Below are positions 1-64,000 of a DNA stretch of 64,000 nt, piece by piece. Position 1 is the stretch's first letter; the number at the start of each line of letters is the position of its first letter. Source of the DNA: Thermotogota bacterium. GTDB lineage: Bacteria; Thermotogota; Thermotogae; MWEM01. Location of the stretch: NCBI GenBank assembly GCA_035447925.1, contig DAOTHY010000002.1:40248-104247 (forward strand). Reading direction: 5' to 3'. The translations under genes were made by a program, and so were the position numbers. The notes beneath the pieces were generated by a model. It saw nothing but the letters and a program-made list of their open reading frames with translations. It did no database searches and was not told where the DNA came from.

Positions 1-1098
1 AACCGCTTCTTTGCCAGCTTTACTTTCTCCAGCTGCTTTGATTTGTATACTCTCATTTGTCAGCAGGCTGGTTTTATTAATCACTGAGTTGTCTTTCGTT
101 TCTTGAGTCATGGAAATCGTGAGTTTCTGATTGCTTAGTTTGTTGTTTTGCGTGTCTAATGTTTTTTTTGTTCTTTCTGTGTGATCTTCCTGTTGATGAT
201 TCCTTTCCTCTTTGACACTATAATCAGTGAAGGTTTTCAAGGGCTGTAAAAACCTTCTATTTGTTGATGTTATCAAGGGCTCATCCTTTTTTTGTGTTTG
301 TACACTGTCCATCGCTTTATGGCTATCCGTTTTTTTCAAATCCAGCACTTTATCCTCAAGATTATCTCTCTCGAGTTTTTGTTGGGATGATTGAGTATTA
401 AAGTTTTTAAAAACAAACTTTTCTCCAATAAAGGGTTCTTTTTGGGCATCCTCTTTGGCGCTATGGTTTTTCTGTAAATCAAATAACACAAATCTTTTTA
501 CAATTTCTTTCTTTATTTCCTCGGGTATCTGATCCCAAGCTTTTCCCATTTCTTTAACTCTTAATGATAGTTCAACTAATCGTCGGTTGTATGGTTCAGA
601 ATGATCATAAAGATTGAAACTCTCATTCTTTGTATCTGACTCATTTAAAGTGTGAAAATCATAGTCATCTTTTAATATGGTTTCTATCATTTGAACCAGT
701 TCGTTTGAAATCTTGGCAAATTGCAGGCGCTCATTCTGCGGCATCTGATTGATGATATCCTCGAGCTCTTTTGTTGTTTGATAAGGCAACGAAAGCGAAA
801 AGACGTCCAGTAATTTTCCGCTTATTTTTTTAAGCATTTCTTCGGAAATCTCAATGGGTAAATTCTTGCCAAAAAAAACTTGAATCTTATCCCCTATTTT
901 TATACTTGCTGCATTTCCAGGTTCAATTTTATAAACTTTATCGTTAATAAGCACGCTGATTTCTTTACCTGATTTGGCAATCACCTTGCCCTGATAAGCT
1001 TCTGTTTTTCCTTTGAACTGACTGTTTTTTGAAAAGGCTTGAACAGAAATTGCTGCAGAGGGCTCGTTTGCAATATTCACTGTTTCACCTTCTATCAT
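1..1098 (-). CDS. Hypothetical protein, 3' end beyond window start (ATG at 1098; stop-free reading frame for >360 codons to position 1)
   Basis: Manual reverse-complement translation from ATG at 1098 gives a >360-codon open frame with no stop in AT-rich DNA. Lys/Glu-rich; no recognisable domain. Not in ORF track because it has no stop within the window. Confidence 0.45.
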   Translation of the reverse strand, partial: MIEGETVNIANEPSAAISVQAFSKNSQFKGKTEAYQGKVIAKSGKEISVLINDKVYKIEPGNAASIKIGDKIQVFFGKNLPIEISEEMLKKISGKLLDVFSLSLPYQTTKELEDIINQMPQNERLQFAKISNELVQMIETILKDDYDFHTLNESDTKNESFNLYDHSEPYNRRLVELSLRVKEMGKAWDQIPEEIKKEIVKRFVLFDLQKNHSAKEDAQKEPFIGEKFVFKNFNTQSSQQKLERDNLEDKVLDLKKTDSHKAMDSVQTQKKDEPLITSTNRRFLQPLKTFTDYSVKEERNHQQEDHTERTKKTLDTQNNKLSNQKLTISMTQETKDNSVINKTSLLTNESIQIKAAGESKAGKEAV

Positions 1099-1116
1099 GA
1101 AGCTATCTATTTATCG

Positions 1117-1518
1117 TCATTTAAAGCACCTACTAAAGAGTAAGCCGAGCCTCTCCCACTCCTGCTTTATAAATAAATAACCAATTAAGGTTTCAAATGC
1201 CGTTGAGTATCGATAATCATAGTCATTTCCTCTTTTTTTTGCCCCTCTTGAGTTAAGACCCTTTTTGACTACATTTAGTTCATCATCGGTAAGCATTGAT
1301 TGTATTTGTTCTAAATACAATCTTTGGCCTGAAGCCCTTTTTGACTGAACACCATTCTTGAATGCTTTTGATGTTTTGACTCTTCCATCGCCTATGGAAT
1401 TAAAAGTAGCTATTAGATTAAAAAAAGAATCACCAACAAACGCCAAAATATCCGTGGGTATCTCATCTTTATTGGTCACTAATTTTTGAAATTGAAATAA
1501 ATCCCCTAATTGCTTCAT
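1117..1518 (-). CDS. mrnC: Mini-ribonuclease III (RNase III-family, 23S rRNA maturation type)
   Basis: Small (~133 aa) protein with RNase III catalytic signature (AFVGDSFFNLI ~ AYIGDAxxE) and C-terminal ETLIGYLF. ATG at 1518 lies 1 nt after the PilT stop (TGAGATG), suggesting translational coupling. Confidence 0.6.
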   Translation of the reverse strand: MKQLGDLFQFQKLVTNKDEIPTDILAFVGDSFFNLIATFNSIGDGRVKTSKAFKNGVQSKRASGQRLYLEQIQSMLTDDELNVVKKGLNSRGAKKRGNDYDYRYSTAFETLIGYLFIKQEWERLGLLFSRCFK

Positions 1519-1519
1519 C

Positions 1520-2593
1520 TCAGAATGATTGTTGTCCAAATTTCTTCTCCACTTTCTCCAAATCCCTACAAAAGTTCAAAACCATTTCCTTGGAAATAAT
1601 TCCGTTTTCATGCGCATCCAAAAGAGCCTCGTCAAAAGACTTCATGCCGTATTTTTTTCCAGTTTCCATCAAGGTGCCTATTTGATGAAGTTTTTGTTCT
1701 CTGATTAGGTTACGAACACCGGAAGTGGCGATCATGATCTCAGCCACAGGGAAAAAACCTTTATCGTCTTTTCTTTTTACAAGCCGCTGATATAGGACAC
1801 CGATTAGACTATTTGCCAATTGTAAAGTAATTTGCCGTTGTTGATGAGCCGGAAAGACATCCACAATTCTTTCTGGTGCTGTGGGTGCAGAGTTGGTATG
1901 GATGGTTCCAAAGACCAAATGACCCGTTTCTGCTGCAGTTAACGCCAGAGCCATTGTCTCCAAGTCTCTCATTTCACCAACCAGTATGACATCGGGATCC
2001 TGCCTAAGTGCAAACTTCAAACCATCTTTGAAGGAATCCGTATCCAATCCCAATTCTCTTTGATGAATAAGGGCTTTTTTACTTTCAAAAATATATTCTA
2101 TGGGATCTTCTACCGTCAGAATGTGCACATTACTGATCACGTTAATGTGTTCCAACATAGCGGCCATAGAAGTGGATTTACCGCTACCTGTAGGTCCTGC
2201 AACCAAAATAAGCCCGCTTTTCTTTTCACTCCATTCTCTAAGAATGGATGGAAGCATCAAATCGTCCAGTGTTCTAACCTTTTTGGTAATTATTCGAAAT
2301 GCAGCTGCTGGATTTCTTCTTTCATAATAAATATTTGTCCTTACCCTTATGATATCCTGTATTCCAAAAGAGAAATCGTTTTCCTTTTTGTCGGTTTTTT
2401 TTAAGCCTATTTTTTCGTAAAGATAATCAATGCTTTTTTCTAGATCCTCTTTTGTGAAAACCGGCACGTCTTGCAATCTCTGTAATTCCCCAAACACTCT
2501 ATAAACTGGATGTTCTCCTACCGAAAGGTGAACATCAGATGCGTTGAGTTGAAAAGCATGATAGATTAATTTTGGAATATCTAATACCGCCAT
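1520..2593 (-). CDS. pilT: Type IV pilus retraction ATPase PilT/PilU family (twitching motility protein)
   Basis: Walker A GPTGSGKST, Asp box, His box (ETGHLVFGTIHT), ~357 aa, typical PilT length and motif order. Confidence 0.9.
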   Translation of the reverse strand: MAVLDIPKLIYHAFQLNASDVHLSVGEHPVYRVFGELQRLQDVPVFTKEDLEKSIDYLYEKIGLKKTDKKENDFSFGIQDIIRVRTNIYYERRNPAAAFRIITKKVRTLDDLMLPSILREWSEKKSGLILVAGPTGSGKSTSMAAMLEHINVISNVHILTVEDPIEYIFESKKALIHQRELGLDTDSFKDGLKFALRQDPDVILVGEMRDLETMALALTAAETGHLVFGTIHTNSAPTAPERIVDVFPAHQQRQITLQLANSLIGVLYQRLVKRKDDKGFFPVAEIMIATSGVRNLIREQKLHQIGTLMETGKKYGMKSFDEALLDAHENGIISKEMVLNFCRDLEKVEKKFGQQSF

Positions 2594-2597
2594 TTTT

Positions 2598-3461
2598 TCA
2601 CCTCTTTTTCACGATGATTTCTTTATCCTCTAAGCCACCTACTAAAACTAAATCTTCTTTGTGTTCCAGTACGGTAACCCTTTTCTTTGTCTGATTCTCA
2701 AGAACCACTGTTTCGTCAGAAATATAATCACCTGGAATCCAAGCAGCCATTTGTTCAACATAAGAGACGGTTAATTTGCAGGATAATTCATTCAATGATC
2801 TTGAATTCTTCTGGTCAATATCTAAATCCAAAGCTAACAGATACTGACCGTTTTGCTCAATAAACACCATTTCTTTCAATAATCTTTTTTCATTGGTTGG
2901 CATCATTAATAATTCAACATACTGAGCATTTTTCAAAAAAGTCATTTCATTTGAATAAATTTGAATATAAGCCTTGGAACCCTTGGGTACTATTTCAGCT
3001 AATATTGTTCCTTTTGTAACAAAGAGATGTTGGTTGACTTTGAAGCTAATAATATAGCCATCCACCGGAGATTTAATTTTTGTATTCTCAAGCTTTTTTT
3101 CAGCCAACTCTATTGCTTGTTTTTTTTCTTCTTGAATTGCTTTTCCAGAATTAAGGAGTGAAACAGCATACTCATTCTTCGATTTAGCCAATTGATAGGC
3201 TTCTTCTTTGCTTTCCATCTGGATTATGACTGTATCTATTTCAACGTAATTTCCAATGCCCTGATGAATGTCTTCAATGAAGTCATCGGTTGGGGATTTG
3301 ATCAATATTTTTTCAGGAAATACGATTGTTTTTTCCATTTGTATTTCATTGATAAGCTCAAATGTCCGAACGATCATTTTTTGTGGCTTTTGAATGATTA
3401 GTAAAACAACAAAAATACTTAGCACAAAAATCAAGAAAAAAAGAAGGATCATTCTTTTCAA
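2598..3461 (-). CDS. Membrane-fusion / HlyD-like periplasmic adaptor protein (N-terminal TM helix, coiled coil, lipoyl-type hairpin)
   Basis: N-terminal hydrophobic helix, Lys/Glu-rich coiled coil, then lipoyl-hairpin motif 'IKSPVDGYIISFKVNQ...GTILAEIVP' typical of HlyD/RND adaptors. ATGA overlap with the upstream gene. Confidence 0.5.
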   Translation of the reverse strand: MKRMILLFFLIFVLSIFVVLLIIQKPQKMIVRTFELINEIQMEKTIVFPEKILIKSPTDDFIEDIHQGIGNYVEIDTVIIQMESKEEAYQLAKSKNEYAVSLLNSGKAIQEEKKQAIELAEKKLENTKIKSPVDGYIISFKVNQHLFVTKGTILAEIVPKGSKAYIQIYSNEMTFLKNAQYVELLMMPTNEKRLLKEMVFIEQNGQYLLALDLDIDQKNSRSLNELSCKLTVSYVEQMAAWIPGDYISDETVVLENQTKKRVTVLEHKEDLVLVGGLEDKEIIVKKR

Positions 3462-5740
3462 TGTTTATCCCTCAATCCCAATAAACGATAAAACTCTTTA
3501 ATATGCATAATAGTAGCACCAACGCTTTTAGCAATGGGTTCCAAGTGAAAAAAGCCCTCGTCAAATACAGCAATTTCCGGTTTATAAGCCAGTCCATCTC
3601 TTAACTCAAAACCTATCACATCTGAGAGCATTTTGATCTTCAACCATTTCTCCTGATCTTCAGTTAAAACTGATATAATTTTACCAGTTAACTGATTTGT
3701 TAGTTCATTATTTGATGATGGTGATTCAGCCTTAATTTCATCACCTTCTTCTTCTTCTTCTTCAGCTGGCTGCATTGTTAAGTTATTATTTTCTGCGATG
3801 AAATCAGTATGAATACGCTCTTGATTAGCATCATTACCAGTCATCTCATTCTTTTCCTGATTTGATTCTTCTGTGAACCCTTTCTCATCATCATTAATAC
3901 CAAAATAATGCTTGACATCTTCGTCTTCGTTATCCTCTATACTGAATAAATCTGATAGCTCGTTTGAGTCTGATTTCTTTTCATTCATTTCAAAAGTCTC
4001 GCTTTCAGTTTCACCTGTTAAGTTGGTATTTTGCTCCTTTTCATCTGTTGTTGATGCAGAGAGTTCATCAATAAGGAAACTATCAAGAAGTGATGCCCCT
4101 TTTGCCTGTTCATGCGGGGTTTCTGAACGTTCATTCTGCTCTTCAACGGCTTCAGAATAAGAAATATTTTGGATATCAGGCAAAGATTCTTCAAAATCAT
4201 TGAAAGAACCTAAAATGGCTTCTTCTATCAGTTCTCTTAAAGTCTGGTATTGTCTATCATCAATAGGAAGTTTTCTTTTAATGTGATATTGTTCTTCAGT
4301 ATCAGATAACATGAATAAATGAGACAAGTCAATTTTTTTAAGAAAATCATTAAACAGCTCATCTTTTCTGGAATGTGAAAAATATCCCGAATCGATTTTT
4401 GTGGAATCTAAAATCAACAAAAGAAAATGCTTTTCTTTTTTATTCAAATGATGAACTCGATCGATCAATCGTTCTTGTTCATTTTCCATTTTATTCTCTT
4501 CTTCTTTATCACCATATGATTTTGTACTGATCTTTTCCGCAGATTGATTGTTTTCACTTTCTTTATAAATGATTTCATTTAGGAATGTTAAGGGTTCAGA
4601 AGTTTGAGGTTTCTTTTTTTTCTGATTTTCACTTTTAGACTTTTCTTTTAAAATTTTTTCTTTGATCATTTTGGGAATTTCAAGCGGTTTCTGGCGAGTC
4701 TCCTTCTCTTGAAAAGGGTTTTCTATGTCTACTTTATCTGCAATACTATCTTCTTCAGTTTTTACTTTTTGTTCTGCCGAAACCACATAGAGTTTTTCTG
4801 CCTGATCGTCCGCATGATCGACATTGAGTACTTTAACCAATGTAGAAACCTCATTGGTAGTTAAAAATTCAAAATGATGTCGGATAAAACCTTGAGGGTC
4901 TTCGTTAATAATTTGATTTTTTAAACGGGGGATATCCAACCAGTTTTCTGGATAAAAACTGATAAATTGATCACAAACAAAAGGCTTGAATGGATAGATA
5001 TTTTTAACTAAGTTCATGAAAAAAGAAAATTCAGGTGCATTGAAAAATATCTTATACCCTCTTGAATTTTCAATCTCTGATTTAGATAAGATTAATTTAC
5101 CTTTCTCCAATAGAATATAACTCAGTGCTGTGAGGATTATTTTTGCTGGATTATTATCTTGACCTTCCACTTTTTTCGTTTTCAAGATGGACTTCTTGAC
5201 TTCAATGTTTTGATGTATTTGCGTTGGTTCGTGTGAAATATTTTCTAACATATCATTGGATATAGTGATCAATCGTTCAGGAACAAAGAGTTTATAGAGG
5301 TTAAACATAATCGGTACATTTCTAGACCCTTTATCGAATCTGATCAATGGCTGGAACAATTGTTCAATCTTTTTGACCAGCATATCGCTATTTGGATTTT
5401 GTGTCTTTGTTGTCTGAGTAAAAATTGCGAATGTTCCATTTTCGTCAACGATATAGTTTGCGTTGATAAATGAATCCTTCATGATTTGTTCGAAATCACT
5501 TTTATTGATATAAATATTGATATTGTTTTTATTCATTCCCACATTGATTAAATCAATCTCGTTCTGTTCGATTAGGATGTCAATCCATTGAGTCAAAACA
5601 TCCATCAGATCCTTGTTCCCTACTTTTAATCGCTGTTGAATATACTTTAATGTAAAGAATCCCTTTTTGTTTGATAAGATTTTTTCCAAGAGTTCTTTGA
5701 AATGAATTTCATTTGTGTTCATAGCCATTCTCCTCTTCAA
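3458..5740 (-). CDS. Large (760 aa) hypothetical protein with central highly acidic low-complexity region (EEEEEEGDE, D/E/S/N-rich)
   Basis: Long stop-free ORF in the PilT operon. No recognisable catalytic motif; the acidic linker (~aa 520–690) separates N- and C-terminal globular regions. Start may be Met5/Met7. Confidence 0.5.
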   Translation of the reverse strand: MKRRMAMNTNEIHFKELLEKILSNKKGFFTLKYIQQRLKVGNKDLMDVLTQWIDILIEQNEIDLINVGMNKNNINIYINKSDFEQIMKDSFINANYIVDENGTFAIFTQTTKTQNPNSDMLVKKIEQLFQPLIRFDKGSRNVPIMFNLYKLFVPERLITISNDMLENISHEPTQIHQNIEVKKSILKTKKVEGQDNNPAKIILTALSYILLEKGKLILSKSEIENSRGYKIFFNAPEFSFFMNLVKNIYPFKPFVCDQFISFYPENWLDIPRLKNQIINEDPQGFIRHHFEFLTTNEVSTLVKVLNVDHADDQAEKLYVVSAEQKVKTEEDSIADKVDIENPFQEKETRQKPLEIPKMIKEKILKEKSKSENQKKKKPQTSEPLTFLNEIIYKESENNQSAEKISTKSYGDKEEENKMENEQERLIDRVHHLNKKEKHFLLLILDSTKIDSGYFSHSRKDELFNDFLKKIDLSHLFMLSDTEEQYHIKRKLPIDDRQYQTLRELIEEAILGSFNDFEESLPDIQNISYSEAVEEQNERSETPHEQAKGASLLDSFLIDELSASTTDEKEQNTNLTGETESETFEMNEKKSDSNELSDLFSIEDNEDEDVKHYFGINDDEKGFTEESNQEKNEMTGNDANQERIHTDFIAENNNLTMQPAEEEEEEGDEIKAESPSSNNELTNQLTGKIISVLTEDQEKWLKIKMLSDVIGFELRDGLAYKPEIAVFDEGFFHLEPIAKSVGATIMHIKEFYRLLGLRDKH

Positions 5741-6569
5741 AGATTTTGCAAAGATCTTCCAAAGAATCTACGATCAAATCTGGAGAATAGTCAGACTTTT
5801 CCACATCTTCTAATTTCGTTTCACCAGACAAAACCAACACTGACATGATATCGGCATCATTTGCCAATTTGATATCTGTATATAGTCTGTCACCAATAAA
5901 AACCACATCGTCTTTTTTTATTTCTTCTGAAGAAAACGCAAAATCCAACACGCTTGTCGAAGGTTTACCCAGTATTGTTTCAGGTGTGCGGCTGGTGGAG
6001 CGCTCAAACATCGAAATAAATGCTCCCACATCAGGAATCAATCCAATCTCAGAAGGACAATTGATATCAGGATGTGTTGCAATATACGGAACACTCTGAT
6101 TTAAAAAATATGAGAACACAGCAATTTTTTCATAAGTTATCCCCGTATCATATGCGATAACAGCTACATCAATCCTTTTGTCCAAATTTCTTTTGTATGG
6201 TGGAATAACATTGATTCCCATTTTTTTCATTTCTTCAGAAGCCTCGTAATTGCCCAAATAGAGGACTCTTGCTTTTGGAAAATGACGATTTAAAAATGCA
6301 GCGGTCAATCGATTGGATGTGATAATCTCCTCTTCAAAAACCTCTATGCCAAATCCCCTAAGCTTCCTAAAATATTCTGCTTTTGGTTTTGAAGAATTGT
6401 TGGTAAAAAAGAACTTTTTCTTGCCATTCTTTTCAATGACTTTTAGAAACTCAACAGCACCATGAATAATTTGATTGTCGATATAGATAGTACCATCCAT
6501 ATCAAAAAGAAATACTTTTTTTCCTTTTATCGTTTGTAGAACCCAATCATTTTCTTCTGAGTATATCAT
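5709..6569 (-). CDS. HAD-superfamily subfamily IIA hydrolase (NagD/UMP-phosphatase-like)
   Basis: Motif I FDMDGTIY, motif IV GDRLYTDI. Start set at the internal Met (ATG 6569) preceded by AGGAGAG; the ORF-track start at 6623 would overlap the upstream gene. Confidence 0.75.
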   Translation of the reverse strand: MIYSEENDWVLQTIKGKKVFLFDMDGTIYIDNQIIHGAVEFLKVIEKNGKKKFFFTNNSSKPKAEYFRKLRGFGIEVFEEEIITSNRLTAAFLNRHFPKARVLYLGNYEASEEMKKMGINVIPPYKRNLDKRIDVAVIAYDTGITYEKIAVFSYFLNQSVPYIATHPDINCPSEIGLIPDVGAFISMFERSTSRTPETILGKPSTSVLDFAFSSEEIKKDDVVFIGDRLYTDIKLANDADIMSVLVLSGETKLEDVEKSDYSPDLIVDSLEDLCKIFEEENGYEHK

Positions 6570-7968
6570 CAACATCTCTCCTGTTAAGAATAATAAATTG
6601 ATGTTCAAAATTAGATGGATCACTGATCCATTCTTTTACCACTTTTGTCGCCCTGCAGTCATCCTCGTTGTAAATCAACAATGCTTCCAAGTGCTTGCTA
6701 TTTCCGGTATTTAACCATCTTCTATATTCTTGGATAGAACTTCTGCCATCTAATCCAATACGCCATTTAAATCCCAACCATTTAGCAATGGACTTTAAAG
6801 AATAATGCCTTAATGGCGTATAAATATTTCTAATGATGATTTCATAAATATCTATCATTGGTGTTTCAAAAAGGCTTTTCACATATTTGTTATCGATCTT
6901 CCCTTTATTCTCCTTGCCCTGTTGATGCCTTAGCTCAAAAGATAATTCATTCAAAACACGATTTTCATATTCACAATAATGATATAAATTTACCTTAAGG
7001 GTCTCAACATATTTCATGATTGCCCCAATTTGTGAATTCCTGGGATTTTGATCATCTATCAAAAAGTATCGGTAATCTTCATTGGATAAAAAGCCAAACA
7101 AATAAGGTTTATCATCCGCTTCAATATCAAAATAAACACCACTTTTTTGAGCATCTTTAATCAGTTGTTGGGGTTCTGTTAGAAATAGAGCGGTGTCATT
7201 TACATAAGAATAAGCCTGTAGTTTGTATTTTCTGATATTTTTGATTTTGTCTTCCAATTCATTTCTTAAAGGTATCTCCATCAAGTCTCCCAATGTTTCA
7301 ATTCCGTATGTTGATAAAAGAGCCGACATATTCGAACCAATTCCACGAATATGGGATACGGGTAATTTAGATCGGTCATCTACGTTCATCGAATGGCATT
7401 TTTCCCAATATCCGCAAAAATTGCAGATTCTCGTACCAATCGCTTGAGGCGGTTCTTGGGTATTTGCAATTTCATCTATCGTTTCAAAAAAAAGTTGTAG
7501 CCCCTCCTCTTTAATCTTTTGGGTTTTCATGGTTTTTTTTCTTAAAAAAACGACCTGATTGGAAACGGGCAAGCTGTTTATTATTGCTAAAGCAATAAAG
7601 ATCGAAGCAATCACATGGTGGCGTTTACTGGGTCTTCTGGATAAATGGGATAAAACAATTTGATATTTATCCTTTTTTCTAATGAGGGCGTGCACATTTA
7701 TCTTAAAGTAAATACCGTTTATCATACCCTCTAATTGGGGGTTTAATATATCCCCTTCATTGTCAGCAATTCGTTTTGTAATTTCATTATTCTTTTTAGC
7801 ATTAACCCAGGAAATGTTTTTGAAATACTCCTTGACGTTATTGATACGGTCATTTTCGAGGGCATTTTCTACAACGACATATTCTCTTTCATCTTGGAGA
7901 AAAAAATAGAACATTCTCGGACATGTAAACATATAGTAAATTTCATTGTTGCCAATCACTTGATTCAT
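6547..7968 (-). CDS. Putative RecB-family nuclease, TM0106-like (N-terminal Cas4-like PD-(D/E)xK with Cys cluster, C-terminal RNase H-like DEDD-type domain)
   Basis: N-terminal 'FTCPRMFYF' and C-x2-C...C cysteine cluster (NFCGYWEKC) resemble Cas4/RecB 4Fe-4S nucleases. C-terminal 'YFDIEADD' is an RNase H-fold exonuclease motif. ~473 aa matches the TM0106 family size. Confidence 0.5.
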   Translation of the reverse strand: MNQVIGNNEIYYMFTCPRMFYFFLQDEREYVVVENALENDRINNVKEYFKNISWVNAKKNNEITKRIADNEGDILNPQLEGMINGIYFKINVHALIRKKDKYQIVLSHLSRRPSKRHHVIASIFIALAIINSLPVSNQVVFLRKKTMKTQKIKEEGLQLFFETIDEIANTQEPPQAIGTRICNFCGYWEKCHSMNVDDRSKLPVSHIRGIGSNMSALLSTYGIETLGDLMEIPLRNELEDKIKNIRKYKLQAYSYVNDTALFLTEPQQLIKDAQKSGVYFDIEADDKPYLFGFLSNEDYRYFLIDDQNPRNSQIGAIMKYVETLKVNLYHYCEYENRVLNELSFELRHQQGKENKGKIDNKYVKSLFETPMIDIYEIIIRNIYTPLRHYSLKSIAKWLGFKWRIGLDGRSSIQEYRRWLNTGNSKHLEALLIYNEDDCRATKVVKEWISDPSNFEHQFIILNRRDVDDILRRK

Positions 7969-8034
7969 TTAATAAAACACATCCTTCCTATTTGCTTCTC
8001 CGATCTTGAAACTGACCGTAATACTCTCATACAT

Positions 8035-9423
8035 CTATTTTCCCAGACAGAAATCAGAGAATATCGTGTTGATTATGTCTTCATTGTAATCTCTTCCTGT
8101 TAAATCATTTAAAGTATTGATAATATCTCTGATAGTAATGGAAACCGTATCGATGGTATAACCGTTTCTTAAATCGGAAATCGCTTTGATGGTATCTTGA
8201 TAACTGCTTTCTAGAATACTCTTTTGAAGCTTGTTGAAAACCTGTGTTTCGTTGTTGGTTGTAACAAGTTTTTTTGCGTATCGATAAATATATTCTTCTA
8301 ACTCATTAATTCCTATGATGTCTTTAGCTGAAATCTCGTGAATGGCTCCATATTTGATCAATTTTTCCTTTAATTGCTTGGAACATTCGCAATTATCTTT
8401 TTTCAAATCGGTTTTATTGAGTAAAATCAATACTTCTTTACTTTCACGGTATGATTCTTCTAAAAGTTTTATAGACACTTCGTCCAGCATTGAGCCGTGT
8501 TCGAAAATAAAAATGGCAAACGGTGCCGTCTTAAATAAATGCAGTGTTTTCTCTACTCCCAGCGTTTCAACAACATCTTGAGTCTGTCGAATCCCAGCGG
8601 TATCGATGAGGTTAATCAATATACCCTTGATATTTAATTCTGCTTTAATATAATCACGGGTTGTTCCTGGAAGATCTGTTACAATTGCACGGTCTTCATT
8701 CAGTAGTAAATTCATCACCGTTGACTTTCCAACATTTGGAGGACCGAGTATAACCGTATCGATTCCGTTTTTTACACGGATTGAATTTTCAGCATCTTTT
8801 AAAATGCCTTCAATTTCTTCAGAAATGGTATGAAGCAGAGATATGATCTTTTCTGTTTCAACATGCTCAAAAATTTCATCGGGATAATCTAGTTGAACTT
8901 CAATCATTGCAGCAATTTTGGTATATTCTTTTTGAAGTTTTTGAATGAAATGGGAAAGATTTCCTTCAAGTCCTCTTATCAATAATTTGACTCCCGCTTG
9001 AGTCTTAACATTGATTAAATCATTGATGGCCTGTGCTTGTATCAAATCAATTTTCGAATTCAAAAAAGCACGGTATGAGAACTCTCCGGGTAAGGCAATT
9101 TTACAGATATTCATGGTACTTTTTAACACCATCTCGGTGACAATAATTCCTCCATGACAAAAGATTTCCAACATATCCTCACCAGTAAATGAATGAGGAG
9201 AACGGTAAAAACAACATTGGACTTCATCTATCGTTGTTTCATCTGAATCGACCCATTTTCCGTAATACATTTTCCGATGGATCCCACTATCTTTTAAGCT
9301 GCATCTAAAATGTTCTTTGAACACTTCAATCGTTTGCTCACCGGAAATCCTTACAATAGAGATAGCACCTGTAGCCAATGGCGTGGATATTGCAGCTATC
9401 GTATGAGATCGATTGAATGACAT
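8035..9423 (-). CDS. mnmE: tRNA modification GTPase MnmE (TrmE)
   Basis: G1 motif GPPNVGKST, G3 DTAG, C-terminal CLGK tetrapeptide, ~460 aa. Confidence 0.9.
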   Translation of the reverse strand: MSFNRSHTIAAISTPLATGAISIVRISGEQTIEVFKEHFRCSLKDSGIHRKMYYGKWVDSDETTIDEVQCCFYRSPHSFTGEDMLEIFCHGGIIVTEMVLKSTMNICKIALPGEFSYRAFLNSKIDLIQAQAINDLINVKTQAGVKLLIRGLEGNLSHFIQKLQKEYTKIAAMIEVQLDYPDEIFEHVETEKIISLLHTISEEIEGILKDAENSIRVKNGIDTVILGPPNVGKSTVMNLLLNEDRAIVTDLPGTTRDYIKAELNIKGILINLIDTAGIRQTQDVVETLGVEKTLHLFKTAPFAIFIFEHGSMLDEVSIKLLEESYRESKEVLILLNKTDLKKDNCECSKQLKEKLIKYGAIHEISAKDIIGINELEEYIYRYAKKLVTTNNETQVFNKLQKSILESSYQDTIKAISDLRNGYTIDTVSITIRDIINTLNDLTGRDYNEDIINTIFSDFCLGK

Positions 9424-9426
9424 GAT

Positions 9427-11136
9427 TTACAGCTGCTCCATGATTTCAGGTGTACTGACTCCCAACAACATCAAAGCATCTTTGATAATCTTTCTTGTTG
9501 CAAAAGCTAAGGATAACCGTGCGTTTGATAATGAAGGGTTTTCAGGGTCAACAAACACATTAGCATTATAATATTGATGAAATTTCGATGCCAAATCATG
9601 AATGTAATTGGTTATTTTGTGTGGTGAGCTTGTTTGAATAGTCTCCAGCAGGGCATCGGTATACAGCATCAAATTCCTGATAAATAAAGCATCCTGCCTC
9701 GTAGTCAACAGATCAATATGCTTTCCAGGTTCAAATTTTATGCCTTTTGTCTGTGCATTGGCAATTAGGCTGCAAATTCTGGCGTAAGCATATTGAACAT
9801 AATAAACAGGATTGTCCATGGACGTGCTTTTAGCCAGATCAATGTCAAATATTAATTGTCCATCTTTATCTACCATGGCATAGAAATAACGAGTTGCATC
9901 CTTTCCAACCATTTCAACTAACTCATCTAAAGTAATGAAGGTGCCTTGTCTTGTTGACATTTTGATGACTTCACCGTTTTGTTTTAAAGTCACCATCTGG
10001 TGTAGAATCACATTAAAGAATGAATCTTCAAAGCCAAGTGCTTTCATAGCCGCTTTCATTCTCGGTATATGGCCATGATGATCAGCACCCCAGATATCAT
10101 ACACCTGACTAAATCCTCTCTCATGTTTTTTATAATGATTAGCAATGTCTGTGAAAAAATAAGTAGGCATGCCATCCGATCTGATCAACACTTTGTCTTT
10201 TTCGTCAATAAACTTTGAGACCTTTAACCAAAGAGCACCATCCATTTCATAAACTAAATCATGTTCCTGAAATATCTTTTTTACGGTTTCAACGGTTCCA
10301 TCGCTAAATAGTGATCCCTCAGAGAAGAAAACATCGAAATTGATGTTCATCCCGTCCAAAGTTTTTTTGATATGCTGGAACATTTCATCCTTTGCAGCTG
10401 TTAAAAAGACTTCTTCAATCTCTTCATTCCATTTTCCTTTGTACTTGTCTCCTACATCTTTTTGAACCCTTTTGGCAATATCGATGATGTAATCACCTTT
10501 GTAACCACCCTCCGGAATATCTTCAGTAATACCGTACAATTCATTGTAACGAATAGAGACAGATTTTGCAAGCAGTTTCATTTGTCTGCCGGCATCATTA
10601 AAATAGTATTCTCTGATGACTTGAAAACCAAAACGCTTGTAGATAGATGCCAAAACATCGCCGATAACAGCCTGACGGCCATGCCCGACTGTTAGAGGGC
10701 CTGTGGGATTAGCACTAACAAACTCCAGTTGTATCTGTTGACCATTCCCCAAATTGGCTTTAAAATACTGTTCAGTTTCTTGATTAATCATTTCTGATAG
10801 TTTTTTCTGATAAAATGCATCAGACATGAACAAGTTGATAAATCCAGGTCCGGCTATTTCAATCTTTTGGACATCCTGGTTCTCTTGAAGAAAAACAGCG
10901 ATTTTTTCTGCTAATTTCCTTGGAGAAGTTTTTACTGTTTTGGCATTGATCATGGCTACATTGGTTGAAAAATCACCAAAATCATCGTTTGGAGGAATTT
11001 CTACCCGAAATGAAAGATCAAATCCTTCATCTATTTTACTAATCGTTTCTTTGATCATTTCATAAATATTTTCTTTAATTATCCTTGGATTCTCTTTAAT
11101 CCCCCCAAAGGAATTGTTTTCCATCTTTGATGTCAT
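9427..11136 (-). CDS. argS: Arginine--tRNA ligase
   Basis: Class I aaRS with HIGH-type motif (PTGPLTVGHGRQ) and C-terminal DALR anticodon-binding region. Start moved to the internal ATG (11136, MTSKMENN...) located 1 nt after the upstream stop (TGACATG). Confidence 0.88.
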   Translation of the reverse strand: MTSKMENNSFGGIKENPRIIKENIYEMIKETISKIDEGFDLSFRVEIPPNDDFGDFSTNVAMINAKTVKTSPRKLAEKIAVFLQENQDVQKIEIAGPGFINLFMSDAFYQKKLSEMINQETEQYFKANLGNGQQIQLEFVSANPTGPLTVGHGRQAVIGDVLASIYKRFGFQVIREYYFNDAGRQMKLLAKSVSIRYNELYGITEDIPEGGYKGDYIIDIAKRVQKDVGDKYKGKWNEEIEEVFLTAAKDEMFQHIKKTLDGMNINFDVFFSEGSLFSDGTVETVKKIFQEHDLVYEMDGALWLKVSKFIDEKDKVLIRSDGMPTYFFTDIANHYKKHERGFSQVYDIWGADHHGHIPRMKAAMKALGFEDSFFNVILHQMVTLKQNGEVIKMSTRQGTFITLDELVEMVGKDATRYFYAMVDKDGQLIFDIDLAKSTSMDNPVYYVQYAYARICSLIANAQTKGIKFEPGKHIDLLTTRQDALFIRNLMLYTDALLETIQTSSPHKITNYIHDLASKFHQYYNANVFVDPENPSLSNARLSLAFATRKIIKDALMLLGVSTPEIMEQL

Positions 11137-11137
11137 G

Positions 11138-11479
11138 TCATTCACCCTTTCTCTCCTCAATAAGTCCAAATTCAACCTTTTTCCAACCATATCTATTTTG
11201 AATTTCTTTCGAATATTCAACGTGATAAATATCCACAAAAACACTTGGAATGATTTCATATGTTCTGTCTTTTTGAAGATGATTCTCTTTGATATAGTGT
11301 TCCTTTGATGTAAGAATTTCCGTTATCCGACCTCTTTCATCGATTAATTCATCTGTTAATTTTATGTATTGATTAGCCGTTTCGAATCCTTTAAAAATCA
11401 TCAACATGCAAATCGTTGAAATGGCAACAGCCACAAGCATGTCAACAAAGATAAAGAAACCGGACCTTTTAGATTTCAT
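11138..11479 (-). CDS. Prepilin-type (type IV pilin / pseudopilin-like) protein
   Basis: Class III signal peptide: short basic leader MKSKRSG followed by FFIFVDMLVAVAISTI (G|FxxxE/D-type cleavage site plus hydrophobic helix). Small protein (~113 aa). The ORF-track start at 11569 was rejected because the prepilin leader would be buried. Confidence 0.5.
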   Translation of the reverse strand: MKSKRSGFFIFVDMLVAVAISTICMLMIFKGFETANQYIKLTDELIDERGRITEILTSKEHYIKENHLQKDRTYEIIPSVFVDIYHVEYSKEIQNRYGWKKVEFGLIEERKGE

Positions 11480-11590
11480 ACTCATACAAAAATTCTTTGA
11501 CAAAAAAAACATCCCACCCTCTTCTTGAGAGAAGAAAGCTCTTACTTTGTTATTATACATTAAAAACACCCCATATTCAGCATATCCTTT

Positions 11591-13690
11591 TCAGTTTAAA
11601 CGATATGACTTTTCACTTTTTTCATTCAAGAATTTCTGTGTTTTTTCAATATAATAAAGAGCCAAGGCCTCCTGAGATTCGATAGAAGGTTTTCCCTGAT
11701 GCTTCAAAATGACATAATCGCCATTTTCTTTTTGTATTCTGGCCTTCACATTATCCGAAATCATTAGTTCAAGCACTTCCTTTATCTCTTCTTTTAAATC
11801 CGTTTCTTCGATTGGAAACATGGTTTCTACCCTTCTGTCCAGATTTCTCGGCATCCAATCCGCACTGGACAAATATATTTTTGGGTTTCCACCATTTTCA
11901 AAGTAATAGACCCGGCTATGCTCCAAGTACCTACCCACAATACTATATACCCTTATATTTTCACTCAAATCTTTTATGCCGGATTTCAAGGCACAAATCC
12001 CCCTTACAATGAGATCGACTTCGACGCCTGCCATTGAAGCCCGATATAAAGCTTTGATAATCTCTTTGTCAAGCAAAGCGTTATTTTTGCAAATAATCCT
12101 ACCAATCCCATTTTCTTGGACAGATTGAATTTCATTTTCGATGAGCTGAATAAACTCATCTCTTAATCCTGATGGAGCCACAGAAAACTTCTTCCATTCG
12201 GGTGGTTGAGAATAACCGGTGAGCACATTGAATAAAGCTGATGCATCTGCACCAAAACTCTCACGTGAAGTAAACATGCCAATATCCGTGTACAGTTTAG
12301 CAGTCTTGTCGTTATAATTTCCTGTTGAAAGATGCACATAACGTTTGATGCCGTCCGCTTCTTTTCTTACGACAAGAAGTATCTTACAGTGTGTTTTTAA
12401 GCCAACTAAACCGTATACCACATGACATCCTGATTTTTCGAGTCTTTTTGCCCATTGAATGTTATTTTCCTCATCAAATCTGGCTTTTAATTCCACTAAA
12501 ACGGTTACTTGCTTTCCGTTTTCGGCAGCTTTGATTAGAGTTTTTACAATTGGAGAGTTACCGCTAACTCTATAAAGGCTTTGCTTGATGGCTAAAACAG
12601 TAGGGTCTTCGGCTGCCTCTTCAAGGAATTCAATAACCGGTTTAAAAGATTGATAAGGATGATGAAGGAGAATATCCCTTTTCTTGATCACGTCAAATTT
12701 ACTTTTCTTAGCCATGAAATCAACAGTCTGTTGAGGAATAACCGGCTTGTACTTCAAGCTTTCATAACTTTCTATTGTTGAAATATCCATAAATGAAGAA
12801 AGGTCAATTGGACCATTTATTTCATATAATTCGTCCTTATCCAAAGGCATCATGGAATATAAGATATCGCTGATAACTGAAGAGGGGTTTTTCTCAATCT
12901 CTAATCGAACCGGAAATCCCCTTTCCCTTTGCCTAAGTGATTTTTCAATTTCTTCCAATAAATCACTGGCTTCCTCTTCATCAATACTTAAATCGGAATT
13001 CCTGGTTAAACGAAAAGGGTGAATGCTAATCATTTTGTATCCACTAAACATTTTCTTTGCAAATAATTTGATAATTTTCTCCATGCTTATATAACTTAAC
13101 CTTTTTTCCTGATCACGATCGAATAATTTAATGAAACGAGGTAAAATGGATGGCACCTGGACAATTGCAAGCAATTTCTCTTTTTTCTCATTTTCAATGA
13201 TGACGGCTTGATTCAAGCTTTTATTAAGAATCTGAGGGAAAGGTCTGCCCTGATCGATGGCCATAGGAGTTAAAACCGGATAAACAGTTGAATTAAAATA
13301 ATCATTCAAAATAGCATATTGCCGTTCATCCAAATCCTCCTCGCTTAAAAAAACAATCCCTTCTTTTCGAAGTTGTGGCAGGATCAGCTGATTAAGACAA
13401 TGATACTGTTTTTTTACGAGCTGATGGACTTTTTTTGAGACTGCTTCCAGCTGCTCTTTAGCAGAAAATCCAGCTGCATCTTTTCCTGCATATCCAACGC
13501 TAACCAGTTCTTTTAAACCGGCCACTCTAATCATGAAAAATTCATCCAAATTTGATCCGGTGATTGCAAGAAATTTTAATCTTTCTAAAAGAGGGTTGGT
13601 TTTTGAGAACGCCTCATCCAAAACACGCTCATTGAATGCCAACCAACTCAGCTCTCTATTGAAATAATACTCATATGAATCTAAATTCAC
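11591..13690 (-). CDS. ppk: Polyphosphate kinase 1
   Basis: ~700 aa, PPK1 N-terminal 'YFNRELSWLAFNERVL', two PLD-like HKD-type domains (HxK...), typical PPK1 architecture. Confidence 0.92.
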   Translation of the reverse strand: MNLDSYEYYFNRELSWLAFNERVLDEAFSKTNPLLERLKFLAITGSNLDEFFMIRVAGLKELVSVGYAGKDAAGFSAKEQLEAVSKKVHQLVKKQYHCLNQLILPQLRKEGIVFLSEEDLDERQYAILNDYFNSTVYPVLTPMAIDQGRPFPQILNKSLNQAVIIENEKKEKLLAIVQVPSILPRFIKLFDRDQEKRLSYISMEKIIKLFAKKMFSGYKMISIHPFRLTRNSDLSIDEEEASDLLEEIEKSLRQRERGFPVRLEIEKNPSSVISDILYSMMPLDKDELYEINGPIDLSSFMDISTIESYESLKYKPVIPQQTVDFMAKKSKFDVIKKRDILLHHPYQSFKPVIEFLEEAAEDPTVLAIKQSLYRVSGNSPIVKTLIKAAENGKQVTVLVELKARFDEENNIQWAKRLEKSGCHVVYGLVGLKTHCKILLVVRKEADGIKRYVHLSTGNYNDKTAKLYTDIGMFTSRESFGADASALFNVLTGYSQPPEWKKFSVAPSGLRDEFIQLIENEIQSVQENGIGRIICKNNALLDKEIIKALYRASMAGVEVDLIVRGICALKSGIKDLSENIRVYSIVGRYLEHSRVYYFENGGNPKIYLSSADWMPRNLDRRVETMFPIEETDLKEEIKEVLELMISDNVKARIQKENGDYVILKHQGKPSIESQEALALYYIEKTQKFLNEKSEKSYRLN

Positions 13691-13694
13691 TTGC

Positions 13695-15218
13695 TCACTC
13701 CTTTATTATTTCAGGCTTTAAGCCAAATACATCTTCAAAAAATTCAGATTTTGTTTCTATTGACCATTTTTCCAACATTATTCTCTGATCGGATAGAATC
13801 TTTAGCCTCAATTTTCTGCTTTTCATCTGAAGTTTAATGTCTTTTACCTTACTGGCATGAGACCGATCGAGGGCGTCGGCAATCCTTAAAATAGCCAACA
13901 ATTTTGCAATGATCAAACGATCTGCCGGTTCCATCTTCTGTAAGTTAATATCATCAGATAATAAGAATTTCGTACTGTGGTATTTAGCAACCAAAGCAAC
14001 TATTTCTGTTTCTCTTTGATCCAATCCCAATAATTCTGTTCCCCGAATAATATTTGCCGAATGTTGAGAATGGTTTTTCAGTTGAATAAACTTACCAATG
14101 TCATGTAATATAGCTGACAATTGGAGTAACAAGCGATATCTTTTTTCTAAACGGTGTTTGATCTTGAGTAAATCGAATAGAATTAAAGACAATTTTTCTA
14201 CCTGGTTGGCATGTTCTTCATCATAAAGAAAACGCATACCTAAATTTTTTGCAGAAATAACCGTGCTCTCGGCAAAAACTTCACTGATTTCCAGATAATC
14301 TTTGTTTGAAAACATCTCCAGTAAAATGGCTTCTGAAAGTTTTACCGGTACTGAGATGATCGTACTGACTTTGACGATATCAAAAAACATTTTATAAATA
14401 CCCATTGACGGTAAAAGTGATTCCAAATCATAATCCGGCAACTTAAATTTTCTGCCGATCTGCTCAGGGGTGTTTGTTTTAATTTTATCGAACAAATCCG
14501 TAATCGTTTTTACGGGGATCGCTTGGAAATTATTCTTAGTGTATTCACCAGTCATTTTGATCATATTTTCTATCTCTTGGCCGCAAGTTATAAAATGCTC
14601 TACTTGATCGATATTGGGTATGGTTTTTATGGTCTTAACAAAGCTGCTTAAGTATTCGTTGATGATATGATAAGTATTTTCGGAATCTGTTTGAAAGCTT
14701 TTTAAAATCTCAAGCAGTTTAACGGAACCGATTCGAACATTCTGGGAGTAGGTTATTTTTCTGTCCTTACAGATTGCTATTCCCAAACTCCCAGTTCCTA
14801 TATAACCTAAAAACAAACGGTTGTTTATAAATTCACTGTTGTTGATTCTAAGCAACATCGCTTTGTAGATGATGGATTTTTCCTGAGGATCATCTAAAAC
14901 CAGAACGTCGAAATTCGTTTTGCTTTTAATTTGATCCAAAATAAAAGTAATATTAGTGGCTTCACGTAAGGCGGTTGTTCCCACAACCTTAACTTTTTTT
15001 ACTGCATAGTCTCTCATCAGCTGCCTATAGTTTTCAAGGATCTTACAAATTTTATCAACTTTTTTAAAACTAATCCTACCCTCATTAAAGGTGTCTTGTC
15101 CGATACTCAACGGTTGAAAAAGGAATTCAAGCCTTTTGACTATTCCGCTTTTTGATTCGGAGATATTCAAATAAACACCCTCAGATGCAATACTGATTAC
15201 CGCTGCTATATCTGCCAT
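13695..15218 (-). CDS. ppx: Exopolyphosphatase / guanosine pentaphosphate phosphohydrolase (Ppx/GppA) with C-terminal HD domain
   Basis: ASKHSD actin-like fold N-terminus (IDIGSGS-like 'YIGTGSLGI'). C-terminal HD motif 'LSAILHDIGKFI'. ATG at 15218 overlaps the upstream stop (TAATG). Confidence 0.85.
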   Translation of the reverse strand: MADIAAVISIASEGVYLNISESKSGIVKRLEFLFQPLSIGQDTFNEGRISFKKVDKICKILENYRQLMRDYAVKKVKVVGTTALREATNITFILDQIKSKTNFDVLVLDDPQEKSIIYKAMLLRINNSEFINNRLFLGYIGTGSLGIAICKDRKITYSQNVRIGSVKLLEILKSFQTDSENTYHIINEYLSSFVKTIKTIPNIDQVEHFITCGQEIENMIKMTGEYTKNNFQAIPVKTITDLFDKIKTNTPEQIGRKFKLPDYDLESLLPSMGIYKMFFDIVKVSTIISVPVKLSEAILLEMFSNKDYLEISEVFAESTVISAKNLGMRFLYDEEHANQVEKLSLILFDLLKIKHRLEKRYRLLLQLSAILHDIGKFIQLKNHSQHSANIIRGTELLGLDQRETEIVALVAKYHSTKFLLSDDINLQKMEPADRLIIAKLLAILRIADALDRSHASKVKDIKLQMKSRKLRLKILSDQRIMLEKWSIETKSEFFEDVFGLKPEIIKE

Positions 15219-16201
15219 TATTTCTCCTGAGAAATCATTCTTTCTTCTACAAGCGTTAGAGCGCCATAAAGGCATGCATCATCACCCAAGGTTGATAGTT
15301 CAAAAGAACAATCATCTGTGGCATGTGGCACACAGTAACGATTGACATGAGATTTGATCTTGTGGATAAAATCGTTACCCAAAGCCTCAACAAGTCCTCC
15401 ACCAAATACAACCATTTCTGGATTGATGATATTCAAAGTAGAAGCTACAGCAATGCCTAAATACTTCGCAGCAATTTCCAACGCCTCTACCATACATTCA
15501 TCACCTTTATCTAAAGCCTCTTTGATATCAGAACTTCTTAATATATATTTCGAGTGCTGTTTATCGATCTCTTCTTTTAAAACGCATTCTCTACCATGCC
15601 TTATTTGAGCTTTTATATACTTTAATATCCCGGTCTTTGAAGAGTAACTCTCTAAACAACCCCTTGAACCGCATCCACAAATAATTCCATCCGGATTTAA
15701 GGTGATGTGCCCAATTTCTCCGGCAAGACCAATATGTCCGGTATAAATCTTTGAATTTAAAATCAAGCCACCACCAACACCGGTCCCGATAAAAAAGCCA
15801 ACCGTGTTCACCGTGTTTTTTGCTACGCCATGACCCCATTCTCCTAACAGAGAAACATTCGCATCATTGCCAATTATTACAGGAATATTGAAGTTTTTTT
15901 CAATTTCATCAGCAAGCGGATAGTGATTCCAAGGAATGTTGGGTGTAAATAGAACCACTCCATCTTTGATTACACCAGGTACACCTGCGCCAATTGCCAC
16001 ACATTCTAAATTGGATTCTGCTGCAGTTTCCAGTAATTTTGAAATAACTTTGATTATTTGATCAAGTATTTTTTCAATGCCATCATGTGTTTTCGTTGAT
16101 TTCTTCTTTTTATCTATTAAATTAAAATCCTGATCGAACAAAGCTCCGAGTACCTTTGTTCCACCAATATCCAAGGCAATAATTGATTTTTTCATTTTCA
16201 T
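15218..16201 (-). CDS. ROK-family sugar kinase (glucokinase; possibly polyphosphate-dependent)
   Basis: ROK signature: N-terminal 'ALDIGGTKV', zinc-binding 'GHITLNPDGIICGCGSRGCLE'. Translationally coupled to ppx-ppk. Confidence 0.85.
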   Translation of the reverse strand: MKMKKSIIALDIGGTKVLGALFDQDFNLIDKKKKSTKTHDGIEKILDQIIKVISKLLETAAESNLECVAIGAGVPGVIKDGVVLFTPNIPWNHYPLADEIEKNFNIPVIIGNDANVSLLGEWGHGVAKNTVNTVGFFIGTGVGGGLILNSKIYTGHIGLAGEIGHITLNPDGIICGCGSRGCLESYSSKTGILKYIKAQIRHGRECVLKEEIDKQHSKYILRSSDIKEALDKGDECMVEALEIAAKYLGIAVASTLNIINPEMVVFGGGLVEALGNDFIHKIKSHVNRYCVPHATDDCSFELSTLGDDACLYGALTLVEERMISQEK

Positions 16202-16299
16202 CCCACCTTTCTTGTCTTTAAAATTATAGCATATGACATTTTCTCATTTACTTGAAATGAAAGCTGGAGAAATTATCAAAAATTGCTATTGATATATAG

Positions 16300-16345
16300 G
16301 TTGAAGAATCAACATGAATTGAACATGTTATAATCTGTTGAATTT
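16300..16345 (+). promoter_or_regulatory. Putative sigma70-type promoter with extended -10 (TGTTATAAT) driving the 16361 gene; divergent intergenic region
   Basis: 'ATGTTATAAT' extended -10 about 25 nt upstream of SD GGGGAGGTGA and ATG 16361. No strong -35. Confidence 0.4.
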
Positions 16346-16360
16346 TGGGGAGGTGATTGA

Positions 16361-17173
16361 ATGATCGAAAATAACGATTTTTTAAACGAAAGAGAAGAAT
16401 TAAATGCTTTTGTGATGAAATATGCAGGAAAAGAACTGAAAAGATTTTTCAGCTTAGATTCTCAAATGTATCGAGAAGGTGCCTTAGATAGTGGTACTAA
16501 AGAAATGCTTGGCTTAGTTGCATCAACTGTTTTAAGATGCGATGATTGTATTAAATACCATATTATTAGATGTATAGAGGAAAAGATCAAACCGGACCAG
16601 ATCCAAGAGTGCCTTTCAATAGCAGCAATGGTGGGCGGTTCGATTGTCATTCCTCATATGAGACGTGCGTTTAAATTTTTAGATGAAACGCTTGAAAAGA
16701 TACCCAAGTTGACAAACCCTCTGTTTCTTTCTGTGTTAAGTACGGTTAGAAAGATCATTTCCGGAACTGATGAACGCATTGATAAGATGCAGGGCATTTG
16801 CAAAATTCTAAACGAAAGAATTGAGTACTACGATTGGGTTGGTTTTTATCTGGTGGATCCGTTAAAAGAACGTGAATTGATTTTGGGGCCTTTTGTTGGT
16901 GCTCCTACCGAACATTTGAGGATCAAATTTGGTGAAGGAATTTGTGGACAAGCTGCTGAACAAGAAATCAGTTTGATTGTTCCGGATGTCAATGTGGAAA
17001 CCAATTACCTCTCATGCAGTCCAGAGGTAAAATCAGAAATCTTAAGTCCTATCTTTAAAAATAAAAAGGTTGTAGGAGAAATAGATATTGATTCGCATAC
17101 TGTCAATCCTTTTACTGATGAAGATCGCATTTTCTTGGAAAAAGTTGCTGAACTATGCTCTTCCCTGTTCTAA
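16361..17173 (+). CDS. Fusion protein: carboxymuconolactone decarboxylase/AhpD-like domain + GAF domain of free methionine-(R)-sulfoxide reductase (fRMsr) type
   Basis: N-terminal 'RCDDCIKYHIIRC' CxxC...H AhpD/CMD signature. C-terminal GAF with fRMsr-like motif 'GEGICGQAAEQ...IVPDV...SEILSPI...GEIDIDS'. Confidence 0.7.
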   Translation: MIENNDFLNEREELNAFVMKYAGKELKRFFSLDSQMYREGALDSGTKEMLGLVASTVLRCDDCIKYHIIRCIEEKIKPDQIQECLSIAAMVGGSIVIPHMRRAFKFLDETLEKIPKLTNPLFLSVLSTVRKIISGTDERIDKMQGICKILNERIEYYDWVGFYLVDPLKERELILGPFVGAPTEHLRIKFGEGICGQAAEQEISLIVPDVNVETNYLSCSPEVKSEILSPIFKNKKVVGEIDIDSHTVNPFTDEDRIFLEKVAELCSSLF

Positions 17174-17194
17174 ACTGAAAACTCATATATAAAA

Positions 17195-17225
17195 AACAGA
17201 CGGAGCAATCCCCGTCTGTTTTTTA
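17195..17225. terminator. Bidirectional rho-independent terminator between convergent genes
   Basis: A-run, 9-bp stem AACAGACGG / CCGTCTGTT with 8-nt loop, followed by TTTTTT. Located between the stops at 17173 (+) and 17223 (-). Confidence 0.65.
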
Positions 17226-18002
17226 TTTGGTTTTAACCCAATACAAGCTGCAATCTGGTTTTCGCTCCATAAACCCATATTCTATAAGATATCTTCTTAA
17301 GAGTGGAAAATCAGGGTATATAGCCTGTAACTTTTGATTTAATTCCTTTTCGGTGTATGTTATATCAGTCTTGAGTTCATTGACTATTTTTAATAAAATA
17401 ATCAATTTCTCTTTTTCTTTTGTTGGAAATCTTTTAAGTTGACCTTGTGTATCAAATAATTTTTCAATACACTTTTTTCGTTCTGCTTCAGTAATTGCAT
17501 ATCTTTCATCCACTTGTTTTGCTGTATGATGAAAATCAATCATCTTTTGACTGATATCTGCATTCGTTTCAACCATCTCATAAAGGGTTAAAAACACTTT
17601 GGCTTGTTTGGCTTTTTCCTTTAATCTAAACCGATGATTTCTGACATTTGATTTGGTAATATTCAAAGAATGAGAAATAGTCAAATCATCTTCGCCCCGG
17701 TAAAAGTCTTTCAGTAAATTGATTTGAACGTCACTCAAACCGGTGTATTTCTTATCCATTGAGAGTAAGAAATGAAACATTCCACCATGAACCGACTCAA
17801 CATGATGCATCATTTTCGTCATTGCATCCATCATCTCATCGTTGTCTTTGTAAATATAACCTTTTTGATAAGACCTTCCGCAAATCAGACAAACAAATCT
17901 TTCATTTTCACTATCATAAGTATATCCTTTTTTTAAATCTTCCTGTGCAGCATTCCAAAAATAATCAATTGTACTTTTCATAAATATCATCTCCACAAAC
18001 AT
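17223..18002 (-). CDS. Putative transcriptional regulator: N-terminal zinc-ribbon (CxxC...HxxxxH), sigma70-region-4-like HTH, C-terminal DUF2087-like domain
   Basis: 'CLICGRSY...MMHHVESVH' zinc-finger-like. 'LSDVQINLLKDFYRGEDDLTISHSLNITKSNVRNHRFRLKEKAK' matches the ECF/sigma-region-4 HTH pattern. The DUF2087 assignment is tentative. Confidence 0.45.
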   Translation of the reverse strand: MFVEMIFMKSTIDYFWNAAQEDLKKGYTYDSENERFVCLICGRSYQKGYIYKDNDEMMDAMTKMMHHVESVHGGMFHFLLSMDKKYTGLSDVQINLLKDFYRGEDDLTISHSLNITKSNVRNHRFRLKEKAKQAKVFLTLYEMVETNADISQKMIDFHHTAKQVDERYAITEAERKKCIEKLFDTQGQLKRFPTKEKEKLIILLKIVNELKTDITYTEKELNQKLQAIYPDFPLLRRYLIEYGFMERKPDCSLYWVKTK

Positions 18003-18121
18003 TATATCATATAATCTCTACATACGCAAACAATATAAGTATAAGTTAGTAGATAATACTTTTTTCGTTTTTTTTCTTTTTTATGATATATTCAACTAAA
18101 TCATTTACTGTGAGGGTGAAT

Positions 18122-18502
18122 ATGAGAGAGTTGGAGCTCTTCTTTATTTGTGCAGTTTTTATTTGTGGTTTTTTTGGTGTTTATTATACAAAAAACATGA
18201 TCAAAAAACTTCTAATGCTGGGTGTCATGAATGTAGCAACGATCGGTATTTTTTTGTTTATCGGATCTACACACTCAATCATCCCGCCTATTCTTTCAGG
18301 AGACCCACTCATCATCAGCAATCATTCATTCTCAGATCCCCTACCGCAGGCATTAGTACTAACAGCTGTAGTGATTGGGTTTGCGACACAGTCTCTTTCA
18401 TTAGTTTTTGTGATGTTCCTATCAAAGAACTATCAAACCATCGAAGAAGATAAAATAGAAAAATTAGTAGAAGAGGAAAGGAAGAGCGATCTTGAATCCT
18501 GA
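18122..18502 (+). CDS. Mrp/Mnh antiporter subunit C-like (NuoK-like) small membrane protein
   Basis: Three TM helices, 'PLPQALVLTAVVIGFA' typical of MrpC/NuoK. Start moved to ATG 18122, preceded by GAGGGTGA. Confidence 0.7.
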   Translation: MRELELFFICAVFICGFFGVYYTKNMIKKLLMLGVMNVATIGIFLFIGSTHSIIPPILSGDPLIISNHSFSDPLPQALVLTAVVIGFATQSLSLVFVMFLSKNYQTIEEDKIEKLVEEERKSDLES

Positions 18503-19973
18503 AATACTTCAGTTATTCATTATTTTAACCTTAGGATTCCCTTTTCTCATTCCTTTTTTTAAGAAATGGGTCCGTTCGATTCTGTTCGCCTATGTTGGTT
18601 TATCTTTTTTATTTTTAGTGTTTTTTTATCTCAATCGGGAATCATTCCCTATCCATTTTGTTTTTGGCGGTTGGAGTCAGTCATTTGGCATAGAAGTCGT
18701 CTTTTCCCAAGAATCACTCCTTTTTATAGCCACAACCAATATCGTTTTTTTATCTGTTCTGTTTGTTTCATTATCCCCAAAAAAAGAATGGCATTATTAT
18801 TTTTTGCTTAACCTTTTACATGCTGATATCACTTGCCTTTTTGTAGCAAATGACTTGTTCAACATCTACGTGACTCTGGAATTACTTTCACTTTTATGCT
18901 ATCTGTTAATCTCCATTGAATTACAAAAAAGACAGATATGGTCCAGCTTGAAATATATGATTCTGGGGGCGATCGGTTTTAATCTGTATTTAATCGGAAC
19001 AGCCATTCTTTATGGTGAAACAGGCACACTTAATCTAACAACGATATCTTCACTGAATTATGATAATTATTTTGCGATCATCATGATAATGATTCCCCTT
19101 TTGATTAAATCAGAAGTGTTTTTCTTCAGCATGTGGGTTCCTTCCGCTCAGACTGAGTCCGAAGGTACTGTTTCGGCCATTCTTTCTGCCGTGGTTGTAA
19201 ACGCCGGGTTATTTCACTTATTCAGATTATCCAATGCCCTTCATTCACAAATGGTCCAAATATTCCTGCTTATCATCGGTTTATCGACCATTTTGTTTGG
19301 AGCCGTGTTTTCTTTATTTCAGCGAGACATGAAAATGATTTTAGCTTTTTCAACGATGTCTAACGTAGGATTTGTACTAATTCTATTAACAGATATTGGG
19401 ATGGCCTATGCCTGTTCTCATTCTCTCTACAAATCACTACTTTTCTTAACAGTGGGGTATTTTATAACAATCTCCGGCAGTAAAGATTGCAAAAAGCCCG
19501 CCATTGTCGTTCCGATCAGTCTATACGTGGCATTTATTACAGGGTTTTTATCTCTTGCCGGTATTCCTTACTTCATAGGAGGCGTTTTTAAACACCAGAT
19601 CATCTTCAATAATCATCTGATCACTTCGCTATTACTCCTATTGATTTCTATTCTCTCAATTGTACCTTTAATCAGAATCTTTGTGTTAATGAAACCAGGA
19701 CATCGTTTTTTTTCAAAACCATTTGTCGATATTGGACTTCTTATATTGTCTTTTGTTGTCCTTTTTTTTGGTATTAGAACCACTATCAATTATTTTTCTT
19801 ATGATTTACTGATGGAAGCATTCATCGTTTTAGGTATCAGCTTTGCTGTCTTCATTATTTTTTCAAAAAGAGTAAACCTATTCTATCCTTACAAACTCTT
19901 TAAATTATCCAATTCTTTAGCCATTTATTCGTTCATGATAGGGATTATCATCACTTTATCCTTATTAGCATGA
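18492..19973 (+). CDS. MrpD/NuoL/NuoN-family proton-translocating antiporter-like subunit (copy 1)
   Basis: ~14 TM helices, PF00361-like core (LYGETGTLNL, WVPSAQTESEG..AILSAV). Overlaps the mrpC-like stop. Confidence 0.75.
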   Translation: MNPEILQLFIILTLGFPFLIPFFKKWVRSILFAYVGLSFLFLVFFYLNRESFPIHFVFGGWSQSFGIEVVFSQESLLFIATTNIVFLSVLFVSLSPKKEWHYYFLLNLLHADITCLFVANDLFNIYVTLELLSLLCYLLISIELQKRQIWSSLKYMILGAIGFNLYLIGTAILYGETGTLNLTTISSLNYDNYFAIIMIMIPLLIKSEVFFFSMWVPSAQTESEGTVSAILSAVVVNAGLFHLFRLSNALHSQMVQIFLLIIGLSTILFGAVFSLFQRDMKMILAFSTMSNVGFVLILLTDIGMAYACSHSLYKSLLFLTVGYFITISGSKDCKKPAIVVPISLYVAFITGFLSLAGIPYFIGGVFKHQIIFNNHLITSLLLLLISILSIVPLIRIFVLMKPGHRFFSKPFVDIGLLILSFVVLFFGIRTTINYFSYDLLMEAFIVLGISFAVFIIFSKRVNLFYPYKLFKLSNSLAIYSFMIGIIITLSLLA

Positions 19974-19996
19974 AATCAGTAGGAGATGTTCACTGA

Positions 19997-21481
19997 ATGT
20001 TAAGTACTCTATTACAAACCATCGTCATTCTTTGTCTTGCCATGCCATTTCTGATTCCAGTTTTTAAGAAACATGCGAAACGAATCCCGTTGATACAAAT
20101 TGTTATTTTCTTAATTTGTCTTCTTTTTCTTTATCAACAGAAAGACAACTTACCGTTAAAATTGGTTTTTGGAGGATGGCAACATACAATCGGGATAGAA
20201 ATCTTATTGGATGTGAATGCACTCCTTTTTTTGGCTGCAACATATATTGTTTTTTTAAGTGTCATTATTTATTCATCGAAAAAGGGACATGATTGGAAAT
20301 ATTATTTTCTAATTAACCTTCTTTTGTCGGATCTCACTTGTCTGTTTCTTGCCAATGATTTGTTCAATATTTATGTAACTCTGGAATTGATGTCATTAAT
20401 ATCATACTTACTGATTTCAATGGAATTTAAAAGCAGGCAAATCTGGTCCAGCTTGAAATACATGATACTGAGCGCTGTCAGTTTTAATCTCTATTTGGTG
20501 GCAACCGCCATGATTTACAATGAATACGGGACTTTGAACATCGATCTGATTGCTACACATGTGATTAAGAACCCCTTTTCCTTATTTCTTTTAACCACTG
20601 CTTTGTTAATCAAATCGGGTATCTTTTTTTACAGTATGTGGCTACCATCAGCACATTCGGATTCTGAAAGCTCAATTTCAGCTATTTTATCTGGAGTTAT
20701 CGTTAATGCGGGGATTTTTCACGTTTTAAGAATTAATAACGCAATAAACTGCGTTGAAATCTCAAGATATATCATAATCATTGGAATTGTCAGTGCAATA
20801 TTCGGTGCTTATTTTTCGATCAAACAGAAGGATATAAAGTTAATTCTGGCTTTCAGTACTTTGTCTCAAATGGGATTCATTCTGGAAGGGTTAAGTTCTT
20901 ATGGACCACAATACGCTTTTTCACATGCCATCTTCAAAGCTTTATTGTTCCTTTGTGCAGGTTATTATCAGCAACTTTTTTCCACCAGAAATATTGAAAC
21001 GTCTAAAAAAGAGATACCCATTTCTCTTTTTTTAGCCATATGGATTGGATTTTTCTCAATATCCGGTCTCCCTTTTTTCTTAGGATCATACTATAAGCAC
21101 GAAATCATGGCATTAACTAGTCCGTTTATTTCATATGGTCTCTTTTTTGCCACCATAGGATCGGTTATTTCAGTAGGAAAATTCGCTTTTGTTGTTAGAC
21201 CTTCAAAGAACGCAATGCATTTTTCTGAAAAAGACTATTCAATTATGCTTCTTTCAATCATCTGTATCATATTTGGTACATTAGGTAGCATAAATCATCT
21301 GGATTTTGAACACTTATTGGAACCTGAGATTCTTTTTGCATTAGGTTTATTTGTTTTATTCACCTTATCAAAAAAAATAAAAATTCATTATCCTTATAAA
21401 CTTTTTAAGCTTAGTAATGTCATAACAATCTATACAGTAATTATTGGAGTGATTGTAGCCTGGACTTCCCTTGCGTTCTAA
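19997..21481 (+). CDS. MrpD/NuoL/NuoN-family antiporter-like subunit (copy 2, tandem paralogue of the previous gene)
   Basis: Co-linear similarity with copy 1 along the whole length (MPFLIPVFKK vs FPFLIPFFKK; WLPSAHSDSESSISAILSGV vs WVPSAQTESEGTVSAILSAV). RBS AGGAG 11 nt upstream. Confidence 0.75.
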   Translation: MLSTLLQTIVILCLAMPFLIPVFKKHAKRIPLIQIVIFLICLLFLYQQKDNLPLKLVFGGWQHTIGIEILLDVNALLFLAATYIVFLSVIIYSSKKGHDWKYYFLINLLLSDLTCLFLANDLFNIYVTLELMSLISYLLISMEFKSRQIWSSLKYMILSAVSFNLYLVATAMIYNEYGTLNIDLIATHVIKNPFSLFLLTTALLIKSGIFFYSMWLPSAHSDSESSISAILSGVIVNAGIFHVLRINNAINCVEISRYIIIIGIVSAIFGAYFSIKQKDIKLILAFSTLSQMGFILEGLSSYGPQYAFSHAIFKALLFLCAGYYQQLFSTRNIETSKKEIPISLFLAIWIGFFSISGLPFFLGSYYKHEIMALTSPFISYGLFFATIGSVISVGKFAFVVRPSKNAMHFSEKDYSIMLLSIICIIFGTLGSINHLDFEHLLEPEILFALGLFVLFTLSKKIKIHYPYKLFKLSNVITIYTVIIGVIVAWTSLAF

Positions 21482-22577
21482 GAAAGGCTTCGAGTATTAA
21501 GGGGTCGTACTTCTCAAACTGTTCTTCAACTATTTCTTTGATAGCCAAATCCGATGTTTGTTTTGTTTTATAAATCCTCTTTGATGTTATGGCATCAAAG
21601 ACATCTGCCACTGAAACAATTTTTGAAAACAAGTCTATTTTGTGACCCTTTAGTCCGTTTGGATAGCCACTACCATCAATTCTTTCATGATGTTGGAAAA
21701 TGATTGTTTTAGTCATTTCAATAATGGCAGACATTTCAGGGGTGAATAAATCATCGTGCAAATAATTTGTATTTGGGAAAGCAGTGCAGATGATTTCCAT
21801 TCCTTTCATACTATGGGTTTTGATAATTTCAAATTCCTCTTTTGTCAATTTTGAAGGTTTACTCAAAATGATATCAGGAATAGCTAATTTACCAATATCA
21901 TGAATAGTGGCAGCCAATTTTAAAGCCTCAAGGGTTAGAGGATTAAACTTGTTTATGATATCGGTTCGGGATAATTCATGTGCTAAATACCAAGTCTGGA
22001 CTGCTATTTCATGAGAATAAATAGCAACCCTTTCCATATGCGGGAAAGTCTCGTCACCTTTTAACTCAAGAATCTTTCTATAGCTTAAAAAAAGGTGTCT
22101 GATTTTTATCAAAGAATGATAAAACTTTATGATTTTTGAACGCAATTGTATTCTCTCTGTTTCTAACAGCTCTAAAAAAGACTTACGAGAAAAAACATCC
22201 GCTTCCAGAAAAATAAAAATATAGAACCGGATTTGATTAATTTTCCCTAAAGGAATGCGGTAGAATTGTGTAATGCGATTTTTTATCATGCATTCTGTAA
22301 AGCTGCTTTTTTGACACTGAGTCACATACCGAAGCGGAAGTTGATCAATAAAAACTATCTCTTTTTCCTGAAAAATGTGATTGATCTGAGAAAGACTGAT
22401 TTGTTCTTGAAAGAACAAAGGCAATTGGGCACATTGTGAGATCTGATAAGAAGAATGATAACCCCTGTGATCAATATGAGAAAGATATATTCCTTTAATT
22501 TCCTTATTCCCCAAAAGTCGACATGCACCAAATGATAGCACATCTTCATATGCTTCAATAATAGCTGGACCCCCCAA
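21441..22577 (-). CDS. HD-GYP domain phosphodiesterase (cyclic-di-GMP type) with uncharacterised N-terminal ~170-aa domain
   Basis: HD motif 'IHDIGKLAIPD', 'HHERIDGSGYP' (GYP motif). 3' end overlaps the convergent mrpD-like gene by ~40 nt. True start may be internal. Confidence 0.75.
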   Translation of the reverse strand: MGGPAIIEAYEDVLSFGACRLLGNKEIKGIYLSHIDHRGYHSSYQISQCAQLPLFFQEQISLSQINHIFQEKEIVFIDQLPLRYVTQCQKSSFTECMIKNRITQFYRIPLGKINQIRFYIFIFLEADVFSRKSFLELLETERIQLRSKIIKFYHSLIKIRHLFLSYRKILELKGDETFPHMERVAIYSHEIAVQTWYLAHELSRTDIINKFNPLTLEALKLAATIHDIGKLAIPDIILSKPSKLTKEEFEIIKTHSMKGMEIICTAFPNTNYLHDDLFTPEMSAIIEMTKTIIFQHHERIDGSGYPNGLKGHKIDLFSKIVSVADVFDAITSKRIYKTKQTSDLAIKEIVEEQFEKYDPLILEAFLRTQGKSRLQSLQ

Positions 22578-22655
22578 TTATTCTTCAACAAAGAGGATTA
22601 TAACATACACTTCATGAATACAATCTTTTTATGATAAATTTGTCTGAATGATTCA

Positions 22656-23888
22656 CTATGCCCAGAATTGTTCCAATTCTTCGGTATCTTTTTTTTCTTT
22701 TGGTACAATTTCTTCCAAGGCGTTTTTTTCGCTTTTTGAATCTTTTATCATATCCAAAAATTCAACAGTCGTCTTTACAACCTGCCTCATTTCAACAAAT
22801 TTATCTCCATGAAAAGGAGAGGTAAGTTTTTCCTGCAACGTATCAAGTGTACTTTTTGAAAGTGAGATATGCGGTTTGATGTGATAAGCCTGTGAATAAA
22901 CTTCGATTATGATTTGTACAAAATCAGTATAGATAGCAGGTGATACTGGCTTAAGAATTTGAACTGTGGATTCAGTGGTTGTACTCATTTCAGTTTTCAG
23001 ACGATCGTAAAGAGCCAGATAGCTGTTAACACCTCTTTCAGAATTCTCAAACCATTGTGGTGTTCCCAGCCAGATACAAAATAAATTAGGCAGCTCTTTT
23101 GAAGAGAGCATATCCATAATCCCTCTTAGGGCTTCATATCCTTTCATGGCAACATTTTTTCTTTGATCCTGCATCAATTCCAATTCATCGAATACAATAA
23201 CAACCCCACTATATTCAATAGCTCTGGATAACTTTAAGATATCCTTTAAGAAAAGAAAACTTTCTTCTTTACTCTCAACTTTCCGAGAGATCTTGACCTT
23301 TTTTAATTCGTGAAAACTAATCTTCCTTCCCGACATCCAGTCCACAATCTTCTTTTTTTCATCATCTCGCTTTAGAATATGCGCCTTCACAAACTCCGAT
23401 AATCCCATATTAAAATCATTTGTAAATTCATACTCAAGAACTTTTTCTTTAATTCTATTGATAAATATCTCGTCCTGACCTCTCTCGATGCCCTGCATCT
23501 CCAGCTCAGATATCAGCTTTTCGGACCATTGTGAAAGTAGATAAAACAGCGAATCCCCAGAAAATTCAGGTGTGATGATACCATTGATAATCTGCTGATA
23601 AAATTCGACAGGCTTATTCAAAGGAGGCTCTGAAACATAGATGGGCAGAAGGTTTTTTTCTAATCCACTTTCTAAAGCAATTCTTCCTAACAAAGTTTTA
23701 CCGGTTCCATAATCTCCTAAAAACACCTTTAAAGCGCTTCCACCAGCAGCAACAAATTCAATATCTTTTTTAAGAATTTGTGTTTCTCTCTCTCTGCCCT
23801 TAATGATTCTGGATGCTGCTCCAAAAGGTAAGTCTGACCCATTTCTGAGTGATCTGACAATCTCTTCTTCAAATGTTGGCATTACCAA
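22656..23888 (-). CDS. Uncharacterised P-loop NTPase (~410 aa; Walker A GDYGTGKT, Walker B VVIVFDELE), AAA/ORC-like spacing
   Basis: Walker A 'FLGDYGTGKTLLGRIAL' at ~aa 57–73, Walker B 'GVVIVFDELELMQ' ~160 aa later, ~170-aa C-terminal helical region. No second catalytic domain recognised. Start overlaps the downstream partner's stop by 7 nt. Confidence 0.6.
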   Translation of the reverse strand: MVMPTFEEEIVRSLRNGSDLPFGAASRIIKGRERETQILKKDIEFVAAGGSALKVFLGDYGTGKTLLGRIALESGLEKNLLPIYVSEPPLNKPVEFYQQIINGIITPEFSGDSLFYLLSQWSEKLISELEMQGIERGQDEIFINRIKEKVLEYEFTNDFNMGLSEFVKAHILKRDDEKKKIVDWMSGRKISFHELKKVKISRKVESKEESFLFLKDILKLSRAIEYSGVVIVFDELELMQDQRKNVAMKGYEALRGIMDMLSSKELPNLFCIWLGTPQWFENSERGVNSYLALYDRLKTEMSTTTESTVQILKPVSPAIYTDFVQIIIEVYSQAYHIKPHISLSKSTLDTLQEKLTSPFHGDKFVEMRQVVKTTVEFLDMIKDSKSEKNALEEIVPKEKKDTEELEQFWA

Positions 23889-24613
23889 TCACCTCTGACT
23901 TCTTCCTGAATCGCTTTGATTTTCTCCTCTGTCAACCCATCTCCCCATTTCACGAGCATTTTATCACCGGCATTTTTTATCATCAATACAGGCAATCCGT
24001 CAATAATAAACTTTCTACTCAGTTTTGGAATCTGGAATTGTGGCATATTCACTTCTTCCTGCAGTTGTGAAATGGTTTGCCATGAGTATGGTTCTTGCGC
24101 CAATAATTGTTTTAGCAACCATATTTCGTTATTACTCATCTTTTCAAGTTTTTCTTTTATTTTGTCATGAAAATTCTGATGAATAGCGTTCTCTTCGACA
24201 ACTGGAGGTTCTGAAAGATCTTTCTGCTCTTGGTCGTCGCTCTGTAAAGGTAAAGATTGATCCGATGTGTGATTCGGACTTTTCTGCTTTTTAATATCCG
24301 CTTTTAAATACATCGTTTTGATCAGATCGGTATCGCCTTTAAGGGCTAACAAAAGCTTTTTAAGAAGATTGAGATTTTTGGTTGACACAGACTCATGATT
24401 TACTTTATTGTCGCTGATCATTTTTTGGAGAAATACTAATCTCTTTTCCACTGAATCGATTTTTGTGTTGAGCTTTATGATGGCTTTATCGAAATCTTCT
24501 TTGCTTTTCTGATTTAGTTTTCTTTGTTTTTCTTCCACGTTGGATATTTTATAGTTCGTCCTCAAAGAAAAAAACAGTGTTACCATAACAATCCCCACGA
24601 TTAGATAGTCCAT
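23882..24613 (-). CDS. Membrane-anchored coiled-coil protein with C-terminal winged-helix-like domain (partner of the P-loop NTPase)
   Basis: N-terminal TM helix (YLIVGIVMVTLFFSL), Lys/Glu coiled coil, Ser/Gln/Asp/Pro linker, C-terminal ~100 aa with wHTH pattern (NNEIWLLKQLLAQEPYSWQTISQLQEEV...FIIDGLPVLMIKNAGDKMLVKW). Confidence 0.5.
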   Translation of the reverse strand: MDYLIVGIVMVTLFFSLRTNYKISNVEEKQRKLNQKSKEDFDKAIIKLNTKIDSVEKRLVFLQKMISDNKVNHESVSTKNLNLLKKLLLALKGDTDLIKTMYLKADIKKQKSPNHTSDQSLPLQSDDQEQKDLSEPPVVEENAIHQNFHDKIKEKLEKMSNNEIWLLKQLLAQEPYSWQTISQLQEEVNMPQFQIPKLSRKFIIDGLPVLMIKNAGDKMLVKWGDGLTEEKIKAIQEEVRGDW

Positions 24614-24718
24614 TTATACCCCTCATTTCCAATTTATGCCAGCAGATTATAACATGGATTTTTAAGAATACATCGAATTAAAATGTATCAGTACGATTCA
24701 AATAAAAAAAAGAAACAG

Positions 24719-24747
24719 TTGCAAAAAAAAAATCATTGGTGTATACT
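24719..24747 (+). promoter_or_regulatory. Putative sigma70 promoter for folP (TTGCAA -17- TATACT)
   Basis: -35 TTGCAA (24719–24724), 17-nt spacer, -10 TATACT (24742–24747) with upstream TG. Followed by tandem GTGGGG(GG)TATAT repeats and G-rich SD before ATG 24797. Confidence 0.45.
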
Positions 24748-24796
24748 ATCTGTGGGGTATATTTTTTTCTTATTATATGTGGGGGGTATATTACAT

Positions 24797-25906
24797 ATGG
24801 AGATGTGTATACTCGACTCTAGTGGAATTACAGAGCCGGGGTCTTTTGTTTTCGGAGATTCTTTTCTAACCTTAAAAATAACTGGTCATAAAGCAGAATT
24901 AAACAAAATACGCTTGGTAATTCGTGATTTGTTGGAAGTACGTTTTATGGGTAATCGGTTGATTGTTTTTGGTTCGGTTATTGATTTCAGGCAACTGCTT
25001 AGAACTGCTCAGAATAAACTTGAAGCAAACTTCTTTAACGACCTCAAGGCACTTATTAATTTGAATAACACCTATATTCACTTCCCGCATGCGGGCAAGC
25101 TATCATTGTCAAGACCGTTAATTATGGGGGTAATTAACGTTACGGATGATAGTTTCTACCCTCAAAGCCGGGTTTCGGATGAACAACTCTTTGAAATACG
25201 TGTCAGAAAAATGCTTGAGGACGGTGTTGATTTGATTGACATCGGAGGTGAATCATCTCGTCCCGGATCGGCTCCTGTTGATGAACAACTGGAAATAGAA
25301 CGCATAATCCCTTTCATCAAAAGACTTAGAAGAATAACTGATATCCCAATTTCTGTGGATACTTACAGGTATCAAACTGCAAAGCAAGCAATTAATGCCG
25401 GAGCAGACATGATTAATGATATCAGTGCGTTGCGATTTGACAAAGAACTGGCTTCTTTTGTTGCTTTGAATCAAATCCCAATCGTTCTCATGCATATGAA
25501 AGGAACACCAGCCACGATGCAGCAACAAGTCAAATACGTCAATGTCGTATCTGAAGTACATGCCTTTTTTAAAGAAAGAATCGCCTTTGCACAAGAAAAA
25601 GGAATTAGTCAAAAAAATGTGATTCTTGATCCCGGGATTGGTTTTGGGAAAAGAGTAGTTGACAATTTAAGAATTTTGAAAGATTTGGATTCTTTTCATT
25701 CTTTTCGACTTCCCTTGTTGTTGGGGACTTCAAGGAAGTCATTTATTGGGGAGGTGTTAAACCAAAAAGACCCGAACGAACGTCTATCTGGAACGATGGC
25801 AACAACAGCACTGGGGGTGCTGAAGGGGGCTCATATATTCAGAGTTCATGACGTTAAGGAAAATAGGGAAGTTGCAGATTTGGTTTTTAACATCCAAGAA
25901 AGTTAA
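24797..25906 (+). CDS. folP: Dihydropteroate synthase with ~90-aa N-terminal extension of unknown function
   Basis: Pterin-binding signatures 'GVINVTDDSFY', 'DIGGESSRPG', 'DPGIGFGK'. Start reassigned to ATG 24797 because the ORF-track start at 24683 lies upstream of the predicted promoter. Confidence 0.85.
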   Translation: MEMCILDSSGITEPGSFVFGDSFLTLKITGHKAELNKIRLVIRDLLEVRFMGNRLIVFGSVIDFRQLLRTAQNKLEANFFNDLKALINLNNTYIHFPHAGKLSLSRPLIMGVINVTDDSFYPQSRVSDEQLFEIRVRKMLEDGVDLIDIGGESSRPGSAPVDEQLEIERIIPFIKRLRRITDIPISVDTYRYQTAKQAINAGADMINDISALRFDKELASFVALNQIPIVLMHMKGTPATMQQQVKYVNVVSEVHAFFKERIAFAQEKGISQKNVILDPGIGFGKRVVDNLRILKDLDSFHSFRLPLLLGTSRKSFIGEVLNQKDPNERLSGTMATTALGVLKGAHIFRVHDVKENREVADLVFNIQES

Positions 25907-25942
25907 TACGGAAAACACCGTAGAACTAAGGGGGGTTCTATT

Positions 25943-27451
25943 ATGTTATTAAAAGACGTTATCGGTGTACTAAAAGAGAAAAAGCTTCTTGTGAACTTGT
26001 TCAATGTAGAAGATAATCTTGATATGTACATTGAGAATATTTCCATTCACACAAACAGTATTAAAAGCAATTCGCTATTTGTTTGTCGAAAAGGATACAA
26101 ATATGATTCTCATGCGTTGATTACCGAAGCACTTAAAGATGGGGCTGTGGGATTTATTGTGGAGCGACCGGTAGATTATGATTCAAAAGAGCCCATGATA
26201 CAAGTTACTGACAGCCGATATGCAGAATCAGTGATTGCTTCTTTCTTACATGATAATCCTCATGAAAAATTAAAGACCTTTGCCGTCACCGGTACAAACG
26301 GTAAAACAACGGTATCCACAATGATCCATTACCTGCTTAGCCGGATCGGCTTAAAAGGAACTTTGATGGGAACGGTCGAAAACATTGTTGTGGATAGGAG
26401 TTATGATTCATACAACACCACTGCCACCGCTTTAGAAATTGTCGATAATACTAAAGAAACCATCGATAAAGGTGGAACGTTTTTGAGTATGGAAGTCTCC
26501 TCTCATGCGTTATCGATGAAAAGAGTGGAAAGCATGCAGTTCGATTATGCCATTATGACGAATATTACACACGATCATCTTGATTATCATAATAATATGC
26601 AAGAATATATTGATACAAAATTCCATCTGATTGAATTACTAAAAAGCACAGGAACAGCAATTTTAAATGTTGATGATACAAATGTCAGGAAAATGATAGG
26701 TGATATTCCTATTGATAAAAAGATCAGCACTTACGGAATGAAACGAGAAGATTGCACACCTGATTATTCTGCAAGCAATATTAATGCGGATGTTAATGGC
26801 ATTGAGTTTGACTTTTATATCAAAAACAAGAAGATCAAAAGAATCAAAGTACCCATTATTGGGGATTTTAATGTTTATAACGTTCTACCTGTATTAGCCA
26901 TGTTGGATATGGAAGGATACAATATCAATTATATTGCCAAATACCTACAATCTTTCAGGGGTGTTCCGGGAAGATTTGAATTGTATTCTCATATCGGTAA
27001 TGATATCGATCTGGTAGTTGACTTTGCCCATACACCCGATGCATTGGAGAAGGTTCTGAAAAACGCCAAATCGCTTAAGAGAAGCAGGGTGATTGCTGTG
27101 TTTGGTGCAGGCGGTGATTCCGACAAAAAGAAAAGACCTCTGATGGGAAAAATTGCTTCTGAATTGGCGGACGTGGTCATCATTACCAGTGATAATCCCA
27201 AATCAGAAAATCCATTGGAAATTATCAAAGAAATAGAAGCCGGCATGGGAAACGACACACCTTATTTGCTTGTAGAAGACAGAAAATTGGCCATTGAAAC
27301 AGCTTTAAACCTTTCAAATAAAGGGGATTTGGTGGTTTTGGCAGGCAAAGGACACGAGAAATATCAATATTATGAACACACCTTTTTTCCCTTAAACGAC
27401 AGAGCTATCGCCTTTCAAATGATCAGGACACTTAAGCATCATGCATCTTAA
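25943..27451 (+). CDS. murE: UDP-N-acetylmuramoyl-L-alanyl-D-glutamate--2,6-diaminopimelate ligase
   Basis: Mur ligase P-loop 'VTGTNGKTTV', DNPR-like 'ITSDNPKSE' motif of MurE, ~500 aa. Confidence 0.9.
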   Translation: MLLKDVIGVLKEKKLLVNLFNVEDNLDMYIENISIHTNSIKSNSLFVCRKGYKYDSHALITEALKDGAVGFIVERPVDYDSKEPMIQVTDSRYAESVIASFLHDNPHEKLKTFAVTGTNGKTTVSTMIHYLLSRIGLKGTLMGTVENIVVDRSYDSYNTTATALEIVDNTKETIDKGGTFLSMEVSSHALSMKRVESMQFDYAIMTNITHDHLDYHNNMQEYIDTKFHLIELLKSTGTAILNVDDTNVRKMIGDIPIDKKISTYGMKREDCTPDYSASNINADVNGIEFDFYIKNKKIKRIKVPIIGDFNVYNVLPVLAMLDMEGYNINYIAKYLQSFRGVPGRFELYSHIGNDIDLVVDFAHTPDALEKVLKNAKSLKRSRVIAVFGAGGDSDKKKRPLMGKIASELADVVIITSDNPKSENPLEIIKEIEAGMGNDTPYLLVEDRKLAIETALNLSNKGDLVVLAGKGHEKYQYYEHTFFPLNDRAIAFQMIRTLKHHAS

Positions 27452-27461
27452 GGAGTAAGTT

Positions 27462-28925
27462 GTGTATATTGACGATTTCCTCAATTTATTAAAAAGGGTT
27501 GGGGACTTTGAAACTAAAAAATTAGGTTTTTCCATAGAAAAACAAAGCGACAGCGAAAGCGATGAACTTTTTTTCACAACCGATTCCCGATGTATCAAAA
27601 AAAATACAGTTTTTATCGCCATTAAAGGACATAGTGTTAATGGCCATGATTTTGTGAACTCAAGTTTTCAACAAGGTGCCCTATTGGCAATCGTAGAAGA
27701 AGCAAGAGAATATGAGGGTATCTGTTTAATGGTTGATTCGGTGATTGAGTTTATCAATCGAATGGCCTTAGATCAATTTGCAAGATTTGCCGGATACACA
27801 ATTGCCATAACCGGTTCCAACGGAAAAACAAGTACAAAAGAATGGGTCAAAAACCTTTTGGGTGCTTTTCACAACGTGCAATCTGTCTTTTCAAACAAAG
27901 GGAACATGAACACAGAGATCGGTTTACCTGTCTGTATTCTTAATGAATTAAATACTCCGAAAAGATACTCGGTAATTGAAATGGGGATGTCCAAAAAAGG
28001 AGATATAGAATACCTCGTTGATACTTATCGAGTTGATTTTCCCGTTCTTTTAAATGTCGGAACAGCTCATATTGGCAATACAGGTAGTCTTGAAAACACT
28101 TTTCAAGAAAAATCTCAAATCTTTAAACATCATCAGAAAGAGCACCCGTTATGCTTAAACATCTCTGATCCATTGATAAAGGATTATTTCAACAGGCATC
28201 GTTCAAATAAAAAGATCTGTGTATTTGGGAATATTGGCGATAAAATCAAGGGCTTTTGCGGGGTATACCTCAATCACATAGATTATTCTTTCAAAGAAGA
28301 ACGTTTTATCACCACCTTCGAATTGATTGTTTCGAATGGAGAAAACGAAAGCATCATCAAACAATCAATAGATGGGATCTTTCATAGAGGACAGTTGCTT
28401 AATCTATGCGCCTCATTGTCTATCCTTGTAAATCTTCAGCATGATATATTTGCCATTAAAGATTTTTCTCCATTTATCTCAACTGTCAAAGAAAGATTCG
28501 AACCCGTTTTCAAAAACGGACAATTATTGATCAAGGATTGTTACAATTCAAGTCTTGAATCTCTAAAATATGCGTTGGATGTATTGGAAATCTACCGAAT
28601 GAAACAATGTCAAAAAAAGATCTATTGCGTATTAGGTTCTATTGCGGAAGCTGGCTCCCATGAATCAGAAATTCACGAAAAAATCGGAGAAATGCTCAGT
28701 GCTAAACATGTTGATGTTGTATTTTTATACACTAAAGATCCAGTAATCAAGCAAATTCAAAAAAAATATACCGGTGAAATACACATCTATGAAAAGAGTG
28801 TTGAACTTTCAAATGAACTGGTTAAACGCATACGGGAAAACGAAAAGGCTGTATTTTTGTTTAAAGCTTCAAGAAGTATTCAATTAGAGGAGGTTTACGA
28901 TCATGTTATGGATGCTGTTGATTGA
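27462..28925 (+). CDS. murF: UDP-N-acetylmuramoyl-tripeptide--D-alanyl-D-alanine ligase
   Basis: Mur ligase 'ITGSNGKTSTKE'. GTG start 27462 with AAGGAG 6 nt upstream. Follows murE as in dcw clusters. Confidence 0.85.
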   Translation: MYIDDFLNLLKRVGDFETKKLGFSIEKQSDSESDELFFTTDSRCIKKNTVFIAIKGHSVNGHDFVNSSFQQGALLAIVEEAREYEGICLMVDSVIEFINRMALDQFARFAGYTIAITGSNGKTSTKEWVKNLLGAFHNVQSVFSNKGNMNTEIGLPVCILNELNTPKRYSVIEMGMSKKGDIEYLVDTYRVDFPVLLNVGTAHIGNTGSLENTFQEKSQIFKHHQKEHPLCLNISDPLIKDYFNRHRSNKKICVFGNIGDKIKGFCGVYLNHIDYSFKEERFITTFELIVSNGENESIIKQSIDGIFHRGQLLNLCASLSILVNLQHDIFAIKDFSPFISTVKERFEPVFKNGQLLIKDCYNSSLESLKYALDVLEIYRMKQCQKKIYCVLGSIAEAGSHESEIHEKIGEMLSAKHVDVVFLYTKDPVIKQIQKKYTGEIHIYEKSVELSNELVKRIRENEKAVFLFKASRSIQLEEVYDHVMDAVD

Positions 28926-29847
28926 AATCTTCACATCACTTAATTTGTTTTCTTTTGTTACAAAGCAATTTAAAAAAATAGGGATTGTTCAATATGTTAG
29001 ACAAGAGGGACCCCAACTGCACAATTATAAAGAAGGAACACCGACAGCAGGCGGGATAGTTTTCATGGTTTTGTTTTTAGCCTTCTATTTGATCTCCTCA
29101 ATTTTTGTAGAGAATAAATATTTGGTAGCCATTATCCTTAGTTCTCTTTTGTTTGGTACAATAGGTTTTATCGATGATTTCTTAAGTGTTCGTTCAAAGC
29201 ATTCTCAAGGGTTGAGTGCCCTCAACAAATTGATTATGCAGTTAATTTCAGGTATTGTTATCTATATAATCTTATTGCTAAGCGGTATCATCCAATCCCA
29301 TACCATTTTGCTTTTTAATATACAATTCAATCTTGGATGGTTTTATCCGATCTTTTTTGTGCTCTACTTAACCATGTTTTCAAATGCAACAAATATTACT
29401 GATGGATTAGATGGCTTATCAGGCGGTTGTGCATTGATTACTGCAGCAGGTATACAAGTCTTTCTTTGGCTTAGTGGTGTCAGTGATTATTCAATGATGT
29501 TTCTTTCGGGGGCTTTACTGGGATTTTTATGGTTTAACATAAAACCAGCATCGATATTCATGGGCGATACAGGCGCTTTAGCCTTAGGTGCAATATTCGG
29601 AATCATTGCCTTGGTGAATGGCAATGTTTTAACAATTTCTCTCCTCTCACTCATCTTCTTTGTTGAAATATTTAGTGTCATCCTTCAAGTGTCATCTTTT
29701 AAGATTACAGGAAAAAGATTATTCAAAATGAGTCCGATCCACCATCACTTTGAATTGTTGGGATGGAACGAAACAACTGTTGTGGTAAGATTTTGGATTG
29801 TTAATATTTTAGGTGTCGTATTCTCAATTGTATTTGTTATAATATAA
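28903..29847 (+). CDS. mraY: Phospho-N-acetylmuramoyl-pentapeptide transferase
   Basis: 10-TM protein with 'NATNITDGLDGL' and 'MGDTGALALG' MraY signatures. Overlaps the murF 3' end. Confidence 0.9.
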   Translation: MLWMLLIEIFTSLNLFSFVTKQFKKIGIVQYVRQEGPQLHNYKEGTPTAGGIVFMVLFLAFYLISSIFVENKYLVAIILSSLLFGTIGFIDDFLSVRSKHSQGLSALNKLIMQLISGIVIYIILLLSGIIQSHTILLFNIQFNLGWFYPIFFVLYLTMFSNATNITDGLDGLSGGCALITAAGIQVFLWLSGVSDYSMMFLSGALLGFLWFNIKPASIFMGDTGALALGAIFGIIALVNGNVLTISLLSLIFFVEIFSVILQVSSFKITGKRLFKMSPIHHHFELLGWNETTVVVRFWIVNILGVVFSIVFVII

Positions 29848-29935
29848 TCCGATAGATGATATGATGGATTAGTCGGGACAGTTACACAGGCCCCGATTTT
29901 TAGCATGCCTTTTATACAAGTTCAGGGGAGATTAT

Positions 29936-31795
29936 ATGATACTTAGAGCCGAAAATATCACTTTTGGGTTTTCAACAGAACCTTTGTTAAAAGATTGTAG
30001 TTTTCAGGTCCAGGATGGGGATAAAATTGCTTTAATCGGTCCGAATGGAACCGGAAAAACTACTTTACTGAGAATACTTACCGGGGGAATCACTTCCTAT
30101 GAAGGAAAAATCATTTCAAAAAAAGATATGAGAATTGGGTATCAGGAACAATTTAGAATATCAAATCCAGATACTTCTTTGTGGGAAGAGATTGAAAAAG
30201 AGTTTCAAGATGTGATAAAAAAAATCACTCATGATTATGAGGTCGAGCATGAACATCTTGCTTTCGAGAAAAAGATTCGTTCCATTCTTAAAGGCATGGG
30301 ATTTTCAGAAAAAGATTGGCAAAGAAAGCTTGGTTCTTTCAGTGGAGGAGAACTCACAAGAATATCCTTGGCACGTTTATTTTTAAGAGACTACGACCTT
30401 TTAATCCTGGATGAACCTACCAATCATCTGGATATTGCATCGGTTTTTTGGCTTGAGGCTTTCTTAAAATCATATAAAGGAACGATATTGATGGTCACTC
30501 ACGACAGAGAATTATTGGGCGGGGTGATTAATCAGATCTTTGAAATCAATTCGAATAAGGTATGGAATTTCAGAATGACTTATGATGATTATCTTCTCCA
30601 ACGAGAAAGAATGATTGAATCTAAAATGAAAGAAAAGAAAAGACTGGAAATCGAGTTGGAAAAACAAAAGAAATTGGTTAAACAGTTCGAAACCTGGGGA
30701 CATATGGGCAATCCCAAGGCCATCAGTTTGATGCATTCCAGGGAGAAAATGGTGGCCAGGGTAGAACGCAAGTTGGAAGAAGTTGAAATAATGGAAGAAA
30801 ACAAAACCCATCTTGGAGATATTCCAAAGCCTGAAAGAGCAAACTATATCGTTTTTGAGTGTAATAACCTTTCAAAGGGATTTGGGCAAAAAACTTTGTT
30901 TGAAAATGTCAGTTTTACAGTTTTTCGATCTGAGAAAATCGTGTTGTTGGGGCGAAACGGGATTGGTAAATCAACCTTATTAAAGATAATGACCGGTGAG
31001 ACCCGGAGTGATCAAGGTACATTCCACTATGGCGATCTGGTTCGCTTTGCATATTTATCCCAAGACTTATCTAAATTAGATCTTCAACAAACCATATTCG
31101 AAGAACTAAATACCTTAATGCCCATGAAATACGACTATGAAGTTCGGGCATATGCCGGTCGATTTGGATTCACAGGGGATGAAACCGATAAGAAAGTGGA
31201 TGTGTTAAGCGGCGGAGAAAAACTCAAATTATCATTGGCAAAACTTTTATTAAAAAAACCAAATTTTCTCATCTTGGATGAGCCGACCAATCATTTAGAC
31301 ATCATGTCGATCGAAAGACTTCAGGAGATTTTGGGTGAATATGAAGGGGCTATCTTGATGGTTACTCACGACCGAAGGCTTCTTAACTATGTTTCAGATC
31401 GAATTCTCGTTTTAGAGCAAGATGGTATTCAAGAAGTCGGCTCGGTGAACGAATATATGAATCGTATGAACGAATCTTCCGGGTTTTCCAATAAAGAAGT
31501 TAAGTTCGAAAAAAACGCAACAGATTATGAACGTCAAAAGGCATTAAAAAACATGCTTCAAAAAACACAAAGAATGATCAATGAAATTATGGATAAGTAC
31601 GAGACCGTGGAATCTGAACAATGTCGAATCGAAAATGAGATGTATTTACCCGGTAACATCAACAATTATCAAAAACTAAACAGATTAGCGGATAAAAAAG
31701 CGGAGAATGAAAAAATATTGCTGGAATTGATTGAAAAGATAGAGGATTTAGAGAATGAAAAAGAATCACTACTACGGAGGGAAAACGATGTATAA
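29936..31795 (+). CDS. ABC-F family ATPase (tandem ABC domains, no TMD; Uup/EttA-like translation factor) with C-terminal coiled coil
   Basis: Two Walker A (GPNGTGKTT, GRNGIGKST), two signature motifs (FSGGELTR, LSGGEKLK), two Walker B (LLILDEPTNHLD, FLILDEPTNHLD), C-terminal Lys/Glu coiled coil. Confidence 0.85.
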   Translation: MILRAENITFGFSTEPLLKDCSFQVQDGDKIALIGPNGTGKTTLLRILTGGITSYEGKIISKKDMRIGYQEQFRISNPDTSLWEEIEKEFQDVIKKITHDYEVEHEHLAFEKKIRSILKGMGFSEKDWQRKLGSFSGGELTRISLARLFLRDYDLLILDEPTNHLDIASVFWLEAFLKSYKGTILMVTHDRELLGGVINQIFEINSNKVWNFRMTYDDYLLQRERMIESKMKEKKRLEIELEKQKKLVKQFETWGHMGNPKAISLMHSREKMVARVERKLEEVEIMEENKTHLGDIPKPERANYIVFECNNLSKGFGQKTLFENVSFTVFRSEKIVLLGRNGIGKSTLLKIMTGETRSDQGTFHYGDLVRFAYLSQDLSKLDLQQTIFEELNTLMPMKYDYEVRAYAGRFGFTGDETDKKVDVLSGGEKLKLSLAKLLLKKPNFLILDEPTNHLDIMSIERLQEILGEYEGAILMVTHDRRLLNYVSDRILVLEQDGIQEVGSVNEYMNRMNESSGFSNKEVKFEKNATDYERQKALKNMLQKTQRMINEIMDKYETVESEQCRIENEMYLPGNINNYQKLNRLADKKAENEKILLELIEKIEDLENEKESLLRRENDV

Positions 31796-33281
31796 GATCA
31801 ACGGCACAAATATGGATCTGAAGATAGTCGAATCCATTGCATATCAAAACGAAAAATTAGAGATCGATGAATCATGTTTTCAACAAATCAAAATGAGCGC
31901 AAAACGAGTAAAAGACTTTGTGAATGAATCAAAAGTTGTATATGGTGTGACAACCGGTTTTGGAGCATTGGCGTCTGTTCACATTGATGCCCCTAAATCA
32001 GCAGCACTTCAAAAAAATCTCATCTTATCACATGCAGCCGGTGTTGGGGAACCATTGCCAGTTGAGGTTGTGCGAACGATGATGCTTTTAAGAATTAATT
32101 CGCTCGTTAAAGGTTATTCAGGTATACGCCTCGAAACACTTCAAATACTTGTAGACTTTTTAAACAAAGGGATCACTCCGTATGTCCCTGCACAGGGCTC
32201 AGTTGGTGCCAGTGGTGATCTGGCTCCGCTGGCTCACATGGCAATGGCCATGCTGGGCGAAGGGAAAGTATATTACAAAGGAGAAATTACTGGCGCAAAA
32301 GAGGCAATGGAATCTGAACATATTCAGCCATTTGTTCCCGCTCAAAAAGAAGGTCTCGCCCTTCTTAACGGGACTCAGATGATGTCTTCTTTACTAAGCA
32401 ATATCCTAATACGTGCTTACAATCTGTTTGAATGGACAATGATCTCGGCTTCAATAACTATAGACGCGTTGAAGGCCTCAACAGCTCCTTTTGATCCAAG
32501 AATCCATGATCTTCGGCCCCACCCCGGACAAACATTTGTTGCAAAAAGATTGTTGGATCTTTTAGACAAGAGTGAAATCAGAGAGTCTCATAAAAACTGT
32601 GGAAAAGTTCAAGACGCATATTCATTAAGAGCCATCCCTCAGGTGTTTGGAGCAGTAAAAGATACCTTTGATTATGCTAAAATCGTATTAGAAAGGGAAT
32701 TCAACTCAGTGACTGACAACCCAATCATATTTGAAAACGAAGCCATTAGCGGTGGTAATTTTCATGGCGAACCAATAGCTCTGGTAGCGGATTTTGTTGC
32801 AATTGCATTAACTGAATTATCAAATATAACCGAACGACGCATAGACCGCTTGGTTAATCCTTTAGTATCATCATTGCCTCCATTCCTGGCCAAAGGCGAA
32901 GAAGGCTTGAACAGTGGTTTTATGATTTGGCAATATACAGCCGCCTCTCTGGTTTCAGAAAACAAAGCCTTGTCTCATCCTGGCTCAGTTGATAGTATTC
33001 CAACTTCTGCATTTCAGGAAGATCATGTGTCTATGGGCTCTGTTTCAGTAAGGAAGGCTTTTTCAATCATTGGAAATTGCGAAAAAGTAACAACCATTGA
33101 ATTAATGTTGGCTTTGAGGGGTCTTTGCTTTTTACGTCCGATGAAAACTGGAAAGCTTTTAGAATTTTATATTGAAAGATTCCAACAAACACTAAAGCCT
33201 CACCACAGTGATCGCTATTTTGGAGACGATTTCCAATCTATTTTAGATATCATTCGTAACCATAATCCATTAAAAAGCTAG
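31788..33281 (+). CDS. hutH: Histidine ammonia-lyase (MIO-dependent aromatic amino acid ammonia-lyase)
   Basis: MIO-forming 'GASGDLAPLAHMA' triad, ~500 aa. Start set at internal ATG 31788 (MYKINGTN...). Confidence 0.85.
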   Translation: MYKINGTNMDLKIVESIAYQNEKLEIDESCFQQIKMSAKRVKDFVNESKVVYGVTTGFGALASVHIDAPKSAALQKNLILSHAAGVGEPLPVEVVRTMMLLRINSLVKGYSGIRLETLQILVDFLNKGITPYVPAQGSVGASGDLAPLAHMAMAMLGEGKVYYKGEITGAKEAMESEHIQPFVPAQKEGLALLNGTQMMSSLLSNILIRAYNLFEWTMISASITIDALKASTAPFDPRIHDLRPHPGQTFVAKRLLDLLDKSEIRESHKNCGKVQDAYSLRAIPQVFGAVKDTFDYAKIVLEREFNSVTDNPIIFENEAISGGNFHGEPIALVADFVAIALTELSNITERRIDRLVNPLVSSLPPFLAKGEEGLNSGFMIWQYTAASLVSENKALSHPGSVDSIPTSAFQEDHVSMGSVSVRKAFSIIGNCEKVTTIELMLALRGLCFLRPMKTGKLLEFYIERFQQTLKPHHSDRYFGDDFQSILDIIRNHNPLKS

Positions 33282-33283
33282 GG

Positions 33284-34402
33284 GTGATACAATTGAAATT
33301 TTCGATGAAAAAGGGTGTGCTAATCAGTGCATCCTCAAAAATTGTCAATATTATACCTAAAAAAAACATCAAACCCATTTTATCAGGTGTGAAGATTCAC
33401 AGCAATGAATCAGATGTGTTTTTTTCTGCAACGGACATGGAATCATCAATGATGATAAAAGTCGAACAATTTGAAAAAGAAGGTAATGGAGCATTTGTTG
33501 TAGATGCACTAACATTGGAAGAAATCTCAAAAAACCTTTTAAAAAATGAGGTCTTTTTTACCTTAGAACCGAACAAAGCGATCGCATATACTGGTGCAGG
33601 AGAGATCAAAATCCCGGTAATGAATGCAGACGATTATCCAGAGCTCGATTTTGAAGATGTAGGCGAACCCATCCAACTTCAAAAAGAGATCATACTAAAA
33701 ATGATCTCTAAGGTTCTGTTTTGCGCATCAACAGATGAAATGATGCGTAATCTGAATGGAGTATTATGGGAATTCTCCGGAAAATATCTAAGGCTTGTAT
33801 CCGCCGACAGTTATCGAATGGCAGTCACTGAGGAAATTGTTTTTGATGAAGAACGCTCTGACTTAAGTTTTTTTCTTTCTCTCAAAAGTATGAAAGAGAT
33901 TCAAACCCTCTTAAAAGAATCTGATGAAGAATTATTCACAATTCGTTTTGATGGTAAAAAAGTGATCACAAAGATTAAAAACATTTTTTTTACAGCCAGG
34001 CTTATGGATGTTTCCTTTCCCAATTATAAAGCTGTTTTACCAGAACAATTTCAAACTAAAATTATCATCGATCGGATTGAAATTTTAAAAGCGTTAAGAC
34101 TCATCTATATTATCGCTAAGGGAAAAGGTGATACAGTAAAACTGAACATTGAAGAAAAAAAATTAGAAATATCAGCAAGATCACAGGATAGGGGTGATGG
34201 TGATATTCCTTTTGAAATAGCACAAGAGGGAAAGGATATGCTAATAGCCTTCGACCCAGTTTATCTGATTGAAGGGCTCGAGCATTTTGATGCTGATCAA
34301 TTGGAAATGAATTTTGTTGATGAGAACAATGCTCTACAAATAAACGACACACAATTATCAGGTTTCTTGCACATTATTATGCCTGTAAAAATCAGATCAT
34401 GA
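33284..34402 (+). CDS. dnaN: DNA polymerase III beta sliding clamp (ectopic / possibly second copy)
   Basis: Three-domain clamp pattern: N-terminal 'KFS.KKGVL..A...V', 'SADSYRMAV' (~ATDGHRLA), 'FPNYKAVLP', C-terminal 'IIMPVKI' (~IMPMRL). Exact start uncertain (GTG 33284 / TTG 33293 / ATG 33305). Confidence 0.8.
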   Translation: MIQLKFSMKKGVLISASSKIVNIIPKKNIKPILSGVKIHSNESDVFFSATDMESSMMIKVEQFEKEGNGAFVVDALTLEEISKNLLKNEVFFTLEPNKAIAYTGAGEIKIPVMNADDYPELDFEDVGEPIQLQKEIILKMISKVLFCASTDEMMRNLNGVLWEFSGKYLRLVSADSYRMAVTEEIVFDEERSDLSFFLSLKSMKEIQTLLKESDEELFTIRFDGKKVITKIKNIFFTARLMDVSFPNYKAVLPEQFQTKIIIDRIEILKALRLIYIIAKGKGDTVKLNIEEKKLEISARSQDRGDGDIPFEIAQEGKDMLIAFDPVYLIEGLEHFDADQLEMNFVDENNALQINDTQLSGFLHIIMPVKIRS

Positions 34403-34872
34403 GAATCGGTATCGGTTATGATGCCCATAGATTTCAACTTGGAAGACCATTGATTTTAGGAGGCATCGTTATTCCTTACGAATATGGACTGTCGGGACAC
34501 TCTGATGCCGACGTATTGATCCATTCGATGATTGATGCCCTGCTGGGTGCGGCAAACTTGGGAGATATTGGAAAGCGGTTTCCAGATACCGATCAAAGGT
34601 ATAAGGGTATTGACAGCAAGCTCCTTTTGAAAATGGCTGATCAAATGATACAACAAGTCGGTTTTTCTATCATGAATATAGATTCTGTAATTATCGCTGA
34701 AGAACCGAAATTAAAAGACTATATTTCAAGTATGAGCGAAAAAATTGCTTCTGTACTAATGATTGATAAAGAACTGATCAGTATCAAAGCCACAACGACT
34801 GAAGGAATGGGATTTGAGGGGAAAAAAGAGGGGATTAGTGCACAATCAGTGTGTCTCTTGGAGAAAAAGTGA
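34399..34872 (+). CDS. ispF: 2-C-methyl-D-erythritol 2,4-cyclodiphosphate synthase
   Basis: 'MRIGIGYDAHRF', 'GHSDADVLIHSMIDALLGA', 'DIGKRFPDTD' – canonical IspF motifs, 157 aa. Confidence 0.92.
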   Translation: MRIGIGYDAHRFQLGRPLILGGIVIPYEYGLSGHSDADVLIHSMIDALLGAANLGDIGKRFPDTDQRYKGIDSKLLLKMADQMIQQVGFSIMNIDSVIIAEEPKLKDYISSMSEKIASVLMIDKELISIKATTTEGMGFEGKKEGISAQSVCLLEKK

Positions 34873-35678
34873 TGAGATTTGATGAGATTTTAGGAGGTTA
34901 TGTTCCCAACAATTCTGTTTTTCATAAAGCAGATCCAAGGATTAAATTGCTGTATACCTTATACGGTTTGATCGTTCTTTTTTTTATTCATCATTGGATA
35001 CCATTTTTGATTATGGGAATTGTAATTTTTATGATGTTTTGTTTTTCTAAAATAGGTATAATCGTGATGGTTAAATCATTAAAGGCTATTTGGGTTTTAA
35101 TTGTTTTGGCGTTTTTTCTTCAGCTATTGGATGATACAGGCCGTGTGATCATCAGTTGGAGTTTTATTACAGTTACTGAAGAGGGTATAACTCGTTCGTT
35201 TATAATGGTTGCCAGACTCTGTTATCTCATTTGGCTATCGCTGCTCCTCACAGCCACAACCTCACCAATGAGAATAGCTGATTCAACTGAAAGCATTTTT
35301 AAAACAATCGGTATAAAAAAATCTTATGCCCATGATATCTCAATGATTATGTCTTTGGCAATCCGATTTATTCCAATTATTTCCATCGAGGCCGGCCAAA
35401 TAATAAAAGCTCAGACAGCGAGAGGTGCCAAATTCGAAGATCGTCGTATCATCAAAAGAGTTCAGGCATTCTTTCCACTGATCATACCTCTTTTAGTTAG
35501 TTCCTTCAAAAGGGCAGATGAATTGGCTCTGGCGATGGACGTTCGGTATTATAACGGTTACCAAGGAAGAACCAGATACATTGAACTCAAAATGAAAATT
35601 TCAGATTATTTTTTACTGATTGGCGTTTTTGGTCTGTTCACATTTATTCTATTCTTGGAAAAGGCGGTTTCATATTGA
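34872..35678 (+). CDS. ecfT: Energy-coupling factor (ECF) transporter transmembrane subunit EcfT/CbiQ family
   Basis: CbiQ-like polytopic membrane protein with conserved 'AQTARG' (A-x3-ARG) coupling-helix motif. Start ATG 34872 overlaps the ispF stop (TGATG). No ecfA genes adjacent. Confidence 0.75.
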   Translation: MRFDEILGGYVPNNSVFHKADPRIKLLYTLYGLIVLFFIHHWIPFLIMGIVIFMMFCFSKIGIIVMVKSLKAIWVLIVLAFFLQLLDDTGRVIISWSFITVTEEGITRSFIMVARLCYLIWLSLLLTATTSPMRIADSTESIFKTIGIKKSYAHDISMIMSLAIRFIPIISIEAGQIIKAQTARGAKFEDRRIIKRVQAFFPLIIPLLVSSFKRADELALAMDVRYYNGYQGRTRYIELKMKISDYFLLIGVFGLFTFILFLEKAVSY

Positions 35679-36424
35679 AGAAATGGGTTGATGCAGATTT
35701 TACAAAACAATTCGGGAAACTTTCAGGAGTTGATGAGGCCGGAAGAGGGCCACTTGCTGGACCGGTAGTTGCTGCAGCAGTTTACTTAACTTTTGAGCAG
35801 GAACAAACACTTGTTGAAAAAATGCCCTTTATTGATGACAGTAAAAGATTGAGCAAAAAAAAGCGAGAATTGATTTTTGAATATGTAAAAAGTGAGAGTA
35901 TACCCTACGCTATCGGCATCTGTGATGAAAGCATCATCGACAAGGAGAATATTCTTAAGAGTACTAATATGGCTATGAACAGCGCTTTGGAAGGGCTTAA
36001 TGTTCCTCATGATTTGGCTTTGGTAGACGGTAAAAATCTATGCATCAACCATCCCAACAGGCAAATTATTAAAGGAGACTCTCTTAGTTTAAGAATCGCT
36101 TTAGCGTCCAATATCGCAAAAGTCGTTAGAGACAATATAATGACCGACTTTTCAAGAATTTACCCTGAATTCTTCTTTGAAAAGCATAAGGGTTATGGTA
36201 CCCATGTACACTTGAAGGCTTTAGAAAAATATGGTCCGACACCATTTCACAGACTTACTTTTAGCCCGCTGTGTGATATGATTACCCAACAAAAGCTAAA
36301 TGAATGGCTAAACTCAGGAATTATTTCAGAACAAAGATATCAATGTGTTTTGAACAAATCAAACACAAGACAAAACAGTCAAAAGCAACTATCATTGTTA
36401 GTAAATAAGGAGGGATTGAACTGA
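35675..36424 (+). CDS. rnhB: Ribonuclease HII
   Basis: 'GVDEAGRGPLAGPVVAAAV' catalytic N-terminus, 'DDSKRLS', 'GDSLSLRIALASNIAK'. ATGA overlap upstream. Confidence 0.9.
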   Translation: MKKWVDADFTKQFGKLSGVDEAGRGPLAGPVVAAAVYLTFEQEQTLVEKMPFIDDSKRLSKKKRELIFEYVKSESIPYAIGICDESIIDKENILKSTNMAMNSALEGLNVPHDLALVDGKNLCINHPNRQIIKGDSLSLRIALASNIAKVVRDNIMTDFSRIYPEFFFEKHKGYGTHVHLKALEKYGPTPFHRLTFSPLCDMITQQKLNEWLNSGIISEQRYQCVLNKSNTRQNSQKQLSLLVNKEGLN

Positions 36425-37728
36425 TGAGGGCTTATGATATCATTTTAAAAAAGAGAAATGGATTGATTTTGACGAAAGAAGAATTAGAATACATGATCAC
36501 AGGATGTGTGAATGGAACGATTCCAGATTATCAAACAGCGGCTTTTCTGATGGCTGTTTATTTTAAGCATTTAACTTCTGAAGAAACATTTATTTTGACT
36601 GAATTGATGAGATATTCCGGTGATACGGTTGATCTTTCTCAAATTGACGGAATTACAGTTGATAAACATTCAACAGGAGGTGTTGGTGATAAAACGACGT
36701 TGATTCTGGGTCCTATGGTTGCCGCCTGCGGAGCAAAAGTAGCCAAATTATCAGGAAGAGCTCTTGGACATACCGGGGGAACCATTGACAAGTTGGAATC
36801 CATTCCGGGATTTAAAACAGATATAGAAACGAAACAATGGATTAAACAAGTCAATACAATCGGATTTGCTTTGGCCGGTCAAACGGCTAACTTGGTTCCT
36901 GGAGATAAAAAACTGTATGCATTAAGAGATGTTACAGCAACTGTGGATGAACCTTCCCTAATCGCTTCGAGTATTATGAGCAAAAAATTAGCCGGTGGAA
37001 CCGATGCTTTTGTTCTAGACGTCAAAGTAGGTTCAGGGGCCTTTATGCAGGAGGTTAGTGAAGCAAAGCAATTAGCCCAAATCATGGTAGATATTTCCAA
37101 AAAAGCTGGTAAAGACGCCGTTGCTGTTCTAACGAATATGGATGAGCCTTTGGGAAACAAAGTAGGAAACGCCTTGGAAGTCATAGAGGCTATCGAAACC
37201 TTGAAAGGTAAAGGTCCACAAGATCTCACACAATTATGCCTGATCCTCGGAAAATACATGCTGAAATTCGCTTTATCAATGGAATTAGAAGAAGCAGAGC
37301 AAATACTTATGGAAGCCATTTCATCCGGAAAAGCCTATAACAAATTGATAGAATTCATCAAAGCCCAGAAAGGGGATACAGATTTTCTTGAGGATCCTTA
37401 CAGGTTATTGAAAAACAAAGGCGTCTATGAGCTGAAATCTGAAAAAGACGGATACATTGGAAAAATAAACACTCAGATGGTGGGAATCGCAGCAAATCTT
37501 CTGGGTGCCGGCAGAGAAGCAAAAGAAGATATCATCGATTATTCAGTTGGGTTTGATTTTATCAAAAAAACAGGAGATAAAATAGAAAAGGGTGATCTAA
37601 TCGTTAAGGTTTTTTACAACGATGAGCAAAGATTAAATGATGCGGTTTCTACTCTTAAAAACGCCATCACGATGACTGATCTTGCTGGGGTTGAAAAAAA
37701 ACCGTTAATTTTTGATATAATCAGTTAA
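36424..37728 (+). CDS. pdp: Pyrimidine-nucleoside (thymidine) phosphorylase
   Basis: 'DKHSTGGVGDKTT', 'GRALGHTGGTIDKLESIPGF', ~434 aa, TP/PyNP family. Confidence 0.9.
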   Translation: MRAYDIILKKRNGLILTKEELEYMITGCVNGTIPDYQTAAFLMAVYFKHLTSEETFILTELMRYSGDTVDLSQIDGITVDKHSTGGVGDKTTLILGPMVAACGAKVAKLSGRALGHTGGTIDKLESIPGFKTDIETKQWIKQVNTIGFALAGQTANLVPGDKKLYALRDVTATVDEPSLIASSIMSKKLAGGTDAFVLDVKVGSGAFMQEVSEAKQLAQIMVDISKKAGKDAVAVLTNMDEPLGNKVGNALEVIEAIETLKGKGPQDLTQLCLILGKYMLKFALSMELEEAEQILMEAISSGKAYNKLIEFIKAQKGDTDFLEDPYRLLKNKGVYELKSEKDGYIGKINTQMVGIAANLLGAGREAKEDIIDYSVGFDFIKKTGDKIEKGDLIVKVFYNDEQRLNDAVSTLKNAITMTDLAGVEKKPLIFDIIS

Positions 37729-37730
37729 CT

Positions 37731-37752
37731 GAAAAAACCAATTGGTTTTTTT
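37731..37752 (+). terminator. Weak AT-rich palindromic hairpin + T-run after pdp (possible partial terminator)
   Basis: GAAAAAACCAATTGGTTTTTTTC perfect palindrome; low stability (A/T stem), so only a weak candidate. Confidence 0.25.
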
Positions 37753-39493
37753 CAAATTTTGGAGATTTTATTTGGGGGTACTATCTGTTTTGAAGCGAAA
37801 AGTCAATCTATTGATTGGAATTCTACTGTTCATTTCCGTGTTTGTTTTTTCTCAGGAACTGTATTTTATTCAATCTGATGGAAATTATACAAGATTTAGA
37901 GAGCCGGATATTTCTTTGGTAAGCGGTAAGTTGATGTTATCTGTGGATATACTGACTGATTTTAATGCAGGCGTTACCTCTTTTTCGGGGAGCAATAAAT
38001 TCTATATCATTAATAAGGAGTCTGGCGACACGTTGATCGTCGATCCGTACACAGGTATTTCATTAAACTTCCTTGAAAAATTCGACGGGTTAGTGATGAC
38101 GATTAATGATAAGGTATTTATCTCTGCGGATTGTGTTTTTCCTTTTTTGGGATTTACTTATATATCTAATGAAAGAGCCTATGTTTTTAAAGAAAACAGC
38201 ATGGTTCGTTTATTGAATGCTCAAATGAATCTAAGAACAGTAAGTTTTGAGTTTTCCTCACAGTTTTTTGATGTCAATTCAATGATAAAAGTAGATACTA
38301 AGGGAAATGAAGCCGATATTAAAATCTTTCCTGCAAATGCCGATGATGCAACTATCAGAGGAATTATTCTGAAAAACAACGATTTATTCTATTCTGAATT
38401 TAATATCCAGTTTAACGTTCCGGTTGACTATCGAATTGTAAAGGACGGAAAAACGGCAACCATCTATTTTTCTCATGTTGACCCTTATTTAGAAGAGATA
38501 GAAGTCTTGTCACAGGGAGTTCAATGGTACAGAAAAAAAGAAGTCTTTGAACAATCAACCTTAAAGGTCACTTATTTAGAAGTTGATCTGAAGGAAGCGG
38601 ACGTTAAGATTGTGCCTGAAATCTCTTTTGATGGAATGGGATCCAGGGATAAATTAAGCAACATGGTTAGAAAGAATTTTGCAATAGGTGGTGTAAATGC
38701 TTCTTATTTCGATCCTTCGACAAATTTCCCTGTGGGAGTATTAATTAAAGACGGTCAAATTGAATCGGAACCTTTTTATTATCCAAGACCTTTTTTTGTC
38801 AGAACGGATAAAAACACCTATCACATATTAGAGATCAATACGGAAATTCATCTAAGAGTGGGAGGATCTTTGTTCTTAGTAAAAGGTGTCAACAAATACA
38901 GTCAAAATGGTGATGTCATTGTCTATACAGACAATTTTAAGAAACTGATACCTCAGGATGCCAATCGTGAATATGTTGTTATTTCTGATGATAAAGTAAT
39001 CTCAAAGACATACACTCCAAAGGTTCCCAATGGCGGTAAAGTGATTGTCTTTAACCCAAAAGAGATCTCAAAATTCATTAAAATTGGAGACGCTTTTTCG
39101 ATGAATTTCATTGTTCCTGGATTTCAATATAAGATTTCCGATGCAGTTGAAGGCGGCCCGATGTTATTATCAGGTGGACAAAAGGTAGAAGACACGAGCA
39201 GCATTCGTGCAACTTATGGTCAAAAAATCATAGAAGGCCGTACACCGAGAACCGTTTTAGCTCTATCAAAAGATAAGGTAGTGTTTCTCGTCATTGACGG
39301 TTATCAAACAGCAAGTTCAGGCTTAACCTACGAGGAGTTAACTGATTTTCTTTTGAAAAAAGGGTATTCAGATGCCATGTGTTTTGATGGTGGCTCTTCG
39401 TCTGTAATGGCCATCGGATCCAGAATTGTTAATCAGCCTTCTTCTGGTGAACCAAATATTCCAGTAGGTATTTTAGTAGATAGAAATGACTAA
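37742..39493 (+). CDS. Secreted protein with C-terminal phosphodiester glycosidase (DUF2233 / NAGPA-like) domain
   Basis: Signal-peptide-like 'KRKVNLLIGILLFISVFVFSQ' (real start probably TTG ~37790). C-terminal 'FAIGGVNASYFD...PVGVLIKDGQ' and 'GPMLLSGGQ' match the DUF2233 pattern. Confidence 0.6.
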   Translation: MVFFKFWRFYLGVLSVLKRKVNLLIGILLFISVFVFSQELYFIQSDGNYTRFREPDISLVSGKLMLSVDILTDFNAGVTSFSGSNKFYIINKESGDTLIVDPYTGISLNFLEKFDGLVMTINDKVFISADCVFPFLGFTYISNERAYVFKENSMVRLLNAQMNLRTVSFEFSSQFFDVNSMIKVDTKGNEADIKIFPANADDATIRGIILKNNDLFYSEFNIQFNVPVDYRIVKDGKTATIYFSHVDPYLEEIEVLSQGVQWYRKKEVFEQSTLKVTYLEVDLKEADVKIVPEISFDGMGSRDKLSNMVRKNFAIGGVNASYFDPSTNFPVGVLIKDGQIESEPFYYPRPFFVRTDKNTYHILEINTEIHLRVGGSLFLVKGVNKYSQNGDVIVYTDNFKKLIPQDANREYVVISDDKVISKTYTPKVPNGGKVIVFNPKEISKFIKIGDAFSMNFIVPGFQYKISDAVEGGPMLLSGGQKVEDTSSIRATYGQKIIEGRTPRTVLALSKDKVVFLVIDGYQTASSGLTYEELTDFLLKKGYSDAMCFDGGSSSVMAIGSRIVNQPSSGEPNIPVGILVDRND

Positions 39494-39552
39494 TTCTTAA
39501 ACTCAAATAGATTATGCGGAGATATTAAACGTTCCGTTTGGAGGTGCATTTT

Positions 39553-41625
39553 GTGGCAGTAAAAGTAGAAAACAGAAGAACCATTGCTTTTATCGGGCAT
39601 AACGGTTCTGGAAAAAGTACCATCATTGAGGCTATGCTGAAGTTAGCGGGCAAAATCAGTGAAATGGGTACAACAATGAATTACGATCCGTTAGAAAAAG
39701 AGAAAAACACCACCCTTTCAGTGGGTTTTGGAACATTCGAAAAAGATGGATACGAGTTCATAGCAATGGATACACCTGGATTTGGTGATTTTTTAAGCGA
39801 AGTAATTTCAGCTCTTTTTGCAGCTGAGAATGTCGTTTCAGTAATCAATGCCACTTCCGGTATTGAAGTCCAAACTGAAAGAACTTGGAAACAAGCTGAA
39901 ACATTGGACAAACCACTAATGATTTTCATCAATCAAATGGACAAGGAGAGAGCTGATTTTAATCAGAATTTGGAAGATTTAAAAGCCAAATTCGATAAGA
40001 ATATCGTACCTGTCTATCTTCCCATTGGCAAAGAAGATCAGTTCAAAGGGATCGTTGATCTTTTAAACAATTGTGCATATCTATATGCAACAGATGGTAG
40101 CGGAAAAAGCGAAAAAGCAACTATTCCTGAAGACATGAAAGATCAGATTGAAGAACTGAGGATGGCTTTAGTTGAAGACATCGTTGAAACAGATGATGAT
40201 TTGATGGAAAAATATCTAGGAGGAGAAGAAATAGACGGGCCAACCCTTGCAAAAGCAATGAAAAATGCATATGCTCAAGGACAATTGGTACCAGTCTGCT
40301 GCGGTTCAGCAACGAAAAACATCGGTATTGATCTTTTTGAAGAACTGATAAAATCAATCGGAACAAGCCCATTACAAAGAAAGCCTATGGCAACAAAGAT
40401 GGCAGATGGCGAAAATGACTTTGAATTAGTGATGGAAGAAGATGCGCCTTTTGTAGGATATATTTTCAAAGCGGCTGTTGATCCATTTATTGGAAAGCAA
40501 TCGTTTGTAAAAGTCCTTGCTGGGGAAATTTCAAACGGTAATGCGATTGTCAACGTCAATAAAGGCTCTAATGAAAAAGCATCCCATATTTATCATGTTA
40601 CAGGAAAGGATCAGGAAGAAGTGGAAAAAGCAACAGTAGGAGATATTGTGAGTATTCCTAAACTGAAAGAAAGCGAAGTTGGGGACACCCTTTGTAATCC
40701 TTCCAGAAAACTAATGGTTGAGCAACCTGTCTATCCGGAACCGATGTTAACCAAATCTGTACATCCCAAGTCAAAAGGAGATATTGACAAAATATCAAAT
40801 GGGTTATCAAAACTTTCCGAATCAGATCCTACTTTCACTTGGGAACATGACCCAGAAACCAACGATACGGTTATTTCCGGTATGGGAACCTCTCATTTAA
40901 ACGTCATGATTGAAAGACTTAAAAAGTTATTTAAAGTCGATATAGATGTAGGACAACCCAAGATTCCTTATAAAGAAACGATCAAAGGGAACTCTGATGT
41001 AGAATACAAGCATAAAAAGCAATCCGGTGGACATGGTCAATACGGACATGTTAAAATCAGGCTCTCACCATTAGAAAGAGGAAAAGGGTTTGAGTTTGCT
41101 CAAACGATCTTTGGCGGTTCGGTTCCAAACAACTACATCCCTTCTGTTGAAAAGGGAGTTGTGGAATCCATGAAAAAGGGAATTCTTGCCTCATATCCAG
41201 TTGTTGATATTAAGGTTGAGTTGTATGATGGTTCTTATCACGATGTAGACTCTTCCGATATGGCTTTCCAAATTGCAGCAAGACAAGCTTTTAAAAAGGG
41301 CATGCAAGAAGCGAAACCCGTACTCCTTGAACCCGTTATGGACGTTGAAGTACACACTCCGGACGAAAATTCGGGAGATGTAATGGGCGAAATAACTTCC
41401 AGAAGAGGAAGACCAATGGGAATGGAAGCTGGTTCAAAAGGGTTCCAGGTTGTAAAAGCAACCGTTCCATATTCTGAAATGTTGGATTTTTCAAATCAAC
41501 TAAGTTCAATTACCAGCGGTAAAGGCTTTTTTACCATGCAATTTGCCCATTATGCCGAAGTTCCTTCCAATGAGCAGGACAAAATCATAGCCGAAAGAAA
41601 AAGGGAACTGGAAGAACAGGAATAG
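39553..41625 (+). CDS. Elongation factor G-like translational GTPase (EF-G paralogue)
   Basis: G1 'GHNGSGKST', G3 'DTPG', all five EF-G domains by length (~690 aa) including the domain IV/V region. GTG 39553 with GGAGGTG 6 nt upstream. Confidence 0.85.
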   Translation: MAVKVENRRTIAFIGHNGSGKSTIIEAMLKLAGKISEMGTTMNYDPLEKEKNTTLSVGFGTFEKDGYEFIAMDTPGFGDFLSEVISALFAAENVVSVINATSGIEVQTERTWKQAETLDKPLMIFINQMDKERADFNQNLEDLKAKFDKNIVPVYLPIGKEDQFKGIVDLLNNCAYLYATDGSGKSEKATIPEDMKDQIEELRMALVEDIVETDDDLMEKYLGGEEIDGPTLAKAMKNAYAQGQLVPVCCGSATKNIGIDLFEELIKSIGTSPLQRKPMATKMADGENDFELVMEEDAPFVGYIFKAAVDPFIGKQSFVKVLAGEISNGNAIVNVNKGSNEKASHIYHVTGKDQEEVEKATVGDIVSIPKLKESEVGDTLCNPSRKLMVEQPVYPEPMLTKSVHPKSKGDIDKISNGLSKLSESDPTFTWEHDPETNDTVISGMGTSHLNVMIERLKKLFKVDIDVGQPKIPYKETIKGNSDVEYKHKKQSGGHGQYGHVKIRLSPLERGKGFEFAQTIFGGSVPNNYIPSVEKGVVESMKKGILASYPVVDIKVELYDGSYHDVDSSDMAFQIAARQAFKKGMQEAKPVLLEPVMDVEVHTPDENSGDVMGEITSRRGRPMGMEAGSKGFQVVKATVPYSEMLDFSNQLSSITSGKGFFTMQFAHYAEVPSNEQDKIIAERKRELEEQE

Positions 41626-41695
41626 TGATTTGGATAATCAAAAATCCGGAGAATGTCTCTCCGGATTTTCTTTGTTCAAAAAGAAAGCGAGAATA

Positions 41696-44230
41696 ATGAT
41701 AAAAACAAATCGGTTCAAAAAAAATTTATTACTAATCATCATTCTAATTACCGTGATATTACCCATCATTTGCATCGCACAAGCAAATGACTTAGTCCCA
41801 GGACCCGGAGAAGTTGAAGTACAAATATCAGCCGGATCAGTTGTGTTTTCGGGTAAAAATGACATGGTTGTTTTTTCAGATGGTGTAGAAGTCAAATATG
41901 AAGATATCATCATTCGAGCACCAAAAATTACTGCCTATCTTAAAAATGAAGACACGGTCGAGTATTTCTTTGCCGAATCATCCGACACAACTCCCGTATA
42001 CCTTATTAAAGCTAAAGAACAATTTACATCCAAAAGTCTAAAAGCTTATGTTGAAAAAAAGGCTTATTTTCTCTATGAGCTTAGAGGAACGTATCAGGCT
42101 AAAAATGCAAAGGGTTCTAACCAAGCAATTATTTTAGCTGCAGATAAAAGCAGGAGTAAATCCTTTGATGAGGTCAATGTCACAGAAGCGCATCAAGGGT
42201 ATCTGACCACATGTAATGAGGAAAAACCTCATTATCGCTTTCAAGCTAATTATATCGTCGTTAAAGAAAGTAATGAAATCATCGCTTATGATTTACTGAT
42301 GTATATATATGATATTCCTATTTTGCCTTATCCAGTTTATTTTTCATCTCTTGAAAGAAAAGCTCAACCGGTTGAATCTTCTTTCACGTATACCGGTGCA
42401 GCAGGTGTACAAACCCATTTAAGATTTAATTATTATTCCAAGGGAGACGAAATCGGAGCTGTTTTTTACGATACAGTCGGGGATGGAGATGCAAAGGGAA
42501 ATACCATTGGTGCAGAGAACAAATTCACCTTGCCTGATGGAAAAACAAGTGTTTATTTTTACGGCTTGCAAAAAGCTAAAGAGGATTTTTCAAACCGTTC
42601 AAACGAATTAAAATTTCAAATAGCACATAAATGGGATGACCAGCTTGAAACACTTCTTTACTTCAATAACAAAATGAGCATCAGTAATGATGAAACCGTC
42701 AGCAGAAATACCAATTATGGCATCAGTGTGAAAGGCAAAGTAAATAACGCTCCATTTACGTTTAGCATGAGTGAAAGTGAAGTAAGATCTCGAACAAAGA
42801 ACACGAATGTCATCACTTTACCATCCTTTGCTGTTTCCAAAATGGGATTCAAGTTCTTTCCGGAAGTTTTTCCAGTTGCTGTTAATTTTAAAGATCTCAA
42901 ATTCAATGCTGTCAACACGTCCGATGCATCTGTCTCACTGATGGATAAATTATCTGAACTCAGTTATAATGGTCAATACGGTCTTTCATCTGTATTGCCT
43001 GAAATTATCATCCGAGATGTGAAATTGGTAAATGGATTGACAACTGATATGGATTATTCCTTTAAATATCAGAACAAATATACAGATGATTTTAAAATAG
43101 ATAACACGTTTACATTACCCAAGATAGGTTTTGACTGGGGTAGTTATTTTGGACTTCACACCCAATACACGATGCGAGCTGGTTTATTGCAGGATTACCA
43201 AGACGAAAAAGCCTACCGGTATTCAGAAAATGTACTCACTGATCTGAACTTCAACCTATTCTTCTGGAAAAACACCATTGTTCATGATTATGTTTTCTTG
43301 AAATCTGATGGAAATACCTCTCGTTTTAACTACAACAAAGAAAAAAACCTATTAAGTTTAACTTCCAGTCTTGATCTTTCACTTTTGTCATCCAAAGTCA
43401 TTTTCAAAACATCCTATGATTTCCTGAAAGATGAACAAAAACTGTCTAATCCACAACTGATAACCAACACAGATTTTTCCCTAATCTCTACAAGGTTCAA
43501 ATTAGACACGGTAAGCATAATTGATGCCAGTGATACAAAGTTTTTATCTACCGATTATGGTTTTGGAATTAGCAACAATTTATTCCATAACAAACTTGAT
43601 TTTGTGTATTTATACGATCAGGATGTCAACATCAGAAAGTTGACGGACTCTTTTGGCTTTTCATTCGGACCCATCAACATCTTCAAAAAGATTACAACAG
43701 ATTTTGAACTCTTATTTACATATCATGAAGAAGATGACGGACTAGGATTGGATAAATTAACCAATAAAAACACAGTGTCTTTAGGCAAAATAGGATTCAT
43801 TGACAGTCTTGCTAACACGCTGGATATACAAATCCTTCCACGAGAAAAAGAAAACGATCAAAAAGTCAATTATGTTAGGAATTCTACCAGCATCAAGTTT
43901 GATCAAACAACACTTGGATTAGACGCAAAATACTCCAGGACAAAAAAACTTGATTTGGCTTTTTCCGGGGCTTTTGAGAAATTAAAAGTAAATTTTGGAA
44001 CCCGTTACGATTTGGAAGCTAAGCAGATTGAAAGTCTCAGTCTTTCATTGGTAAAAGATCTGCACTGTTGGCAAAATCAAACCACAGTCGAATTTGCTTT
44101 AAAAGATCAAGACGGCACAAAAAAACTTACTTTACAAAAATTTACTACCAGTTTTTCAATCAAGCAATTCCCGGAGAAATTTGTGAAAGTGGAGCCATTA
44201 AAGAAAGAATTCGATCTTGCAATCTTTTAA
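41696..44230 (+). CDS. lptD: LPS-assembly outer membrane protein LptD (OstA) homologue
   Basis: Signal peptide (MIKTNRFKKNLLLIIILITVILPIICIAQA), N-terminal OstA/LptA-like jellyroll, 'YLTTCNEEKPHYRFQANYIVV' (LptD TTC...P.W motif region), long beta-barrel with C-terminal Phe (…DLAIF). Confidence 0.75.
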   Translation: MIKTNRFKKNLLLIIILITVILPIICIAQANDLVPGPGEVEVQISAGSVVFSGKNDMVVFSDGVEVKYEDIIIRAPKITAYLKNEDTVEYFFAESSDTTPVYLIKAKEQFTSKSLKAYVEKKAYFLYELRGTYQAKNAKGSNQAIILAADKSRSKSFDEVNVTEAHQGYLTTCNEEKPHYRFQANYIVVKESNEIIAYDLLMYIYDIPILPYPVYFSSLERKAQPVESSFTYTGAAGVQTHLRFNYYSKGDEIGAVFYDTVGDGDAKGNTIGAENKFTLPDGKTSVYFYGLQKAKEDFSNRSNELKFQIAHKWDDQLETLLYFNNKMSISNDETVSRNTNYGISVKGKVNNAPFTFSMSESEVRSRTKNTNVITLPSFAVSKMGFKFFPEVFPVAVNFKDLKFNAVNTSDASVSLMDKLSELSYNGQYGLSSVLPEIIIRDVKLVNGLTTDMDYSFKYQNKYTDDFKIDNTFTLPKIGFDWGSYFGLHTQYTMRAGLLQDYQDEKAYRYSENVLTDLNFNLFFWKNTIVHDYVFLKSDGNTSRFNYNKEKNLLSLTSSLDLSLLSSKVIFKTSYDFLKDEQKLSNPQLITNTDFSLISTRFKLDTVSIIDASDTKFLSTDYGFGISNNLFHNKLDFVYLYDQDVNIRKLTDSFGFSFGPINIFKKITTDFELLFTYHEEDDGLGLDKLTNKNTVSLGKIGFIDSLANTLDIQILPREKENDQKVNYVRNSTSIKFDQTTLGLDAKYSRTKKLDLAFSGAFEKLKVNFGTRYDLEAKQIESLSLSLVKDLHCWQNQTTVEFALKDQDGTKKLTLQKFTTSFSIKQFPEKFVKVEPLKKEFDLAIF

Positions 44231-44234
44231 AAGA

Positions 44235-45530
44235 CTATCCTAATATTTCAATCACTTTTTCAGGAGAAATCCGCAATAACGCCCTTGCTGCATTAATGGT
44301 TATGTCATGGTCTTCATACTCATTCAAAATTATCTTCTCCAAAACTTCAGCAGCATCTACCAGCTTCAGGCGAGAAGCAATCATCATTGCCTCTTTCCTA
44401 ACCGCATCATCTTCCAGGTGGTTTTGGATAGAGGAGATAACATAGGGATAAGCATCTTCCATTTTGAGTCGCCCAATCGCTTTGATTGACGCCTTTCTAA
44501 CTTGTTTGCTGTAATCATTCATCAATCCGTCAATTAATTCTACCAAATGATAGTCCAACATCTTTGTCATGGCTGCTACACAAGCAGCTCTTACTTTATC
44601 ATCCGGATCATTATAAAATGATCTGATAGTGGGAACGGTTGACGTTTCATTTAACTTGGAAAATCCCTTTAAGACTTGAACTCTCATAAGTGCTGATTCA
44701 CTTTTTGAAAAAGATTCAAGCATTTGAATAACCTTAGCGGGTGATTCAGTGTTCAAACTGACATAGGGAACAATCAATTTGATCAGCAGAACCGGATTTT
44801 GTACTTCTTCAACTTGATGATTGATGATTTTTTCAGCCTCGTCGATTGGTAATTCTTTAATCAATCCGAGCAAGGAACACCTTTCTTTCTCAGAAAACTG
44901 CATAGTGTCATTAATGTACTCGTTGATTTTTCCAAAACAGAAAGCTGCATCGTAGGGTAAAAGCTTTTTAATGGCAGTCCTTCGTAATTTAAAATCATCT
45001 GAATCGTTGATCACTCGTTTTAGGAAGTTGGGGTCATTAGAGCGATTGGTTTTAATCGTCCAAGCCAAGCCTTGGACTTTGGGATTCAGATCGTCAATCA
45101 GCTGTTCCAACCGTTCGTCTTCAATTTCATCTTCCAATGTTTTTAACGTGACATATCTGATTTTTGGTGAATGATTATCCAAAAAAGGTTTGATGTCGTA
45201 TTCTGAACTCAACCAAAAGATCGTTTGAATGACTTCTTCTATCACTTTTTCATCTGGATCTTTTAACAATGGTAACAGTTGTTGATAATCTTCTGTCAGG
45301 CCATTTTCTTTGAAATATTTGACAACAGATTTTCTGACTGACGGATTGGGATCAACCAGCAGATGATCAACTTTTTTGGAGTTGATTTCTAGTTTCATTA
45401 ATCCTTGAACAGCCTGTATTCTAACTGATGGACTCATCGATGTCAATAAGTCTTCGTACTGAACGGAATATTTTGCCAATCTTTTTTGTTCAAATAGTGA
45501 AACAAGTTCTTTTGCTGTTTTGTAAGACAT
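44235..45530 (-). CDS. HEAT/PBS-lyase-like repeat protein
   Basis: Repeated ~30-aa 'D.D..VR..A..AL' HEAT-like units throughout. Last gene of the minus-strand operon, 4 nt from the convergent lptD stop. Confidence 0.6.
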   Translation of the reverse strand: MSYKTAKELVSLFEQKRLAKYSVQYEDLLTSMSPSVRIQAVQGLMKLEINSKKVDHLLVDPNPSVRKSVVKYFKENGLTEDYQQLLPLLKDPDEKVIEEVIQTIFWLSSEYDIKPFLDNHSPKIRYVTLKTLEDEIEDERLEQLIDDLNPKVQGLAWTIKTNRSNDPNFLKRVINDSDDFKLRRTAIKKLLPYDAAFCFGKINEYINDTMQFSEKERCSLLGLIKELPIDEAEKIINHQVEEVQNPVLLIKLIVPYVSLNTESPAKVIQMLESFSKSESALMRVQVLKGFSKLNETSTVPTIRSFYNDPDDKVRAACVAAMTKMLDYHLVELIDGLMNDYSKQVRKASIKAIGRLKMEDAYPYVISSIQNHLEDDAVRKEAMMIASRLKLVDAAEVLEKIILNEYEDHDITINAARALLRISPEKVIEILG

Positions 45531-45555
45531 ATATTCTCCTTTAGTATCAACTTTG

Positions 45556-46695
45556 CTATGTGTAATTACGAGATTGATCGTTCAAAGCACTTAAAAAAAA
45601 GCCGAATCCTCCTAAAAACGCCATCATAGAACTGCCTCCATAACTAACAAATGGTAAGGTAACCCCAGTGGGTGGCAATAATCCGAAGACAACTCCTACA
45701 TTAATCACAACCTGGAGTAAAATCAAATAGGCATACCCGATGACAAAAACCTTGGCTGCCATATTATAAATGCCATGAATGGCTGCTTTAATTAAATTCC
45801 GGCACATAAAATAGTAAAGAAAAAGAAAAACGGCCATTCCTACAAAGCCCAATTCTTCACCTAAAATGGCAAAAATAAAATCAGTAAACTGAACAGGAAT
45901 GATAAATTTATAATTTCCCATTCCTAATCCTTCTCCCAGAAAACCTCCTGATGAAATGGCTTGTAAACTTACATCCACTTGACCCTCTTCTGCAACCTTC
46001 TGAGTGATGCCAAGAAATTCTTGAATTCTACCAAGTTGATAGGGCTTTAGAAGGTTTAATTGAAAAAGCATGACAACGCCGATGATGCACATAATGGCAA
46101 TCAATACAAAGTATGAGAATCTTAGACCGCTGATGTATAAAACAATCAACCCGATTAAAAAGATAATCAATGAACTGCTGAGGTCTGGCTCAGCAGCAAC
46201 GAGAAATGTAATCATCATGATCCATCCCAAAGGAATGATCAGTTGTTCCAAAATCCCTATATGCTTTGTGTCATCTTCTTTGAAAAAATAAGAAGCAAGA
46301 AAAAGCACCAAAAAGACCTTGGCAAACTCTGATGGCTGAAGATTCATCACGCCAAAATCAATCCACCGACTACTACCTCCTTGCGGGGCAAAAACAAAAA
46401 CTGCCAATAACAGAAAGACTAAGCCGACCATATAGAACGGAGTTAACTTGATATGCTTTTGGAAGGGGATCAAAGCGATGATGAACATGAATATCAATCC
46501 TACAACGATATTGACAATTTGTCGAATTAAGTAATAATCAAAATCCATCTCAGGGTACTTGTAGTATATTACATAACTGGCGCTATATAGAACAACAATC
46601 CCAATGACCATAATCAATGAGAGCAGATAGATAATTCCTTTATAATTAACCTTTTGAATATTATTTTTCTCTAGGCTTCTATTTTCTTGTTGCAA
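45556..46695 (-). CDS. ftsW: SEDS-family peptidoglycan glycosyltransferase (FtsW/RodA/SpoVE)
   Basis: 10-TM SEDS topology, 'ASRWIDFGVMNLQPSEFAK' and 'LPPTGVTLPFVSYGGSSM' signature segments. Confidence 0.85.
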   Translation of the reverse strand: MQQENRSLEKNNIQKVNYKGIIYLLSLIMVIGIVVLYSASYVIYYKYPEMDFDYYLIRQIVNIVVGLIFMFIIALIPFQKHIKLTPFYMVGLVFLLLAVFVFAPQGGSSRWIDFGVMNLQPSEFAKVFLVLFLASYFFKEDDTKHIGILEQLIIPLGWIMMITFLVAAEPDLSSSLIIFLIGLIVLYISGLRFSYFVLIAIMCIIGVVMLFQLNLLKPYQLGRIQEFLGITQKVAEEGQVDVSLQAISSGGFLGEGLGMGNYKFIIPVQFTDFIFAILGEELGFVGMAVFLFLYYFMCRNLIKAAIHGIYNMAAKVFVIGYAYLILLQVVINVGVVFGLLPPTGVTLPFVSYGGSSMMAFLGGFGFFLSALNDQSRNYT

Positions 46696-47102
46696 TGATA
46701 TTCCAATACCTTTCTTATAATGGAAAAATAGTCTTCTAAATGATTACTTAGAAAGAATAAATTTGAATCCACCCTTTTACAATCAGTAGCACCAAAACCA
46801 TAAATGGTTTGGTAAAACGTTGATAAAAACATGGATATTTCTTCTTCCGCCCTCATTTCGCTAGGCAAAGCTAATGTGGAAATCACTTTACCTTTTTCAA
46901 GAAGTTGATCAATATGCCAATGTTTTTTGTAACCCCCCTCTTGAAAGGAAATATGCCTGTTGATCCGCTGTCTTAGATTCTTCATTGCAGATCCAACATA
47001 AGTATATAATCCGTTTTGTATATGGCATCTGTTGCCGGATATCGTAATTTCAATATCCTCTGGTATTTCAATAAAGAGTAAATAACTACCCTTATTCATC
47101 AT
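46671..47102 (-). CDS. GIY-YIG nuclease-like small protein (DUF123 family)
   Basis: 'GLYTYVGSAMKNLRQRINRH' = GIY-YIG core (Y..Y.G.....R...H). Overlaps the glyS 3' end (11 nt) and ftsW 5' end (25 nt). Confidence 0.6.
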   Translation of the reverse strand: MMNKGSYLLFIEIPEDIEITISGNRCHIQNGLYTYVGSAMKNLRQRINRHISFQEGGYKKHWHIDQLLEKGKVISTLALPSEMRAEEEISMFLSTFYQTIYGFGATDCKRVDSNLFFLSNHLEDYFSIIRKVLEYHCNKKIEA

Positions 47103-49167
47103 TGTTCTCTCTATTCAATACAATCTCACTGAAATTACCCAACCTCAATAAAAAATCATCCAGATTTTTCAAAAATCCTAATCGGGTTAATTTCAAATCC
47201 TCTCTCTCCGACATGACAAACACATTTTCAAAATAATTATCGATATCGCTCTTCAATTGCTTGGTTTCTACTAAAGCTGTTCGATAATCGAATCGGTTTA
47301 AAGCCAAAGAAATTGCATCTCGGATATCGTTAAAATGTTCTTCCAAAACGCTTTCTTCCTGATGCTCAAACAATCTGGAATCGTAATATGAAGATGAATG
47401 ATTTTTTGAAATATTATGGATTCTTTCAAAGATACACATTAAATCAGTGATATCCCCATTCAGCTTTAAATCACTTAGTGCATCGGCAGCCATCACACAT
47501 CTCATGGGGTTATTTGCAAGATGCACTGTGGCATTGATTACGTCATACGGAATACCTTTTTCTGACAGATAATAATCAATTCTGTTTTTTAACAAATCCT
47601 TGAAAATAGCCTTTAGGTTTTCCTGTTGTGAATCATCAATTTCAAAACGATACTGTTGTATTGCCTCATCAAAGAGTTTCTGCAGGTCCATATCCCATTC
47701 CCTGGCAACAAGAATATTGACACATTTTGTTAAAGCCCTTCTCAAACCAAAGGGATCCTTAGATCCGCTTGGGATATGGTTGATTAGCAAATTACCAGCA
47801 ATCGTATCTAAATTATCTGCCAAAGTGGTAATACAACCGTTAAGTGTTTCCGGAACACCCTCGATGTATTGCTCTTCTATTGCTTGATAAACATTGAAAG
47901 GTTCTCCTGCAACTTTTGCATAGATTCTCCCCATCACCCCTTGGAGTTCGGGAAACTCGTAAACCATTTGAGTGGTTAAGTCATTTTTCATAAGTTCTAC
48001 AACCCTTTTAACCTGCTGAACATTTTCACCCTCTATTTCCAGAAAACGGCATACTTCAACAGACAGATCGCTGACTCTGAGTATCTTATCATAAAGAGAC
48101 CCTAATTTATTCTGAAAGCCTATTTCTTTTAATGCTTCCGTTTTGTTTTCAAAAGGAACCTTTAGATCTTCTAGATAAAGGAACAAAGCATCTTCTAATC
48201 TTGCCTCGATTACTTTTTTATATCCTGATTTGACATTATCAACAGAATGCTTGTCGTTATCTTGAAAAGAGACAAAATGAGGAACAATTTCACCGTCTTT
48301 CAAAACAGGAAAAGTTCTCTGATGATGTTTGAGTGTTGTGATTAACACCTCTTTCGGCAATCGTAAGAATTTTGAATCATACGTTCCGAATACGGGGTTT
48401 GGAAACTCCGTGATAGCCGTAACTTCTTCAATTAATTGATCATCGCCGGGAACTTTAACACCGTTGTCTTTTTCTACCCTACGGATATCATCGATTATTT
48501 TCTGTTTTCGCATCCTCTGATCGGCATATACATCATTTTCTTTCATCAAATCAAAATACTGATCGGCCAAATCCAATTCAACCAAAGATTCTTTAAATCG
48601 ATGGGCAAGGGTTGTTTTACTGCTTTTTATGCCCATCAATTCAATATCTATCAATTGATCTGCTAAAATGGCGACGATATTGTGGATAGGACGGACAAAC
48701 TTATAATCACCTTGAGCCCAACGCATTGGTTTTTTGAAACTGAGATTGCCCAAAAAAGAACTTAATTGTTTCTCCAGAACATCTTTAGTGCTTAGACCTT
48801 CCACTAAACGCTTAATGTAGCAATAATTTTCCATGTTTTCCTCTTTAAAAATCAAATCATTTTCTGTGGCTTTATTTCCTCGTAAAAAACCAACTAACGC
48901 CTTTGTGGGCTCACCCTGAGCATCATAAGCAATACGCTTTGCAGGTCCTCTCTTCACTTCTTCTAAGTCCTCTTGCTTCAAGGCCATATTCTGAACATAC
49001 ATTCCAAATCTTCTGGATGAGTAAAAAAACAGCATTTGATCATGCTTTATCCTTAATCGTTGAAGGAATTCAGAAAAACCTTTTTCAAATTGTTCACGTA
49101 ATAATTCAATTTCAGTAGGTGGAATTTCTTCAGTAATAATTTCAAGAATAAAGTCATTCTTTGCCAT
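47092..49167 (-). CDS. glyS: Glycine--tRNA ligase beta subunit
   Basis: N-terminus 'FILEIITEEIPP' (~LLEIGTEELP), ~691 aa. Own SD AAGGGAGA 6 nt upstream of ATG 49167. No glyQ in the window. Confidence 0.88.
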   Translation of the reverse strand: MAKNDFILEIITEEIPPTEIELLREQFEKGFSEFLQRLRIKHDQMLFFYSSRRFGMYVQNMALKQEDLEEVKRGPAKRIAYDAQGEPTKALVGFLRGNKATENDLIFKEENMENYCYIKRLVEGLSTKDVLEKQLSSFLGNLSFKKPMRWAQGDYKFVRPIHNIVAILADQLIDIELMGIKSSKTTLAHRFKESLVELDLADQYFDLMKENDVYADQRMRKQKIIDDIRRVEKDNGVKVPGDDQLIEEVTAITEFPNPVFGTYDSKFLRLPKEVLITTLKHHQRTFPVLKDGEIVPHFVSFQDNDKHSVDNVKSGYKKVIEARLEDALFLYLEDLKVPFENKTEALKEIGFQNKLGSLYDKILRVSDLSVEVCRFLEIEGENVQQVKRVVELMKNDLTTQMVYEFPELQGVMGRIYAKVAGEPFNVYQAIEEQYIEGVPETLNGCITTLADNLDTIAGNLLINHIPSGSKDPFGLRRALTKCVNILVAREWDMDLQKLFDEAIQQYRFEIDDSQQENLKAIFKDLLKNRIDYYLSEKGIPYDVINATVHLANNPMRCVMAADALSDLKLNGDITDLMCIFERIHNISKNHSSSYYDSRLFEHQEESVLEEHFNDIRDAISLALNRFDYRTALVETKQLKSDIDNYFENVFVMSEREDLKLTRLGFLKNLDDFLLRLGNFSEIVLNRENNDE

Positions 49168-50163
49168 TTCAGGTCTCCCTTCGAGTTCTATATTTTTTGA
49201 TTCTTTTATTCGATTTGGTTTTCCTTCAACGATGGTTAGCTTCAATAAAGGTGTTTTTATCCGTTTACTCCCCTTTTTAATCTGTTTTGAAAATTCCACA
49301 GAAGTTAAATCTTTCGGTAGTCTCTTAAAATTGCAATGATAAATCGATTCATTGAAGAACTGTCTCTCGTTTTCAAAAACAGCTTGGTTCGTAAAAGTCT
49401 TCTTAATCGCAGAAAGATAATAAACATCATAAATGCTTCTCTGAGAATCCATTGAAAGATCTTCATCATTCTCACTTAAATCCTGAATTAAAATCAGAGG
49501 TAAAAAATGATCCTTGACCGATGTTGTATGAAAAGAATTGAACATTTCCTTCTCCTTTTCCTTATGCATCAACATGATTTCAATTTCGCTATTTTCATAA
49601 AGCCAATAAATGAATTCTTTAGATAGCGTTCCTCTTTTAATACTGGCATCATATACTCCAGAATTTACATGGTTCATGATTTGAGTTTTTAAATCACTTT
49701 GGCCATTAATGAAATGATCATGTTTTTTATCAGCAAAAAAAATTGTGTGAATTCCCAGTATAAAAGCACCAATCACGACAAAAGAATCTGAGACATTAAA
49801 AACCGCAAACCCATTCACATAAATAAAATCGACAACTGCACCTTTAAACAGTCGATCAATTTGATTTCCCAATGCTCCGCCAATGATGGAACCAAAAGCA
49901 AAAGCCAGCCAAGGAGATTCTTTTACAAATTTTAAAGACACTAAAAAAACCATGACAATGATCACAAAAACCAAAGGAATCAAAATATGGGTGTAGCCTT
50001 GAAACATTCCAAAGGAAACACCTGTGTTTCCCACGTTGGTAATCATGAGAAACTCACCCAATACCTGAATAGTCCTTCCTGGAGATACCATCTCAACAAT
50101 TATTTTTTTTGACAGCTGATCTAAAAACAACGCAAGAACCAGCCAAAACGACATTAATGTCAT
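49168..50163 (-). CDS. lspA: Lipoprotein signal peptidase II (LspA) with ~178-aa C-terminal extension that runs in frame, without a stop codon, into glyS
   Basis: LspA motifs 'NTGVSFGMF', 'GGALGNQIDRL', 'GAVVDFIYV', 'FNVSDSFVVIGAFIL' in the first ~150 aa. The ORF track shows one uninterrupted 1023-aa frame covering this region and glyS. Confidence 0.7.
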
Positions 50164-50166
50164 ATT

Positions 50167-51282
50167 TTAGTCCCTTTTTTGTTTTGAAAAATATACGAGT
50201 TCTTGCTCAATAAAGTCATCGATATCTCCATCCATCACAGCGTCTGTGTTTCCCGTTTCATTGCTTGTGCGGAGATCTTTTACCATTCGATAAGGATGAA
50301 ATACATAAGAACGTATTTGATTACCCCAAGAAACATCGTTCAACTCACCTTGAATGGTGTCAACATCTTGTCTTTGTTTTTCATATTCGACCCGGTACAA
50401 TTTTGCCATTAAAATTTTCATTGCAGTTTCTTTGTTTTGGTGTTGATTCCTCTGTGACTGGCAAGTCACAACAATATTTGTTGGCAGATGAGTGAGCCTT
50501 ACCGCTGATTCAGTGCGATTGACGTGCTGACCTCCAGCGCCGGAGGCTCGATAAAGATCAACCCTTATATCCTCAGGATTTATCTCTACTGATATAGTAT
50601 CATCCAACTCGGGTAAAATACTAACAGATGCAAAAGATGTGTGTCTTCTGCTATTTGAATCGAATGGAGAAATTCTTACCAAACGATGGATCCCCTGTTC
50701 GTACTTTAAATAGCCATAAACATATTCGCCTTTAACCAGCATTGTGACACCTTTGATTCCAGCTTCATCACCCGGTTGTGTTTCGATAATTTCGACAGAG
50801 AAGCTTCTTCTTTCTGCCCATCGTATGTACATTCTCATCAACATCTGTGCCCAATCTTGAGATTCAGTTCCTCCAGCACCTGCATGTATGGTTAAGAATG
50901 CATTGTTCATATCAAATTTCTCGTTGAGTAACATGGATAACTCAAAAGATTTGACTTCTTTCTTAATTTTGGACAAAAGGGAGAGAAAATGCTCCTCCAT
51001 TGAAACGTCCTCTTCCGCAAACTCCAGGGCAACAGAAGCATCTTCAAAGGTCAGATCTATTTTTTTGATTTCTTCCATCAATGAACGAATCACCTTTGCA
51101 TCTTTTAGAACTTGGGCAGCGTTTTCAGGATCATTCCAGAATTCGGAATTTCCCATTTCACTTTCAAGTTTAGCTAGTCTTTTTAGTGCACTATTGATAT
51201 CAAAAACTTTTGAGGTTTCTTCAAATTTCTGCCTTAATTCAGTATATTCTTGCTTATTCTCGTATGTCAACATCACTTTCAC
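50167..51282 (-). CDS. prfB: Peptide chain release factor 2
   Basis: 'SGAGGQHVNRTESAVRLTHLPT' (GGQ), SPF-region RF2 type, 371 aa in a single frame (no +1 frameshift site). Confidence 0.9.
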   Translation of the reverse strand: MKVMLTYENKQEYTELRQKFEETSKVFDINSALKRLAKLESEMGNSEFWNDPENAAQVLKDAKVIRSLMEEIKKIDLTFEDASVALEFAEEDVSMEEHFLSLLSKIKKEVKSFELSMLLNEKFDMNNAFLTIHAGAGGTESQDWAQMLMRMYIRWAERRSFSVEIIETQPGDEAGIKGVTMLVKGEYVYGYLKYEQGIHRLVRISPFDSNSRRHTSFASVSILPELDDTISVEINPEDIRVDLYRASGAGGQHVNRTESAVRLTHLPTNIVVTCQSQRNQHQNKETAMKILMAKLYRVEYEKQRQDVDTIQGELNDVSWGNQIRSYVFHPYRMVKDLRTSNETGNTDAVMDGDIDDFIEQELVYFSKQKRD

Positions 51283-51283
51283 C

Positions 51284-53950
51284 TCATCGCTTGACTTTGA
51301 ATCGCTTCTTTTTTATATTATTTTGAGCAGTCTGGGAAATCTTGCGTCTCTTTTTCCTGTTAAAAGTATCGATTTCATCGTGTGTGTATTGAAGGTTGTC
51401 AATCTCTTTCTGAGCTTCATTTGATGCCTTTTCTGTACTTGTTTTCACCAATCTGAGTAACATAGAAGCCATGTCATCGTAAATGGAATCAATCATCTCG
51501 TCAAATAATCTGTGGGCTTCCTTTTTATACTCCATCTTGGGATCCTTCTGACCAAAGGCACGGAGACTAATTCCTTCTTTAACACGCTCAGTTGATTCCA
51601 GATGTTTTCTCCATCTTTCATCTACTATTCTTAACAAGAGGAATTTCTGCAACCCGGAGAAATCGTCACCAATTTCAGATTTTTTTTCTAAATAAGCATC
51701 ATATAATACATCAAAACATTCCTTTTCAAGTTCTTCAATTGTGTTATATTTATCTAATTTTAAAAAATCTGTATCGACATTGAAGATCCGCAACGATTTT
51801 TTTAGCCCATCTATATCCCAATCATTGCCTGTCGTATAGCTTGAAACCCTTCTTTGTACAACGTCTTCGTAAATCTCTTTTAAATGGCTGGAGATATCCT
51901 CTTCTTCCAATATCCAATCTCGGTGTTCATAAATGGCCTTTCTCTGAGAATCCATGATGGTATCCAGCTCAAGCAGATATTTACGCATGGCAAAATGCAT
52001 GCCTTCCACCTTTTTTTGAGCCTTTTCTATGATACCCGTCAACATGGGATGATGAATGGGTTCACCCTCGTTAAGCTTTAACACATCCATGATTTTACCA
52101 ATCTTTTCTCCGCCGAATACCCTAACCAAATCATCTTCAACCGATAAGAAAAATTTCGATTGACCCGGATCGCCTTGCCTGCCGCTTCTTCCTCTAAGCT
52201 GATTGTCAATTCTTCTCGCTTCATGTCTCTCGGTGCCGATGACATACAAACCGCCCTTTGCGGTAACACCCGGGGACAGTTTAATATCCGTTCCACGTCC
52301 CGCCATATTGGTTGCTATGGTTATTGCACTTTCTTCACCCGCACGGGCAATGATCTCTGCTTCTCTTTCGTGGTATTTGGCGTTTAACACTTCATGAGCT
52401 AATCCCAGTTTATTGAGGGTATGACTTACCAGTTCGCTTTTTTCAATCGAAGTCGTTCCTACCAACACCGGTTGTCCCTGATCATGGCACGATTTTATCT
52501 GATTAATAATCGCCTGATATTTTTCCACAACAGTCCGATAAATTTCATCATCGTTATCCGTTCTAACAACCGGTTTGTTCGTAGGGATAACCAGCACATC
52601 CATGTGATAAATCTGCTCAAATTCCTCTTCTTCTGTTTTAGCCGTACCGGTCATACCGGCCAGTTTATCATACATTCTAAAGAAGTTTTGAAAAGTAATA
52701 CTGGCATAAGTCACAGATTCTTCACGCACTTTGACATTTTCCTTTGCTTCAAGTGCCTGATGCAAACCACCACTGAAACGTCTACCCGGCATCAATCTCC
52801 CGGTAAAAGAATCAACGATAACCAGTTCTGAGTCTTCAGTTACGATATAATCCACTTCATTCTTATACAAATGATGAGCGATCAACGCATTATTGATATG
52901 GTAAAGGTTGTCAATATTAGCGGGATCATAGAGGTTGTCGATCCCCAATAATTTTTCGGCTTTGGCAATACCTTTTTCTGTCAAAGTGCAACTCCTGCTT
53001 TTTTCATCCATCTCAAAATCTTCATCTTTTTTGAATTTCGTGATCATTTTCGCAAACTTCGAATAAACAATTTCAGCACCTTGACTGGGGCCGGAAATAA
53101 TCAAAGGTGTTCTGGCTTCATCTATCAGAATGCTGTCTACTTCGTCAACGATAGCAAAAAAATGTGTGGGTTGTGATTTTGCATCTGAACTATACACAAG
53201 ATTATCACGTAGATAATCAAACCCAAATTCATTGTTGGTACCATAGACAATGTCCAACTGATAGACTTCTTTTCGATTAATTTCAACCAGTTTTGTTTTA
53301 AAAGCATCCACCACCTGTTTATTTAACTGATCCGGTTGGGGGATGTCGGTAACAAGATCCAATGGCCAAACACTTTCATTATTTCTTAAGGCATTAATGG
53401 CCTTTTCCTCCTCTTCCCAAACGACTTGATAAGTTATTGTCTGATTGTTAATCACACCTACTGTAAGCCCTAAAGAAAGGTATATCGGCGCCATCCACAT
53501 GGCATCTCTTCTCGCCAAATAATCGTTCACAGTTACCATGTGAACCCCTTTTGAATACATTGCATTTAACGTTACAGGCATTGTAGCTACAAGGGTTTTT
53601 CCTTCTCCGGTTTTCATTTCAGCGACTTCACCATTATCTAGGGCAATCGCACCGATTAATTGAACATCAAAAGGTCTCAATCCTAAAGTTCTTTTTGCGA
53701 TTTCTCTTACGATGGCATACAATTCAATTCTCATCTCTTCATGTATGGACTGTCTGGAGCTTTTGTCGCTTGCTTGCTGATCAGTTAAGAGTTGTTTCAT
53801 TTCTTTGATGCGATCTTGTAAAACCACTGTTTTTTCTATTGCATATTTTTTCTCGAATTCACCTATATAGCGAGTGATGTCCGTATATTTTTTGATTCTT
53901 CTTTCGTTCTTATCGAATAATTTGGTAAAAAAATTCATGTTGTTCAACAA
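51284..53950 (-). CDS. secA: Preprotein translocase ATPase SecA
   Basis: DEAD-like motor 'MKTGEGKTLVAT', 'VDEVDSILIDEARTPLIISG', 'TNMAGRGTDIKL'. 888 aa. Confidence 0.95.
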   Translation of the reverse strand: MLNNMNFFTKLFDKNERRIKKYTDITRYIGEFEKKYAIEKTVVLQDRIKEMKQLLTDQQASDKSSRQSIHEEMRIELYAIVREIAKRTLGLRPFDVQLIGAIALDNGEVAEMKTGEGKTLVATMPVTLNAMYSKGVHMVTVNDYLARRDAMWMAPIYLSLGLTVGVINNQTITYQVVWEEEEKAINALRNNESVWPLDLVTDIPQPDQLNKQVVDAFKTKLVEINRKEVYQLDIVYGTNNEFGFDYLRDNLVYSSDAKSQPTHFFAIVDEVDSILIDEARTPLIISGPSQGAEIVYSKFAKMITKFKKDEDFEMDEKSRSCTLTEKGIAKAEKLLGIDNLYDPANIDNLYHINNALIAHHLYKNEVDYIVTEDSELVIVDSFTGRLMPGRRFSGGLHQALEAKENVKVREESVTYASITFQNFFRMYDKLAGMTGTAKTEEEEFEQIYHMDVLVIPTNKPVVRTDNDDEIYRTVVEKYQAIINQIKSCHDQGQPVLVGTTSIEKSELVSHTLNKLGLAHEVLNAKYHEREAEIIARAGEESAITIATNMAGRGTDIKLSPGVTAKGGLYVIGTERHEARRIDNQLRGRSGRQGDPGQSKFFLSVEDDLVRVFGGEKIGKIMDVLKLNEGEPIHHPMLTGIIEKAQKKVEGMHFAMRKYLLELDTIMDSQRKAIYEHRDWILEEEDISSHLKEIYEDVVQRRVSSYTTGNDWDIDGLKKSLRIFNVDTDFLKLDKYNTIEELEKECFDVLYDAYLEKKSEIGDDFSGLQKFLLLRIVDERWRKHLESTERVKEGISLRAFGQKDPKMEYKKEAHRLFDEMIDSIYDDMASMLLRLVKTSTEKASNEAQKEIDNLQYTHDEIDTFNRKKRRKISQTAQNNIKKKRFKVKR

Positions 53951-53957
53951 CCCCTTT

Positions 53958-55253
53958 TCAGAAAATTCTAATAATTTCCTTTTTTATTTTATCATCAAAA
54001 GAAGAAAAGAAGTAACAGTGAAAATCAAATATTTTGTTATACTCAACCCCCATTTCATATACCTCTCTTTTCCCGATTTTCTCAATTATCTCATTCAACA
54101 CTTGAATTAACCCACTCTCTTCAGAATTTTTTTGCGAAAGAATGGGTAAAAAATTTGAAATTAAAAAATACTGACCTTGAACTGTTAAATAGTATTCGTT
54201 GGTGTAAGGTTTGATGGTGATTTGGTCTTTACTCATGCCCCATTTTAACATATGTTTGCGAAAGGCTTCGATTTGAAGATAATCTTCATTAGCTTTAAAA
54301 CCAATTAGCCAATCACCTTCCGATTCATAAAAAAAACCATATATCATGGTGGACTCAATCAAGGGATAGAACATTTGCCATTCGTCAACGGAGGATACCA
54401 CTTCAAACTCCTGATAAAAAAGATCCCTTAGTCTTACATCAGAGAAAATAAGCAACCGTTTGGGAATGGAATGCTCAAAGGGTAATTCAATGGATTGAAC
54501 AAAAAACTGAGTCAATTGATTTCTTGGTTCTGAAACAGAGGAATTCAAAGTCTTCGTTTCTATGTTTAAAAATGAAAAGGCATTTGTTATAGTCAAATTT
54601 TTGATTGGTGTCTCAACATAAAGCAAAATATCCTCAGAAAACACATTTCTGTTCACCATTGTGTCAATAAATTCGGAAAGGGATTTTTCTTTTGTGGCAG
54701 CAATCAAATAATCTCCTTGCTGGAAGAATTGTGCTTGAAATCCAGAAATGATTTCCAACAATTCTTGCAATCCCGAAAAATTCTCAATAATAATTATTCC
54801 ATTTTTCAAACCTTCTTCCGTTATATGGAATATTTTTTCGATATTAAATAAGTACTCCTCATAATCATTGAAAATATCATTATCGAAGACTTCTGTTTTC
54901 TGTCGAACAACAATGAGCTTGGACTGAAGGAATCTTTTTACAAGACCCATTTCACACTCATATTTTTGTGAGATCTCTTCAACGGTGATTAGATTCTTTG
55001 ATTCGATAGCATGTTTGATTGAAAAACGATTGAATTCCTTCATATTGGAATAACCGACTGTCCAATCCAATGGCGAATTGAAATAACACACACATTCACT
55101 TTCAAGTGACCAGGGAATGGACTGACCAAAACCTTTAAAAATGAATAGGCTTCCTAAAAAAAACACCAAAAAGAGCCGACGCAGGCCGGCTCTTTTTTCA
55201 TCTCTTTTTGATCTATGATTAAAACATCTGACCATATCCAAATTGAATTCCAC
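53958..55253 (-). CDS. Hypothetical secreted/periplasmic protein (431 aa) between bamA and secA
   Basis: N-terminal hydrophobic segment (LRRLFLVFFLGSLFIFKGFG) consistent with a signal peptide. No recognisable motifs. 5' end overlaps the bamA 3' end. Confidence 0.5.
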   Translation of the reverse strand: MEFNLDMVRCFNHRSKRDEKRAGLRRLFLVFFLGSLFIFKGFGQSIPWSLESECVCYFNSPLDWTVGYSNMKEFNRFSIKHAIESKNLITVEEISQKYECEMGLVKRFLQSKLIVVRQKTEVFDNDIFNDYEEYLFNIEKIFHITEEGLKNGIIIIENFSGLQELLEIISGFQAQFFQQGDYLIAATKEKSLSEFIDTMVNRNVFSEDILLYVETPIKNLTITNAFSFLNIETKTLNSSVSEPRNQLTQFFVQSIELPFEHSIPKRLLIFSDVRLRDLFYQEFEVVSSVDEWQMFYPLIESTMIYGFFYESEGDWLIGFKANEDYLQIEAFRKHMLKWGMSKDQITIKPYTNEYYLTVQGQYFLISNFLPILSQKNSEESGLIQVLNEIIEKIGKREVYEMGVEYNKIFDFHCYFFSSFDDKIKKEIIRIF

Positions 55254-57552
55254 CCCATTGCGGCCCTTTTGAGCTGATTAGATAAGGAGAAAAATCCCAT
55301 GGCACATCCAATCGCAGTACACCAAACCCCGGTATGTTGAATCTAAATCCAAACCCTAAACTGGAATACAGTTTTGAGTTGGAAATTTCGGTAAAAGTAT
55401 TCCACCCCACCGCATTATCGTTAAAAACAGAGAATTCAATTGAAAGATTGTTGGTGTTAACAAATCTGAATCGGTATTCGAGATTAATGGCATTCACATA
55501 GTTTACACGAATACCCCGTTCATAATCAATGCCTCGAATAAAGAGGTTGTTGGGGCCGCCAATAGAATAATTGATGGGATCATCCTCATCTTCCCAGGGA
55601 ATTTGCGCTGAGAAAAATCGTCCGGCAAAGATGTGATTTTCCCATGGCGAATAGAATCCGCTGATTGATTCATTTAATCGTAGCCAATGATCTGTAACAA
55701 ATGCAAAAGGTAATGACCATTCTGCTCTTGACTTAAATAAATAGCCTTCATTAGGACTGATCAAGTCATCACGCCTATCGTATTGATAATCACCACCCAA
55801 TACCAAACGCATGCCTTCTTTAGCAATTTGATTGGTAATACTGGCTTCATCTGTACTGAAATTAAAATTCACAAATTTACCCCAAGTAATATCCATACCG
55901 ACTTTTTGGAAATCATCAATCCGATAACTGATATTAGGTCTAATGGTGAAATCTTCCGATTCAAAAGTAACAGCTGTTGCTATTTTCGTATCAGTAGAAG
56001 GATCGTCAATCTCTAAAGTCCTCTCGTTGAAGTTTTTTCCATATGAAATACTTAATCCGGCATCGATCGGTGATCGAAAAATACTACTCACATTATAACC
56101 TACACTGATGCTTGGGTATTTCCCAAGCACCGTATTAACACTAATTGTCTGGCCTTGACCCATGGGATTCTTCAAAGAAAGCCCTATTTTACCGTTTATT
56201 CTTTGAATAAATGATTCCCCTATACTGGTCGGTTCAAGAGATATCCCCGTATTGATTTCGACATTGTTTTCCATTTCCTGTACTTTCACGATAATCGTCA
56301 CTGCCGTTGAATTCGCAGATATTCCCAACGGTTCCAGATTGATACTGGAGAAATAGCCGGTCTTGTTTAAATTGATATACGTTTGCCTCAACTCTCTCAT
56401 TGTAACGGGTTGGTTCTTCTTAAATGAAATTTCCCTGGTAACCAGATCCTCTCTGGTCTTGTTTAGTCCTTCTATTCTGTAGTCTTTCAAAATTCCCTCT
56501 GTAACCTTAAAAGTCAAACGTTCCTCTGACTTGTAGAATTTAGGAGTAATGACAACCAAGGGATACCCTTTATCCTCATAAATCTTTTTTATTTTTTGAA
56601 CATCCCGTAAAACATTGATCAGATTGACCTGTTTGTCCGCGGTCGATCTTAAATTTTCTAATAGCAAATTAGATGGGAGTAAATGATTCCCTTCTATAGT
56701 TAAATTCGTAAAGGGTTGTTTATCTGGAACAATTGGATTGAGTTGAATCGTTACAACAATATCTGTAACGTGCTCTCCTGTTTCAAGTGGTTCCGGATGA
56801 TTTTCAAATTCCACATTTGTTTCAGGGCCAATCAGTCCGGTATTATAAAGCCTCGATAAGGCCATTTGCAGCTCTGTGTTGGAGGGGTAATTCTTCTTTT
56901 TAATCAAAAACAATCGAAAAAAATCGTCGTAGTAATCCTTCAAAAGCCTGAGATCAAGAATCTCTTTGACCTCTTCGTAACGTATATCCCCGATATCACC
57001 CTTTAAAACAATATCGTAAAGGGCGTATTCCCAAATATCGATTACCAGGATACCATCGAGTAAAAATGATCCGAATTCATCCTCTTGAACGTTATTTTTA
57101 ATCTCCAATAATTGATAACCTGACATGAGATATTGATTCTTCAAGGCGTTTTGAGTTTTGATTAGTCGTTTAAAATTTAATGCCTTACTCGTTTCAACAG
57201 TAATATATTCCTCAAGTGTCTTCTTTGAAATCAAGCCGGGACCGCTTATATTGAGCTGAATCTCTTTTACAATTGGATATTCTTGTAGTTCGATTCTTAG
57301 AATCTGAGAGTTGCTGATATAACTACTTAAAGTATATTTGACATCCTGAAAATATCCCATATCTCTGATATTAAAGATATCCCTGTCAATGTCTGCATAA
57401 GTCACATCATTTCCTTCATGACATTTGGTGATAACCGACAAGATTTCCTCGGTACTCACTGAAAAATTACCTGAAATTTCCAATAGACCGATGTTAATCC
57501 CAAAGGAAGTACTCACAATGCTCAGTAAAATAAAGATATAAACAACACTCAT
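55219..57552 (-). CDS. bamA: Outer membrane protein assembly factor BamA (Omp85/D15)
   Basis: Signal peptide, repeated POTRA-like units, C-terminal 16-strand barrel ending in the aromatic signature (…GYGQMF). Start may be 57588 or internal Met 57552. Confidence 0.85.
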   Translation of the reverse strand: MSVVYIFILLSIVSTSFGINIGLLEISGNFSVSTEEILSVITKCHEGNDVTYADIDRDIFNIRDMGYFQDVKYTLSSYISNSQILRIELQEYPIVKEIQLNISGPGLISKKTLEEYITVETSKALNFKRLIKTQNALKNQYLMSGYQLLEIKNNVQEDEFGSFLLDGILVIDIWEYALYDIVLKGDIGDIRYEEVKEILDLRLLKDYYDDFFRLFLIKKKNYPSNTELQMALSRLYNTGLIGPETNVEFENHPEPLETGEHVTDIVVTIQLNPIVPDKQPFTNLTIEGNHLLPSNLLLENLRSTADKQVNLINVLRDVQKIKKIYEDKGYPLVVITPKFYKSEERLTFKVTEGILKDYRIEGLNKTREDLVTREISFKKNQPVTMRELRQTYINLNKTGYFSSINLEPLGISANSTAVTIIVKVQEMENNVEINTGISLEPTSIGESFIQRINGKIGLSLKNPMGQGQTISVNTVLGKYPSISVGYNVSSIFRSPIDAGLSISYGKNFNERTLEIDDPSTDTKIATAVTFESEDFTIRPNISYRIDDFQKVGMDITWGKFVNFNFSTDEASITNQIAKEGMRLVLGGDYQYDRRDDLISPNEGYLFKSRAEWSLPFAFVTDHWLRLNESISGFYSPWENHIFAGRFFSAQIPWEDEDDPINYSIGGPNNLFIRGIDYERGIRVNYVNAINLEYRFRFVNTNNLSIEFSVFNDNAVGWNTFTEISNSKLYSSLGFGFRFNIPGFGVLRLDVPWDFSPYLISSKGPQWGGIQFGYGQMF

Positions 57553-57601
57553 TTTAGATCTCAAAAAATTCCCCTCCTGTATGTACAAACAAAAAAATTA
57601 A

Positions 57602-58039
57602 TTATCCCTCTTTGATTCTTTTTTGAATCTTTGGCATGTTTTTCTTTCCCAAATTAAATTTCTTCTTATCATATAAACCCACGAGAAAGAAAGTGATGAT
57701 CATTGTTAGTAAAGCAATAGATAAAGAAAGATATTCTTTATCCGGGAATATCCAGAATAGCAAAGAGATAGTCAATAAAAAAACAATCAATGGCACACTA
57801 TAGACTAAAAATGATAATTTGATCACAGACACTTCTGGCAGCAGGTATTCAACCAAATCGCCCTTTTTGAGTTCTTCCGAAGAAAGATTCAACGCCTTAA
57901 ACTGAAAATCATTTCTAATCCCGCACAACATTCTTGTTTGACAATGATGGCAGGCATCTGGTCTTTCCTTTTTAAGTAACACAACTGTGCCGTTTTCGCT
58001 CTTTTCCAACACTTTTTCCACTACAGCCTGTTCTAACAT
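57602..58039 (-). CDS. RseC/MucC-family small membrane protein (SoxR-reducing / sigma-E regulator-like)
   Basis: N-terminal Cys cluster 'CHHCQTRMLCG' followed by two TM helices, ~145 aa. Confidence 0.5.
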   Translation of the reverse strand: MLEQAVVEKVLEKSENGTVVLLKKERPDACHHCQTRMLCGIRNDFQFKALNLSSEELKKGDLVEYLLPEVSVIKLSFLVYSVPLIVFLLTISLLFWIFPDKEYLSLSIALLTMIITFFLVGLYDKKKFNLGKKNMPKIQKRIKEG

Positions 58040-58049
58040 TTTTCCCCCA

Positions 58050-59081
58050 TTAAAATACGATCCTTATTGATATTCCGGGAACCCATTCATGATTCTCATA
58101 AGAAATCGGAATTTGAAGGGTAAAACGATTTTTGATACTAAAAGCCGGTCTCACCAGAACACTGGATTTGGAAAAACCCATATCCAGACTAAAAAAATCA
58201 AATGAACTCCTTAAAACCCAGATCAAATCATCTTTCGAAAAATCATATCTAATCGTGACTTTATCAAACCAATCATTTGAATACAATCCCATTCCTACAA
58301 CCCAACCTTGATCATAACCAAAATAAAGATTAAAAAACGACGATAAAGTCAATTCTTGAAATAATGTCAATCGAATATCCGGGCTGTTTGTTACACCCAA
58401 AGCGAGTGATCCAATAAAAAACTCAGGTATGACCACATTAGAAGAAAATCGATTCACCTCAGAAAGATTTAAAGAACAATCCAACCAAATATAATCTTTG
58501 AAAGTGATTTTCTCGCCTTCTTTTAAGAGACGTTGAAAGGAACGGATTTTTTGCACATAATCATAAACTTTTTGATCGTCCGTTGGATTTTTGCCTGAAT
58601 CTATCATTTTCTTAACACCGTAAAAGCCGATATGATAAGCTCCCAAGGCATTATCGAGGTTGCCAAGAGACAATTGATAGCGATCAAGCAAACCGCTGAC
58701 TTTGTCTCCATGATATGGGTTAAACGGATTGAAAGCACCAATTTCCAAAGCGATGAATGGTTTCATCTGGAATGGCCCCAAGGCATTTGATTCAGAGATG
58801 GCATGGATATAGAACGACGATTCTGTTTTAATAAGCCCGGCGATTATCGGATCTTCAACAGTATATTTAAAGGGGAGATCCACCGAAAATTTGGTGTTGA
58901 TAAAAAAATCAAAAGAATGATCCCGATAGGCGACGCCAACAGAAGATTTGTTTTGATACAAAATCTCATTGGGAAACAAATAACGTGACCCAAAACAAAC
59001 GGCATTAAATATGAAGAAAGCAAGAACTAAAAACCTTTTTAAGAAAGGATACTTTTGATTCAAACAAACCCACCTGATCAT
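58050..59081 (-). CDS. Lytic transglycosylase (SLT) domain protein with C-terminal beta-rich region
   Basis: Signal peptide, 'ISESNALGPFQM' (E-S...G.MQ SLT catalytic motif), C-terminus ends in '…IRIVF' (OM beta-barrel-like terminal Phe). Confidence 0.55.
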   Translation of the reverse strand: MIRWVCLNQKYPFLKRFLVLAFFIFNAVCFGSRYLFPNEILYQNKSSVGVAYRDHSFDFFINTKFSVDLPFKYTVEDPIIAGLIKTESSFYIHAISESNALGPFQMKPFIALEIGAFNPFNPYHGDKVSGLLDRYQLSLGNLDNALGAYHIGFYGVKKMIDSGKNPTDDQKVYDYVQKIRSFQRLLKEGEKITFKDYIWLDCSLNLSEVNRFSSNVVIPEFFIGSLALGVTNSPDIRLTLFQELTLSSFFNLYFGYDQGWVVGMGLYSNDWFDKVTIRYDFSKDDLIWVLRSSFDFFSLDMGFSKSSVLVRPAFSIKNRFTLQIPISYENHEWVPGISIRIVF

Positions 59082-59297
59082 TAAAGTAAGATAAATCGAA
59101 ATTCTCCTTGATTTCAGTGTATTATAGCATTATTTTTCCTGTATTCATTCTATACCGAATTTCAAATGAACGAACAATCGTATCATACGAACGAGAAAAA
59201 AATATTCCAAATACAACTCAGTCCGAAAATGACCTTATTTCTTGTTATACTATGAGTGCTGGGTGTATCATTACCTGAATCATCAACCTTGAGGTGA

Positions 59298-60050
59298 ATG
59301 CTATTGATAAAGATCAAACTAAAGGAAAAAAAGGTATCAGAAGATTTTCTCGTTGCGAAATTTGAATACACAGATCAGTTATCCGAAAAAGAAACAACCA
59401 CTGTTCAAGCAGGACAGTTCTTAATGTTAAAAAATCGGACTGAACCAATCCTCGCCAAACCTTTTTCTGTACTTAGTACAGATAAGAAAGGCTTTTCGGT
59501 ATTGATTAAAATTATTGGCCGTTTTACAAGTTATTTAAGCCAGTCAAAGCCCGGAGAACTTTTCTTTTGTAGAGGACCATATGGAACACCATTTGAAAAA
59601 AAACTCGATCTGTCAAGAAAGATTATCACCATAGGCGGCGGGTGTGGAGCAGCGCCCATTCTTTTTTTCAACCAACAATTTCCAAATCATATCGAAAAAT
59701 CCATCATCGGTTTCAAAACCGATGCCATTAAACAATTACTGTCCATCAAAGAAGCGGTCTATGAATCTCTCAGTGGACAAACCGTTATCGATACGCTTGA
59801 CGAGCACCTTTCAAAACGTCATGAACTTCAACCGCCCGTCGTTCTGGCATGCGGAAGTTTAGGGATGTGTCGGGCATTGTTCAATCATTCAAAAGAAAAC
59901 AACTACCGCTTGTTTGTATCTTTAGATGAGAGAATGGGTTGTGGTATGGGCATGTGCAAAGGTTGTCCGGTGAAAACCAAGTCCGGAATCAAAATGGTCT
60001 GCAAAGACGGTCCAATATTTGATTCGGATGACATTATCTGGGATTGGTGA
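59298..60050 (+). CDS. pyrK: Dihydroorotate dehydrogenase (type 1B) electron-transfer subunit
   Basis: FAD/NAD-binding ferredoxin-reductase fold, C-terminal [2Fe-2S] 'CGMGMCKGCPV'. Possible TTG start at 59304 with better SD spacing. Confidence 0.88.
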   Translation: MLLIKIKLKEKKVSEDFLVAKFEYTDQLSEKETTTVQAGQFLMLKNRTEPILAKPFSVLSTDKKGFSVLIKIIGRFTSYLSQSKPGELFFCRGPYGTPFEKKLDLSRKIITIGGGCGAAPILFFNQQFPNHIEKSIIGFKTDAIKQLLSIKEAVYESLSGQTVIDTLDEHLSKRHELQPPVVLACGSLGMCRALFNHSKENNYRLFVSLDERMGCGMGMCKGCPVKTKSGIKMVCKDGPIFDSDDIIWDW

Positions 60051-60055
60051 TAAAA

Positions 60056-60970
60056 ATGGATAATAATAGATTGGCTATAGAATTATTAGGTCTAAAGATT
60101 AAAAATCCGATTGTTATCGCATCAGGTCCAGCAGGAAATGGGGAAGAATTATCGAGGGCTATCGACCTTTCAAAAATTGGCCTGTTCACTTCAAAAACTG
60201 TCACCTTAGAAAAAACTGATGGCAACCCTCCACCGAGAATTGTAGATGTATACGGTGGAATCATCAATTCTATTGGCCTTCAGAATCCCGGATTCAAAGA
60301 TTTCATGAAAAATCAAATCCCTTTCCTAGAGCAGTTACCCCTTCCGGTTATCATCAGCATAGCATCAAATTATTTGGAAGAATTGGCTATTATGGTCAAA
60401 GCACTCAATGAGAGCTCCTGTGAATGGATAGAATTAAATTTTTCATGTCCCAACGTCGATAAAGGCAAAGAACCCATTGGAACCAATCCCAACAAGATAT
60501 TTGAAACGGTCAAATTCCTAAAAAAACTAACAAAAAAACCTCTGCTGGTAAAATTCGCCCCCTCAGATTCAATCTTAGAATTGGTAGACTCATCAATATC
60601 AGGAGGTGCTGAGGGTGTTGTACTCTCTAATTGTCCCAAAGGAATGAAAATAGATATTCATACCATGAAACCCATCTTAAAAAGAGAATATGGCGGATTT
60701 GCAGGTCCTGCAATCAAACCCATTACATTACATCAGGTGTTTCAAGTCAGAAAGGCATTTAAAAATGCCTTAATTATCGGAACCGGTGGGGTAATCAATC
60801 ACGAAGATGCCTTGGAATATTTAATGGCAGGGGCTAATCTTGTTGGGATTGGCTTTGGTGTGATGCTAGATCCAATCATTCCGATCCATATAGTTGAAGG
60901 ATTGTCAAAGTATATGACTGAGAATGATTTAAATTACTTTTCAGTATTCTGTAAAGCTCAAAGCTATTGA
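60056..60970 (+). CDS. pyrD: Dihydroorotate dehydrogenase (type 1B) catalytic subunit
   Basis: 'NPIVIASGPAG', 'SKTVTLE', 'NSIGLQNPG', 'IGTGGV' class-1 DHODH motifs. ATG 60056 lies 5 nt after the pyrK stop. Confidence 0.9.
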   Translation: MDNNRLAIELLGLKIKNPIVIASGPAGNGEELSRAIDLSKIGLFTSKTVTLEKTDGNPPPRIVDVYGGIINSIGLQNPGFKDFMKNQIPFLEQLPLPVIISIASNYLEELAIMVKALNESSCEWIELNFSCPNVDKGKEPIGTNPNKIFETVKFLKKLTKKPLLVKFAPSDSILELVDSSISGGAEGVVLSNCPKGMKIDIHTMKPILKREYGGFAGPAIKPITLHQVFQVRKAFKNALIIGTGGVINHEDALEYLMAGANLVGIGFGVMLDPIIPIHIVEGLSKYMTENDLNYFSVFCKAQSY

Positions 60971-61049
60971 TAGAATTAAGTAACTTCTGTTTAAACATAA
61001 AGTCATTTATCTATGATACAATTCTCGGGATAAAAAGAATGGAGTTGAA

Positions 61050-61130
61050 ATGATGCCTCGACAAGTGGCTTTACGGTATAGAAAACTACCATATTTTTTA
61101 AAAATTAAAAACCACCATTACTGTTTTTAG
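61050..61130 (+). CDS. Candidate pyr leader peptide (26 aa, [26 protein letters not shown]) terminating inside the attenuator hairpin
   Basis: GGAG 5 nt upstream of tandem ATGATG. The ORF ends with TAG at 61128–61130, at the loop/right-arm junction of the terminator hairpin. A U-rich tract (61091–61106) precedes the hairpin. Confidence 0.35.
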
Positions 61131-61149
61131 TAATGGTGGTTTTTTTTTT
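61111..61149 (+). terminator. Intrinsic terminator / transcription attenuator immediately upstream of pyrB
   Basis: Perfect 12-bp stem ACCACCATTACT / AGTAATGGTGGT, 6-nt loop, then T9. The pyrB SD AGGAGGG begins 1 nt after the T-run. Confidence 0.6.
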
Positions 61150-61161
61150 AGGAGGGTTAGA

Positions 61162-62085
61162 ATGTTAGCGGGAAGACATCTCATTGATCCAACGGACTTT
61201 TCTACTCAGGAAATTAATGAAATGCTATCACTTTCACAGAAGATTTCTGAAAATCCAAGTGATTATGCAAAGTTATGTTCAGGAAAGATTTTAGGTAGTC
61301 TGTTTTTTGAACCCAGTACAAGAACAAGATTGAGTTTTGAAGCGGCAATGCTAAGGTTGGGAGGCCAAGTAATCGGATTCTCCGAAGCCGGATCCAGCTC
61401 AGTTTCAAAGGGTGAAACGGTAGCGGATACCATAAGAACTGTTGCCTGTTATTCGGATATCATTGTCATGCGCCATCCAAAAGAAGGAGCACCAAAAGTT
61501 GCATCGATGTATTCCGATGTACCGGTTATTAACGCAGGAGATGGCGGACATCAGCATCCAACCCAAACCTTGACTGATTTACTAACCATCATTTCCGTAA
61601 AAGGCTCGTTAGATTCGTTGAAAATTGGGTATTGTGGCGACTTGAAATTCGGGAGAACGGTTCATTCCTTAATAAAAGCTCTTTCCAGATATTCCGACAA
61701 CGAAATGCATTTGATTTCTCCGAAAGAATTGAAAGTTCCCGATTACATCAAAGAAGAAATCTTAGACAAAAACGCTATTCATTATGAAGAACATGAAAAA
61801 CTCGAGGAGTGCATCGATCAACTGGATATCCTTTACATGACACGTGTTCAAAAAGAACGCTTCTTCAATGAAGAAGATTATATCCGTCTGAAAGACACCT
61901 ACATTCTTAACAACGAAAAAATGAAAAAAGCTTCACCTCATTTGATGATATTGCATCCGCTACCTAGAGTTAATGAAATTTCCTATGAAATAGACTCTGA
62001 TCCTAGAGCCTTTTACTTTAAACAGGCAAAAATGGGAATGTACGCTCGAATGGGGCTAATTTCACTCTTATTGGGGGTGTGTTAA
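61162..62085 (+). CDS. pyrB: Aspartate carbamoyltransferase catalytic subunit
   Basis: 'STRTRLSFE', 'HPTQ', 'HPLPR' signatures. 307 aa. Confidence 0.92.
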
Positions 62086-62086
62086 A

Positions 62087-62521
62087 ATGATGACCATCAA
62101 TACAATAGAGAATGGGATTGTTATTGATCACATTCGTGCCGGGTATGGTGTCGAAATCTTCAATTACTTGGGTTTGGATAAGGTAGATTACACCGTGGCA
62201 TTAATCATGAACGTCACCAGCAAAAAACAGAGGAAAAAGGACATCATTAAAATTGAAAATGAAATCAATTTTGATCTCAGCGAATTGGGGTTAATCGATC
62301 CTGATGTCACCATTAACATTATTCAAAATCATAAGATTTCTAAAAAACTAAAACTAAGCCTACCAAAAGTGGTAGAAAATGTCATCAAATGTAAAAATCC
62401 CAGGTGTATCACATCCGTTGAAAGAAACTTAGCCCATGTTTTTTACCTGGTTGATGAGAAGAAAGGGGTTTACCGTTGCAAATACTGTGATGAAAAATAT
62501 GCTTTGGGAAACAAATCATGA
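62087..62521 (+). CDS. pyrI: Aspartate carbamoyltransferase regulatory subunit
   Basis: C-terminal zinc domain 'CKNPRCIT…YRCKYCD', ~144 aa, directly downstream of pyrB. Confidence 0.88.
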
Positions 62522-63744
62522 GCAGGGAACCTTTGCTGATCAAAAATGTAATGATATGCGATCAGAATCGCCATGAACTTGCAGATGTATGGATAAGCAA
62601 CGGTGTCATCGAATTAGTCGGAAAAGATCTGGACAAACCTGGTAAATTGATTGATGGTAATAGTTTAACCTTGATGCCGGCTTTTATCGATATGCATGCG
62701 CATTTTCGTGATCCGGGTTATACCTACAAGGAAGACCTTCTCACAGGCTCTAAAGCAGCCATTAAAGGCGGATACACTACCGTTAATCTAATGGCCAATA
62801 CCTTGCCGGTCTGTAACGATGATCTACAGGTTGAACAAAACATTAGCAAGGTAACAGAAATTGGTTTGATTGATATCTTCCAGTCCTGTTCCATCACAAA
62901 AGATTTCAACGGAAAAGACTGCGATCACATTCAACACATTTACAGTCCGGGATGTAAAGTCATATCGGATGATGGAAATGGTGTTGAGTCAGACACTGTC
63001 ATGAACAAAGCGATGGAAATAGCCCAAAGAAAAGGACTAATCGTTTCATCCCATGCAGAATACAAATCAGTTAGCAAGGTGGATACCCGAGCATCTGAAA
63101 ATCAAATGACTCAGCGGGATCTCACTCTATGTGCAAAGACAAAGGCCCATCTCCATATGGCTCATGTCAGTACAAAAGAAGCCATTCAGATGGTAGCCGA
63201 TGCCAAATCAAAGGGCGTCAATGTAACTTGCGAATGTACACCGCATCATTTAACCCTGACCAATCAAATTGCTTATTCCGTTCACCCGCCATTGAGGGAA
63301 CAACAGGATGTAGAATCACTTATTGCTGCAATCAACAACCAGACCGTTGATTGTATTGCAACCGATCATGCCCCTCACAGTTTTCAAGACAAGTTAAATG
63401 GTTCAGTTGGAATGAGTTCTATTGAAATTGCTTTTTCCATTTGCTTTACGCATCTTGTTAAAAAGGGGATGATTAGCTTAATGACATTATCAAAGCTGAT
63501 GTCCTTTAATCCTGCCAAATTATTGGGGGTACATAAAGGCCTGATTCAAAAAGGTTATATAGCTGACTTGGTATTGATAGATCCAACAGCGGTTTTTGAA
63601 GTGAACCCATCTGAATTTTTATCAAAGGGAAAAAACACACCATTTTCAGGTAAAATATTAAATGGAAAAATAATGACGGTGATTAAAGATGGTGTGATCA
63701 AATATGACAACGGAGTTTTTGTTGAAAGGAGTAATCATGGATAA
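62518..63744 (+). CDS. pyrC: Dihydroorotase
   Basis: '[11 protein letters not shown]' metal-binding motif, 'ATDHAPH', amidohydrolase fold, 408 aa. Confidence 0.88.
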
Positions 63745-64000
63745 ATTATTTCAATCTGTTCAAAAAAATGGACCGGTCTGTGTTGGACTGGACACTTCTC
63801 TTGAGTATATTCCAGAACAGTTCAAAAGTCAATTTGATAGTATTGAAGAACAGCTTTTTGAGTTCAATCGTTCAGTAATTGATTCAACAAACGATTTGGT
63901 CGGTGCTTATAAAGTTCAAATTGCCTATTATGAAGCACTAGGTCTTTCAGGTCTGAAGGCATATAAAAGGACTTTGGATTATATCAAGAAACTGAAAATC
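63737..64000 (+). CDS. pyrF: Orotidine 5'-phosphate decarboxylase (type 2, long form), 5' part only; continues beyond window
   Basis: N-terminus 'GPVCVGLDTSLEYIP' (~VCVGLDP of type-2 OMPdecase). AAAGGAG SD 5 nt upstream. Start overlaps the pyrC stop. Confidence 0.7.
   Translation, partial: MDKLFQSVQKNGPVCVGLDTSLEYIPEQFKSQFDSIEEQLFEFNRSVIDSTNDLVGAYKVQIAYYEALGLSGLKAYKRTLDYIKKLKI

What the first reader, a model, noticed from the sequence alone, without database searches (positions are those of the whole stretch)
22656..24613. Two-gene module: orphan P-loop NTPase coupled to a membrane-anchored coiled-coil winged-helix protein
A 410-aa NTPase with Walker A GDYGTGKT and Walker B VVIVFDELE ~160 residues later overlaps, by 7 nt, a 243-aa protein. 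That protein has one N-terminal TM helix, a coiled coil, a low-complexity linker and a C-terminal winged-helix-like domain. Neither matches a family I can name with confidence (BREX BrxD/DUF2791-like ATPases are a loose possibility for the NTPase). The pair sits between an HD-GYP signalling gene and folP and is unrelated to its neighbours. The membrane anchor plus putative DNA/protein-binding wH plus ATPase architecture resembles small defence or signalling cassettes, but I do not recognise it as any described system.
Basis: partly seen in the sequence, partly recalled or inferred. Interest (0 to 1): 0.7.

Follow-up and report, generated by a model that had tools for sequence, protein, structure and literature searches.

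The report
Membrane-anchored partner with helicase-less BrxD-family ATPase
A conserved two-gene operon in uncultured Thermotogota pairs an ORC/Cdc6-type ATPase, from the family otherwise known only in the BREX and Shango anti-phage systems, with a new membrane-anchored coiled-coil protein and no helicase, and it evolves like a core cellular gene rather than a mobile defence cassette.

Summary
Both genes are real, on the minus strand, and translationally coupled. The likely ATPase start is the ATG at 23882, giving 408 aa and a TAATG 1-nt overlap rather than 7 nt.

The 243-aa partner belongs to a tiny family with no Pfam, PDB, PADLOC or PHROG match: 12 representatives among 1.84 billion, all named ones Thermotogota. 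The N-terminal anchor, long helix and hypervariable linker are supported. The winged-helix call is plausible but unproven.

The partner directly precedes the ATPase in all 29 loci examined (16 species-level MAGs). This holds across six housekeeping contexts with no adjacent helicase, nuclease or defence gene. All six non-Thermotogota DUF2791 loci inspected have a DEAD helicase immediately downstream.

The ATPase is as constrained as murE (dN/dS about 0.03).

Best reading: a vertically inherited, membrane-tethered AAA+ switch of unknown client. A minimal Shango-like defence system is the main rival. This is a new variant of a known kind, of moderate interest.

The parts
24646..24654 (-). Extended -10 promoter element TGTTATAAT upstream of the partner gene. 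It lies in the intergenic region shared with the divergently transcribed folP.
   Evidence: Read directly from the sequence. The same element, TG(T/C)TAT(A/T)AT followed by CTGCTGG, recurs upstream of the partner in relatives, including ones in other genomic contexts (L004, L018, L030). The consensus scanner did not list it because there is no good -35.
24619..24624 (-). Shine-Dalgarno GAGGGG, 5 nt upstream of the partner ATG.
   Evidence: A purine-rich SD is present upstream of the partner start in nearly all lineages. This supports the 243-aa start over the 234-aa (M10) start in the public annotation.
23882..24613 (-). Partner ('anchor') gene, 243 aa. It belongs to a small Thermotogota-restricted family with no Pfam, NCBIfam, PADLOC, PHROG or PDB match.
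   Evidence: It lies immediately upstream of the ATPase in 29 of 29 loci. dN/dS is 0.15.
24563..24607 (-). N-terminal hydrophobic membrane anchor (residues 3-17, YLIVGIVMVTLFFSL). It is followed by the invariant juxtamembrane motif N20-x-K22-x-S24...E28.
   Evidence: Mean Kyte-Doolittle hydropathy is 2.1-3.7 in all full-length members. An acidic residue sits at position 2. Net positive charge follows in most close members (+1 to +4 in the window's subclade, about 0 to -2 in several distant members), so an N-out/C-in topology is inferred mainly from the close subclade.
24299..24562 (-). Long alpha-helix, a putative coiled-coil stalk (residues 18-105).
   Evidence: AF2 predicts a continuous helix over residues 2-106 with pLDDT about 90. 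The best heptad register has 61% hydrophobic residues at a/d positions, against 43% or less for the other registers. Numerous sub-threshold coiled-coil Pfam hits.
24173..24298 (-). Hypervariable polar/acidic linker (residues 106-147).
   Evidence: 81% polar or charged residues. Length varies from 33 to 70 aa across the family. pLDDT is below 50. Nucleotide identity to L010 falls to 57% here, against a background of about 88%.
23885..24172 (-). Conserved C-terminal alpha/beta domain (residues 148-243). It is the proposed ATPase-binding module and may be winged-helix-like.
   Evidence: It is the most conserved part of the partner, with invariant W178, P196, R200, G206, P208, K213, W223 and G224, and has the lowest dN of the three regions. 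The fold is not confidently predicted. No PDB or Pfam match. pI is 5-7 in most members.
22656..23882 (-). DUF2791 (PF10923) ORC/Cdc6-type AAA+ ATPase, 408 aa from the ATG at 23882. The alternative TTG start at 23888 gives 410 aa.
23694..23717 (-). Walker A motif GDYGTGKT.
   Evidence: G, Y, G, G and K are invariant across all 24 aligned DUF2791 proteins. Position.
23178..23204 (-). Walker B motif VVIVFDELE.
   Evidence: The D-E pair is invariant across the 24-sequence alignment. Position.
22785..22787 (-). Invariant arginine (R368 in 410-aa numbering, motif EMRQV) in the C-terminal lid. It is a candidate sensor-2 residue.
   Evidence: Invariant in all 24 DUF2791 sequences. The sensor-2 role is inferred from its position in the AAA+ lid of the model.
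22662..22667 (-). Invariant C-terminal F-W dipeptide at the end of a disordered acidic tail. It is a candidate docking peptide.
   Evidence: F408 and W409 are invariant in the clade. The tail has pLDDT below 50. Other DUF2791 groups also end in short hydrophobic peptides such as EFTL, EFTI and VVEF.

Best explanation
This is a two-gene operon with its own promoter. It encodes a membrane-tethered AAA+ switch complex that is specific to one uncultured Thermotogota lineage and is inherited vertically.

The proposed mechanism has four steps.

1. The 243-aa partner inserts into the cytoplasmic membrane through its N-terminal hydrophobic helix, N-out and C-in. This is inferred.
2. It projects a coiled-coil stalk of about 85 residues and a flexible linker into the cytoplasm. 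The helix is predicted by AF2. Oligomerisation is inferred.
3. It presents a conserved 96-aa C-terminal domain that holds the co-translated ATPase. This is inferred from translational coupling, strict co-occurrence and the conservation pattern.
4. The ATPase is an ORC/Cdc6-type AAA+ of the DUF2791 family with intact Walker A and B motifs and conserved arginines. This is shown. It is therefore expected to act as an ATP-dependent oligomerising switch that engages a polymeric client, most likely DNA, as ORC, Cdc6, DnaA, TnsC and MuB do. That last point rests on fold relatives and family knowledge.

Every other DUF2791 ATPase inspected has a dedicated SF2 helicase directly downstream, and this one does not. 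Its output must therefore be something other than loading a cognate helicase encoded beside it.

Its housekeeping-level sequence constraint, its stable retention through genome rearrangements and its housekeeping neighbourhoods suggest a resident cellular role at the membrane. That role might be tethering or surveillance of DNA at the inner face of the membrane. It is unlikely to be a mobile anti-phage cassette. The client and the biological role are not shown.
For: Family and fold of the ATPase:
-.

Intact catalytic motifs:
-.

A distinct, long-branched subfamily:
- It is 18-23% identical to SngB, BrxD and other DUF2791 groups.

Partner architecture:
-.

Strict linkage of the two genes:
- The partner is directly upstream of the ATPase in 29 of 29 loci, covering 16 species-level genomes.
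- The junction is TAATG or ATGA in almost all of them, and the upstream -10/SD element is conserved.

Vertical inheritance:
- ATPase identity tracks murE identity. The pairs are 88/86, 89/88, 87/88, 73/66 and 62/58%.
- folP-murE synteny is retained down to 62% ATPase identity.

Sequence constraint:
- ATPase dN is 0.07-0.09, equal to murE. dN/dS is 0.028 for the ATPase and 0.149 for the partner.

No effector or helicase nearby:
- None is adjacent in six different contexts: folP/mur, dnaE, secA-prfB, A2M/MagC, cobO and a GH2 insertion.
- None was found in the rest of the 64-kb window: the genes within about 10 kb of the pair and the ten largest remaining ORFs are housekeeping or have no family hit.
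- All six non-Thermotogota DUF2791 loci have a DEAD helicase immediately downstream. The literature describes BrxD-BrxHI as an obligate dyad (PMC12839542).

Not mobile:
- No phage or PHROG match, and plasmid hits are all at or below 25% identity.
Against: - No direct evidence exists that the two proteins interact, or that the partner is membrane-inserted. The hydrophobic segment is short, at 15-17 residues.
- The partner's C-terminal domain could not be folded confidently, so its role is inferred from conservation only.
- Every characterised context of PF10923 is anti-phage (BREX-2/6 and Shango). The prior for a defence role is therefore substantial.
- I could not test presence/absence across all genomes of the lineage. 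The murE-anchored scan gave only one informative locus. 'Core gene' status therefore rests on synteny and substitution rates, not on a census.
- No client (DNA or otherwise) is identified. The partner's C-terminal domain is near-neutral, so it gives no hint of DNA binding.
Confidence: 0.45

Rival explanations
1. The pair is a minimal, Shango-like anti-phage system. The permanently membrane-anchored partner replaces the amphitropic TerB protein SngA as a 'membrane surveillance' sensor. The DUF2791 ATPase transduces the signal. The helicase or effector is either encoded elsewhere in the genome or is dispensable, for example if the ATPase itself sequesters incoming DNA at the membrane.
For: - PF10923 ATPases are otherwise known only from BREX-2/6 and Shango.
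- The PADLOC BrxD and SngB models hit the ATPase at 2.7e-41 and 1.6e-27.
- In Shango and in L009 the gene upstream of the ATPase also overlaps it. In Shango that upstream protein carries a TerB domain, which the literature describes as membrane-associated. The 'membrane-associated partner, then DUF2791' layout is therefore parallel.
- The partner evolves much faster than the ATPase, and its linker is hypervariable.
Against: - No helicase, nuclease or other effector is adjacent in any of six contexts, or among the ORFs examined elsewhere in the window.
- The pair is not in defence islands, not on plasmids or phages, and not in viral protein families.
- Inheritance is vertical, with murE-like constraint and no sign of positive selection. 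Partner dN/dS is 0.15, and even the linker is 0.16.
- The partner shows no homology to SngA or TerB. hhalign probability is below 2%, and the weak Pfam TerB_C hit lies in the coiled coil.
- The module is restricted to one lineage, whereas defence systems are typically spread by horizontal transfer.
Confidence: 0.27
2. The pair is a cell-envelope or cell-division accessory. The partner would be a ZipA- or EzrA-like membrane anchor (TM segment, charged helix, flexible linker, globular C-terminal domain) that recruits the ATPase to the peptidoglycan synthesis or division machinery encoded next door (folP-murE-murF-mraY).
For: - The architecture resembles bitopic division anchors. That resemblance is from my own knowledge of ZipA and EzrA. 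The only tool support is a sub-threshold EzrA coiled-coil hit (E=0.2).
- The pair is adjacent to murE-murF-mraY in most lineages, and to ftsW/secA in L030.
- Conservation is at the level of a core gene.
Against: - The mur genes are transcribed divergently, and the adjacency is lost in several lineages (L005/L024, L028, L030).
- There is no homology to any division protein.
- ORC/Cdc6-type AAA+ proteins are not known to act in peptidoglycan synthesis or division. This is general knowledge.
Confidence: 0.1
3. The pair is a c-di-GMP signalling module that works together with the downstream HD-GYP phosphodiesterase. This follows the first reader's suggestion of a signalling cassette.
For: - The HD-GYP gene (21441-22577) follows the ATPase on the same strand after 78 nt, with no predicted terminator between them.
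- The adjacency is kept in the window, L001-3, L011-17 and L031.
Against: - HD-GYP is absent next to the pair in every lineage below about 78% ATPase identity that has readable downstream flank (L004/L020, L005/L024, L019, L021-23, L025, L028-30). The link is therefore local synteny and not obligatory.
- HD-GYP evolves about three times faster than the ATPase (dN 0.28 against 0.09).
Confidence: 0.04
4. The pair is a decaying remnant of a former Shango or BREX locus, with no current function.
For: The helicase and other system components are missing.
Against: - Both ORFs are intact in all 29 loci.
- Purifying selection is strong (dN/dS 0.03 and 0.15).
- Catalytic motifs are invariant.
- The promoter, SD and coupled junction are conserved.
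Confidence: 0.02

Closest known systems
Shango anti-phage system (SngA TerB protein, SngB DUF2791 ATPase, SngC DEAD/DEAH helicase)
   Same: - The ATPase family is the same (PF10923; PADLOC SngB E=1.6e-27).
- The layout is the same: a gene for a membrane-associated protein lies directly upstream of the ATPase and overlaps it.
- TerB is described as membrane-associated or amphitropic. Both systems therefore plausibly place the ATPase at the membrane.
   Different: - There is no SngC helicase and no TerB_N or TerB_C domain.
- The partner is not homologous to SngA (hhalign probability below 2%).
- ATPase identity is only 19-22%.
- The pair is chromosomal, restricted to one lineage and vertically inherited, not in defence hotspots or on plasmids.
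BrxD of type 2 and type 6 BREX (the BrxD-BrxHI dyad)
   Same: - This is the best-scoring named profile (PADLOC BrxD 2.7e-41; NCBIfam BREX_BrxD 135 bits).
- It has the same domain plan as described for BrxD: a standalone ORC/Cdc6 AAA+ with a helical insert and a C-terminal helical bundle, and no extra DNA-binding domain (PMC12839542).
   Different: - The score is far below the equivalog cut-off (135 against 350 bits).
- Identity to a bona fide BrxD is 23%.
- No PglZ, PglX, BrxC, PglW or BrxHI lies nearby, and none was found among the large ORFs examined in the rest of the window.
- A novel membrane-anchored partner sits upstream, where BREX has PglZ.
ORC/Cdc6, DnaA, TnsC and MuB initiator/loader AAA+ ATPases
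   Different: - Sequence identity is only 12-15%.
- About 140 residues of helical elements lie between strands 2 and 3 of the AAA+ core (residues 87-227 in the model). Walker A and Walker B are therefore about 170 residues apart.
- There is no C-terminal winged-helix domain in cis.
- It is paired with a membrane anchor.
Bitopic membrane anchors with a flexible linker and a globular cytoplasmic head, such as ZipA, EzrA and ArlX/FlaX
   Same: The architecture is analogous: an N-terminal anchor, a charged or coiled helix, a variable linker and a conserved C-terminal domain that presents a cytoplasmic partner. ArlX likewise scaffolds an ATPase. This comparison rests on my own knowledge. The only tool results are sub-threshold coiled-coil hits to ArlX (E=0.009) and EzrA (E=0.2).
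   Different: There is no sequence homology. The hits are coiled-coil noise. The resemblance is one of design only.

Membership tests
PF10923 / DUF2791 (BrxC_BrxD) P-loop ATPase family | Full-length match to the family HMM above the gathering score. | tested here: met
   182.8 bits against a cut-off of 22.2, E=1.3e-53, residues 7-385 on profile positions 6-402 of 414. All clade homologues carry precomputed PF10923.
PF10923 / DUF2791 (BrxC_BrxD) P-loop ATPase family | ORC/Cdc6-type AAA+ fold with intact Walker A, Walker B and conserved arginines. | tested here: met
BrxD (BREX type 2/6 component) | Score at or above the NCBIfam BREX_BrxD equivalog cut-off. | tested here: not met
   135.4 bits against a cut-off of 350.
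BrxD (BREX type 2/6 component) | Tightly linked downstream BrxHI or DEAD/DEAH helicase. | tested here: not met
   No helicase lies within 10 kb of the pair or among the ten largest remaining ORFs of the window. None is adjacent in any of six clade contexts. A genuine BrxD locus shows PglZ-BrxD-helicase.
BrxD (BREX type 2/6 component) | BREX core genes (BrxC/PglY, PglX methyltransferase, PglZ) in the same locus. | tested here: not met
   The gene tables around the pair and the Pfam scan of the large window ORFs show only housekeeping genes.
Shango (SngABC) | Upstream SngA with TerB_N, TerB or TerB_C domains. | tested here: not met
   The partner has no TerB hit in Pfam, NCBIfam or PADLOC. The weak TerB_C hit (E=0.13) in 2 of 19 members falls in the coiled coil in the one member whose coordinates I examined, P0053. 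hhalign against two SngA proteins gives probability below 2%.
Shango (SngABC) | Downstream SngC DEAD/DEAH helicase. | tested here: not met
   Absent. Present in all Shango loci inspected.
Shango (SngABC) | Confers phage resistance. | not testable with these tools
   This requires expression and phage challenge. The host lineage is uncultured.
Winged helix-turn-helix domain (partner C-terminus) | Recognisable wHTH fold or profile match. | tested here: inconclusive
   The secondary-structure order of helix, helix, [helix], beta-hairpin is compatible with a wHTH. However, pLDDT is 34-61, HTH_6 reaches only E=0.022, below threshold, and the domain-only profile has no PDB hit at E of 10 or less. 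The near-neutral pI argues against classical DNA binding.
Bitopic membrane protein (partner N-terminus) | Transmembrane helix with the cytoplasmic side marked by flanking positive charge. | tested here: inconclusive
   A hydrophobic stretch of 15-17 residues (Kyte-Doolittle 2.1-3.7) is conserved in character. D/E sits at position 2. Net charge over residues 18-40 is +1 to +4 in the window's subclade, but ranges from -2 to +1 in the distant members. The segment is short. No dedicated TM or signal-peptide predictor was available, and there is no experimental localisation.

The most novel reading that the evidence does not exclude
An ORC/Cdc6-type AAA+ from the otherwise defence-dedicated DUF2791 (BrxD/SngB) family has been domesticated in an uncultured Thermotogota lineage. 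It has become a core, membrane-tethered cellular machine with a lineage-specific anchor protein. This machine acts on the cell's own DNA or another housekeeping client at the membrane, for example by coupling chromosome handling to the envelope. That would make it a previously unrecognised bacterial ORC-like cellular system, and a clear case of exaptation from defence to housekeeping.
Probability: 0.2. Interest if true: 0.7.

Novelty: new variant of a known kind. Interest (0 to 1): 0.4.

Why it matters
DUF2791 ATPases (BrxD, SngB) are among the least understood parts of BREX-2 and Shango. They are assumed to exist in order to load or activate their cognate SF2 helicase. This finding is a natural variant that does three things:
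- It has dispensed with the adjacent helicase.
- It has acquired an unrelated, permanently membrane-anchored partner.
- It is held under murE-level constraint in one lineage.

This variant offers two things.
- It is a stripped-down two-protein system for asking what the ATPase itself does, what its conserved C-terminal tail contacts, and whether membrane placement is the common theme that links it to TerB-containing Shango.
- It is a candidate example of a defence-family module recruited to a resident cellular role.

It also defines a new small protein family, the anchor, that no database currently describes. The limits are that the hosts are uncultured, that no client or phenotype is known, and that the ATPase family itself is already catalogued.

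Tried and rejected
1. The partner's C-terminus as a divergent TerB_C domain. This was prompted by the SngA-SngB gene order and a weak Pfam TerB_C signal in 2 of 19 members. I rejected it for two reasons. In the member whose coordinates I examined (P0053), the hit lies in the coiled coil and linker among many other coiled-coil noise hits. hhalign against SngA of L007 and L008 and against the L009 upstream ORF gives probability below 2%.

2. Diversifying selection on the partner. This was suggested because L010 shows folP at 100%, the ATPase at 96% and the partner at 75% identity. I rejected it. The anomaly is a 1.3-kb stretch of 100% identity covering folP, against a background of about 88%. 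Partner dN/dS is 0.15, with no region above 0.16.

3. A presence/absence ('empty site') test using murE as an independent anchor in metagenomes. Only 3 of 80 loci were close relatives, and only one of those had enough flank. That one has the pair. The test is inconclusive.

4. The structure of the partner's C-terminal domain. AF2 with 12 sequences gave pLDDT 34-61.

5. Sequence searches of PDB with the ATPase, the whole partner profile and the C-terminal-domain profile. These gave nothing meaningful.

7. A viral-contig scan with the partner alignment failed because no stretch was conserved enough. Phage tblastn and PHROGs gave no hits.

8. A riboswitch or sRNA around the operon. Rfam found none.

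9. Literature. 'DUF2791' appears in one unrelated paper. I found no paper describing a helicase-less DUF2791 pair or the partner family.
Full report
**Observation**

The two ORFs exist as described on the minus strand. One is a 243-aa ORF at 24613..23882, and it lies upstream of a 410-aa ORF at 23888..22656. The junction reads GAT TGG TAA TGC CAA. Close homologues begin at MPTF/MPSF (408 aa), and the public annotation of this very contig (GCA_964453735.1, CAYVRG010000007.1) calls a 408-aa product. The likely ATPase start is therefore the ATG at 23882, which gives a TAATG stop/start overlap of 1 nt. The 7-nt overlap applies only if the upstream TTG is used.

The public annotation truncates the partner to 234 aa, starting at M10. 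Three observations support the 243-aa form:
- The N-terminus M-D/E-x-L is nearly invariant across the family.
- A GAGGGG Shine-Dalgarno sits 5 nt upstream of the ATG at 24613.
- A perfect extended -10 element (TGTTATAAT, 24654-24646) lies upstream.

**The ATPase**

The ATPase is not an orphan. It matches Pfam PF10923 (BrxC_BrxD, formerly DUF2791) over its full length, at 182.8 bits and E=1.3e-53. It also hits the PADLOC BrxD model (2.7e-41) and SngB model (1.6e-27). It scores only 135 bits against the NCBIfam BrxD equivalog model, whose cut-off is 350.

- Then TnsC, DnaA and MuB.

Foldseek gave only generic AAA+ matches, and no PDB chain matches by sequence.

Several residues are invariant even against SngB/BrxD-type relatives: the Walker A residues (G58, Y60, G61, G63, K64), the Walker B pair (D234, E235) and a lid arginine (R368).

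The tail is a disordered acidic stretch that ends in an invariant F-W. Other DUF2791 groups also end in short hydrophobic peptides. I read this as a possible docking peptide, by inference.

**The partner**

The partner has no hit in Pfam, NCBIfam, PADLOC, PHROGs or PDB. An exhaustive profile search of 1.84 billion cluster representatives found only 12 representatives. Every homologue that carries a source name is from Thermotogota.

Across members down to about 22% identity the architecture is constant:
- A hydrophobic segment of 15-17 residues, with an acidic residue at position 2. Positive charge follows in most close members, so I infer an N-out/C-in topology.
- An invariant juxtamembrane motif, N20-K22-S24-E28.
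- A long helix. AF2 predicts a single helix over residues 2-106 with pLDDT about 90.
- A polar linker of 33-70 aa that varies in both length and sequence.
- A conserved 96-aa C-terminal domain, with invariant W178, P196, R200, G206, P208, K213, W223 and G224.

It is not established, for four reasons:
- pLDDT there is 34-61.
- The only HTH hit is below threshold.
- The domain-only profile finds nothing in PDB.
- The domain is near-neutral (pI 5-7) in most members. This suggests protein binding rather than DNA binding.

**Conservation of the pair**

The ATPase clade (58-96% identity) occurs in 16 species-level genomes, all uncultured Thermotogota MAGs. It also occurs in many metagenome contigs.

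In all 29 loci examined the partner gene lies directly upstream. Nearly all have a TAATG or ATGA junction. A conserved SD and -10 element travels with the pair into different genomic contexts.

The next-nearest ATPases are only 18-24% identical. In a distance tree the Thermotogota clade is a separate long branch, roughly equidistant from the SngB, BrxD and other groups.

**Context**

Six distinct neighbourhoods were seen:
- folP-murE-murF on one side, with HD-GYP and Mrp on the other. This is the arrangement in the window and its close relatives.
- The same arrangement with a GH2 gene inserted.
- folP on one side, with an unannotated 387-aa gene and cobO on the other.
- dnaE, AhpC and glnS.
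- MagC and an alpha-2-macroglobulin gene.
- fucI on one side, with secA, prfB and ftsW on the other.

None of these contains a helicase, nuclease, methyltransferase or known defence gene beside the pair. The other large ORFs examined in the 64-kb window are housekeeping: argS, fusA, secA, lspA-glyS, bamA and so on.

In contrast, all six non-Thermotogota DUF2791 loci I inspected have a DEAD/DEAH helicase immediately downstream:
- Four are Shango-type, with a TerB protein, the ATPase and a helicase.
- One is BREX-6, with PglZ, BrxD and a helicase.
- One has a small ORF, two DUF2791 genes and a Cas3-like helicase.

This agrees with the literature, which describes BrxD and BrxHI as a tightly linked dyad and proposes that BrxD loads the helicase (PMC12839542). 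HD-GYP adjacency is confined to the subclade with at least 78% ATPase identity, so it is local synteny.

**Evolution**

ATPase identity tracks murE identity across lineages. The ATPase/murE pairs are 88/86, 89/88, 87/88, 73/66 and 62/58%. ATPase dN equals murE dN, at 0.07-0.09. In the one comparison where dS is not saturated, dN/dS is 0.028 for the ATPase and 0.149 for the partner, and even the linker is at 0.16.

There are no phage matches, and no plasmid match exceeds 25% identity. GC content of the pair is close to that of its flanks. Together this indicates a vertically inherited gene pair under housekeeping-level constraint, which is unlike the usual behaviour of defence cassettes. I could not carry out a full presence/absence census. 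The murE-anchored metagenome scan gave only one informative locus, and it has the pair.

**Interpretation**

The best-supported model is a membrane-tethered AAA+ switch.

The partner anchors in the membrane and projects a coiled-coil stalk and a flexible linker into the cytoplasm. Its conserved C-terminal domain holds the co-translated ORC/Cdc6-type ATPase. ATP-dependent oligomerisation of the ATPase then engages a polymeric client, probably DNA.

What is shown:
- The family and fold of the ATPase.
- The intact catalytic motifs.
- The strict linkage and coupling of the two genes.
- The absence of an adjacent helicase.
- Vertical inheritance.
- Strong purifying selection.

What is inferred:
- Membrane insertion and topology of the partner.
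- Physical interaction between the partner and the ATPase.
- The identity of the client.
- The biological role.

I favour a resident cellular function (confidence about 0.45) over a minimal Shango-like defence system (about 0.27). The defence rival is kept alive by the exclusively defensive record of PF10923, and by the parallel with the membrane-associated TerB partner of SngB. A division or envelope role (about 0.1), an HD-GYP signalling module (about 0.04) and a decaying remnant (about 0.02) are less likely.

**Comparison and novelty**

The ATPase is a member of the known PF10923 family. NCBI already labels some homologues 'DUF2791 family P-loop domain-containing protein'. It fails the membership tests for BrxD on three counts: the equivalog score, the helicase and the BREX core genes. 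It also fails the tests for Shango SngB, because there is no TerB partner and no SngC.

The partner is a new family that no database describes. A two-gene, helicase-less, membrane-anchored arrangement has not been described in the literature I could search. I class it as a new variant of a known kind, of moderate interest (0.4). It is useful as a minimal natural system for working out what DUF2791 ATPases do, and as a possible case of exaptation from defence to housekeeping. Its value is limited by the uncultured hosts and the lack of any functional handle.

Noticed in passing
window 24650-25990 (folP, + strand) compared with L010: The window and L010 (CAYYNI010000154.1, a different Thermotogaceae MAG) are 85-92% identical at the nucleotide level across murE, the partner and the ATPase. 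Across about 1.3 kb covering the whole of folP they are 100% identical, and the boundaries are sharp. This suggests recent recombination or horizontal transfer of a folP allele, or else a chimeric MAG assembly. As listed, the folP ORF also carries an N-terminal extension of about 130 aa (407 aa; relatives are called at 369-392 aa).
   Followed up: partly
L009:7150-12086: A locus in GCA_053938705.1 has four overlapping genes: a 284-aa ORF with no Pfam hit, two tandem DUF2791 paralogues (412 and 426 aa), and a DEAD/Cas3-like_C_2 helicase. It looks like an undescribed relative of Shango or BREX-2 that lacks TerB. Its upstream ORF is not homologous to the Thermotogota partner (hhalign probability 0.2%).
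   Followed up: partly
window 47092-50163 (- strand); also L030:12990-16043: A 1023-aa ORF combines an N-terminal signal peptidase II domain (Peptidase_A8, LspA) with a full glycyl-tRNA synthetase beta subunit in one frame. The same fusion is called as a single 1017-aa gene in a distant relative. This is an unusual gene fusion, or possibly two abutting in-frame genes.
   Followed up: no
window 3458-5740 (- strand) and 41630-44230 (+ strand): Two large ORFs (760 aa and 866 aa) have no Pfam match at E of 1e-5 or better.
   Followed up: no
window 22662-22667 (ATPase C-terminus) and relatives: The clade's ATPases all end in a disordered acidic tail followed by an invariant F-W and then 1-2 small residues. 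SngB- and BrxD-type relatives also end in short hydrophobic peptides (EFTL, EFTI, GFTV, VVEF). A C-terminal docking peptide may be a family-wide feature of DUF2791 that has not been described.
   Followed up: partly
window 24641-24654 and upstream of the partner gene in L001, L004, L010-L014, L018 and L030: The promoter-proximal element CATGTTATAATCTGCTGG (extended -10 plus the next 7 nt) is conserved upstream of the pair. This holds even in lineages where the pair sits in a different genomic context. The segment after the -10 may be a regulatory site.
   Followed up: no
window 21441-22577 (- strand): The downstream HD-GYP protein (PF01966 and PF13487 in the C-terminal half) has an unannotated N-terminal domain of about 170 aa. 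It evolves about three times faster than the ATPase (dN 0.28 against 0.09). Its 3' end overlaps the convergent Mrp antiporter gene (19997-21481) by 41 nt.
   Followed up: no
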